A stretch of 63,032 bases of DNA, counting the filler, from Nemertoderma westbladi (taxonomy: Eukaryota > Animalia > Xenacoelomorpha): NCBI GenBank assembly GCA_032718475.1. It is 4 parts of 4 records of this genome, joined end to end, with 100 filler letters (N's around TTAATTAATTAA, not from the genome) between each part and the next. Parts side by side here need not be neighbours in the genome. Positions count along the whole stretch, not along the records: positions 20,895 to 50,319 come from JAUCBJ010009027.1; 3 more parts are not named here. One strand, written 5' to 3'. Below are positions 1 through 63,032 of this stretch, piece after piece. Each line of letters opens with the position of its first letter. Positions within the stretch are counted from its first letter, which is position 1. The position numbers and the translations under genes were made by a program. The notes under the pieces are model-generated. The model was given only the letters and a program-made list of their open reading frames with translations, was not told the origin of the DNA and searched no databases.

Positions 1-7
1 CTCGCAG

Positions 8-128
8 ATCAATTGCGACTTTTAGGCGTTCGAGTAGTAATCGCCTAGCAACCAGGTCTTTACAAGGAATCAGCGTAGAGGAGTTCAATGAATTAGACAC
101 CAATGGTGATGGCGAAATAAGCTTTGTT
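8..128 (+). CDS. Internal exon of a calmodulin-like EF-hand protein gene (5' exons lie outside the window)
   Basis: CAG acceptor at 5-7 and GTAAGT donor at 129-134. The open frame reads SIATFRRSSSNRLATRSLQGISVEEFNELDTNGDGEISFV, i.e. EF-hand loop positions 1-11, completed by the first Glu of the exon at 4180. Confidence 0.8.
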
Positions 129-334
129 GTAAGTTATATTAATAAGTTACTGTAGACAAATATAAAGTTCCTTTTCATTCCGACGGTAATATTTTACAAT
201 AAATAAGATAAAAATAAGTTAATATAATAATAAGTTATAATATTTGTGAGAAGATTCCTTCGGATCTATGTAGTTCGGAATCCCTCAATGATTCTTGTGC
301 ATGTCATTAGCTGATAATATCTACCTCTCTGTCT

Positions 335-400
335 AATAATAATAATAAAAACATTTTTCTAGCGCCAACATTACTGCATAGTATTCGGTGGCACTAAGCA
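335..400 (-). mobile_element. 3' tail remnant of an L2-type LINE/SINE
   Basis: Minus strand reads ...GTTGGCGCTAGAAAAATGTTTTATTATTATTATTA, resembling the GCGCT...(ATT)n tail also seen at 62637-62675. Confidence 0.4.
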
Positions 401-717
401 ATCTCTGCAGTAGTGCACAGTAGAGAAATTACTGTAGCTAAAAAAACAACATGTAACATAACCAACCAATTGTTACAGTACGTACTTAAAAGGTACAGTA
501 GTACATTAAAAAAAAGTTCGGTTAAGATATATTATACTGTATATAAAACCTATTTTTACGCACTTAATCGCACTTTACGCACATAATCAATCTCACTCTG
601 GCCTCAACCATGAGGGGTGCTGCTCTCGGTAAATCCATCCCAGGGTTTGGTATCGATCGCAGAGGAGTGTCAATGGAAAGGATCGATTTGTTGTTACATT
701 TTATATTTGACTCAATA

Positions 718-1830
718 TAACACGTTCGTAGGGTCCTTCGCGCAGGACGACCCTCAGTTATTAGATACAGAATAAAATCGAGCAATTCTATCCCAAAATC
801 GGTACTTAAGAAGTTTAAATAAATAAATAAGAAATTTAACCAAACCGCCAATAAGAATTAATCAAAGAGGAGAGGAAAGTTCCTCCCTCACTTCAACCGC
901 CCTCTTAATCTGCACCACCCCAACCCAAAGTGCACAGAGGATTAATGAAAGGCCGAGGTATTAACAGGAAATTGTGTTTTAAAAGTAATATATTTTTAGG
1001 TGTGGAAGCAACCCAATTTGTAAAAATTATTAAAATTAATTTAATTAATATTAAAATATCCTTATGCCGATAGTATTGATACTGAAATATTAATTTATAA
1101 GGTGAACACCTCAAAGAAATTATTTAGCTAATGATTCTAAAGAATATGATTAAATACTCTAGGCAATTATTTTGCGAGATAAATAATAAGCAAGCTGACT
1201 TATTAGTCACTTTACACTAATAGTAGTGCCTGCCGTGCCTATGTCCTATTGATGTAATTACCCGTTGCCGAGTAGTGATTAATTGATTGTAGGGCTAATT
1301 GGTTCCAACTAATAGGCAATAGGAATGAGGGAGGTATAGAGTGGCGATGGGATTTGATGGCCTAATTACGTTTAGATCAATTAAAAACACATTTCTTAAA
1401 GCAAATCACTTGAAGCTTGAACTAATTAAAAACTATAATGGAATGGGTTATGGGGATTACACCTATGTATAACTTTTAAGTATAATTATTGATATCTTAT
1501 ACTATAAAATAATTAATTTCCATTAAAAGACAGGCTTGAAAAGGCTGTTTTTACCCTAATCTACTTAATTAACTAATTAACTGCTATTAACTTCTCGAAG
1601 GCCACACGGAAATTAAACTTAGAATAATTCTAAACTTTTGCCAGACTACATGTGTACCAAGTTTGGATAGATTTCATCGATATTTGGCTGAGATATTAAC
1701 GTTTAAAATTGAACACAACAGAACGACAGAACAACAGAACAACAGATCGACAGGCAGAGCAACAGACACACCGATTGAGTTAGTGGTACCTGTATGTTAA
1801 GCTCGCTAACTTTCGTCGCTCGCCCCACAA
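718..1830 (+). mobile_element. Non-autonomous Helentron/DINE-like element (copy 1) in the EF-hand intron
   Basis: The 5' end (TAACACGTTCGTAGGGTCCTTCGCGCAGGACG), the internal CTACATGTGTACCAAGTTTGG block and the 3' end (...TTCGTCGCTCGCCCCACA) are homologous to the inverted copy at 15244-15693. An ACAGA microsatellite-like stretch lies near the 3' end and no TSD is seen. Family assignment is inferred from this architecture. Confidence 0.5.
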
Positions 1831-2337
1831 ACTATCTCAATTACGTTGAGGATAGCGTAAATACTTTACCAATAAGTTAAAATACACCGAGAGTAGAGGA
1901 AAGCAATGTCACTTAGAAGAAGAGGTAAGGTAAGGTGATATTTGAAGTAGCTAATCCACAATACACACGAATGAAACTAAACTACACCAATCAACCAAAC
2001 CACCTGTAATATAAGCAATATTGATAACATTTGATTATGTTACTGTTCCCTTTCTCATCCTATTCCTAGAGCTGTAAGGGGCATTCCCGTTGGGCTTCAA
2101 TACTAATACCAATACATAATCGTGTTCCTATGTTATACACCATGCATTGTTTGCTCACTTACTATTTCATAGTTAAAAAAGCACCCTTTTCATACTAATT
2201 ATCCGATCATGCCATAATTCATTCCACTCTACAGAAAAAATATTCTATCCGAGATTATTGCTCATCTATTGTCATTATATAATCTCCTCAATCTACTATA
2301 AGCATTATACAATAAGCTCCTCAATAATGACAGGGTA

Positions 2338-3984
2338 TTGACTGATAACGTTATAGAAGTAAAAGTGTCTGAGTCTGTACTCCCAGATATTCCCATTGGG
2401 GATATCTCCTTTGGAGAAGTGAACGCTGCTGCAAAGAGCATTAAGACCAATCGTACCAGTGGAGTAGATGGTGTTCCCCCTGAGGTCTTTAAAACACCTG
2501 AGTGTTTAAAGCTCATGTATCCCATCATAGTAGACATGTACCGAACAAAAAGAGTCCCACAAGAAATGAAAACAAATAAGTTGGTGCCAGTTCCCAAGAA
2601 GGGCAACCTAGCACTCTATGGTTCTTTTCAGGGAATTTCATTGATCTCGATTGCTGCAAAGCTATACAATTGAATTCTATTAAATCGCATCAGGGATCCC
2701 ATTGAGAGACTGCTCCGTGGAAATCAGAATGGGTTCCGTAAAGGTCGTGGGACCATGGAGCCCATTTTGGCACTTAGAAGGATAATTGAAGAGTTATCAA
2801 AAAAGAAAGACAGGCATCTGGCTGTTATCTTTGTTGACTTCTTCAAGGCCTTTGATTCAGTCTCTCGCTCACATATGTTTAGCATACTTTCATTATGAGG
2901 GATTCCTGATGAAATTATTGCAGCAATCAATACGATGGTTCGACAACATTTGTGTCTACTGTTGACGGTGACACAGAACCATTTGAAGTGTTATGGGGCG
3001 TCCTCGAGGGAGACACACTTGCACCATTCTTGTTCATAATTGTGTTTGACTATGTTCTACGCATGCCTTAGATCATCATAATGATGATGGGGTGATGATA
3101 ACTCCACCTACTGGCTCCAGAAGTCGAGGAAATCCTGCCAAGTACCTAACTCATCTAGACTTTGCTGATGACTTAGGAGTACTCTCAGAATCACTAGAGG
3201 GAGCCCAACGGCTCCTCAGCTCCTCATTAGAACAGGTTGCTTCTAGTGTTTGTCATTTTATTAACTCCAGAAAGACCAACATTTTGACAGTTAACTCTGA
3301 AAGTCCTCAGCAAGTCTCTGACCGGATGAGCATAAGCTCAAAGGATGGTATGCTTGAGCATGTGGATGACGTCTGTTACCAGGGATCATGGATCCGGAAG
3401 TCAGGTGAGGACCTTCGAATACGTAAGGGAAAGGCATGGACAGCATTGAATAGGCTTTCCAGGATTTGGAAGTCACCGAGAATTAATCGGAAACTTAAGG
3501 TTCGATTATTTAGAGCAGCAGTAGTTCCAGTACTCCTCTATGTGAGTCCATGCTGGGCTCTAACTGCTGAGGACACCAAATCTCTGGATGGATGGATGGA
3601 TGCTACGCCGGGTTCATTGTGTCAAGTACAATGCACACATCTCCAACCAGACACTATATATATAACATTGGATGTGTCTCATTGGTTCGCCCAAGCTTGA
3701 CACTAGAACAAAATCGCCTCCGCTTTGCAGGACATTGCTTTCGCCGTGAGGACCAGCCAGAGCATAATCTTGTACTTTGGCAGCCTCATGGAGTGAACAA
3801 GCATGGTTGACAGCCCATGACTTTCTTGAGACGCTTCTTAAAGGACGCTGGCCTTGAAGATGCGGATGATCTAGCAAATGTCATGGGTGATAGGGAGTTG
3901 TGGCGGTGCAATTTTGTCGACAAGCCGGCACAGCATTCTTAAAAATGCAGCTGCAATGCAGCATGCCGATCCTAGTAGTAGTAG
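2338..3984 (+). mobile_element. 5'-truncated, frameshifted RTE-clade LINE (RT domain) in the EF-hand intron
   Basis: ORF pieces SGVDGVPPE, LVPVPKKG, QNGFRKGR, FVDFFKAFDSV, GDTLAPFLF, LDFADD and LKVRLFRAAV, with stops and frameshifts. Ends in a (TAG)n tail at 3973-3984. The same 3' end recurs at 20895-20953 and 53351-53783. Confidence 0.85.
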
Positions 3985-4179
3985 GTCAATAAGCTAGGTT
4001 GAAGGATAAGAAGGTTAGTTATATTTTTCTCTAGGATTCCTACATTTTAACTATCACTCACCATACATAGACCGGGAGGCAATATTACTATTTATACTTC
4101 ATGTATTTCAATTAGACAACAACAAATAACACGAATGTTTTAGGTTTTATGATGTTTATGAGGTTTAATGATGTTTTAG

Positions 4180-4539
4180 GAATTATGGCCCACGGTATCT
4201 GATTCTGCACCTCCAGAAATGGCTACGATGCTGGAAATGGAATTGATCATACTGGATGCCGACAACAGTGGGGGAGTCACTATGGGTGAAATAAATGGAG
4301 ACAACATCGGTTCAGAGGACCTTTCAGATGAACAAATAAGCAATATGTTTGACGTTTTGGATGCATCACAAGACGGTGAGTTGGACATCAAGGAAATCGC
4401 AGAAGGCTTTGGATTGACAATGTATATGAAAGAAGAAGACGCAGAAGAAACAGCTGAAACAATGATTGATGAAGCTGATGACAATGGTGATGGAGTTATT
4501 GTTGTAGAAGAATTTCTCTCAATGATGGAAATGATGTAA
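4180..4539 (+). CDS. Terminal exon of an acidic calmodulin-like EF-hand calcium-binding protein
   Basis: TTTTAG acceptor ending 4179, in frame with exon 8-128. EF-hand loops DADNSGGVTMGE, DASQDGELDIKE and DDNGDGVIVVEE, TAA stop, and AATAAA at 4639-4644. Confidence 0.88.
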   Translation, partial: ELWPTVSDSAPPEMATMLEMELIILDADNSGGVTMGEINGDNIGSEDLSDEQISNMFDVLDASQDGELDIKEIAEGFGLTMYMKEEDAEETAETMIDEADDNGDGVIVVEEFLSMMEMM

Positions 4540-5321
4540 ACAATGCTTAAATATAAGTTATATTTAATTTCGTATTGTTATATTTGCTTTATTGATATTA
4601 CTACTTATTACCATGTGCATGCATGCAGGTGTATTAGCAATAAATTCCAGTTACGAAATTGAAAATTCAGCACATCCTGTTCACCATAATGTAGAGTGGG
4701 CATATATTAATTATTTGACAAATCCTAGTTTGATTATATATATGCTTGCTTATTGCTTATAATATTTATTTATATTTATTTGACAACATTATTTGATAGC
4801 ATACCGTTAATTTATCCAAATCGATAACTAATCAAAAGCTCAACATCTATCAACTATCCCTAGGCCAAATAGTAAGTAAACACAATGTGGCTAATTGTCG
4901 TGATCAGAAATATAGAGAAATATAAATAATATAAAAACCCTATGTTCGCGCTTTTAAACTATTAACACAACTTTATATACTATTATTAACACATACTACT
5001 CGTAAATGTTTGTTCGCTCTTTTAGAAGACTTCGATAGTTTTCATCATACAAATTTTATTATCACAGAAATCTTGCTTAAGTTTGTCAAACGAGATAACA
5101 CCGGATATAAATCAGTTAGCGCGGCGTATGGCCCGTTAGGGAGCCTGAAATATATCGGCTTACTAGAATTGGGCTGGTTTTGTATCATTCGATTGATTCT
5201 CGCGGTATAATTGCTAACAATTATGTTCACTTACGGGGTAAGTATTAACAGTTCCGTACGGTGGTGATTATCGGCCAATTTTAACTTTTATTCAGGTTGC
5301 ATCGCTTTACCTTTTATTTGT

Positions 5322-6033
5322 GGACAATATTTCCTTGGTGCCATTAATGAACTCAATGGATTGCCTTATCTCATACGGTCGGATCGTGGAACTGAGAACG
5401 TCAATGTCGAGGTGATAATGCGATATCTCAGAGCATTTCAAACTGATTCCCGGGCTTTATCATATACAGTATATTTATATGGAAAAAGCTCACGAAATCA
5501 GCGAGTGGAATCTTGGTGGAGTAAGTTCCCTCAGCTTGGTATGCAAGAGTGGATGCACCATTTTTCTCAACTAGATATTCATGGAATTATCGATACGTCG
5601 AATAGATTACACATTGAGGTAGTACGATACCTATATATGGATTTTCTTCAACGAAAATTAGACCTCATCAAGGAGCTATGGAATAGCCACTATTTGCGCA
5701 AATCCGGGTTCTATGTGAAAGCAGGGAAACAAACATTTTGTATCTAGACGAGCCCGACTTTTTGAGATCGAGGATTTGAAAAACATGGAAGTTTTCGGTG
5801 CAGAGAAACCAGCTTGTGGTGACACAGTAAAACAAGTTTGTGATTATTATTTCGTTGGAGTATCTGATGTGTTGAGGTGCCCTGCACGATGTACTTCATT
5901 GGATCACTGCGCTGACAGTTTAGTTTATTTGTTGGATAAGCTCGTACGCACTTTCAACAATTACAGCAATAATTATTTTTATTACTTACATTCACACCAC
6001 AAAAGGGTAACATTCTTTATGAACGCCCCCTAA
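5322..6033 (+). pseudogene. IS3EU-like DDE/integrase-core transposase, C-terminal remnant
   Basis: GLPYLIRSDRGTEN and YGKSSRNQRVESWW motifs plus LWNSHYLR. The frame starts directly at the left TIR (N-terminus deleted) and frameshifts near 5730. Confidence 0.8.
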
Positions 6034-6710
6034 TATTACTGGGAGACGTAATTAAAATGGATATATTTGTACAAACATATCGATATTTTGTTTACACGAT
6101 AACTGTAATATTTTACAGTGTTGGATTATGATCTAAGTCTTTTTATCGTGTTAGAATATGATAACTGTCGGTTCTGTCTGTTTTCAAATAAATCATCATA
6201 AGCATATAAACCATTGCCAATACCTTTTCATTGAACCGTGACAGGACATCCCCCCCCCCCCCCCACAAATATTTTAACACTTTACATTGGTTTAAGACTT
6301 TATTTTATTCAGTATGTATATTGAGCACAGTAAGAGTGACGATGATGATGAGGGAGTTTTTACTCAGTTGGATAAGCATATGAGCAATGGGCACCGTTAT
6401 TTCAATCGTTTTGTCTGTCGGTCTCCATAATAATAATATGAATATTACTAATACATAGGTCAATAAAAAGATGCCGTGATTATATAGAATAATCGTATTA
6501 AATTATAATGGGAACGAAACTATATCACTATATAGTATTAACTATTAACAACACTATTAACTATTCAATTAAAAACTCATATCACAAAACAGGTATGATA
6601 TTACAGGTAACAAAAACAAACAGGCATGATACAGTATTACATTAACATTATTAAGCACAGTCTATGAAAGCACAGTCTAGTTTACATCCGGCAATTAAAA
6701 GTGGATTAGA

Positions 6711-9095
6711 TCATTCTTTTCTGAAACCATAAGAGTTTAAAATGTCTTCGGTAACAAGTTTGTAAAATTTGTTGGAATTAGCCATCAGATATCGATCGTT
6801 TATAGGGAATAGTATTGTATTTGAACATGTGTTGGCCTCCAATCGCCTTGCAGTTCCCTCATCTCGATAGAATTTAATTTCACCCTGAAAAGTCGGGTAT
6901 CTCATACCACTACCGAATTGTAAAATATCGGCTAGACTCAGAACTCCTCCAGATCGATTTTGATCAATATCGGAACAAGTGTAAACACTATTACTAGACG
7001 TTTCGTTTTTCTCAACCTTTGAAAGTAGCCTCTGAAACTTAAACAAAAGTTGGCACTGTTTTTCTCTCTCTTGAGAACCCTCTGGAGCATCGATAACAGG
7101 ATTAAAGCAGGACTTAACATCCTCTGCCGTAACTGATCGATTGATTAGCATCTTTAGTCCTTCATCAGGATATTTCCTTAGCAATTCTAAAACGCCAAAC
7201 AACTTCAAACCTGATCGAAAATGGTCTATTTCCTCAGATACCGAACTTACCACAATATGCCTGGCCAATAATGCTACAACTTTAGCCTTTTCTTCAAACG
7301 TGATATTTGCAGATAAAATACCCATGTCAAAGCGTTCTATAAAAGAAGCCACTGATGCCTGAAATTCTTCTTCAGAATTAGCATTATTAATTTCATGTAC
7401 TTTACATAGCATTTCCTCATCTTTAGGAATTTCCGAAATTGTGGCAACAAATGGCAATCCCAAAATAGCACAAGCCACTGAGTTGGAGAAACAATGAGGT
7501 CCAGGGCGCCGGTTTATCAATGCTAAGGATGTCATACTTCCAAAATACCGAAACCTATCGATGTTAACTAAGTTATGGCGAAAGGTAAAACATGGAAAAG
7601 ACCCTCGAATTAGTTCACTGGGTTGATTAAGGAAGAATAAGGTAAACATTTCGTTTGTTGGCCCCCCTATAGCTGGTTCACCTAGGAATTTAACAAATAC
7701 AGTAGGACTAATGATTTCATCATCTTCAAGTGTCTCATAAACACTTTCTGTGATACTACTGCGAGGAATCTCAAAACGAGTCAGGCTTTGATTAGGGGTG
7801 GTCGTGGTATATATTTTCTTAAGATTATCGAGGTCTGTTAAGAATGTCGTTTTCGTAGGAGTAAAATCTAAGTTAGTTTCATTATTTTCTTCTTGATCAC
7901 GACCCGAAATATTAACAGAACCATCACTACTAACAAAGAAAGTACAAAGAACATCTTGCTGTGATACAGGAGTGGCTGTATCATTCTGTACCGTAATATT
8001 ATCATTACGCACTGTAATATTGTCACTACCAATAAGATTGTTTACCAATAGACTTTCACTAGGTTCAGCTTGATCATTGGTACAATTGCAATCAAATAAA
8101 GCAGCATTTAGGGCTGCAAGTTCTTCTCTATTAACAGGTTGCCCTGCAACAGGTAGAAAAGGGTCATTATCAACAATATCCTCAGAATCCATACCAGTAC
8201 ACTCCATACTGTTATATCGCTCAAACACGTTCAACTTCTCGTTGAAACTCTTCATATGGTCGATTTCTTGGGATTCTTCAAAAAATTTCAATAAAGCACA
8301 GTATTCGCAATCCTGCTCCTCAGCTAATCGTGACTTTCCACAGTTCTGGCAGATCAACCGTACACTCACTTCTTTTGCCACCACTGCCGGGCAAACTGGT
8401 TTAACAGAAGCCAATAAGACTAGTTTAATTTTCCACGAGGCAACATATTGTTTAGAGCAATAATCTCATAGGGATCTAAACTCGGACAAATCCTCATCAA
8501 AACTGTTTCTTAAAGAAAAATTGTAGCTGTTCCTAAGGTAAGGTAGGCCCACGCGACGTAATTCCCGATTTTCTGCCTCATTTACAGTCCCAGAAAAAAT
8601 CACTTTAACCACATCGTCTGTGATGTTCTTAATAGTATCTTTCATCGATGTCAGTATACACAGCCCTGGACAATCGCCTAGAGGCTTTCGGATGACTATC
8701 GGATCTGATTCCTGTATTAGCACCTTGAGGGTAAAGTTGATATAATTAAAATCACGGAGTTTGTTGTTCTTTGTTAAGCCAGATCTCCGAAGGGAATGAT
8801 TGAGACGAGATTGTGGTCTATTTAAGGAAGTTGACGCCGTTAATGCTCCAATTCGACTACCGGTAGGCCTAACAGGTGAAGTAAGGCTGGGGCTGGTAGT
8901 ACCGGTACCGGTACCAGTTATAGGCCTTTCTATAGCTACCCGTATTGATCTGCTTACACCAGACTCGGAACCAGACCCATGATCACCCCTGGAAGCCCTA
9001 GCAGTTATCGACGCTCCACCCAAATCGCCTATTTGAGAATTTATGTCATTTCGAAGAGCCTCTAAGAGCCTGCGCCGATAGCTATTTAAAGCCAT
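6711..9095 (-). pseudogene. G2E3-like HECT-domain E3 ubiquitin ligase gene, interrupted by one in-frame TGA
   Basis: ORFs 8466-9095 and 6711-8414 share a frame, and the 17 codons between them are open, leaving one TGA (8466-8468) in a ~794-codon frame. Motifs: CQNC..CEYC, VKFLGEPAIGGPTNEMF, FGSMTSLAL..GPHCFS, catalytic-type EANTCSN and terminal YGF. Confidence 0.75.
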
Positions 9096-9996
9096 TTCAG
9101 CATTTCATGCTTTTAAACATACAATGTCATGTCATAGTCATAGTCATAGCAGGGTCTACCTACCTGCCTACAGCTGCACAGGCTGACAGCAACAAATGCT
9201 TGATATAGATCGTAACGACTTTAGTAGGCCTACAACCTGACAACAGCCTACTGTGTGCACTAACTGTACATCAGTACTATGCAGCTATCTGTACCAGATG
9301 TGTGCCAGCTGACCAGGGTACTACATTTTCCGTCAGTACTAGAGTACTGTGGCAGTTAGGTAGGCTGGTAGGGTACAGTACAATGGCCAAATCTGCCATA
9401 CTGCAGTACTGACTGAATAGGTAGGAGTACTATCTACATCTACCTGTCAGGCTGTCTACTGATCTACAGCAAACCTATGCGACATCTCACTTATCTGTAT
9501 ATGGCCGTACAGCAGTACTGTATACAGGTATAGTAAAAAAAACAGTACCAGTAGGCCTTTAAGCCTCTGTGTATATTCCAATATTCCAGGATTATAGTAT
9601 TCATTTGTTCATGTATTGCAGTAAGTACAACATAGGCTACCGGTACTCTATGACGACATTGATAAACACTAGCAGACATTTCCTTTTTATGAGAAAAAGG
9701 GAAATGAAATCAATTAGTTTCCTTACCTTTCCTTAAAAAAAAGGTAAGCAAAAGCAGTTTTACTTTTCCTTTCCAATAAGAAAAAGGTAAAGCGAACTGC
9801 AGTTACAGTACTTTCATAGAATAAAAAGGTAAAGAGAAGGAGATACTTTCATCTCTTTTTATCATTGATCATTGACTTCTTTATTCCAACATATGGAGCT
9901 TAGTACAATTAATCAATTGAAGCACAAATTTTCGTAAAATAAATAATAATATAATATAAATATTAAAATACTGTTACTAAACTATAATAAAATAAG

Positions 9997-12900
9997 TCAC
10001 GGTTGATGGGGAAGTGGTTGGTCTACGCTCATCAGATACAGCACGCATCTTAATGTAGACAGGTTGGCTGGCATTCCGGTGCATTGCAGGTAGTGGGCGT
10101 TAGATGTGGCACTATTATTGCACAACCAGCAAACACATTGATCAGTGGGTCTCCAGCAGTTCGAAATTTTACAAATCCGATGGTGGCAGCCGTTCGCCAT
10201 TAACTGGGCTGCTGCGCGGCGATGAAAACCGGTTAGGTCCACGAGATTAATTTCCGCGTCATCGCAGTTATCTATTGCGTTAAGGATTGCAGTTGACGAT
10301 GAGTATTTACTGATGCCGCACCAAAGTTTGTAGTAAAATGCTCGCACTCGATAGATGTGTTCCAGCCGTGGAACGTTTTCATTAGACGTAAAAATAGTGC
10401 ATCCGTATGTTGTCGACGGGTAGATTACAGTTGCCCACAAACGTTTTGCCGTGGCTAACGATTTATGATGTAGATTTACCTTAGTTGCAATACAAATAGA
10501 GCAGGCCACGCCTTTTTTGTATAAGTGCTGGAAGTGAGCTGTGGGACCATTTTTTGTTGCTAGCACTACGCCTAAGTAGTTGAACGTATTTTGAAACTCC
10601 AATAAAGTGCCATTATAATATAATTTATCACCAGAAGCTAAACGGCCACCTTTGCGGAATTTGACTGCCTTAGTTCTCTTTATATTGACCTTCAGGTCAT
10701 TGACCCGACAATATTCTGATAATCTGTCCAGTGCGTCCTGGGTGACTGCGATCGAATCTCCGACTATGACGAGATCATCAGCGTACATTATGACGATGCA
10801 GCATGTGGCCATGAGGATAGATGGGAGGTCAGCAACGAACAAGCTGAATAAAAGGGGAGAGAGTTTGTCACCTTGCACTACTCCGACCGATTGAGTTATT
10901 GGGTCCAATACATATGTTCCAATGCAAATACATACATAGTTAACTGCGATTAGTGCCCATATAGCAGTGATAAATTTTCGACTGATGCCATGTATTACTA
11001 GACGCTGACAAAGAGTTTCTCTGTTGATGGAGTCGAACGCCTTAGTGAAGTCGACGAAAACACAATATGTATGGCCTCCGGCCGACTGAAGAGCTATATT
11101 TATTATACCATATAGGTTCTTGACAGCCATCACCGTTGAGAGTCCTCGACGGAAGCCGTATTGAGCAGCAGGAAGGATGCCACTGATCTCGGTAAACACG
11201 TACAGACGTTCAAACAGAATAGCGGTGTATAGTTTTAGTAGACACAAAAGGAGTGCTATGCCACAATAACTGTCAGGGGATGTCTTTTTGCCTTTTCCTT
11301 TATACAGTGGTATCAGATATGATGTCAACCAGGATATTGGGCAAACTCCCAGTGTGAGACAGAGGGACAACAGACTCAGAATGAATGGAAGAAGATGACC
11401 GAAACCGGATTTTAGCTTCTCGTTCGACACGCCATCTGGCCCCGTTGCTTTGTGGAGCTTGGCATTATTGACAGCGACCGTTATTTCCGATGGCTCTATT
11501 TGTTTATCTAGTATATCATTTGGTTGATCTGGAATTGGCAGTAGTTGGGGTGAGTGTTTGGTTGAAAGCAACTCTGAGAAATGTGTGAACCAAGATTGTT
11601 CTGACACTTGTTGAGCAACTGGTTTGACTTGGTCGCCGGTCTTCAGAATGTTCCAAAATTTCTGTTTGTCAGACTCGCACTCTTGAATTAACTTAAACTC
11701 TTTTTGGGCCTCGTACAATGTCTTTTTAGTATGCACCAACTTCTTATATGAACGAGCTAACTCCGAATATCTTTGCTTGTTTAGGGGTGTTGGCGCCCGT
11801 TTCATTAACTGAAAACTTGACATGAGTTCATGTTTAGCCAGATAGCATTCTTGATTGAACCAAGGTTTGGAATTTCTCGGCTTACTAGATAACGAAGAAT
11901 TTGTAATAGCATTAGTTATGTAAGAACAGACATCGTCTACTCCATTGGATATAGCAGATTGAAAATCTCCTGTCGTTAGAATGTGGCCTAATTTGTCTAC
12001 ATCCAGCCTCTTGATTGCTTTACAGCGCTCTTTCCTATAGTTGATGGGGCTTGTTGTTTCATATTTTATATAAACGCGCTGGTGTTTAGTGTTTGTAGTT
12101 GGGCGGATACTTACTGAGACCTTATCAGCCAATAGGTGGTCGACAAAAACGAGGTCGATTACGCTCTGACCATTCCAGGAGTAAAATGTAGGGATTGAGT
12201 GGTCGTTAATGCAGTTCAGTCCTGCGCCAAGTAGGCCACTGCATAGTGTGTCTCCACGATCATGAGGGCCATCTAAACGGCAGTTAAAATCACCTGTTAG
12301 CAGTATTGGAAGAGTGCACTTTGCCTGTGCAGTTACAATTATAGTGGTGAGCTCGAGTAATATATCAGAGACATCAGTTGATGGGGGATAATAGGCAGAT
12401 ATTATCACAAAGTTACTTGTTAGTAGTGCTAAAGCTGTTGAGCTTTTATGAATGGGCTCCTGACGCATTGCGGTTTTCATATTAATGGCAATAGTGATAC
12501 CACCGTAAGGGCGCCCTAAATCGCGTTTCTCACAAGACACATTGTGACATGAGAAGCCTGGGATGACCAAGTCTGTTGTAAACGTTTCATAAAGGAGAAG
12601 GATATCAGTGTCTATGAAGGTGTCATCCATTGTTGTGTCGATCGTAGAGCGCGCACCTTCCACATTCCATGCAACTAATGTGTAGTAACCAGAGCTATTG
12701 TTTGAAAATTTCATATTGGATTGGTCACAGAAAGGTAGTTCGCTAAACAGTAACAGATTAGAAGCGGACTGGAAACGTAAACAGACTTTGTGGTGCTTTT
12801 CCAGACTGGCCAAGTAGCGATACGGCTTCAAGCAACCAATGCACATTGTAGTACGCGCAGTTTGGTTAGAAGGGGGTCGTGTTGATGCAATTGTGGTTGC

Positions 12901-13842
12901 TGGTAGACGTGTTTGGGTTACTGGAGGGCGGTTTGGGGCATTAGGGGTTACTGGATGGGGTGTTGGGACAATTGGGGTTACTGGAGGGGGTGTTGGGACA
13001 ATTGGGGTTACTGGAGAGGGTGTTGGGACAATATGGGTTACTGGATGGGGTGTTGAGACAATTGGGGTTACTGGAGGGGGTGTTGGGATAATTGGGGGTA
13101 CTGGAGTGGGTGTTGGGACAATTGGGGTTACTGGAGTGGGTGTTGGGACAATTGGGGTTACTGGAGGGGGTGTTGAGACAATTGGGGTTACTGGAGGGGG
13201 TGTTGGGACAATTGGGGGTACTGGAGTGGGTGTTGGGACAATTGGGGTTACTGGAGGGGGTGTTGGGACAATTGGGGTTACTGGAGGGTATGTTGGGACA
13301 ATTGGGGGTACTGGAGTGGGTGTTGGTACAATTGGGGTTACTGGAGGGGGTGTTGGGAAAATTGGGGTTACTGGAGAGGGTGTTGGGACAATATGGGTTA
13401 CTGGAGGGGGTGTTGAGAAAATTGGGGTTACTGGAGGGGGTGTTGGGACAATTGGGGGTACTGGAGTGGGTGTTGGGACAATTGGGGTTACTGGAGGGGG
13501 TGTTGGGACAATTGGGGGTACTGGAGTGGGTGTTGGTACAATTGGGGTTACTGGAGGGGGTGTTGGGAAAATTGGGGTTACTGGAGAGGGTGTTGGGACA
13601 ATATGGGTTACTGGAGGGGGTGTTGAGAAAATTGGGGTTACTGGAGGGGGTGTTGGGACAATTGGGGGTACTGGAGTGGGGGTTGGGACAATTGGGGTTA
13701 CTGGAGGGGGTGTTGGGATAATTGGGGTTACTGGAGAGGGTGTTGGGACAATATGGGTTACTGGAGGGGGTGTTGAGACAATTGGGGTTACTGGAGGGGG
13801 TGTTAGGACAATAGGGGTTACTAGAGTTATATTGGCATGAAG
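9997..13842 (-). CDS. LINE ORF2: Pro/Thr repeat + Cys/His finger + AP endonuclease + reverse transcriptase + C-terminal Zn finger (first ATG at 12846)
   Basis: APE motifs WNVEG, GDFN, SVIDL; KPWFNQEC; RT motifs QYGFR, FVDFTKAFDSI, GVVQGDKLSPLLF, YADD; C-terminal CWLC..H..C. The frame stays open upstream of 12846 through the repeat to a TGA at 13843-13845. Confidence 0.9.
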   Translation of the reverse strand, partial: LHANITLVTPIVLTPPPVTPIVSTPPPVTHIVPTPSPVTPIIPTPPPVTPIVPTPTPVPPIVPTPPPVTPIFSTPPPVTHIVPTPSPVTPIFPTPPPVTPIVPTPTPVPPIVPTPPPVTPIVPTPTPVPPIVPTPPPVTPIFSTPPPVTHIVPTPSPVTPIFPTPPPVTPIVPTPTPVPPIVPTYPPVTPIVPTPPPVTPIVPTPTPVPPIVPTPPPVTPIVSTPPPVTPIVPTPTPVTPIVPTPTPVPPIIPTPPPVTPIVSTPHPVTHIVPTPSPVTPIVPTPPPVTPIVPTPHPVTPNAPNRPPVTQTRLPATTIASTRPPSNQTARTTMCIGCLKPYRYLASLEKHHKVCLRFQSASNLLLFSELPFCDQSNMKFSNNSSGYYTLVAWNVEGARSTIDTTMDDTFIDTDILLLYETFTTDLVIPGFSCHNVSCEKRDLGRPYGGITIAINMKTAMRQEPIHKSSTALALLTSNFVIISAYYPPSTDVSDILLELTTIIVTAQAKCTLPILLTGDFNCRLDGPHDRGDTLCSGLLGAGLNCINDHSIPTFYSWNGQSVIDLVFVDHLLADKVSVSIRPTTNTKHQRVYIKYETTSPINYRKERCKAIKRLDVDKLGHILTTGDFQSAISNGVDDVCSYITNAITNSSLSSKPRNSKPWFNQECYLAKHELMSSFQLMKRAPTPLNKQRYSELARSYKKLVHTKKTLYEAQKEFKLIQECESDKQKFWNILKTGDQVKPVAQQVSEQSWFTHFSELLSTKHSPQLLPIPDQPNDILDKQIEPSEITVAVNNAKLHKATGPDGVSNEKLKSGFGHLLPFILSLLSLCLTLGVCPISWLTSYLIPLYKGKGKKTSPDSYCGIALLLCLLKLYTAILFERLYVFTEISGILPAAQYGFRRGLSTVMAVKNLYGIINIALQSAGGHTYCVFVDFTKAFDSINRETLCQRLVIHGISRKFITAIWALIAVNYVCICIGTYVLDPITQSVGVVQGDKLSPLLFSLFVADLPSILMATCCIVIMYADDLVIVGDSIAVTQDALDRLSEYCRVNDLKVNIKRTKAVKFRKGGRLASGDKLYYNGTLLEFQNTFNYLGVVLATKNGPTAHFQHLYKKGVACSICIATKVNLHHKSLATAKRLWATVIYPSTTYGCTIFTSNENVPRLEHIYRVRAFYYKLWCGISKYSSSTAILNAIDNCDDAEINLVDLTGFHRRAAAQLMANGCHHRICKISNCWRPTDQCVCWLCNNSATSNAHYLQCTGMPANLSTLRCVLYLMSVDQPLPHQP
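12913..13825. repeat. 30-bp tandem repeat (~30 copies) encoding (PPPVTPIVPT)n in the LINE ORF2 frame
   Basis: Consensus TGTTGGGACAATTGGGGTTACTGGAGGGGG, with substitutions but no indels. Confidence 0.95.
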
Positions 13843-13965
13843 TCAAACGCCCCAATGGTTATTTCTGCGTCGTGGTCGTAAGTTAAGGGCTGCGCGTTCC
13901 TCATCGTTCAAACGGTAGTTGCGTATGATTATGCCCTCTTGCCAGACCTCGGGATCCATCACTGT
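13843..13965 (-). pseudogene. C-terminal remnant of LINE ORF1
   Basis: Translates TVMDPEVWQEGIIIRNYRLNDEERAALNLRPRRRNNHWGV*, resembling the DPxxWPxGxxxRxF/Y motif that ends many LINE ORF1 proteins. It is cut by the 5' truncation at the TSD. Confidence 0.6.
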
Positions 13966-15243
13966 GTCATCTCTTTTCCTTTCGCAGAAATAAAAGGTAA
14001 AGCGATGCAACCTGAATAAAAGTTAAAATTGGCCGATAATCACCACCGTAGTTCCGTTTTAAGTGTTGTGTTCTAGATAACAGACAGGTCTATTACAGAC
14101 AGATTATTAATGATAATTATAGTTTGTCACATCCCTTAGGGATGTGGTATTATGGATCCAACTGAAATACACCCTGGGCTGATTTACTAACTAGGGACAA
14201 TTTCATCATTAATAAGGAGTAGACAGGTTCACACACGCTGGGGCTATCGGTCCGGATAACATATATTCTCATACACACCACTTAATTGTGAACTGAGACT
14301 GCTAATTTGCCGCCCAAGGCTTACCTCGTTAAATTTAAATATTAACAAGTTCGAAGTTATGCAGTATTATTAATATAGCAGATTCTCCATATAGTTAACA
14401 ATACGTAAATGGACCATCAAATATAACAAATCAATAGGTACAACAGTAAGTCTGTACAATCAGTTCAGTGTTTAGGGTATGAATCAGTTTTGCGTACTGC
14501 AATTTGGTGATTAACTATATTTCATAAAAAAAAAAAAAAAAAAAAAAAAACTTAAGCTTAATAAACATAATAACTTCATAAACATAAGTCCGGTGTTATC
14601 GGCAAAACATCCTGCTATCAGCAAAGCAGAATGCACACTGAACAAAGAAATGTCGCAATGCAGAACAAAACTTGCTTGGTATCGAATGCAAAGAATTCTA
14701 AGAAGGTTGAATCATGGCGATCGGCATAGTAACTTCCTATCAGAAGCTTAGCTACTGGGTTTATTTACTGGAGTTCAATGGTGAGAGGAAAATGAAAATC
14801 TCTCTTATTGGCCGTATTCCTACCACTAAAGTGGATACCAAAAATGAACACGGCAGTGCGTGTGGCTTTAGAGATTTGATAAATCTTACTCATTAATTCT
14901 ATGGTTTTGGAGTAAGATGGCGCATTTCTAATAAAATGTGAGTTTTGTGGCAAAAGCCTTAACACCCTATGCTCAATATAATAGCACTTCCCAATATCTA
15001 ATATATTGTTTTATTTGAAAAAAGTATCACCTGCATTATCACTGTGTCCATGGAGATCTTAAGCATAATATCCTACAAATTACCACAAAACACACCAAAA
15101 GATACCAACTGCCCCCTATGTCCTTAATCAGAACCCTCTTTAGTCTGATCAGTTTGCATTCGGTGCTCTTGAACACCCACTGCTCTAAGGGAAAGCTTAT
15201 CTGCCAGAGCAGTCAGCTCTCCTTGTCGCATTGGGAACCCGAG

Positions 15244-15693
15244 TGTGGGGCAAGTTACGAAGTCCAGGTGAGCCTTAGCATAGTGGTACAATTAGTGAGC
15301 AATCCATCGCAGTCATGGTCATCATTGTCGGAAATGTTTGAACGCTAATAAGTTGGTCAATCATGGATGAAATGGAACCAAACTTGGTACACATGTAGTC
15401 TATCAAAAGTTTACAAATTCTACAGAGAAACTGACTTCTGTAGTTCACATATCTGCCATTAGAGGGAAACGGGACAATAAGCGCAGAAGCAGCTGTACTT
15501 ATAGAACCAACAATCAGATTCATCTGAAATTTGGTACGAGTGACCTATTAGCATTGCTGAATAAGAAATTCTAAACAAGTACAGACTTTTACAGTTCCTC
15601 TGTCTGCCGCTAGGGTCGAATAGGGTCGCTAGGGTTAACCTTTCTCGGGTTAGCTGAGTCTCGTGCTGCGCGAAGGCCCCCACGAACATATTA
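15244..15693 (-). mobile_element. Non-autonomous Helentron/DINE-like element (shorter relative of 718-1830)
   Basis: Minus strand starts TAATATGTTCGTGGGGGCCTTCGCGCAGCACG, contains CTACATGTGTACCAAGTTTGG and ends ...TTCGTAACTTGCCCCACA. Confidence 0.5.
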
Positions 15694-16271
15694 GGGTATT
15701 AACTGAGGTTAGTCTAGTGAGTTGCGTCAGGTTCACCAATGGAATGGTTGGTCAGGTTGGAACATAAGAGTAGCCTCCAATTCCCAATGTTTCTCCCCCT
15801 CGCAATCTGCCCTCCCTGGTGCCCCAGGGTTGGGCCAGCAAGGTTATCAGGAAATTGACTCAGAGTTGCAGGGTGGTAAGAGAAGCAGCAGGCCAGGAGA
15901 TAACTGACTCCTGTGAGGCCAATTGTTTCCGGTAATTCCATTGGCCTCTAGAGACCGGACCTCCGAGTTACTACCCTCTTTATTTATGCAGTTGTTTTAA
16001 GTTTAAATAATAAATATAAATAATATTGATGAATATTCAATTGTGTGATTAGTTAGAGCTCCTGCATTTGTCAGAATCAGAAGGTAATTGAGTGTAATCT
16101 AACCACAGCTGCTACTACTACTACTATAATTGGCCTGCTGCATTGAAGCTGCACATTAAATTGCTATGCTGGTTTAACAAGAATATGTTTGCCACCACCA
16201 TGCAATCTTCATTTAATTGCCCTTGCCCATCTGCCTATCTGCCTATCAGCCTATCTGCCTATCTACCTATC

Positions 16272-18633
<2,362 letters not shown>

Positions 18634-19816
18634 TTTCCCTTATGCATGCGAAGGTCCATCCATAGTTTAATTTAATAAATAAAACAAGTAAAAACTTTAT
18701 CAGCAGTATCACAAAGTATAAATCAACCGTGACCTAGATGTTGCATGCACTCAGTAAGCAGTTGGTTTCGCCCCACACGCATGGCTTTGTCATTAAGTCG
18801 TGAGATGGAGAACGGGTAATAAAATCAAGTTATTAAAAGAAGTGATATAAAGGTGGCAACTAACGGACTCTCGAGAATCGATATCTAACCTCCTCCGTAA
18901 TATCACGGCACTCAATTTTCTTAATTATATTAAATGGTAACGACACGCCCACTCTCCTCGAAGGTGGCCCCCTTAAATCGACAGTATTCCAAGTCTGGTT
19001 AACTGATATTTGGTTAGGGAAATTATCATGGGTACTCTAATTTATATTAATTTGTTAAGTAATATCCCGGGCCATTCTCAAGGGGGGGGGGGGGGGTGGG
19101 TATCGTCGCCAGCCAATGTCTGGAAGACCAAATAGTCTCCAAACGTATATTTTGGCCTCCCCCTAGCGGCTGGCGGTGGAATTGAAATTTAACTAAAAAC
19201 ACTACAAAGTCCCACAATCTTGGTCCAAATTTCTTGAAATCAACTTTTTTGGATTCAGCACGATCGACTATACAAAATTTATCTTATAGAATTTTTAATT
19301 AGGTAATTAAAAAAAATTTATTTATTTAATTACTTAATTTTAATTATTTTGATTAAAATCAGCTATTACATGAAATACAATTTTTTTCGAAATTCTGTAA
19401 AATAAATGTTAAAGAACTGTCGAAACCCTTTCGAATGAGCCTAAAATCATGAGATTTGGTTGAAAAATTGCGGTGGAGATGTGTTTTAAAAATGAAAAAT
19501 GTTATTCATAGATAATTGCCTTTAAAGTTTAAACCTTCCCGCGCAAAAACTGTATTTTAATATGTAAGAATGTCTGTCAATTATATCTAGCAACAAAAAA
19601 GCACAAAACCACGCTATCATTTTTGCTATGGGGGTTTTATGGGGGTAACATGGAAGATGGCGCAACCATGTGACAACAATTTGGTTTGGCCGCTGGGCCG
19701 TAATGTTTGTTATCTTGACCTTTGTAGGTAACAAAGCTTCCCTTATGGGGTGATAATTACTGCCGTTATACGGCTAACGGCTGTTAAAGCGATATATTGG
19801 TTGTGGGTTCTCGAAG

Positions 19817-20794
19817 TGCATATAGGGATTAATCCGGTAACTGTTGACGGATATCTGCTACTTCTGCATATAGGGATTAATCCGGTAGCAGTTGACGGAT
19901 ATCTGCTACTTCTGCATATAGGGATTAATCCATTAACAGTTGACGGATATCTGCTACTTCTGCATATAGGGATTAATCCGGTAACAGTTGACGGATATCT
20001 GCTACTTCTGCATATAGGGATTAATCCGGTAACAGTTGACGGATATCTGCTACTTCTGCATATAGGGATTAATCCATTAACAGTTGACGGATATCTGCTA
20101 CTTCTGCATATAGGGATTAATCCGGTAACAGTTGACGGATATCTGCTACTTCTGCATATAGGGATTAATCCGGTAACAGTTGACGGATATCTGCTACTTC
20201 TGCATATAGGGATTAATCCGGTAACAGTTGACAGATATCTGCTACTTCTGCATATATGGATTAATCCATTAACAGTTGACGGATATCTGCTACTTCTGCA
20301 TATAGGAATTAATCCGGTAACAGTTGACGGATATCTGCTACTTCTGCATATAGGAATTAATCCGGTAACAGTTGACGGATATCTGCTACTTCTGCATATA
20401 GGGATTAATCCGGTAACAGTTGGCGGATATCTGCTACTTCTGCATATAGGGATTAATCCGGTAACAGTTGACGGATATCTGCTACTTCTGCATATAGGGA
20501 TTAATCCGGTAACAGTTGGCGGATATCTGCTACTTCTGCATATAGGGATTAATCCGGTAACAGTTGACGGATATCTGCTACTTCTGCATATAGGGATTAA
20601 TCCGGTAACAGTTGACGGATATCTGCTACTTCTGCATATAGGGATTAATCCGGTAACAGTTGACGGATATCTGCTACTTCTGCATATAGGGATTAATCCG
20701 GTAACAGTTGACGGATATCTGCTACTTCTGCATATAGGGATTAATCCGGTAACAGTTGACGGATATCTGCTACTTCTGCATATAGGGATTAATC
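19817..20794. repeat. 48-bp minisatellite, >=20 copies, running into the contig end
   Basis: Unit TGCATATAGGGATTAATCCGGTAACAGTTGACGGATATCTGCTACTTC with few substitutions and no spacers. Confidence 0.95.
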
Positions 20795-20894
20795 NNNNNN
20801 NNNNNNNNNNNNNNNNNNNNNNNNNNNNNNNNNNNNNNTTAATTAATTAANNNNNNNNNNNNNNNNNNNNNNNNNNNNNNNNNNNNNNNNNNNN
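20795..20894. other. Artificial contig linker (N44-TTAATTAATTAA-N44, six-frame stop)
   Basis: The identical 100-nt construct occurs at three places in the window. Confidence 0.95.
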
Positions 20895-20953
20895 CCGGCA
20901 CAGCATTCTTAAAAATGCAGCTGCAATGCAGCATGCCGATCCTAGTAGTAGTA
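20895..20953 (+). mobile_element. 3' end of an RTE LINE copy
   Basis: Identical to 3925-3983, including the (TAG)n tail. Confidence 0.85.
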
Positions 20954-23568
20954 ATGCTGAACACAGAATACAGTATATGAAGAGACAGTAACAAATTATA
21001 CCGCAATATCTTACTGTAAAGTTTGTGAATCAAGCATAATCCAACCTTCTCACCAAAACAGTAAACTCTAAGTAAGCGAACCTATTGCAGTATTGGTCTC
21101 CTTTAACCGGTGAGGCAGAAGACAGTCTACGAACGGACAAACTTCGATAAAACAAAATCCCGCGCAGCGAATCCTAACAATCGTGCTGACTCACTGATGG
21201 ACTAAGGGTGCTCGTATACTTTGCCGCGGTGTGATTTATATGGGTTGAGAGAGACGCTAGATACAAATATAACTAGCGGGCAAAGCCGCAGTACGAAGAA
21301 ACTATTTTATATATTTTGAGGTGTAAATAATTCCTAAACGCGCGTGTGTTTTAGTTCATAGGTCAAAATTGGTTTTATCCTTCATATAATCTCATTTACT
21401 GGGTCCGGTGTTTATTTTACAAATATTCTAATATTTTGGTAACTTGTAGGTCCAATACTTACAAATGACAAGGCTCCTTCCCCTTTTGTGTATTTCCAGG
21501 ACTCAAATTCAGGCATAGGGTTAATGCTACGCCCAGAATTCGGCAATTTTATTTACCAGGTCCCTAATACTAAGAAGAAATGTGTTAGTTTACTACTGTA
21601 GGCATACAGTTACAAATAGCTATCCTGGCTCTTATCTAGAATTTTAGTCACCTAGGTAGGCTTGGTAACTTCCTATCAGGACGTTGGCGGGGACACGGTA
21701 GGTGTTAGTATCCCTAATAGCCTTAATTTATTTTCGCCTAGTGGTAAACTGCCCTACCGCCTGAACGGTATAATCTCAATTCAGGGAAAACACAGCAACC
21801 CTCTCCTGGCCTACAAGTTCCAACGCAAGCAATAAACACCGTGTACTGCCGACAAGCCACCAACGCACCTATACCTGGCAATGAGTTAGGCGTACAGTTT
21901 GCTGCACCCTACCAATGTACATGCCGTGTAATGGTGTGCCTGTGTCTTATCTGCGTACGAGTATCTCTGCCTAACCTTTCTCTCCCCCCGTAGGAATATG
22001 AAGGGGTTCTGCGGGTTTTCAATGAAGTAAGGTAATACAGTTCCTAAATTTAAATTTTTGGCGTACAGTGTGTCGCTACTTCTACCGTCGATCTTAGGTC
22101 TTATACTTAGGTAGCGAAGCATCGAACACTGTCTAACCTTTCAGGCGATGGGCGAATAACTACGAATCGATATTGTGGGCGGTCTCCTGTTCACATTCCC
22201 CCGATGTTCCCGTTTACTGCCGAGATAATCATTGGTCCAGCAAACACATATCTTGCACGACATTGGTTACTATCAGATAACTGCAATCACATTGGTTAAT
22301 CTTATCATGAGCAAATGCAATTAAATTGTAGCGGTTAATTTGAATTAGTTGAAATTCAGCACAAAAAACAATTCGCACCTGCTAGGATTTGAACTCAATA
22401 CCTACTGAACGATTTTCCAACTCATAACCGACTGAGCTAGGCTTGGGGTGAAACAGACTGCTGGGAGGGGGGAAAAAAAATAAGAAAACCAGCAGGAAAA
22501 CAAGGAAAAACAGAAAGGGGAAAAGAGGGAAAAGGGAAGAAAAAAAGAAAAAAATGTGAAAACATTAGACATATTGATGAAATGATTTATTTTATAAGTA
22601 GATAAAAAAAGTATGGTTTTCATTTTTAAATAGGACATTATTTTAACTACTTCCATTGAAACCCCAGTCAAAAATGTTCATGCGTATCGCATGTGGGTCA
22701 CGCATCTAATTCGCATGCGAATCGCATGGAAAAGTGTCGGGACCTTTAGAAGCGATACGCATGCGGATATCATGCAAAGTACCCATGCGTATCGCACGTG
22801 TCTAGCATGCGATTATCTTCAGTGTAGAATAAACCAATGGCCATATATGACCAAATAAATTAACCCTATCTGGTCCGGTCTATTTTTCTACTCAATTGGC
22901 CCAGGGGGGGGGGGGGGGGAGAGGGGGGTCATTTTAGACATTTGTTTATATCTTGGCTAAAAAATTATAATTTCAATGGTTTAAAGGTTTTCGAGGTCGC
23001 TGTTTACGATAAAACTTGTTAAAAAAATATTCCGGCAATGCAACCATCATTTTTAGTGCCATCTGGTGCTCCAGAATGAAAAGTACAAAGTAGCAAAAAT
23101 TTCAAACTGTTAAATTTTGCCTTTGGTTTGATAAGTCTAAAGCTATACTGGTTTTCAAGGTCGCTGATCATGATACAACTCGTTATAATCATTCGTGGGA
23201 ATATGAATGCAACTATGATCGTCGGTGCTTGTCTGCTCTGGGACGAAAAATACAAGTAGCATAAAATTTCAAACGACAAAAATCGAATTTGGTCGGATAA
23301 TATGATATTGAGTGGCATATATGTGAACTACAGTAGCATCCTAAAAAACACCTTATGTCATAAAATCAGGTTGATATTTGGCAATGATTTTGGAATATCA
23401 AATTTGTGCTACTTGTATTTTTCGTGCTGCACATTGACACATATCCAAAAATGCCATAATTAACAAGGTACGATATTTTTTAGTGTCATATTCGTGATCA
23501 TGGATCAGCATCCTGAAAAACTCAAGGTGAAAATCAATTTGATTTCGTGGTGATATTTAATTATCATA

Positions 23569-24419
23569 TGTGGCTGGCCACGAGAAAAGGGACCTTATGT
23601 CGCAAAACCTGATTCTGAGATAATCGCGTTTAAAGTTTCCCTCTATTTTTGAACAAATTTAATTGGATTATCAATTTAGAAATGTATAAAACGATGAGGG
23701 AAATTCAAATTGGTTCTGATATTCAATATACCTAGGAAATAACTAATTACAGGAAGCAATATAAGATGTTGCAGTGTTGTATACAACACTGTCTTAGGGT
23801 TTTCATGTCTGAATTTAGGACTGTAATAAATTGAAATTGTAATACTGTAATAGGTACTGTAGGCCTACAGTTATTTTTTAAATGTAATATGGCTGTCATT
23901 TTCTTAATTTAAATTCGTTAGTTCTTAAATTTTGTAATCCCAATAAAGAATTCAAAATACAAATAATTTTAAAATTTGTTAAAAAAATTTATCTTTTTGA
24001 AAAAATGTTAAATTAAAAAAAAAATTTTTTGGTTAGGCCTACATGTTTTTTTGAAAATTTTGCAAATTTTTTTTTTAAATAGTTCATGAACAATATTAAT
24101 AGTTTCAAAGTGTTAAAAGTTGTATAAAAAGCCGATTAACATTGAACTGCCTAACTATATAGTAAGAATAATTGCTATGATATTATTAATATTTTCCATT
24201 TTTTTAAATAATCGCTTACAGTATTATAACCGCTATTAATAAAAAATTTTTTGCTACCCGATTCACCTTCACATAAATCGCTATAACTTTTTTTTAGAAA
24301 TTGATATTGAGACACCGTTTTTTTTGTTAAAATCTCTGGAAAATTCTGCATCTCGTAGGCCTAATAACTCAAAATCGACCTCCGGTGACATAAGGTCCCT
24401 TTTCTCGTGGCCAGCCACA
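23569..24419. mobile_element. MITE with 33-bp TIRs at a duplicated TA, private to the left LTR
   Basis: TIR TGTGGCTGGCCACGAGAAAAGGGACCTTATGTC at both ends. The empty site TCATATTT is in the right LTR (~42953). Confidence 0.9.
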
Positions 24420-24882
24420 TATTTCATTATCATAATTGAAAGACATTGTCGGACAATGTCAGAGAAAGTGAGTGGCAAACACTGTCGGACAATATAAAAC
24501 AGGTGGTTCCAGTAAATTACGGCGAATAAAGATACAAAAAAACAAAGAAAGAAAAGATACAAGAAACGTTAAAGATATATTCTATGATGTAATAACTTGA
24601 AAGATAAACTATTACTATACATAATGTAATTTTCCTAGAATAAAAAGAACATTTCCAGTAAACAGAAAACATTGCCGATAAAGTTTTTACATTTATTAAA
24701 AATTCAATTTCGTAGATAAAAATAATGAATCTATAAACAATGCAGGAGTGGGAAATAATCTGCGCTATAATAACTTTTAAGAAACGAGAATAAAGACACA
24801 GATATAAAAAAGAACAATAATACCTCGTAATGGACATTGTAAGAACGTAGGCCATATTTTTTATAATTTATTTACTCCAACA

Positions 24883-25201
24883 TTAATAAGCGCCAAATTT
24901 ATAACATGGAAACGTAGACATAATCGCCTCAACCATTAAGCAATGGAATGTCAGTGATTTGGAATCCCATCCCTCGGTGCCAGCGCCCCCACATAGCGCC
25001 GCCAACCCATCCATCCATTGGTTGAGATCGGTATCCTCCTTAGCAACGAACAACCACTCGGGCCGCCTTTTTAACATTTAAAGTTTATTTAACATATTAA
25101 CAATCTTAATGATATTATTTCATACAATAAGCAGGACAAAATAATCTCCACTCCAGTTAAAGTTTAACGGTATATACTATATATCCATCCATCTTACTCA
25201 T
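24883..25201 (-). pseudogene. Degenerate PH-domain-like coding remnant inside the LTR (second copy ~43480-43741)
   Basis: MSKMDGYIVYTV / NFNWSGDYFVLL (beta1-beta2-like, frameshifted) and WLFVAKEDTDLNQWMDGLAAL (PH C-terminal strand-helix-like with the conserved W). Confidence 0.45.
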
Positions 25202-26054
25202 CGCTGTCGCTATCAAGTATTATTAGTTGCATGGCCAATGGAATTTGGTCCTGGAAATGGCAGAGGTAAAGATAACGTTGATTTATCACGTCTGGGTTGA
25301 TGGTTCTCTTCACACGATAACAGCAAGGGTGGACCAATCAACTGATAGCTCCTGAAATGAGGTCGTCGATTACTCCGGATATCCTGGGTTTGAATTTCCT
25401 TCCGGAGTTGTTTTAATGAATAACCATTAGCTTTCATGTCCCGACATAATAATTTAGTAAGGAAATTTAGTAAGGAAGGTATAGAAGTTATTGTCAATCA
25501 TATTATTACTATGTATTATAATTTCAGCTCTATAATATTCACCACCACCATATTTTACTTCATCTCTCTAAGGCAACCGCCCATGCCATATTGCTTTGTC
25601 ATGCCGACAATATGCAATTGCGTGTGTAATATCCATATCAATTGTTTAGAACATTTAGAACATCTATCTATTTGAGATATTGCTGTTTTAATCCGTGAAT
25701 AATAATCGGGTATAATAATAATCGCATAATAATGCAGTGATAATACAGTAATACAGTAATAATAAAGAATAGGGCCTAGCCTACATCAGATATCATGATA
25801 TATGATGCCTTGGGCTGAATTTGGAATAATAGAGAAACCATTGAACCCCTAACCCTACAGTACCGGTAGGTATATTAAACAGCCTCTGCCTTTAAACATC
25901 CTCTGCCTATTGCTATAATAATAGGCTGATAATAGACCCCTAACAGCCTAAGGCAGGTATAGTGTATAGATAGGCAGCGTCACTGAAAGTACAATTTATA
26001 GAATTTAAATTTCCCTCTACTACCAGAGAACTCAATATTCTCACTGGATTTTAC

Positions 26055-27296
26055 GGATCTAGGACACTTCCCCCCCGGACACTTCCCCCCCGCCCAAGTA
26101 GGACACTTCCCCCCGGACACTTCCCCCCCGGACACTTGCCCCCCGGACACTTCCCCCCCAGTTAAAGTGTTAAAATTAATCTGGGTGCATCAAAGCAATA
26201 AACAAAAGTTAAAGATGGTTACAGGACAAGATGTATCTAGACAAGTTTTTTCAAAATTATAAAAGAAACATTTTTATAGTCAAATTTTGTTTGTTTTTCT
26301 TTTAATTCCTTTAATTCTTTTAATTTCTTTTAATTGGGGGCTGCCGCCCCCAAACCCCCGCTTCTTTTGTTGGGGGCTACCGCCCCCTAACCCCCGCTTC
26401 TTTTGTTGGGGGCTACCGCCCCCATACCCCCGCTTTTCTTGGGGGTTATCGCCCCCCCAGACCCCGGCATTTCCCTGAGTGCCCGTGGTGAAAGACTTAA
26501 GACCACTTTGAAATATTTAATTCATGTTTGTATCATCAGATAATAAATTGACTATGCCTAAAGTATGAGCTGTATTGAATGTTAACCAATTTAATATATA
26601 AATTACTACAATATTATATAATTCAACAAAATCCTATTAAAAATATTGCAAGTAACCAGGAAATGTAATATGTAGTGTGTATAATATCTATATAGTATGT
26701 ACAGTACATACAGTACAGTATATATAGTACAGTAATATGTATATCAATATGTAATGCTGAACACAGAATACAGGTCGACGCATGTCGATTTTACCCTAGA
26801 GAGGTATAGTTTTGATTGCAACAATAATATTCATCCCCATCTGCTACAATTTGAAGAAGACTATTACATAATAATACCTATAATTAAAACAATTAATTAT
26901 TATAATTATATAGTGTTAATAAAAACAGTATATCATTCCGGGGATGGCATTTATAGGTCATCTAATATAATTAATTGTTTAAAGATTAGCAAATAATACG
27001 ATGTAATTGCATTGATAAAACCCATAAATAAAAGTTGGATATAAAATGTAAAATCGGGATGCAAAAGATCACTTTCTGAGCTACGAAAGGAAAATTGGAT
27101 ACAACTTATCTGGATACAAACGGTCCGTTTACCTTACAAAATGAAAAATACGAATGTGCGAAGTTAAGATCAGTCGGGGGGGAGTGTCCGCGGGGGGGAA
27201 GTGTCTGGGGGGGAAGTGTCCGGGGGGAAGTGTCCTACTTGAGCGGGGGGGAACTGTCCGGGGGGGAAGTGTCCGGGGGGGAAGTGTCCGAACACC
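26055..27296. mobile_element. MITE with GG..CC ends, repeated GGACACTTCCCCCC subterminal motifs and 8-bp TSD, private to the left LTR
   Basis: TSD GATTTTAC (26047-26054, 27297-27304), with the empty site at ~47985 in the right LTR. A copy of the same family is the target of the BEL element itself. Confidence 0.9.
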
Positions 27297-28363
27297 GATT
27301 TTACACTTACCTTAGAAGCTCCCTACCACCGACCTTAGCACGCTACCACCGACCTTAGCTTTTACCACGCACCTTAGGCATTCCTACTCATGACAGCATG
27401 AGCTACTGAACCACTTGAATAATCGTTGTACAATAGCTATAGTGAATGCAAATGAGGACTTAATGTAATCTTTATAGCAATAATACAAGTTAATTCGAAC
27501 AAAATAAAATTTTGAAAATCCACGGCTTTTATGAGGATATAATTCTATACCGCTCAATGAAAACAGGATATTATCGTACATAAATATACGGTTTTCACCA
27601 ATAACAAATCAAATTATGGAATACTTAGGGCGTACCTACATATTTACAAATTAAATTTCAAACAATACTTCCTTTCTACATAATAATTCGGTACAAAATA
27701 ATTACAAATTCAAACTTTACATATTTAAGGCTTTATTAAGTAGGTATAATATAAATCTAAATTAAATTCACCAATATAAATCTATTGCATCTCGATATTG
27801 CATAAATTCAAATAATTACCAATACAAATGAAGTTATTGCATCTCAAATATTGCATAGATACAAATTGTTACAAATACAAATACTTTCGTGCCTAAAGAT
27901 AAATTGCATAAGTTCGGAATAATTACAAATATGAGTCTCTCTAAGTACGAACTTTCTAAATACAAAATTTTCTATTTACAAAATATAACTATTTACAAAT
28001 GAAGTTATAAGAAAGGCCCACGAGTCTTCCGTCTACTCTTGCCTCTTATTTCACTGCAAATACAAAAAATACTGCTTATAGGATATAAATTGCATAATAT
28101 TCGAAACAGTATAAATTGCATAAGTTCGGAATAATCACAAATATAAATCTTTCAAATATAAATTTCTTTCTAAATATAAATTTCTTTCTAAATTTAAATT
28201 TCTTTCTAAATGTAAATTTCTTTCTAAATATAAAACTTTCTAAATTTCATAAAATTGGAACAATACAAATACATAAATTTAGAACAATATAAAATCTGCA
28301 TAAGTTAGAACATAAGAAAGGCTCACGAATCTTCCGTCCACCCTTGCCCTCCCTTTTACCGCT

Positions 28364-30445
28364 TTATCGCTTAGCTGATCGAGCCCTGCCGCGTCCTCGA
28401 AAACTGCGCACAGGTGACTTTGCTCGCGGTATGGGATTTGTGGGGCGAGTCACTAGTTTACCATGGACGTTGGGAGATGGTGCGACCATTTCCTCACATA
28501 TTTGTATATTAGGCTTCCCAAATCCTCGTCCGATTCCTCGTGACCGATCGGTTGTGTCTACCGCTGGTAGAACGTCTGGGAACGCGCGCGAAGCGGACGA
28601 CACAGACCCAAGAGGAACTTGCGCCCCTTTTGATCAGCTGGTACATGTCCCGATCCTCCTTGCGGTTCTCTGGGAAGTGACACCGTATCTCGAGTAACTC
28701 TAATAGTCGGTTCATTCCCTTTTCTTTCTTCAATATTTATAGCTTTCTTTAATTGTTGGCCCACTTTCTGAACCCTTATGATCCTATGCTGTCCGTCCTC
28801 CCGAGGGTGACGTGCAGACGGCGCAACCGGAGTAGCTGGTATGTTGGTCGCCGCTAGGATCTTCTCTTCCTCGAATACGCTCGCTCGTATACGCCTATGA
28901 TAGAACGCGGCTCGGTACGCCCATGCGACTGTTAACCAAGCTCCCTTGTTCCGCTTTTCCGTTTGAAAACGATCGAATTCACCATATGTGATACGATTGA
29001 CTACTTTCTGGAAGTTCCATGTATTCTTATTGTCAGGGTGAATCTGTAACAAGTATTCGCGCACAACTCGAAATCCACTATCGTGAGGCAAAATATCAAC
29101 TACCTCGATTCGGGGCATAGCGGAGATATATCCTTCCGACATCATAGTTTGAGGGTTTACTGCCCAAAATCCAAGATGCGCTCTCATCGGGAATCGTCTT
29201 CTTTGTGCCGATACATGTTCGTCAGCTAAATCTTCCCAATCGTCGAATAGTTTTCTCACGAGTTTTACATATTCGTGTTCATAAGGTATGTCTCGCAATT
29301 GACATTCAGATGCTCTATGTCCCTTTATATTACAATAGGTGCATTGAGCCATAAATCTCCAGCAAGTATAAAATGTATGGGACCCTTGATCTCCACACCA
29401 TCCACAGATTAATTGAGTCGTAGTAATGTGCTTTCCACTACACTTTGTCGAATGATGTCCAGTGACGCCACATTTACCACACATAGTGTTAGCAGGGTAC
29501 CACACTCGCTCATATATAAGGTCTCCAATGGGTCGAGCACTTCCTCCCACACTATAGTCATAATCGTCTGGATCGATAGGTTGGTATGTTTCAGAAGGTT
29601 GTATGCAAACTACGGCATCTGTTGCTTCTAGTTGTCGAATCTCCGTCTGAGATTTCTTTGGGAGGTTCCTTTCTATCTCAAGAAGTTCCTCTAAAGGATC
29701 GTCGGTGATCGTAGTGGTTACTTCGAAATCATCACCAAGGTGACCGATAGGCGCGCGCGTCTGCCGTGATTCGTCGGTAATCTCCACGATACGTTCTCCT
29801 TCATAGGGTAACAATGTAAACATAGATGGTCTTTCGATAAGAGATCCCGCACATAGCAAATAAACGGATTCGATAAAGGATACCCTCCTTCCTGGTAGCG
29901 TAGTTGTTGATGATTCGAACACCTCGCCAATATCGGTTCGGGATTTTCCTTATTCAAACGCATCGGAATCGCATTTCGTTGTTTGCGCATACAAGTACCA
30001 CATTGATAATAAAGTTTATAAACTGAAAAGGCTTCCTTCGTTTCTCTATCGTCCCCTCGAGTTTGTCTGTAAAGATGCATCCCATCAAATTCATCGCGTA
30101 CCGCAGGCATAGGTTCATGCGCCTTCAGGTATTGCATGGTATGATACAAACGACTAATTTCGGTATCGGGGTCTTCACTAATATCTCCCGTATCACATAA
30201 GGCGTCGTACGGGTAAAGTTTGTTGAAGGTTTTGCGTAAACTTTCAATTCTTTCATTTACCCTTTTTGCCTTCTCTTTAATACGTTCGAGTCATATTTCG
30301 TCTTCGCGAGTTTCGCTGTACTTTCTGATAATTCCTTTATACCAAATATAGTGTAGTCTTTAGCTCCAAATCGTTCAAATGGCGCTGCTGCTTCCTCTTG
30401 GATATCATATCCCCATCTCGGCTCTCCATGTATCCCCTTCGCCAT
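28364..30445 (-). pseudogene. Extra ORF downstream of pol with three CCHC-type zinc knuckles (frameshifted)
   Basis: Overlapping frames 30257-30445, 29718-30149, 28558-29922, 28509-28733 and 28364-28603. Knuckles are CGKCGVTGHHSTKC, CGWCGDQGSHTFYTC and CTYCNIKGHRASEC; the end is Arg/Gly-rich. Confidence 0.65.
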
Positions 30446-31104
30446 TATTAGAAGTAATGGTTACATAATCATTGCTACTAGAGGGAATACAACAGAGTTT
30501 ATTGTTAGTTGTGAGGAGATGTGAGGGTTTTCGTCTGCCCTTTGGGCTTCGACAACGCTCTAACCTCCTACCCATAGCCTAAGATCTAAGGTTTCTTTAG
30601 TGACACACTGTTTCTTATTTAAAATTTTTGCCGAAATAAAAACGATTTGGGCTAAACTGGCTGTGAGTCTAAAATACTCACTTTTTGATCCCAAACTATT
30701 ATCAGAAAATAAGCAGTCAAGAATTAGTAATAAATATAGGGAAGTCTATTATTTGACGTAACTTATTGAAACAAGACCGTGTAAATTTATTAAAATTTAA
30801 GAAAGGCTCGCAAGTCTTCCCCTCTTGTTTCTCTAATTTTAAGTTCCACCCGACTGTACCCTGAAATCTATTCACTGGAGAAAATTTTTAAAATTTTTCA
30901 AATCCAAATGGATTGTCTAAAATTTCGAAAATGTCTCAATATTGTGAGTTCCAAGTAGAATTCCATTTCTTATACCTACAAATCCCGCTCCTATGTGACA
31001 CATAAGGGTACTACCCTCAATGTTCACATATAAAGACAATGGAATTCTACCGCTGTCTTTACTACAGTGTACAGGTACGTGGAAATCTATTTGTAAACTC
31101 TTAA

Positions 31105-33315
31105 TTATTTTCTAACATTAGTTGGAGATTTGTAGTCTCCAGACTCGTTTCGAGTCTCTTCTAGAAGTACGAGACGTTGAGTTGGTCTATCTACTGTACG
31201 ACCGTCAATTGTCCGTACCGTCACAGTTCTTGTCACTCCATCCATAGACGGATGTGTGGCTAAAATTACACTTGTTATCCAGAAGCGTCTTTTTAGATTC
31301 ACTTCTGCTAACAGCAAGTGATCTCCCGGTTTTAAAGCACGGGTATTATTGTACCAAGTTGTTCTGGCAGAAATAGAGGGCAAATAATGGTTTTGCCATA
31401 TTTCCCAGAATTTGTTAGCCAGTAGTTGCGTGATTTTCCACGCTTTTCTACCGTAGCTGTCGCTTTCTATTGGAATAGAAATAGGTGTCAAAGTAGTCGG
31501 TGCCTGCATTAGCAGGTGTGCCCGTGTTAAAGCAAATTGGGATTGTTTGTTATCGGGTACTAATACTATTGGTCTAGTATTTAGTATTGCCTCGATTTCA
31601 ACAAACAATGTGGTCAGTTGGTCGTCTGTCAAAATGTGGTGTACTGGAATGACCTTTGCCATGGCTGTTTTGATAGATCTTATCAGTCTCTCCCAGACTC
31701 CGCCTCTCCATGGACTATCTGGAGGATTAAACTTCCAAACAATCTTGTAAGGACGTTGTTTGTTTGAGATTTGATCATGATCTAATTTCTTAAAGGCTCT
31801 AGCAATTTCATTTCGAGCACCAACAAAGTTTTTACCTTGGTCTGAGTACAAGCATTTTACTAGTCCGCGTCTAGCGATAAATCACCGCAATGCTAGTATA
31901 AACGCGTTGGTGGAAAGATCCATCACACGTTCAATATGAACTGCCCTACTGGACGTGGACATGCATGTGAAAATCAGTCCCCAGCGTTTTACTAGTATAC
32001 GTCCACGTTTTGTATGTATGGGACCAAAGCAATCAATTCCAGTCTCTGTAAAAGGTGGTCTGAATGCTTGAAGTCGTGATTGTGGAAGTTTACTCATTTC
32101 TTGGGTACCTATTCTAGAATGTACCTTTTTACAAATAATACACGTACACGTCACTGAACTTGTACGTAAGTAAGAAAGACAGTGGTGTCTTCCAGCGTGT
32201 TTCAGATGTAAATGTGCGTCCAGTATCATTGCACGTTGTAATTCGTGATGTTGCGGTATTATTATTGGGTACCTAAAGTTTGTGTTAAAGTCAATGTTTT
32301 GAAGCCGAGATTTATGACAAATTAAGCCATTATAAATTATCGGACTCCAACTCAATATTGGTGACGACTTGATTGGTTGACCTTGACTTATAGATGTGAA
32401 TTCGCGTGCGAAATATCGCAATTGATAATGGCGAATTAATTTAATTTCACATCTGTCTATCTCAGTCAATGTAAGTCGACGTGTAAAGTCGCGTATGCCT
32501 TTAACGTATTGTACAAAACGTACAATCCACGCTAATTTTCGGCAAGCGTTTGTCCAAGAATCTGTAAGGTTTACAATGCGGTCGACGTAAGTATTTATGA
32601 CGTCATCAGTTAACTCAATGGTGAGTTTGGAAGGTTTTGTTTTACTAGATGGGCCCACGGGTACGCCGGTAAGTATTCCCTTGTTGACTGTTGATCCGTC
32701 CGGGTCTACAAGTAATTTGTCCTTCTTTGTCTTCTTAGCTTGATTGTCAGTACTTTGTATGTCGATCCCTAATGGTGGTTTGAACTCTATGGGGTCACTG
32801 GGTTTCGGTAAACTTATTTTTCTGCCGATATTAATCCCAGGTCTCACCGTAGGTTGTAAGTTTGGTATGTCTCTTGAGCGTAAAGTAACACCTGTATTTA
32901 CATTTGCGTAGGTACTACCCACATCTGTAATACATGAGGTTTCACTGTACTTATGGTTACTCAAGGGTGTCAAGTTTGGTAGTTTGTCAATACAAGGCCG
33001 CTCCAATAGGGAAACTGCGGCTTTACTATGTGACAATACATTACTAATGTCTGGTAGATCATTTTGTGATATGTCTGGCAAAATGTCTGGTTGACTGTCT
33101 AGTAATGCGTCTGGGTGTTTGTCAATAGAAGGCCGCTCCAATAGGGAAACTGCGGCTTTACTATGTGTCAATACATTACTAATGTCTGGTAGATCATTTT
33201 GTGATATGTCTGGCAAAATGTTTCGCGGAACATCCGGCGAAACGTCTAGTGACATACCTTGCAAAACGTCTGGTTGAACGTCTAGTAATGCGTCTGGTTG
33301 ACCGTCTAGTAACAT
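31105..33315 (-). pseudogene. pol: BEL/Pao integrase (HHCC + DDE core + C-terminal domain) preceded by a long linker
   Basis: HLHLKHAG..CIICKK, TGIDCFGP, RAVHIE, YSDQGKNF, GGVWERLI, EAILNTRP, FWEIW..YL and DGVTRTVTV. Internal stop at 31882. Confidence 0.92.
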
Positions 33316-36300
33316 GTCTGGTTGACCGTCTGGCGATGCGTCTGGTGAAGAAAGGCTCGCAAGTCTTCCACTCTTAACTTTGTAATTATAACTTTCCTTT
33401 TCACCTTCGGTTTCTTCCTTAATTTCGCCATTGTCCTTTTCTTTGCTTTACCTTTCTTTGGTTTTTTAATTTCGGCGTCTTTAGGGATAGTGTTAGACTT
33501 GTTGTCGTATAGTAGCGGCCAATATTGTGTCGATTTTTGTAAGAATTGTGGTCTGTGCTGCCAAAATTCCTTGTTCTCCGGTTTACAGAATTCCTCAGGC
33601 ATCATTCCTCGCGACGCAATATCAGCTGGATTTTGTGGTCCGGGAAAATGTCGCCAATCTTCTTTTATTGAACGGTCCAATATTTCCGCACGACAGTTAG
33701 CCACAAATGTCTTGAATTCAAGTGTGTCGTTGTTTATATAAAACAAAACTAATGTCGCGTCAGTCCAATAAAATATCTGTAAACTCGACTGTAATTCCGT
33801 CTGTATAAGGCTCACAATTGTGGTTAACAGAGTTGCTGCTTGTAGCTCAGCGCGTGGTGTTGTCATGTACTTAGTAGGCATGGTCTTAGCCTTAGAAGTA
33901 ATAAGCGACACATCAAACTCGTCTGAATCTACTTGTCTGCGCAAATACGCTGTCACTCCAAAGCCGTTGTCACTGGCGTCGGAAAAACAATGTAATTCTA
34001 AGTTGTCAGGAAATGTCGTCTGTAATGGAAAATATACCTGGGGTATGGAATAATCTTCTAATGAAGACAATTGCGCTTCCCAAGTTTTCCATAAGTCTAC
34101 TTGTTCTGATGAGATTGGTTCGTCCCATGTCAGTCCATCTTTCCAAATACTGCGCATGTATATTCTTGCTTGCAGTATTATTGGGCTGATGAAACCTAAT
34201 GGATCAAACAATCGACTCAGTTTTGACAAGCAGGACCTCTTTGTCAGAGAGTCTCCTTGAGCGTCCAGTCTTACCTTCACTCGAAAGTTGTCTGTGTTTG
34301 GGTCCCAAAAGAGCCCCAACACCTTGGTCGTCGGTAGTGGTTCAAACTCTAAGTCAATGTCACCACCTCCACGCTCAGTCGTTCCGAATGAATCTACTAA
34401 TTCGGCACTGTTTGAGGCAAACTTGGTTAGGTTAAAACCTCCGCCTGCTAAACAGTCCCGTAATTGATGTGCTACTGTTATAGCACTTTCTACTGTGTCA
34501 CAACTTTGTAACCCATCGTCTACGTAAAAGTCTCGTTCTACGATCTGGATTATCTCTGGGTCATACATATGTTTCTGGTCCCTAGTGGTCTGCTTTAGGG
34601 CGTACATAGTACAATTTGGGTTGTCCCTGGCACCGAAAACGCGAACTTGCATTTGGTAAGTGGCCGGTGGTAGACTTAAGTCTCCTTCCGGGTACCAGAG
34701 GAACCTCAAACTGTCTCTGTCTTGCTCTAACGCTCGCACTTGGTGAAACATCGCTTCGACGTCGCAAGTAAATGCTACTTGGCGTTGACGGAAGTGCATA
34801 ATCACGCCCATGAGATAATTATTCATGTTTGGTCCATCCATCAACTCACTGTTGAGGGACATTCCCTCAAACAGAGCCACGCAGTCATTAACTACACGTA
34901 CTTTGTCTGGTTTATCGGGATGTCTCACGTAGTGATGTGGTAAATAGTATGTCTGGTCTGTCACAATCTCTGGGTTAGTCATTCTGATAGCGTACCCCTT
35001 TGTCAAATACGTCTCCATCTGGGTATTATACTGCTTTAGACGTCTTAAAGCTAGCGGATAATTGTTTATAAGTTTAGGAATTTGGCTACGCCATAACATC
35101 CCTACCTCATAATGTCCGTCTTTCGTCTGGCGGATAGTATCTTCCATGATCTTCAAAGATTGTTTCTCTTGTTCCGACATACATGGTTCGTAACTACCAG
35201 GTTTGGCTGTATCTTGTTCCAACCACCTGATAGTCTTCTCCGTTAATTCTTTGTCCAGTGCAGCTTGTTCCACTTGACAGTTCCTTAATGCGTCATCATC
35301 GATATCGACGGGCATCGTTAATGTTATTGGTGTAGATAGACTCGCAAGCCTTCCGGCGTCATCATCTGTCGTTGATGGAACCTTTGCCTGATGCGTCTCC
35401 TTCTTAATCTCTAAACTTACCTCTTTGTAAAGTGGTTTCTGCTCCCTTTGACTTGTTGTACTTGCCACACACGTCGTACTTGTCACTTTGTCGTGTTTTG
35501 TCGAATTTCGGTGTGTAGTATAGTCAATATCGTTTGAAAAGGAATGAGTCAAAGTCGTAGTTAATAAACTACATGTACTTTGCATATCTCCTTCCTCGTC
35601 ACTTATATCTAGTGTGCGCACAGGCGCTCGAGTATACCACCCTATCGGCGTTCTGCAGGCGTATGCGTTTCCTGCTACGACTACCGATGGTCTGGTTTCC
35701 CACACTTGATGTAAGTTGAATTGGTCTGTCCCGATCAGCATTGCTACTGATCTATAATTGACAGGACATTCAGGTACACCAAGGTGTCTGAAATACTTAC
35801 GGTCCTCTAAGGATTGTTCCGGCACTTTACCCAGTAGGTTACTAAAGTCCTTTGTGGCCGCAAAAGTTAAATCCTTAAAGGGTAACAAAGACCTCTCCTT
35901 TTCGCTATGTTGCGATTTCGGAAGAAGAGTGTCTAAGTTTAACTTAACTCGTGTCACTGGTATTGCACGTTGTCCATGCATACTACTTACGGTATATCTG
36001 ACTTGCTTACCTTGTCTAAGATCTGTGACGACGTCAGCTACCTTCTCATCCACGTAACTGTGAGATGAGGCTGAATCTAGGATAGCGTAGATCCTTTTGC
36101 TCCCTTTTGTGCCTGTAATCTTAACGGGAATTACACTAAATCCTTTTAGTTGATCAGGCGTCAAAAGAGCAATCGATGGTTGTTCGTCTCCATCCGAGTA
36201 TATGTCGTCGTCTTCAGATTCTTCACCAGAAGACCCGGATTGTTCTGGGAAGCAATCCCAAATATGTGTCACGAACGTTGGCGTTGTTCTCGATTCGCGA

Positions 36301-36848
36301 TGCTTGTATGCAGTATTGCATTTCGCTGCTGCTTCTGGGTGTTCCCTAGTGAAACGTTTTGTCGGCGTATGACTGTCCGTGTGGAGCAAAGCGTCGTGAT
36401 TGCGTCCACATAGAGGACAGGTGTCGGTATTAGGGCAATCCTTGCGGACATGTCCATGTTGTGTACACCTCCAACAAGAATCTAACGGTCTTATTTGAAG
36501 CCGTCGTTCCTCTGAGTTTAATTTGCGGAATAGTCGACATCCCTTTAAGTTGTGGCTAGTATGTCGCTTACCAATCCGTTCGCAATATTGGCAACCGCTG
36601 AAGTCGGCATTTAGTTGCTGTCTGGTCTGTTTGATCCCAATAGGTGCGGATATTTTACTACCGTCCGAAAATTGTCGGGTTTCAGTTGGTGTAGCGTAGG
36701 TGACCGTCTTTGTGGATGTCGTTGGTTTTTGTCGGTTGTATGATGGTAATGTTATTCCTTCGGCTACAATGTGTTGATCTGTGTAGTTCGAACGAGTCTC
36801 CACTACTGCCTCTCTGGATATCAATAAGTAGACATCTTCCAACTTCAA
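33306..36848 (-). CDS. pol: BEL/Pao polyprotein part: Gag zinc knuckles, aspartic protease, RT, Pao RNase H
   Basis: CQYC..H..C, CWRC..H..C, CPLCGRNH..LLH; AILDSAS; YYLPHH, KVRVV, DVEAMFHQV, FYVDD; FDPLG, LHCFSDAS, TPRAELQAA, WTDA, NPADIASRG. Confidence 0.95.
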   Translation of the reverse strand: MKLEDVYLLISREAVVETRSNYTDQHIVAEGITLPSYNRQKPTTSTKTVTYATPTETRQFSDGSKISAPIGIKQTRQQLNADFSGCQYCERIGKRHTSHNLKGCRLFRKLNSEERRLQIRPLDSCWRCTQHGHVRKDCPNTDTCPLCGRNHDALLHTDSHTPTKRFTREHPEAAAKCNTAYKHRESRTTPTFVTHIWDCFPEQSGSSGEESEDDDIYSDGDEQPSIALLTPDQLKGFSVIPVKITGTKGSKRIYAILDSASSHSYVDEKVADVVTDLRQGKQVRYTVSSMHGQRAIPVTRVKLNLDTLLPKSQHSEKERSLLPFKDLTFAATKDFSNLLGKVPEQSLEDRKYFRHLGVPECPVNYRSVAMLIGTDQFNLHQVWETRPSVVVAGNAYACRTPIGWYTRAPVRTLDISDEEGDMQSTCSLLTTTLTHSFSNDIDYTTHRNSTKHDKVTSTTCVASTTSQREQKPLYKEVSLEIKKETHQAKVPSTTDDDAGRLASLSTPITLTMPVDIDDDALRNCQVEQAALDKELTEKTIRWLEQDTAKPGSYEPCMSEQEKQSLKIMEDTIRQTKDGHYEVGMLWRSQIPKLINNYPLALRRLKQYNTQMETYLTKGYAIRMTNPEIVTDQTYYLPHHYVRHPDKPDKVRVVNDCVALFEGMSLNSELMDGPNMNNYLMGVIMHFRQRQVAFTCDVEAMFHQVRALEQDRDSLRFLWYPEGDLSLPPATYQMQVRVFGARDNPNCTMYALKQTTRDQKHMYDPEIIQIVERDFYVDDGLQSCDTVESAITVAHQLRDCLAGGGFNLTKFASNSAELVDSFGTTERGGGDIDLEFEPLPTTKVLGLFWDPNTDNFRVKVRLDAQGDSLTKRSCLSKLSRLFDPLGFISPIILQARIYMRSIWKDGLTWDEPISSEQVDLWKTWEAQLSSLEDYSIPQVYFPLQTTFPDNLELHCFSDASDNGFGVTAYLRRQVDSDEFDVSLITSKAKTMPTKYMTTPRAELQAATLLTTIVSLIQTELQSSLQIFYWTDATLVLFYINNDTLEFKTFVANCRAEILDRSIKEDWRHFPGPQNPADIASRGMMPEEFCKPENKEFWQHRPQFLQKSTQYWPLLYDNKSNTIPKDAEIKKPKKGKAKKRTMAKLRKKPKVKRKVIITKLRVEDLRAFLHQTHRQTVNQTCY

Positions 36849-37015
36849 GAATCCACCTTGTTCTTCTCGCTGATATTCGATTTTTCGCCACTCCCGACGA
36901 AGTCAATGGTGTAATCTTCCTATTATTTTTAATAGGACTGTAGGAGTGTTTGCGTAGTCAAGTTGTCCAATTGATCGTAGCGTAGTAATGGCGTTTTTAA
37001 TCTCGTCAGCTAATT

Positions 37016-40000
37016 TCAGTAAGTCAACGGGTTTTGTAATAGCCCCCCCTTACAGAGTTCTTCTATCACTGACTTAGCCATACTTAAGGTGCCTCCGTAA
37101 ATCGAAGTTAAGCGATCGTACGCTAATTCGAAGGCGTCTGGTACACCGACAAAAGTCTCCGCTAGACGTTTCGGTTCTCCCGTCAGAGTTTGTAGCAGGT
37201 AGTTAAACTTTTCTCTCGATGTGAAGGCGCACGCCGCAATTTGTGATTCGATGTAATCCACAAACGTGTGCCAATGTTTGGAGTTACCGGAAAACTTAGG
37301 TGGTTGTTGCACCGGTAGTCCTTGTCTAGCTGCGAATTTTGCTATTTCCTCGGCTATGTTCAAAGTTTCGCATCCTTGGTTGGCAATCGAGTTGATGTTC
37401 TCTCGTCTTGACACTTTCCTTTGATACGAGGTGTTTCTTGAAGGTATCGGTTTTTGCTGAATGTTCTGGTTTCTATTGTGTTCGAATTCGGTATTTCTCG
37501 AACTATCAGTTTGAACTTCCTCTAAACGTTCTTCAATCTGGGCCAACTTGTTGACAACTGGGCGCATTATTTCGGCAAATTGTTGCGTGCTAATCGCGTC
37601 TGTTGGTTGTAACGCTTTCTGTGTTGGTGTATTTCGTGGAGGATTATCGATAAAGGAATTATCTGAACGCTCACGTTTACATTCGTCAGCCGCTCCTGTT
37701 CTAAATACCTTGCGTTCCGGGTAATCCGATTCACTTGAAGTACTACTGTCACCTGGATATGGTGGCTGACGTGCTCGCGTCCGTTGTGTCGTCCGAATCC
37801 TAACATTCCGTTTTGAAACATCATCTACTGATTTCCGTCGTTCGGTAGGCTTGCAGGTCTTCCCCGAAGTCGTAGAATGCGATGTAAACTGGTTAAGCGG
37901 TCGCGTATCCACTGGTCTCCGTTGTTCGGTAGGCTCACAAGTCTTCCTCGAAGTCGTAGAATGCGATGTAAACTGGTTAAGCGGTGCGTATTCACTGGTC
38001 TCCGTTGTTCGGTAGGCTCACAAGTCTTCCTCGAAGTCGTAGAATGCGATGTAAACTGGTTAAGCGGTCGCGTATCCACTGGTCTCCGTTGTTCGGTAGG
38101 CTCACAAATCTTCCACGAAGTCGTAGATTGCGATGTAAACTGATTAAACAGTCGCGTGTCAACTGGTCTCCGTTGTTCGGTAGGCTCACAAGTCTTCCTC
38201 GAAGTCGTAGATTGCGATGTAAACTGAGCCGGTAGTCGCGTGATAGCATTTGAATCAACAGGCGTTGTAGGCCGAAATACCATTGGGTATGCGTAGTGCG
38301 TGACAGGTTTTGGTGTCGAAGGTTGACTCACCTGGTTAGTCGTCAGTAATGCAGGTCCAGTCAATAAACTACTACGATCTGTAATTGGTGGGTTACTTAC
38401 CTTGACTTTCAGAATAGGCGACAACGTTGCTCTTGGCGGTATAAACTTGTCCGGAATAACATACCTGTGTTCCGTCGCATTGCGTATAGGAGATATACTG
38501 CTACTACCCGCAATCGAAACAGGTTCCTTAGTCGTAATTGGTACAAACATGGGAGTTACTTGTGGGAATCGTTGACATAGGTCTTTAACTAATTGTCGTT
38601 CTCGTTCAGGTGCTCCTACACTTCCTTCCTTCATTCGTTCCTGAATTTGGCGGTGCCTTACCTCTATCCGGTCTAAATCGTGTCCGTCTCGAGATCTCAT
38701 CGATCGATCGCGGGCTTTAAGATCCAGATCTTCCTTGGTGTTCGCTAATTCTCTTGCCTTCCTTTCAAGTTCGAAATGAAGTTTAGCTTCCTTTTCCCGT
38801 TGTTCCGTCTGTTGTTGTTGCGCCTCGAACTCCGCTAGTCGTATAGCTGATTGAGCCTTTATCTGACGTTTTCTCAACTCGGCTCGGGCTTCCGAAACTC
38901 GCCTTTGTTCGTCCAACTCTGCTGCTTCCGCTTGTTGTTCCAACTCAGCCGCTGCCACTGCCGCTGCTGCTTGTCGTTCCAATTCAGCTGCTGCCGCTTG
39001 TTGCGCTAACTCTGCTGCCGCTGTTCGTTGTGCTATTTCTAGCTCTAACCTTTCCATTTTGGCTGCTTCCAATTTGGCTGCTTCTTGTAGATGAGAGATT
39101 CTCACAACATTTGCGACGCGTAGTTTCTCTTCCTCTACGGCTGCTTGTACAGTTAACAATTGAGTTTGTTCTTCAATTACTTGTTGTTGTCTTTGGTACT
39201 GTTGTTGCTGTCGAGAAATTTCTGACGTTACTATACTTACTTCGCCAATTTCGCTGTGAATGCTCACTAATGATTGATCTAGTATCCCTGGTGCCGGTTC
39301 GATTTGTGCGAGTGAAGTTTCCCTCGTAGCTTCCGGCACGGTTTCCCAATCTCCAACGTCTTCGCCGCACATGCGTAAGTGATCCGTCAGATGTTGTAAT
39401 TGTCCATCCAGTCTGTACAGTTCTTGTTCTTCCTCGGGTTGCAATAATTTGTCGGAAACTGACTCACCTAGTAACTGATCCGCTTGCTCCTGTTGTATCT
39501 GCCTAACGGTCGTCTTAAACTGAATTAGTTTCTCTCTCGCGATCATTAATTTCTCGAGGATTCTTAGTTGAGTGTCCATGTCCTGTCTCTGTCTAGCTAG
39601 ATCTTGTAGACTGATAAGGTTATCTACGGACTTATGTACTTTACTTTGTACTCTAACCTGTAGGGTGTAGAACTCAAACCGAGACATCGGAGCGGTCAAC
39701 TCATCTAATATGCGTTGGCCTTCTCCAATACTCCTGGTAATGTGCGCCATGTATCCTCTGACGCTTCTAACAACGCTCTCTTAGCTCCTTACTGAACTTA
39801 CCATGTCCGTTTCCCTGTGTCTAGGTTGCGGAACAGTTAGAAAATCCTCGGTCCTGCCGTCGCCTCGTACTACGGCATCCGGTACTCCCGTTGGATGTAC
39901 TGGTGACGCACACGGTGTAGGTTCGGTAGGCTCGCGAGTCTTCCCCTGTGGTTCTTCCGCTACTGACTTATCCGCGTCACATGAGTCATAGTCGGTAGGT

Positions 40001-40032
40001 GTATTCTTCGTATAGTCTTGTTTGTCACTCAT
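37016..40032 (-). pseudogene. gag: BEL/Pao gag, N-terminal part (coiled-coil region, repeat region, DUF1759-like domain)
   Basis: 39781-40032 and 37825-39750 share a frame across one TAA. A 1-nt deletion in one 84-bp repeat unit shifts to 37016-37912, which contains PPKFSGNSKHWHTF..EKFNYLLQTLTGEP. Confidence 0.8.
37830..38227. repeat. 84-bp tandem repeat in gag (~4.5 copies)
   Basis: Encodes QFTSQSTTSRKTCEPTEQRRPVDTRPLN; one unit is 83 bp. Confidence 0.9.
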
Positions 40033-43000
40033 TTCGGTAGTTGTAAGTCAAGTACAATGTGAGTGTCAAAGTATCGAATTTACCGTATTTATTTATAAAT
40101 GGTACTAATTACAGTCATATAAAATTAGCCTACCGACCGATTTTATAGCAAATGGATAAAATTAGCCTAACGGCCAATTTTACAGCAAATAAATGTCACG
40201 GAAGAAGTATATAATAAAATTAGCCTATCGGCCAATTTTATAACAAATAAATCGGATAACGATATACGTTATCAAAATATAAATCAACACAAATAATTAC
40301 AGACTAATTCAGCAATAAACAAAGAAATCGTACGGAATGCATAAATACTTGAGACAGTGGAACCCGCAATAATTTTAACTAATACGGTAATGCCTAACTG
40401 ATTAATGCAACTTTTCGAACTTACCCACTCCAATAATTCTCCAGAAAAACAGATTCCCAGATACAGACCGGACGTGAACCTTTCTGTTTCCAGCATTGCG
40501 GACGAAGTGCGATTTTCCCAACCAAAATTGTTGAGTTATCTATCTCCCAAACTCGCGAAACACGGTCTTGCTCCCGTTACAGTCTAGAAATGAGCTCTGA
40601 ATCCTGAAAAACAAAAGAGTTTGGTTTTACTTTTACGAAAATTTTGTACCGGTACAATATGGTATTTAAACCCTTTTTAAACACCAGTATTCAATTCCAA
40701 ATTATTTTTACACACGGTTCAAATTTAAAATTTTGTCAAAATATTAGCACTTAGCTAATCAAATACAAATTTTTACCTTAAAATACAAAATTTTCAAATA
40801 ATTTTGTTCTACTGAACTATAGTTCAGTAAATCATATTCCTACTATATGAAGAGACAGTAACAAATTATACCGCAATATCTTACTGTAAAGTTTGTGAAT
40901 CAAGCATAATCCAACCTTCTCACCAAAACAGTAAACTCTAAGTAAGCGAACCTATTGCAGTATTGGTCTCCTTTAACCGGTGAGGCAGAAGACAGTCTAC
41001 GAACGGACAAACTTCGATAAAACAAAATCCCGCGCAGCGAATCCTAACAATCGTGCTGACTCACTGACGGACTAAGGGTGCTCGTATACTTTGCCGTGGT
41101 GTGATTTATATGGGTTGAGAGAGACTCTAGCTACAAATATAACTAGCGGGCAAAGCCGCAGTACGAACAAACTATTTTATATATTTTGAGGTGTAAATAA
41201 TTCCTAAACGCTTGTATTTCTTAATTAATAGGTCAAAATTGGTTTTATCCTTCATATAATCTCATTTACTGGGTCCGGCGTTTATTTTACAAATATTCTA
41301 ATATTTTGGTAACTTGTAAGTCCAATACTTACAAATGACAAGGCTCCTTCCCCTTTTGTGTATTTCCAGGACTCAAATTCAGGCATAAGGTTAATGCTAC
41401 GCCCAGAATTCGGCAATTTTATTTACCAGGTCCTTAATACTAAGAAAAAATGTGTTAGTTTACTACTGTAGGCATACAGTTACAAATAGCTATCCTGGCT
41501 CTTATCTAGAATTTTAGTCACCTAGGTAGGCTGGGTAACTTCCTATCAGGACGTTGGCGGGGACACGGTAGGTGTTAGTATCCCTAATAGTCTTAATTTA
41601 TTTTCGCCTAGTGGTAAACTGCCCTACCGCCTGAACGGTATAATCTCAATTCAGGGAAAACACAGCAACCCTCTCCTGGCCTACAAGTTCCAACGCAAGC
41701 AATAAACACCGTGTACTGCCGACAAGCCACCAACGCACCTATAACTGGCAATGAGTTAGGCGTACAGTTTGCTGCACCCTACCAATGTACATGCCGTGTA
41801 ATGGTGTGCCTGTGTCTTATCTGTGTACGTGTATCTCTGCCTAACCTTTCTCTCCCCCCGTAGGAATATGAAGGGGTTCTGCTGGTTTTCAATGAAGTAA
41901 GGTAATACAGTTCCTAAATTTAAATTTTTGGTGTACAGTGTGTCGCTACTCTTACCGTCGATCTTAGGTCTTACACTTAGGTAGCAAAGCATCGAACACT
42001 GTCTAACCTTTCAGGCGATGGGCGAATAACTACGAATCGATATTGTGGGCGGTCTCCTGTTCACATTCCCCCGATGTTCCCGTTTACTGCCGTGGCCCGA
42101 TGTCTAGCCGGCCATCCTGTTCTTTAGTGGTGTTCACCGTAGTGAAACATAGTTCACCGTAGTACCCATGCGTATCGCACGTGTCTAGCATGCGATTCTC
42201 TTCAGTGTAGAATAAACCAATGGCCATATATGACCAAATAAATTAACCCTATCTGGTCCGGTCTATTTTACTACTCAATTGGCCCAGGGGGGGGGGGGGC
42301 AGAGGGGGGTCATTTTAGACATTTGTTTATATCTTGGCTCAAAAATTATAATTTCAATGGTTTAAAGGTTTTCGAGGTCGCTGTTTACGATAAAACTTGT
42401 TAAAAAAATATTCTGGCAATGCAACCATCATTTTTAGTGCCATCTGGTGCTCCAGAATGAAAAGTACAAAGTAGCAAAAATTTCAAACTGTTAAATTTTG
42501 CCTTTGGTTTGATAAGTCTAAAGCTATATAGTGGTTTTCAAGGTCGCTGATCATGATACAACTCGTTAAAATCATTCGTGGGAATATGAATGCTACTATG
42601 ATCGTAGGTGCTTGTCTGCTCTGGGACGAAAAATACAAGTAGCATAAAATTTTAAACGACAAAAATCTAATTTGGTCGGATAATATGATATTGAGTGGCA
42701 TATATGTGATCTACAGTAGCATCCTAAAAAACACCTATGTCATAAAATCAGGTTGATATTTGGTAATGATTTTGGAATATCAAATTTGTGCTACTTGTAT
42801 TTTTCGTGCTGCACATTGACACATATCCAAAAATGCCGTAATTAACAAGGTACGATATTTTTTAGTGTCATATTCGTGATCATGGATCAGCATCCCGAAA
42901 AACTCAAGGTGAAAATCAATTTGATTTCGTGGTGATATTTAATTAGGGCCTATCATATTTTATTATCATAATTGAAAGACATTGTCGGACAATGTCAGAG

Positions 43001-44474
43001 AAAGTGAATGGCAAACACTGTCGGACAATATAACACAAGTGGTTCGAGTAAATTACGGCGAATAAAGATACAAAAGAAAAACAAAGAAAGAAAAGATACA
43101 AGAAACGTTAAAGATATATTCTTTGATGTAATAACTTCAACGATAAACTATTACTATACATAATGTAATTTTTCTAGAATAAAAAGAACATTTCCAGTAA
43201 ACAGAAAACATTGCCGATAAAGTTTTTACATTTATTAAAAATTCAATTTCATAGATAAAAATAATGAATCTATAAACAATGCAGGAGTGGGAAATAATCT
43301 GCGCTATAATAACTTTTAAGAAACGAGAATAAAGACACAGATATAAAAAAGAACAATAATACCTCGTAATGGACATTGTAAGAACGTAGGCCATATTTTT
43401 TATAATTTATTTACTCCAACATTAATAAGCGCGAAATTTATAACATGGAAACGTAGACATAATCGCCTCAACCATTAAGCAATGGAATGTCAGTGATTTA
43501 GAATCCCATCCCTCGGTGCCAGCGCCCCCACATAGCGCCGCCAACCCATCCATCCATTGGTTGAGATCGGTATCGTCCTTAGCAACGAACAACCACTCAG
43601 GGCCGCCTTTTTAACATTTAAAGTTTATTTAACATATTAACAATCTTAATGATATTATTTCATACAATAAGCAGGACAAAATAATCTCCACTCCAGTTAA
43701 AGTTTAACGGTATATACTATATATCCATCCATCTTACTCATCGCTGTCGCTATCAAGTATTATTAGTTGCATGGCCAATGGAATTTGGTCCTGGAAATGG
43801 CAGACGTAAAGATAACGTTGATTTACCACGTCTGTGTTGATGGTTCTCTTCACACGATAACAGCAAGGGTGGACCAATCAACTGATAGCTCCTGAAATGA
43901 GGTCGTCGATTACTCCGGATATCCTGGGTTTGAATTTCCTTCCGGAGTTGTTTTAATGAATAACCATTAGCTTTGATGTCTCGACATAATAATTTAGTAA
44001 GGAAATTTAGTAAGGAAGGTATAGAAGTTATTGTCAATCATATTATTACTATGTATTATAATTTCAGCTCTATAATATTCACCACCACCATATTTTACTT
44101 CATCTCTCTAAGGCAACCGCCCATGCCATATTGCTTTGTCATGCCGACAATATACAATTGCGTGTGTAATATCCATATCAATTGTTTAGAACATTTAGAA
44201 CATCTATTTGAGATATTGCTGTTTTAATCCGTGAATAATAATCGGGTATAATAATAATCGCATAATAATACAGTAATACAGTAATAATAAAGAATAGGGC
44301 CTAGCGTACATCAGATGTCATGATATATGATGCCTTGGGCTGAATTTTGAATAATAGAGAAGCTATTGAACCCCTAACCCTACAGTACCGGTAGGTATAT
44401 TAAACAGCCTCTGCCTTTAAACATCCTCTGCCTATTGCTATAATAATAGGCTGATAATAGAACCCTAACAGCCT

Positions 44475-47400
44475 GAGAGAGGGCTGTTGCGCTGTCAGTC
44501 AGAGAGGTAACAGCCCTTGGGGTAAGGATTTACCTCTGGGACCTGTATTAGGCAAAATAGCAGTAGCTGTGTAGGCCCACCAGTACTGTGCACGGTACAA
44601 GACCCAAAATTTAGCCTACATCTGTAAATAATACACGGTTTCGCGGTACAAGACCATATAAATTAGACCACCATCTGTAAAATGCTCGCCTGAGTTCAGG
44701 ACTTGCACAGATGTCAGGATGTGCTGATTCTATATCATCCACTAACGGATTCTGGTAGCCTGGAACTAGACTAGACCACTACAAAAACTGATGCGACAGA
44801 GCGAGGTGCCATTAGCCTAACATTTCTCGGAGGCTGGTCCGATAACACTCAACTCATTGTTTGGTTGGACATTGACATTATTGCATTACAGTGTACATTA
44901 TTACATACTGATTAGTATGGATTGAGAAATTGGATATATTTGGACGTCAATGGATGGATAGGTTTGGTTTGAGAAACTAATATCACGTAGGCCTACCTTA
45001 TCATATATTTGTGATAATTATTACTAGATCAACTGGCCCCCAGCCATCTTCAACAAACCATCATTGCCGGGGGGCACTCAGCTGAGGGGGCTGGGGGTGG
45101 AGCGCATTAAAAACCGCGACCTAATGGACCAGGGCCATTTCTTTCACTCCGTTGCTTTGAGACCTTTGGCCGCCCTGGTCCAGAGACATCACCTTCCCCC
45201 GGGAGATCGGGGCTCATCTCCACAGTGCCACCCACGAACCGCATTTTGGTTGGTAATGCAGCCTCAGTCATGCGGACAGCAACCACACCGACCATCGGTC
45301 TATTCGGGGACTGAAGAGCCGAAACTGTCGAAATGGTTGCCAATGGAGTCACCAACGGGATGACGGCCGAAGATATTCAATACTCTATCTTATGCAATCT
45401 CAAATATTCAATTCGGTACTGTACCTTCAATTCAATCTTATTATTATTTCTGTGCTCGTTATTTAATAATGTGATTAGATAAAAAAATAAATTAATGAAA
45501 TAGAATTCATCTGTTAATTATTACAAAAAAAAATCCAAAATTATATTAACATTTATATAGTTTTGAATTAAATGTTTCGAAATCAATACAGCAGTGTCAT
45601 ATATCGCGTATCCCTTGGTTTAATCACTATTCTTTATTCAAGTAAAACTGAATGAATCCTTCACCCTCCACTGATAATTTAAAATCGTAACTCATTCAAT
45701 CTTTGACTAAATTATACCAAACTTGGTAAACATTAGAGTTGAAACATAGACTTGTCACTGATCTCTGGATTCTCCGGGCTATTTTTTGGTCTCCTGATAG
45801 GTCTCTGGTTCCCGGGTATTGAAAACAGACATTTTACCCAGAGATAAGTGATTTTAGAAATTATAAATAGATATTTAAAAATAGATCCTGTACAACACAA
45901 AATGTGAAATTAAGATTTTTTTTCACTAATTTTTTACTATTTACTCCGCTTCAACAAAATTATATATTCACTTTTACACTGTTTTTAATCTAACTCTAAA
46001 TCTGACTCAAACTAAATGTACCGATAATCTTCTATTTAATTTAAGGTTCGTTTAATTTTAAGTTAAATTAGCACCTAAAGATGGTTCCTATTTAAGGATA
46101 AGGGCGCTTCATTTGAGCACCCATAATGTTTAAAAGTTAAAGAAAGGGCTGATCTCCATTTAATTTGTTATAATAGATAATATGAAGACCAAATGGAGAG
46201 AACGAGCATAACGAGGCTTGTAAATGGGGCGAGTAGAATACCATACCTGTGCACTGTATTCGTAATTTACTAAGTTTATTTTATAGTACATTGAATGAAA
46301 TGTATATGATTTGAACAATAATTGTAAAATAAGTGCCTTTAATTAACAAAGTACCGGTACCTATGGCGCAAAACAAATTTATGTGACATATTATTATTAA
46401 CAATAACAAAATAAGAACGAATTAATAAACAAATAACCAAATTAATATTAATTAAGTCCCCCAAACTGTGCGTGCGCTTATTTTCTTCCAATGGGTCAGG
46501 GTTGACATGGGTTGGATGTACTGTAATTCAACCATATAAAAATAGTTATCAGTCCATATGTACCTGTTTGTGCTTTATGGGACTAATCAAAATGTAAGTA
46601 CAAAAATAAGCAAAGTCTCTGATCTCCGGCTCTGGTCTCCGGTATTTTTCAAAATAATTCTCCGGGTAGGTCTCTGGTTCACCGGGATTAAGAAAAACAG
46701 GTCTCTGTTGCAACTCTAGTAAACATGTAATCTTGTCTATCAGCTAAAATAAACAAAACTTGCTAAAATTTCCCCTATAATGTTTTTTCCTATAGAACAG
46801 GATGCAGTTTTATTTTAGTAGTAAACAAGCTGTTATTTGCGTCGATTTTCACCTGGAGAGGGAAGAATATTGATTGCCCCCCCCCCCCCCCCCCCCCCCC
46901 CTACCTGCAGTTAAGTGAAAATATTTCGGCACCATTTAATTTTATTATCACGGTCGCGCATCAAGTAGTCTGTCAAAAGATACAATTCATTATAAACATA
47001 ACAAAATTAATTATAATAATTCTAAAAATATAAGGCCGATTATCCTAAAGTTAGCTCTTTAGTCTTTAGCAATCTTATACATTGACAAGACTTATAAAAT
47101 AATTGATGTTGAATAATTATTATTAGGAATTCGAAGAAAGCAAATTGTATTGAGTTAGTATTGGCAAGTTAATCTCACAAACCAGTCTACGGTCTAGTCT
47201 AACTTTACAGTACCGGTAGCCTTGTTCGCATTGTTCCAGGTTTAGTTAGGCTTGGAACACAGACTCCGTGCCGTCTTCGTTCCAGGTTTAATACTGTAAT
47301 AGACTGTTATCCATCTCGATCGCTTCGCTATGCACCATCTTACTGGGTTTAATAAACTCCGTCGCCTTCCTGTCATTCTGTGTTTTGTACATTACCTCGC

Positions 47401-47879
47401 CATCGTCTGATCGCTTTGGTTGCTGGTTGCGTGTTTAATACTGTAATAGACTCCATCGCCATTGTCAGATTGTATCGTTATGGATTGAATAGACATTCCG
47501 TTGTCCATCGCGATCGTTTCATTGTTTACGTTTAATTGACTCCGTCGCCTCCTCATCGGATTAGGAATCCGGCCGGGTTTCGTAGATTCCGCCATCGTTC
47601 AGCAGTTCAGTGTTTTTAATCAAAGCCAGAATTCCGGCACGGGCACCACGATCAACGATTTCGGAAGTAACAGACCAGCAGACTCCGTCAACAACACTCG
47701 GGGTTTAAAAAATACAACTGAGGGCAACTTGTAACTGCAGAACTGGGCGATCATCTATCTGATAGTTGAAAAAGACTGTCTGACAGTTGGTATCAGACTA
47801 TCTGATAGTTAGCGCCCCATGTAAATCCTTACCCCATGGGCTGTTACCTCTCTGACTGACAGCGCAACAGCCCCTATAG
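44475..47879. mobile_element. Non-autonomous TIR element with 8-bp TSD, private to the right LTR
   Basis: TSD AACAGCCT (44467-44474, 47880-47887) and ~50-bp inverted repeats GGGCTGTTGCGCTGTCAGTCAGAGAGGTAACAGCCC.TGGGGTAAGGATTTAC. The empty site is at ~25942 in the left LTR. Confidence 0.85.
45734..46718. mobile_element. hAT-like MITE nested in 44475-47879
   Basis: Imperfect TIRs TAGAGTTG(A/C)AACA(T/G)AGAC and 8-bp TSD GTAAACAT (45726-45733, 46719-46726). Confidence 0.85.
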
Positions 47880-48384
47880 AACAGCCTAAGGCAGGTATAG
47901 CGTATAGATAGGCAGCGTCACTGAAAGTACAATTTATAGAATTTAAATTTCCCTCTACTACCAGAGAACTCAATATTCTTACTGGATTTTACACTTACCT
48001 TACCAGCTCCTTACCACGCCCCTTAACAAGCTACCACCGACCTTAGCACGCTACCACCGACCTTAGCTTTTACCACGCACCTTAGGCATTCCTACTCATG
48101 ACAGCATGAGCTACTGAACCACTTGAATAATCGTTGTACAATAGCTATAGTGAATGCAAATGAAGACTTAATGTAATCTTTATAACAAGTTTATTCGAAC
48201 AAAATAAAATTTTGAAAATCCACGGCTTTTATGAGGATATAATTCTATATACAGGTCGACGCATGTCGATTTTACCCTGGAGAGGTATAATTTTGATTAC
48301 AACAATAATATTCATCCCTATCTGCTACTGTACAATTTGAAGAAGACTATTACATAATAATACCTATAATTAAAACAATTAATT

Positions 48385-50257
48385 CAACCGGGCCCACCAA
48401 CACCCTCCGACACCCATCCGGGCTCAACTACACCCGCCGACACCCTACCGGACTCACCAACACCCGTTGACACCCAACCGGGCTCATCAACGCCCACCAG
48501 CGCCCAACCGGGTAGTTCAACGCCCACCAGCACCCAACCGGTTTCAACGCGGCGCGCTACAGAACCAACCGGCCAACCCTCCTGCAGATCGCAACGCCAA
48601 TGTTGGTACGCTGACGATGCCTCATCAGCAGGTCGATTATCGGGCATCTGGGAGTGGTGGACAGAGCTTCTTCGCCTGGGCCCCAGCATCGGCTACAACC
48701 CCGAACCGACCAAGAGTTACCTCGTGGTCAAACCGGGGTTGGAAGACGAGGCCCAGGCGATGTTCGGTCCGAGTGGAATTCGGATCTGTGCTGGTCACCG
48801 TTTCCTCGGGGGATATATCGGAGATGAGGCTGGCCGGAAAGAGTTCGTTGCCAAGAAAGTCGACGGCTGGGTTGGCAATATCGGGAAACTCGCGGGGGTT
48901 GCAACAGAGTACCCCCAGACCGCCCACACGGGAATGTCCCGCTGTGTGCAGGCGGAATGGGACTACCTGCTGCGGGTCGTACCCACCCACGCCGAGGATG
49001 TCACCCCAATTCGGACGGCATTGCTAAGTAAGTTCATCCCCTCCCTCTTCGGGTGTTCTAGTCTGCAACCGGCCGACGAGGATCTCACCCTCCTCCCAGC
49101 CCGCCACGGTGGCATCGGACTGCGGGACCCTACAATGCGGCAGACCCCGGCACGCTCTGCGTCCATAGAAGGCACCGCGGTAGTTTCCGAGGCGATCCAG
49201 AGGACGCAACCTCTCCACGTGGCCGACCACACTGCCAAATTGCGAGCCGTCCTCGCAGCTAGCCGCATCTCCCAGGACGAGGCCTACAAGGAGAAGCGGG
49301 AGGCTGCGTTGGGAGCTCTACCGGCAGACCGCAGGCGAACTGCGACGCGAGCGGTCCTAAACAAAACCGGCGGCTGGTTGACGGCCCAGCCAAGCATCCT
49401 GGACGCCACCGACCTCAGTGCCGAGGAGTTCCGGGACAGCCTGAACCTCCGGTATGGCCTCGTCCCACCAGGACTCCCGTCCAAGTGCGAGGGATGTGGG
49501 GGGACGTTCTCCACCTCGCACGCGCTCAGCTGCAAGTCCGGCGGCCTCATCGTGAAACGCCACGATGAGGTTCGCGATGTTTTCGGGGAACTCCTGGCGT
49601 CGGCATTCGGTGCGCCCAGCGTTGAGCGGGAGGTGACCCTGTCCCGGGGGTACCTCGACAGGGAAGGTAGGGAGGTAGGGGGAGTGCGGGCGGATTTGGT
49701 CGCGCGGGGGGTTTGGGCGAACCAGAGAGTGGCGTCGTTTGACATTGCGGTAATTAACGCTGACGCCACCTCTTACGCCCAGACCAACCGCTCGACCGAG
49801 TCCCTCCTGGAGCAGCGGTGCCGGTTAAAGAAGATGCATTACCGGACCGTCTGTGAAGACCGGAGGATGTCGTTCACCCCTCTGGTGGGCACCACCGACG
49901 GTGTCTGGAGCGCCGAGGCCCAGATCCTCATCCGCCATCTCGCTGAGACACTCGTGGCCCGGCGGGATGGAATGCGAGAGAGGGGCCTCGCGTGTGTCAT
50001 GGGGGGTGTTCGACGGCGGCTGCAGTTCGCGCTTCTCCGGTCCAGCTCCCTCTGCCTCCGGGGCGGCCGACGGTCGTGGCGAGGCTTGGGCTTCGGGGAC
50101 GGGGCCGGTCTGCGAGGTGCGGGGCTGGCAGACCAGTTCTGAGTCGCTTTGTGTGGTGATGGGTATTTGTATTTTTAATGTTTTCTATTTGTATTTTGTC
50201 TAATATATATATATTGTATAGTAAGTAGTCGGATTATATTTTATATTTTATGTTGAC
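48385..50257 (+). mobile_element. CRE-like RLE non-LTR retrotransposon, truncated and internally deleted
   Basis: GC-rich insert with 7-bp TSD ATTAATT (48378-48384, 50258-50264), interrupting a MITE copy homologous to 26770-26955. Confidence 0.85.
48604..50142 (+). pseudogene. RT C-terminus + CCHC + restriction-like endonuclease of a CRE-like element
   Basis: WYADDA at ~48604 (frameshift before 48724); CEGC..H..C-KSGG..RHDEVRD, RADL, FDIAV, KKMHY and FTPLV. Confidence 0.88.
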
Positions 50258-50319
50258 ATTAATTATTATAATTCTATAGTTAATAAAAATAGTATATCAT
50301 TCCGGGGATGGAATTTATA

Positions 50320-50419
50320 NNNNNNNNNNNNNNNNNNNNNNNNNNNNNNNNNNNNNNNNNNNNTTAATTAATTAANNNNNNNNNNNNNNNNNNNNNNNNN
50401 NNNNNNNNNNNNNNNNNNN
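50320..50419. other. Artificial contig linker
   Basis: N44-TTAATTAATTAA-N44. Confidence 0.95.
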
Positions 50420-50421
50420 TA

Positions 50422-50794
50422 GGGGCCGTCCAAGTATGACGTCTGCACTTTTCCCCAAAATGTTGACCCCCTCCCTCCCCTAAATCAGATGTCATCAGAT
50501 AGGCGTTGACTCCCCCCCTCCTGCCTCCCCTAAATCAGATTAAAAAATTTTTCGCGTCCTAATCACTGAAACATGGTGACTGGTAACTGAAACAGAAGGT
50601 CGTGCTATGGGCCTTCGAACAATTAAAATAGGCAAGCTATTTACTCTTCTGCTATATCTCTTCTAGCACCTATAAATGAACATGCTGACGTCAGATTTTG
50701 GCTGACCCCCTCCCCTCCCCTCATCAGCACGTCATCAGATTTTCCCAACCCCCCTCCCCCCCCTAAAGTGCTGACGTCATACTTGGACGGCCCC
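50422..50794. mobile_element. PIF/Harbinger-like MITE
   Basis: TIR GGGGCCGTCCAAGTATGACGTC at both ends; TTA on the right flank and (N)TA on the left. Confidence 0.8.
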
Positions 50795-52880
50795 TTACCT
50801 GATTACTGAATTAAGTAACCTGCATAATCTTGTAACATGTGTTAACTTTCGTTTATTGTTTTGGTTCCCCCAACTGCCCAGCACGCCTCTGTCTGTCTGT
50901 AACCTGCTCCTTTAACCTTTCCCCGGTAACGTGGGGTAAAAAATTACCCCAAGGGGATACATTTGGATATTTTTCGCCAATCTCTCATATTATGTATGTC
51001 CAGCTTCATAGTATCTTCCAATCAACTTGTAATCTATCCATTGTGTGGGCCAGTCCCAGAAAATTATGCTTATGAAATATTTTATGGGCCCTTAATTTAA
51101 AAAAAACTTAGTTAGGTAAGGTGGGGTATAAAAATACCCCACTTATTGCTGGTATTAAATAACAGTATTCTTCATTATTTAGACTTCATTTCAGCCTTCA
51201 TTTATTCTTGTAGGCCTACCATGTACCATATCTAGTATGAGTAAATTATCTGGTACAGGTCTGGTATAAAGTTTCATTATTAAATATATTCTTCTCTACA
51301 TGCTGACAAGTATCTGGTATCTGAATGTTTAAAGAGTTATCAGTACCGGTGTGATAGTAAGGCATTCAATTATTAAAATGTCTGATATTGATGAGTGCAT
51401 AGATTATGAAAGCCTATCTGAGGAAAGTGATTGTATGGATGAAGAATGGGAGGAGGAGGATAGTGATGGGACTGATGTAGCATTGGATTTCGATGAAGAT
51501 ACCGATATCGGTACTGAGTCTACTGACTCTGGGGATGATGTTGTTTCATGTTCTGAACCTCCGGCTAAGCGCCCGTGTATGACATATACTGCTAAAAGTG
51601 GAAGAAAATGGTGTAGTATGCCTCCAGAATCACAAGGAATCAAGGCACCTTCAAGTAATATTGTCAAACAATTCTGGAATTACAAAACGAGCGAGCTTCC
51701 AAACTAAACAGGAATGTTTAGGGTTATTTCTAACTGTGGATATGATAAACATTATCGTCCGTGAAACAAATAGAAGGGCTAATCGAATTCATAGACAAAT
51801 AAGGGTATCTCCATTATGCTCTAAAGCAGTAGATTGGAAACAGTTGGACAGGGAAGAATTTACGGCTTTCATTGGGCTATTGATCTTGGCTGGCGTACAT
51901 AAATCCGCCCATGAATCTACAGAAGAGCTTTGGAGTTTGGATTCAATGCCAGTTTTTCGTTCTGTAATGACAGAAGTTAGATTCAAGGAAATTTTACGTC
52001 ATGTAAGATTTGACAATGTCATTGATAGACCCCAACGTCGAGAAACTGACAAGCTAGCAGCATTTCGTGACTATGGGAGTTATTTCTTGCCCAGCTTCCA
52101 GTAATGTACAAACCGGGGTTTGACATGACGGTTGATGAGCAACTTGTTGCATTTCGTGGAAGGTGTCCATTCAAGCAATACATTCCAAGTAAGCCAGGTA
52201 AATATGGCATTAAGATTTTCTGAAATTGTGATGCTGAAACATCGTACCCATTGAAGGGACAAATTTATTTGGGGAAACAACCACACCAGCAGAGAACTGA
52301 AAGTGTGGGGAGTAAAGTAGTAAAGGAAATGACCGACAAGTGGACTAAATCAGGAAGAAATATAACATGTGATAATTTCTTTACCGACTGTAAGCTTGCA
52401 GAAGAACTTCTTGTTGAGGATACTACAGTTGTTGGAACAATCAGGAAAAACAAGAAGGATGTCCCAAAAGCAATCAAACCTCAGCCTGAACGACCTGTCA
52501 AATCTTCGATATTTGGATTTGATAGAAAGCTTACCATGGTCAGCTATGTGCCAAAAAAGAATCGTGCTGTAGTGCTGCTCAGTTCAATGCACCATGATGA
52601 TAAGGTAGACCCTGTCACACAAAAACCAGATATTATCACACACTAGGCCTATAACAAAACTAAATCAGGAGTGGATAACCTTGACCACCTTGTTAGATTG
52701 AGTTCATGTAAACGTGGCACTCGACGTTGGCCTTTGGCATTATTTATGAACTTGATAGATGTTGCTTGTGTAGCAGCATATATTGTTTGGCACAAGCGTT
52801 ATGCCACCACAACCACCATTAGTGAGAAACATGGGCGACGAAGAATATTTTTGAAGAATCTTGGTTATGAACTTGTAAGA

Positions 52881-54785
52881 CAGTCGGTGAGAAGTCAAAA
52901 ATTGGACTTCAAGTCCAATTTTAGACTTCAAGTCCAATTTTGGACTCCAAAGTCCAATATTGGACTTTAGTACAACTCCAAGTGTACCCATGCTGCCATA
53001 CTGTATATCGGTATTTAAATCAAAACTGCATCCCGTATCAGTACATATATATTACATAATTACAATGCAACATTATTTTAATGATTAAATTAATTATTAT
53101 AAGTATTATAAGCAGGGATCGCACACGCACAATCAGACATCAGTAGTTACTTTTTGCGGTAGTGGTATGGCTTTGCGGTAGCCTTACTGCCTTAGTGGTG
53201 TATACCGCGGTAGCGGTAGTTGAGTTATAGCTGTATAGTTCATTCATACATACATACCCATACCTGTGGTATTTTCGTATGGCAAAAATAAGACTACTGT
53301 AAACTGTAACTGTTATTGAGTTAATGTTTATTGACTAATTGTTTTGATTAGGTTCACTGTGTCAAGTACAATGCACACATCTCTGCATCTCCAACCAGAC
53401 ACTATATAACATTGGAGTTGGAGGTGTCTCATTCAGTCATTGGTTCCCCCAAGCTTGACACTAGAACAAAGCCGCCTCCGCTTTGCAGGACATTGCTTTA
53501 AGCTGTGAGGACCAGCCAGTGCACCTCATGGAGTGAATAAGCATTGTGGACAGCCCATGAATTTCTTGAGACGCATCTTTCTTACTGTCTTAAAGGACAC
53601 TGGACTTGAAGATGCAGATGATCTAGCAAATGTCATGCTGTCATGGGTGATAAGGCTGTAAGAGTGTAAGGGAGTTGTGGAGGCGCACTTTTGTCTACAA
53701 GCCGGCACAGCATTCTTAATAGGGCCTTTATATATAACTGTATAATGCAGCTGCAATACAGCATGCCGATTGTTGTAGTAGTATGTGGTGAGGTGATAGG
53801 GCTCCTTCAATTGGTAAAGTCAAAAGTGGCCGTTTATTGTTTTAGTTAGAAAAGCCTGCCTCTGTAACCTGTTCCTTTCCCTCAATTGGTTTATGATTAT
53901 GACAGTATGACGTGTGTTACTTCTTACTTCTGTACTTATTATGTGGAGACCCCAACACGTTAATCAGTTACTAATCCCCTTTCATTATCCAGCCGTTTAG
54001 AAATACCCTTCCTGTTGTATGGAAAAATTAGAAGAGATGGTGGTAGCATCAACTTGTGGTATTTCTTTCTGATAGGGCTCCCATAGGGCATAGGCTTAGA
54101 CGAAATCGTAGCTTGTACTGTAGTTAGTCTTAGCAGCGGCTGCAGTTGGCAAACCTGGCATTGCTACCAGTTTCCACCAAATATAATTTGTAATTAAATA
54201 TTTGTTGGAGCATAATCTAATCTAGTCCTAAACAGCTAAATACTCTTAAAGTCCTGGGTACATAAGGCTGTATGGTTAGACATAACATGAATGTAAATTG
54301 TAAACTAAACAATACTGCAATATGCTAAAAGTAAAGTACAAAGTACCTAGAATGCTAGAATATACCATTATATTCCAAGTACAGTACACTGAAGATACAT
54401 ACAGAGCTGCAAAGGTAACTTTCCATAACTTAATAGCTGTCTGGCTGTCTCTCATCTGTCATGCTTCATGTACCTTTAAGTTTGATTCTCAATGTCACGT
54501 CCAAAATTGGACTTAAAGTCCAATATTGGACTTTTGTAAAAATTTAAAGCCTTATAAAAAAAGTTCCCCCTGGTGAATTTCAGGTCCCCCTGTTCAAAAC
54601 TCTTATTTTTTGATATATTTTCGATTAAAAAAAAAAAATCCCGCCCGATCCAATTACCCAAGGCCCTGGAACAATTGGCTGATTTGAAGTCCAATATTGG
54701 ACTCACAGAAGTCCAATTTTGGACTTGAACTGGAGTCAAAGTCCAATTTTGGACTCAAGTCCAATTTTTGACTTCTCACCGACTG
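52881..54785. mobile_element. Non-autonomous TIR element with 5-bp TSD
   Basis: TIR CAGTCGGTGAGAAGTCAAAAATTGGACTT, TSD TAAGA (52876-52880, 54786-54790), and subterminal arrays of AAGTCCAATWTTGGACT. Confidence 0.88.
53351..53783 (+). mobile_element. Diverged 3' fragment of the RTE LINE family
   Basis: Colinear with 3611-3984, with many small insertions. Confidence 0.85.
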
Positions 54786-55013
54786 TAAGACCAGTACAAC
54801 TCAATCGCACAAAAAATCCAAGAGCCCTGTCAAAATATGTTCATATTGCGCTGGATCTTATGGGTTTTTCTGACGAACTGAAAGCAGCAAGAGACAGCAT
54901 CTTCTAGTCTAAACCCTTCCAGCAAAACCCGTTGTCACCTCTGCCCAAGATACAAGAAATCTTGACCGAAAATGCACTAAGCACTGCGGAAAGTGTAAAC
55001 TGACAGTCTGCAG

Positions 55014-56960
55014 CCTATATGGAATACTGACAAAAAGCGCGCCACACGCGTCCTGGTTAAACGAAAATCGCGCCAGCCATGATATCTAATGCGCGCCAAG
55101 CCAACAATTGACTATGAAATTTTGCAGTAATTGCTTAATTGTAATAATTTATCAGTTTATAATGCTGTAGCCCTACAGTATTTTATCATTAACATGCGAG
55201 CGTAGCGAGCAAGGAAATTTTCCAATTATGTTAACATAAATACAGTCTGACAGTAATAGTCAGATAGTGCTGTAGTTGTAGTAGTCAGGTAGTAGTAGTA
55301 GGTCAACGTCAATTGACTGTTTTTAAATGCAGATGTGATCAAATGCGAGCGTAGCGAGCACGAAAATTTTAACATTTCAGCATTTAAAGTAGGCAAACCG
55401 CCTGTTTTCAAATGCAGATGTCATTAAATTGCGAGCTGGCGAGCGTAGCGAGCACGGAAATTTTAACATTTCAGCATTTAAAGTAGGCAAACCGCCTGTT
55501 TTCAAATGCAGATGTCATTAAATTGCGAGCTGGCGAGCGTAGCGAGCACGGAAATTCTGCTGAATCATGCAGGCAGGCAGGCTGTCATGGTTTTATTGGT
55601 TTGAAGAATCTGACAATTGAAAAACTTTTGAAACAAGTCATGTTTTTAATGGTCATGCTCAATCTGTCCGTTTTCATTTGTCCACAGCGAGACAGTGCTA
55701 AGAGTAGGCTTACAGTATAAACGCGAGCGAAGCGAGCGGACATTTTTCAATCTTTTTAAACCTATGGAATAATTTCAAATATAGCTGTAGAGTGGGATGT
55801 GTTGCCAGTGCACTGCTACGCTACATCCTACACTAAACCCTACATCCATATTCGCGCCAGGACCGCCAGGATCCTCAATGCGCGCCACACGCCCCTGTCA
55901 CTACGCGCCAGGATCCTTAATCCGCGCCCTATATGGAATACTGACAAAAAGCGCGCCACACGCGTCCTGGTTAAACGAAAATCGCGCCAGCCATGATATC
56001 TAATGCGCGCCAAGCCAACAACCTGACAACTGCAGAACTGACTATGAAATTTTGCAGTAATTGCTTTGTAATTGTAATAATTTCTGAATTTATCAGTTTA
56101 TAATGCTGTAGCCCTACAGTAGGCTATTTTAACATTAACATGCGAGCGTAGCGAGCAAGGAAATTTTCCAATTATGTTAACATAAATACAATCTGACAGT
56201 AATAGTCAGATAGTGCTGTAGTTGTAGTACAGTACCGGTAGTACTGTAGTAGTAGGTCAACGTCAACGGACTGTTTTTAAATGCAGATGTGATCAAATAC
56301 GAGCGTAGCGAGCACGAAAATTTTAACATTTCAGCATTTAAAGTAGGCAAACCGACTGTTTTCAAATGCAGATGTCATTAAATTGCGAGCTGGCGAGCGT
56401 AGCGAGCACGGAAATTCTGCTGAATCATGCAGGCTGTCATGGTTTTATTGGTTTGAAGAATCTGACAATTGAAAAACTTTTGAAACAAGTCATGTTTTTA
56501 ATGGTCATGATCAAAGAGTAGGCTTACAGTATAAACGCGAGCGAAGCGAGCGGACATTTTTCAATCTTTTTAAACCTATGGAATAATTACAAATAGAGCT
56601 GTAGAGTGGGATGTGTTGCCAGTGCACTGCTACGCTACCTCCTACTGTCCTAACTTAACCCTACATCCATATTCGCGCCAGGACCGCCAGGATCCCCAAT
56701 GCGCGCCACACGCCCCTGTCACTACGCGCCAGGATCCTTAATCCGCGCCACACGCCCCTGTCACTACGCGCCATGATCCTTAATCCGCGCCACACGCCCC
56801 TGTCACTACGCGCCAGGATCCTTAATCCGCGCCACACATGTTGAGCAAACTCTACATAAATTCCAACCTGGATCCGCGCCACACGCCCCTGTCACTATGC
56901 GCCAGGATCCTTAATCCGCGCCACACATGTTGAGCAAACTCTACATAAATTCCAACCTGG
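55014..56960. repeat. ~0.9-kb tandem duplication with internal GCGAGCGTAGCGAGC and ~42-bp GCGCCACACGCCCC repeats (probable non-autonomous transposon remnant)
   Basis: Units begin CCTATATGGAATACTGAC at 55014 and 55928. Confidence 0.8.
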
Positions 56961-57076
56961 GTCTGCAGGGATCACTTGAAAGAAATTTGTATATCATGCA
57001 CGAATGAATCAGATTCGGAATAAATAGAATAGGGGCCTAAATAGTAGGCCTAAATACTGAGCAGTAACTGACTCGG

Positions 57077-58386
57077 GATTCAGCAAGACTCATTTACCTC
57101 ATAACTTTCCATACAAACTATCAATCGTGATTCAGCAAGACTCATTCACCTCTTAACTTTCCATACAAACTATCAATCGTGATTCAGCAAGACTCATTTA
57201 CAGGGCTGGCAAAGTAGGTTTTTGTAAACCTAGGTTTTTGTCAAAAACCTAAAATTTGAAAAAAGCCTAAAACTAGGTTTTTAGGTTTTTGATTTTTAAT
57301 CTTCAATTTGCCTTTTAATTTCATTTGTATACTCAAAACAACTGAACAAGTCAACTTGCATTGTCAGCTGATGAGTTCCAGTCCAGTCCAGTTGTCTTGT
57401 CACTACCAGACTACTGACAAGCTGACTGACATGACTGATGCAAGTTAGTAGTCAGATGGTCCGGTACCGGCTGACCGGTAACTCAACTACCTGACTACAC
57501 AGACCTACATCCTGATCCTGACGTATGTAGTGTAATATGTAGTATGTACGTTGTTGCCTGATAACTGTACACGTACAGTACAGTGCAGCAGTGGTCCAGG
57601 CTCCAGGTGGCTGGGTCAGCGTCAGCGTCAGTGGGCTGGTGGGTGGTCTCTGCAGCTCTGGCTCTGGTCAGCTGGTGGTCACAGGCAGTCAGGTGGTTAT
57701 CGGGTTATGGTTTGCGTTATGCTTTGCGTTATGCTTTTACTGTTTTATGGCAGTATGGGACTGTGCCTGTGGGATGGGGTGGCATTCTGCATTCGCTGAA
57801 TCGCGTGCCTGCATTCTGCATGCATTGATTGATGCTAATGATACTAATAGACAGATAGACTACTGAACTAATACACTAATACTGTAATAGTGTAATAAAT
57901 AGTTGCACCTACTGTCTGAATTTAAGACTGTACTGCTGTAAGCCTACTTTCAGACTTTGTACAGGTTTATATAATTGTAACTAATATGACAATGAAACGT
58001 GACGGACCCATTCTTTCAAACAATTTTGTATCATAGTGTATCTATAAAATATAGGCCTAATCTTGACCAGTTGACCAAATGTGGCCCCATATAATTTATC
58101 TCATATCTAATCATTTACCAACCAGGCTGCCAGCGCCGGTCAATCTAATCAATCAATATACAAATACAGAAATACTACAAAAACCTAGCGAAAACCTTCA
58201 AAAACCGGCAAAAACCTTCCAAAAACCTACAAAAACCTTGCAAAAACCTAAAACCTAAAAATTTTTCTGAAAAACCTATGGTTTTTGCCAGCCCTGCTCA
58301 TTTAACTCATAACTTTCCATACAAACTATCAATCGTGATTCAGTAAGACTCATTTACCTCATAACTTTCCATACAAACTATCAATC
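57077..58386. repeat. 52-bp tandem repeat interrupted by a hAT MITE
   Basis: GATTCAGCAAGACTCATTTACCTCATAACTTTCCATACAAACTATCAATCGT at 57077, 57129 and 57181, resuming after 58296. Confidence 0.85.
57201..58296. mobile_element. hAT-like MITE
   Basis: TIR CAGGGCTGGCAAA, 8-bp TSD CTCATTTA (57193-57200, 58297-58304), and AAAACC subterminal repeats. Confidence 0.9.
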
Positions 58387-58888
58387 AGTCAATAAGATAT
58401 CAGCAATTTAATATCTATACTGCTATATGTACCGATTTACTATATCAGTTCAGTATATATTATTATATATGAGTATACTAATTATACTATGTAGGCCCTA
58501 TGACATAAATGTTGAATATAAATTTGTGTTTTAATAACCTGGAAATGTCATCCAATGATTTCAGTGTACCTCAAAAAATGCAAATTGTAATTGTCACAAG
58601 AGTTTCTCGGTTCAATATCACTTAAAAATTTTAAGTGATATTGAACCGAGAAACTCTTGTGACAATTACAATTTGCATTTTTTGAGGTACACTGAAATCA
58701 TTGGATGACATTTCCAGGTTATTAAAACACAAATTTATATTCAACATTTATGTCATAGGGCCTACATAGTATAATTAGTATACTCATATATAATAATATA
58801 TACTGAACTGATATAGTAAATCGGTACATATAGCAGTATAGATATTAAATTGCTGATATCTTATTGACTGATTGATAGTTTGTATGGA
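58368..58888. repeat. Perfect palindrome, 260-bp arms with a 1-nt spacer
   Basis: Centre CACTTAAAA-A-TTTTAAGTG at 58628; the arms match by eye to TCCATAC.. / ..GTATGGA. Confidence 0.9.
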
Positions 58889-59219
58889 TAGTATTGATAG
58901 TTTGTACATTTTAAGTTAAAATGTCTTTATTCATTTTGGGGTATAAAAATACCCCATGTTACCGTTGAAGGATATTTTTTTACCATACCGGGGTAGGGTT
59001 ATTATAGGGCAGGATACATGACTGAATGTAATCAGGATCGAATGTAACATAGGCCTAGCATCCTAGTTATTATTATTGCCATTTAAAGGAGCAGGTTACA
59101 GAGGCGTGTTAGGGCAACCAAAACAATAAACGAAAGTTAACACATGTTAGGCCTACAAGATTATGCAAGTTGCCGGTAGTGTTATATAGGTTATTGCCAA
59201 ATAGGAGTCGTGAGGTATT

Positions 59220-59802
59220 ATCATCTACATTTGGATTCGATAGAAACCTCACCATGGTTAGCTATGTTCCCAAGAAAGCTCGTGCTGTTGTGCTCATTAG
59301 TTCAATGCACCACGACACTAAGGTTGATGTTGCGATAAAATACAAACCAGACATTATTCTGCACTACAATAATAGTAAGTCAAGCATTGATAATATGGAT
59401 CACCTGGTGAGACTTTGTACATGTAAGCGAGCTACACGTCGCTGGCCTTTGGCTTTATTTATGAATATGCTGGACGTTGCTGGGGTTGCAGCATTTGTTA
59501 TATGGACGAAACTTTATCCTGATTGGCATAAAGGTTTGGGGCAGAAACGACGGAAATTCCTCGTTGATCTTGGGATGGAGCTCATTCGCCCGGTCCAATT
59601 GCTAAGATTAGATAACCCTTGTGCCTTGCAGAAAGGTGTAAAGAGTAGTCTGGCACTGATGGGATTTGAAATCCCATCCATTCCTAGGAATCAGGAACAG
59701 GCTAAGGCAGGTCAGTTAGGAACTTTCACCCGTCAAACGGCTGGACAGACACCCCTCAAACGGGTGGATGAGTTTGTATTTCTCCACACAAATCCCTATT
59801 AA
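59220..59802 (+). pseudogene. C-terminal fragment of a second, related piggyBac transposase
   Basis: FGFDRNLTMVSYVPKK..SSMHHD..IDNMDHLVR..TRRWPLALFMN, paralogous to 52510-52880. Confidence 0.85.
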
Positions 59803-59833
59803 AAATTAAAATTAAATTCGCATTGCTATTTTT

Positions 59834-59933
59834 NNNNNNNNNNNNNNNNNNNNNNNNNNNNNNNNNNNNNNNNNNNNTTAATTAATTAANNNNNNNNNNN
59901 NNNNNNNNNNNNNNNNNNNNNNNNNNNNNNNNN
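59834..59933. other. Artificial contig linker
   Basis: N44-TTAATTAATTAA-N44. Confidence 0.95.
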
Positions 59934-61800
59934 TCCATTACTCACTCCCCCGGTTACAGGGGAGTGGACAAGAATATGAATCTACATATCTCTAAGTGTT
60001 TAGAAATTCTTCCTAAGCCTCCAATCTCGATTAGTAGCCCTTTTGAAGTCCTTGAAGTCCTGCAGAACAACAACATTGCTGATTCCTGCACACTGGTTTC
60101 TCTGGATATTACTGCCATGTTTCCGAGTATACCTGTAGAGGAGGCATTACCTGTTATCCAGGAGCGTCTCGTGATTCATAGCGATGAACTAGCTAGAAAT
60201 TGTTGATTTTCTAAGTATGTCTACCTACAACACACATATTGTTGTTACAGTAGGGGGTGAAGAACGTTGGTATCGTCAACTACGTGGTTTTGCGATGGGT
60301 AAAAATTATTCACCTCCAGTTTCAGATCAATATATGGGTTACTGGGAGGATGGGATTGAACTTCTCGCCTTGGAGGTTGGGGGAAAAATTGGTTTCATCG
60401 TACGCTATGCAGATGATTACCTCGCTGCTTTTATTGGTTTCCCGAGATTGTTTGGACCTATGGGTTGAAAGTCTCAACCGTAAGCACCCAAACATTCAAG
60501 TTACAATTGAACTGGAAGTGAATTAGGAAAATTTATTTTCTTGACATCACAATTGAGTGTTACAGTGGCCAATTTGTGACCTCAGTTTTTAGGAAGGCTT
60601 ATAATACTAACCAAGTTGTCCCTTTCCACTCTTTTTGTGAATTTACATATAAAGTCTCTGCCATTAGGTCGGATGTGTTATGTGCAATTCGTTACAGTAG
60701 TACTCGCGCTCTACTAAATGACGAAATTAAATTTATTATAAATAAATTCCATGCCTATGGCTACCCTACTAATTTACTATTAGAGACCTACAATCAAGTA
60801 CGCAAGAATGAATTTCTTAAAGCTAGAGCCTTACCTGCGCCCCCTACTGTTGATCCCAGTCATAAATACTACGTATCTATCCCATTTATCGGACATGTTT
60901 TTACTGCCTTAAGCGTGAGGCTGCTAAGATACACATAACCTTAGTGTCTAAATCATTTAACACTATTGGTCAATGTCTATGTAGTCAGACTAAGCATAAA
61001 CTCCCTCCAGACCAGGTCTCTGGAGTAGTATATTCGATTGTCTGTAGCTGTGGGGGACGATATATTGGTGAAACGGACCAAGAACTGAGGGACAGGGTAA
61101 ATCAGCATAATAGAGGGTGGGTACATAGTTCTCGAAATTTGGCATTTGGTAGCCATGGCAACTGTATACCCAGTTTCAACGACGTGGAAACATTAGCTTT
61201 TCAGTCTAACCTGAGGTTGAGGCTACTTTTGGAGTCAGCCTTTATCCGGACTTATGGTCGCAGGGAAACTATTATACGCTCTCCCAATGATGACTCAATC
61301 AATAGGAACTCCGGTAGTCTACTGAATGAATGTTGGCTTCTTGCTATTGCCAACTCAATTCCCAATTAAGGGCCCCCCTTTTTTGTTTTTGATTTAGTCT
61401 TGGAATATAATTTTTACTTCTTTTATATTTCGTAAATTTTTTAAACTAAAATTTAAACCCTGTTTAACCCCAATTTTGTCGTACAGTATATTATTACTTA
61501 TACAGTATTACTGTATAATGTAAAATACTGTATATTTGATATATCCAATTGTCTAATTTTTGTTGTATACTGTACATTACTGTGCGAATATCGATATATA
61601 TTTTTGTCAAATTGCTTATACAGTATATTGCTGTAGAATGTAAAGTAAATTCGATATGTCGTGTCGTCCACTATATGTACCGGTAGTATACGTACAACAT
61701 TAATCAGTACTGCATAGATAAAGATAAACATTGTTTATTGAAACGTCTGCAATACACTATAACACCTTTTGTGGCTGAAAGTCCTTACACCATTGTTTTT
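59934..61800 (+). mobile_element. Decayed Penelope-like element (RT + GIY-YIG endonuclease; coding ends 61369)
   Basis: VSLDITAMFPSIP, QLRGFAMG..SP, RYADD, VFRK and GVVYSIVCSCGGRYIGET..R..QH, with stops and frameshifts. A degenerate hammerhead lies in the 3' region. The 3' boundary is approximate. Confidence 0.88.
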
Positions 61801-62512
61801 TCTATGTGTAATTTACCGAGGTTATATTGATCTCTGTTCTAATAATATTATATATCTGGTTGCAATAAGTTTTAGTTTCTTATAATAAAATTATAAGCTA
61901 ATATTTGAGATCACTGAAGATAAAATTAATCGCATCTAGAAATTATAGTATCCAAAATCATAATACAAATATTATAAATTAAATGATAAATTAACGAACT
62001 TTGTCCTAAATTACATTAGAATGTTGTTTGTGGCAGCTGTTTACAGCGATAAGCTGATAGTCAAGATCTAGATAATGGAACTTATTTTGAAAGGGTGTTG
62101 TGCACTTTTTCAAAGGGTGTAATGAATCCGCTAGTAGTAGGGGGTATTATTTCCTAAATACTAAATCTCTTTTATAAAATATTATATAACAAGTAAGTGA
62201 TAAATAACAAGTGAAAAATAATTTCTAAAATATTTAAAAATATCAAAAATTTACTTAAACCTAATATTCCCTATTTCACCTATGAGCCTCAAACGGCAAA
62301 ACTTAAAATGTGTGAAAAAATAGGCCACACTTATATTTAATGTAAACGGTTACTACCCTATTCTTTGAATACTTTTATATCAAAATTTATTTTAGAAATG
62401 TTCCAAAATGTTCCATGGCATTGAGTATTTTTTTGTAATGTATTATTTTTTTTTTAATTACTAATAAGTTGATAATTACTAATAATACTAATAAGGCTGT
62501 AGAAATTTCGCA

Positions 62513-62675
62513 CTGTTGAGTCCCTCGGCAAGACACTTTAGACATTAGTGCCTACGTCAACCCAGCGGTATAATGGGAACCTGGCTTTGCTGGGGTAATG
62601 ATAATAAAAGCGCTTTGAGTATGCCGAGCGTAGAAAAGCGCTATATAAATAACCAATATTATTATTATTATTATT
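62513..62675 (+). mobile_element. 5'-truncated SINE with an L2-type 3' tail
   Basis: GTCCCTCGGCAAGACACTT..ACCCAGC..AATGGGAACC central block, then AAAGCGCTTTGAG..AAAAGCGCTATATAAAT and (ATT)n. Confidence 0.7.
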
Positions 62676-63032
62676 AAGTTAAAAATCGTGGTCCCAGGGG
62701 GATATCTAAGTCTTAAGCAAATCTATATAGTTACTGCAATACTAAAAATCATAATAACTAATTTGTTCGGAACGTTACGTTATATTTTTCTTTTACGTTA
62801 TATTTTCCTATATACATCATCAGCCGAGTAATACAGTAAAGTAATAAGACGATATATCTACAATTTGTAAATGTAATAAGCACTAGGGATACTGTAATGT
62901 AAATGATTTGAAATAAGAGTAATAATTTAGTAATCTTTTTTCTTACTTTATCTTTGTCTCCCAGTATAATACAAACCAAATATAATTCGAGTAAATTTAG
63001 TAATATATCTTCTTATCTTTATCTTTGTCTTT

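Follow-up and report, generated by a model that had tools for sequence, protein, structure and literature searches.

A broken BEL/Pao retrotransposon of Nemertoderma westbladi has, at the position of its primer-binding site (PBS), a 12-nt sequence complementary to its own long terminal repeat (LTR) instead of a tRNA-type site, and sequence comparison indicates that RNA derived from this LTR likely serves as the primer for minus-strand DNA synthesis. This would be a known mechanism, likely new to BEL/Pao, a superfamily thought to use tRNA; the case for it is comparative and predictive. Self-priming by the element's own RNA had been put forward in a preliminary description of this DNA, and it is now supported by relatives that pair with different letters, by apparent conservation of the 12-mer in the element's own family and by a predicted second helix. 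The trait is not peculiar to this element; we find it to be common to a wider BEL/Pao branch. The whole stretch of DNA analysed, 63,032 nt in length, is called the window below; positions count along it, and features lie on its minus strand unless noted otherwise.

Structure and classification of the element

The element extends from 48249 to 20974 and is a broken copy with two LTRs and a target-site duplication (TSD). Self-comparison placed the 5′ LTR at 40844–48249 (7,406 nt including insertions) and the 3′ LTR at 20974–27549 (6,576 nt including insertions), with five blocks common to both. The core present in both copies amounts to about 3,890 nt (3.9 kb), and the two LTRs diverge by a K2P distance of 0.019 over 3,884 sites. 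The giant LTRs and TA..TA ends of the preliminary description were thus borne out, each LTR starting and ending with TATA. The 5′ LTR alone holds an insertion with 53-nt terminal inverted repeats (44481–47873), and the 3′ LTR alone holds a transposon with terminal inverted repeats (26062–27290) that belongs to the family of transposons into which the element inserted; no strand is assigned to either. Without private insertions, the element measures ~21 kb. Comparison of the flanks revealed the TSD, CTGTA, upstream at 48250–48254 and downstream at 20969–20973. The uninterrupted second copy of the host transposon, which lies inside the 3′ LTR, serves as an empty-site paralog: it has CTGTA just once (26769–26773), which confirms the limits of the element and its TSD. 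No clear polypurine tract (PPT) was found before the 3′ LTR, the expected position (27550–27561) having only a 6-nt, mostly purine stretch. Our literature search found nothing on TATA-ended LTRs. The LTRs of AtRE1 have TA...TA ends. One might speculate that the terminal TATA, which follows a CA, corresponds to the 0–5-nt spacer between CA and PBS in the relatives described below, and is here part of the integrated end.

Motifs of protease, reverse transcriptase (RT), RNase H and integrase, together with three gag Cys-His knuckles, are readable in the order gag-PR-RT-RH-IN. The gag N-terminal frame (37828–39780), which is alanine/glutamine-rich and is preceded by an in-frame stop, had no Pfam match at E 0.001. 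A frame change leads from it into a second gag frame (37019–38017) with DUF1759. The next frame (33309–36902) contains the three Cys-His knuckles, for which the zf-CCHC profile match was weak (E 0.0068), followed by the protease, RT and RNase H, and it matches Peptidase_A17 (E 1.6e-41). The integrase region lies in another frame (31108–33447), which has an in-frame stop at 31882–31884 and carries DUF5641. With stops before 39780 and within the integrase region, and with frame changes in both gag and pol, the copy is disrupted. An extra ORF, noted already in the preliminary description, follows pol at 28561–30460, is split over three frames and carries three zinc-knuckle-like motifs. It has no close homolog: one match was obtained among 1.84 billion protein representatives, confined to the knuckle, and its atlas scores were all less than 0.9.

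No close relative turned up when the RT-RNase H region or the extra ORF was searched against proteins, the best identities being ~42% over long matches and at most 54% over short ones. For RT-RNase H, the nearest relatives are ~40% identical, and PF05380 is present in all of the 120 homologs listed. The best named matches are proteins of echinoderms, cnidarians, a hemichordate and a nemertean. Sinbad-like elements are reported to be common in marine animals (excerpts of PMC8220671), and the best named matches of our element resemble the Sinbad/Suzu/Sailor-type clades in coming from marine animals; with an identity of only ~40%, and with trees that hold unnamed loci and database proteins, we assign the element to none of these clades, and the Sinbad LTR ends TGT...TCA (excerpts of PMC554778) contrast with TATA...TATA here.

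The ICTV profile of Belpaoviridae gives an 18-nt PBS for tRNA-Arg/Gly, a PPT of ~10 nt, LTRs of 0.2–1.2 kb, genomes of 4.2–10 kb and a tRNA-primed, poorly understood replication (PMC8742986). The window element shares with this family the Pol domain order gag-PR-RT-RH-IN, the Pao-specific Pfam families, the triple Cys-His box in Gag, LTRs and a short TSD of 5 bp. It departs from the profile in lacking TGG and a tRNA-complementary PBS, in its weak PPT, in its 3.9-kb LTR core, in its size of ~21 kb, in having TATA in place of TG...CA ends, and in its unrelated extra ORF. Since a tRNA PBS is a descriptive trait, and since 12 relatives with the same domains are also without TGG, we keep the earlier assignment to BEL/Pao, which the presence of DUF1759, Peptidase_A17 and DUF5641 upholds, and call the element a variant. 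Its Pol does not place it in the Tf1/sushi group of Ty3/Gypsy chromoviruses: the domains are those of BEL/Pao, with no chromodomain match.

The 12-mer and the predicted fold of the leader

The 5′ LTR is followed directly, at offset 0, by the PBS position (40832–40843), which has no TGG and is complementary to a 12-mer within the LTR (41860–41871), the candidate self-primer; 1,016 nt separate the 3′ end of this 12-mer from the end of the LTR. A copy of the 12-mer occurs in the 3′ LTR (21990–22001). Our examination agrees with the preliminary description as to both sites, the lack of TGG and the match ending at the LTR boundary. The complement is exactly 12 nt long, with no extension on either side, and the 12-mer and its complement have three matches in the window, none besides these sites, against 0.01 expected by chance. 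A complement of at least 12 nt to the 3,890-nt LTR core was reached at offset 0 by 1 of 4,398 pseudo-PBS words and in 1 of 3,000 shuffles, and at offsets 0–5 by 4 of 2,199 words and in 11 of 3,000 shuffles. The chance of a 12-nt match is thus ~3e-4 at offset 0 and ~2–4e-3 at offsets 0–5. No tRNA was found in a search of the window.

Variation within the element's own family was read at 41795–41945 from 94 contigs of two samples. The family is abundant, with thousands of short contigs, mostly of 90–99% identity; five public sequencing runs match the stretch in part, and none of them is on record as RNA. The one run that may be RNA covers neither the 12-mer nor the PBS and so says nothing about expression. 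Depth peaks over the 12-mer, and 41861–41867 are without a variant among the matches listed. Three of the 12 positions of the 12-mer vary, compared with 28/73 in the two flanks together (15 of 35 on one side, 13 of 38 on the other), a difference that is not strong alone. Variants at two of these three positions, 41860 and 41869, keep a G:U pair, and the third, at 41868 (9–14% of depth), breaks the pair unless the PBS changes too; none of the pieces listed spans both sites. Indels were seen in at least 11 rows in the flanks and in none inside the 12-mer among the matches listed. The 12-mer thus looks conserved between variable flanks, which fits constraint and is weak evidence alone. We considered whether an intron might interrupt the 12-mer in members of the family and rejected the idea, as no joint or loose end falls inside the 12-mer among the matches listed.

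Directly after the 12-mer comes a purine tract (41845–41859), of which 41855–41849 are predicted to pair with a pyrimidine tract near the LTR end (40849–40855). As partners of the last 30 nt of the LTR, the segments starting at 41855–41859 rank 1, 2, 3, 6 and 7 of 1,157. A 10-bp hairpin is predicted directly after the PBS (40808–40831), and motifs suggest a putative splice-like donor and acceptor farther into the leader (40604–40779). When the RNA 5′ end was set at 41871 or 41950, the predicted pairing probability was 0.83–1.0 for the primer helix and ~0.7 for the second helix; with the 5′ end at 42030, both dropped to 0.01, and with the 5′ end at 41950 the predicted helix was missing from the single best structure. 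The cis fold is thus plausible, but it depends on the RNA start chosen for modelling; the second helix could bridge the 1-kb loop. We rejected the purine tract as a true PPT of a 1-kb LTR, because the TSD and the empty site set the boundary at 48249 and the tract varies greatly among family members. Further pairing on the upstream side of the 12-mer was likewise rejected, being absent here (P 0.52) and modest in the relatives (P 0.015–0.92), which show additional short helices on both sides of their 11-mer. A search of the window and the LTR region against Rfam gave no match, and so no known ribozyme.

Self-complementary sites in related elements

The relatives are BEL/Pao elements found in contigs of metagenomes and in what appears to be host DNA within bacterial genome bins; a scan of viral contigs for related elements found no loci. 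Fourteen of them, some cut by a contig end, have an LTR delimited by a second copy, and these comprise eight without TGG and six with it. Seven of the eight TGG-less elements have a perfect 11–12-nt complement of the PBS in their own LTR, and in the eighth, L018, the complement is 11 nt long and contains one mismatch. Among the six TGG-type elements, the longest such complement is at most 7 nt, and when LTRs and PBSs were swapped between elements, 11 nt was reached in 2 of 210 swaps. These counts and the swap control used the looser of two splice-acceptor filters, the stricter one having missed L021 and L070. In seven of the eight delimited TGG-less relatives, the complement needs removal of a putative GT-AG intron of 76–1,022 nt from the LTR; L019 has a contiguous complement, as does the window element.

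A blind scan of 16 further loci added two carriers, L003 and L013, and found no self-complement in L002, which is of the TGG type with a PBS that we take to be tRNA-Tyr-like. Two contiguous matches in L007 from the same scan were dropped as a likely inverted duplication. The self-complement of L074 was seen by eye, with a variant donor, and then computed. L023, also without TGG, yielded no self-complement, its LTR being incomplete in the contig. In total, 11 of the 12 TGG-less relatives carry an 11–12-nt self-complement, 10 of the 11 only across a putative GT-AG intron, the introns being proposed from the GT-AG motifs. The LTR end was placed from a single LTR in L003, L013, L020 and L074. The loci L001, L004–L007, L012, L016, L017, L024, L068, L069, L075 and L077 were left unscored for want of a usable LTR/PBS junction, and L022 and L078 duplicate L070 and L019, respectively.

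The paired letters differ from element to element while the geometry recurs. There are ten different primer words among the 11 relatives, all of 11–12 nt, and with the window element 11 distinct words, each matching its own LTR. Eleven of the 12 carriers have the start of the complement within 0–5 nt of the LTR end; the exception is L027, at 8 nt, in which the LTR end itself is not certain. The pairing ends in AC in nine of the 12, the window element included. Between the sisters L014 and L015, three primer letters in exon 1 differ, and the PBSs differ correspondingly. The window element stands apart in its spacing: between primer and LTR end it has 1,016 nt, versus 44–153 nt in every one of the 11 relatives, and AATAAA comes 257 nt after the primer, versus 0–33 nt in nine of the 11.

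A tree of 18 labelled RT-RNase H rows (LG+G4, midpoint root; unlabelled rows and the near-duplicate L065 left out) placed the window element in a group (support 97/99) with all 11 self-complementary relatives and the TGG-type L002, with five TGG elements apart. A single clade of the 12 self-complementary elements was not rejected (p-AU 0.35), nor was it demonstrated. In a quick tree of 40 rows, the window element fell near L003, outside a tighter group of 10 of the 11 relatives. It forms a long separate branch, with an end branch of 0.87 and a best RT-RNase H identity of 41–43% in the trees. A new lineage is plausible, as judged from trees that hold unnamed loci and database proteins and no named BEL/Pao reference clade.

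The relatives also bear on where transcription starts. The preliminary description had placed the start at about 41870, so that the primer would be the RNA 5′ end, and had pointed to a YYANWYY initiator match there. That match is real; it carries little weight, since the motif occurs at 0.7–1.0% of positions in the element. No TATA-like motif lies in the 221 nt upstream of the 12-mer in the 5′ LTR; in the copy within the 3′ LTR, one occurs at −104. A TATA-like motif 25–32 nt upstream of the primer start is present in one of the 11 relatives (L015, at −26), and L003 and L074 have one farther upstream, at −95 and −97. As the primers of 10 of the 11 relatives span a putative splice junction and only one has a well-placed TATA, the proposed start is neither supported nor favoured, and the primer segment of the relatives usually appears to be internal to the transcript. 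Within self-priming, we therefore give the larger share of the weight to a start some tens of nucleotides farther upstream, which would make the primer internal, in line with the relatives, and the smaller, still substantial share to a Tf1-like start at 41869–41871. Three AATAAA signals at 41602, 41423 and 41286 (41281–41602) lie downstream of the 12-mer, and none lies downstream of the TATAAA boxes at 41181 and 41110; the genomic RNA should therefore start upstream of ~41290, which fits either model. A separate mRNA promoter is described for Tf2 (excerpts of PMC5341516), and by analogy the downstream TATAAA boxes could, speculatively, represent a second promoter.

Probable self-priming, its alternatives and its meaning

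In the proposed scheme, the 5′ LTR transcript would fold so that 41871–41860 pairs with the PBS, and the second helix, joining the purine tract to the pyrimidine tract of the U5 end, would together with the hairpin after the PBS keep the ~1-kb loop closed. The RNase H domain, by analogy with Tf1, would cut after C41860 to leave a 3′-OH, from which RT would copy ~1,016 nt (40844–41859) as strong-stop DNA and then jump to the 3′ R. For this element, the scheme predicts cleavage following 41860 and strong-stop DNA ~1,016 nt in length. Because the window copy has stops and frameshifts, the scheme applies to its active ancestors and sisters.

Tf1, Tf2 and Tj1 of the Tf1/sushi group likewise have a PBS complementary to their own LTR, no tRNA site and flanking helices that form a 'pretzel' (excerpts of bioRxiv 10.1101/2022.12.06.519325 and PMC4600332). 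They are Ty3/Gypsy chromoviruses, whereas the window element is BEL/Pao by its domains; its loop is 1,016 nt long, with one long-range flanking helix predicted and a local hairpin. The Tf1 primer is the RNA 5′ end, which is unlikely in most of the BEL/Pao relatives. For the plant lineages TAR/Houba/Osr-1 (Copia) and Tcn1 (Gypsy), self-priming has been predicted from a complement of at least 10 bp, 0–5 bp after the 5′ LTR (excerpts of PMC6317226), and the window element, with 12 nt at offset 0 complementary to its own LTR, conforms to this rule. These elements belong to other superfamilies and hosts, and the same excerpts describe no spliced primer.

The 12-nt match might be fortuitous, with some other primer in use. 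A genome scan that covers many elements gives room for such a coincidence, and the long branch and the spacing unlike that of the relatives would be in keeping with it; we nonetheless rate it the least probable reading, given p ~3e-4 at offset 0, the length, position and AC end in common with the relatives, and the second helix that adjoins the match. Little more credible is priming at the PBS by a host tRNA fragment or small RNA, with the LTR 12-mer a copied relic. Some Copia lineages have been described in which half-tRNAs prime without TGG (excerpts of PMC6317226), but 11 distinct primer words each match their own LTR, and in 10 elements the match needs the removal of an intron, which a host RNA would not explain. 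A structural or regulatory role of the pairing, as in packaging, dimer formation or a translation switch, while another RNA primes reverse transcription, is improbable too, though the best placed of these three. The extra short helices flanking the 11-mer in the relatives are what a folded leader would be expected to show. Against this, the complement lies 0–5 nt from the LTR end in 11 of the 12 carriers, where the 3′ end of a primer must sit, its length is fixed at 11–12 nt, and no TGG site takes its place.

Self-priming by LTR-derived RNA is well supported and is the reading that we hold to be likely, and a minor part of its likelihood belongs to a variant in which a separate short polyadenylated LTR RNA is cut and primes in trans. 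The relatives keep the intron in both LTRs even though the primer needs splicing, AATAAA lies within 33 nt in nine of the 11, and a cis loop in the window element would have to span 1 kb, all of which would suit a trans primer. Arguing for a cis fold in the window element are its predicted second helix and its high probability of pairing, and a 3′ R left unspliced could account for intron retention in cis as well. Only tentatively, and as something short of probable, do we extend self-priming to a broader picture: it would be ancestral in a large marine BEL/Pao branch, mostly through spliceosome-built primers that provide splicing control, and the window element would represent a deep intron-free lineage with a 1-kb loop closed by two helices, TATA integration ends and a novel zinc-knuckle accessory gene.

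The preliminary description knew of no such mechanism in BEL/Pao. Our literature search, which drew partly on excerpts, also found no report of self-priming or of a spliced primer in this superfamily, for which ICTV gives tRNA priming. The available parts of PMC6238403 and PMC3118150 contain no mention of a PBS, primer or tRNA, and those of PMC554778 contain none of tRNA and use 'primer' in the laboratory sense only. Elements of this kind would be expected to escape annotation tools for which TG...CA ends, a tRNA PBS, a PPT or short LTRs are prerequisites.

Published accounts describe self-priming in Tf1/sushi and predict it in Tcn1 and TAR Copia (excerpts of PMC6317226, PMC4600332 and bioRxiv 10.1101/2022.12.06.519325). 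If true of BEL/Pao, it would be present in a third LTR superfamily, after Gypsy, where it has been shown, and Copia, where it has been predicted. To judge from the relatives, a self-primer can be assembled by splicing and does not have to be the RNA 5′ end. A self-priming BEL/Pao would also bear on the proposal that hairpin priming or self-priming preceded tRNA priming (excerpts of PMC3601003).

Primer-binding-site complements across predicted LTR introns in relatives

The window element carries, contiguously within its own LTR, the candidate self-primer, 12 nt that pair with its primer-binding site (PBS). Among BEL/Pao relatives from metagenome contigs or bacterial genome bins, the LTRs of ten loci (L014, L015, L018, L020, L021, L027, L070, L003, L013 and L074) have a PBS complement that, judged from sequence, would be joined across a GT-AG intron of the LTR. 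The two parts of the split complement measure 3+8, 6+5 or 6+6 nt, and in nine of these ten relatives an AATAAA motif follows 0-33 nt downstream. The putative intron-spanning complement of the relatives is more novel than the contiguous form in the window element.

Whole animal-type BEL/Pao retrotransposons were found inside GTDB bacterial genome bins (loci L012-L028), with 13 Peptidase_A17 matches in a single bin, G003. Their presence in these bins most likely reflects contamination by host DNA.

Other coding elements and repeats in the window

On the minus strand, a non-LTR element (9997-13842) encodes endonuclease and reverse transcriptase in a single 1,281-aa frame that begins within a 30-nt tandem array. 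An intronless frame with a HECT domain (E 2.3e-5) lies at 6711-9104 on the minus strand. A single stop interrupts it, and it may have been carried by a transposon as cargo. Two further tandem arrays consist of 54-nt units, perfectly identical over ~2.4 kb (16272-18633), and of 48-nt units adjoining an N gap (19673-20884). Near a perfect-type palindrome (58359-58897; 269 nt, 99%, 1-nt spacer) lie IS4/piggyBac-like transposase fragments (51583-52104 and 59113-59802) and a GIY-YIG frame (60866-61369).

Plus-strand priming, extra ORF and giant LTRs

No clear polypurine tract was found upstream of the 3′ LTR at 27550-27575 (minus strand); either plus-strand priming of the window element lacks an explanation, or this copy is mutated there. 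The extra ORF (28561-30460, minus strand) encodes three motifs resembling zinc knuckles and has hardly any homologs; its product may be an accessory protein that binds nucleic acids.

A GC-rich insertion (48385-50257) a short way upstream of the 5′ LTR splits the same host transposon copy into which the element inserted; its 590-codon open frame lies in a segment that gave no match in a Pfam search. Within U3, both LTRs have in common apparent old DNA-transposon ends (42161-44477 and 22778-25952). Part of the giant LTR may therefore stem from captured sequence that reverse transcription has copied.
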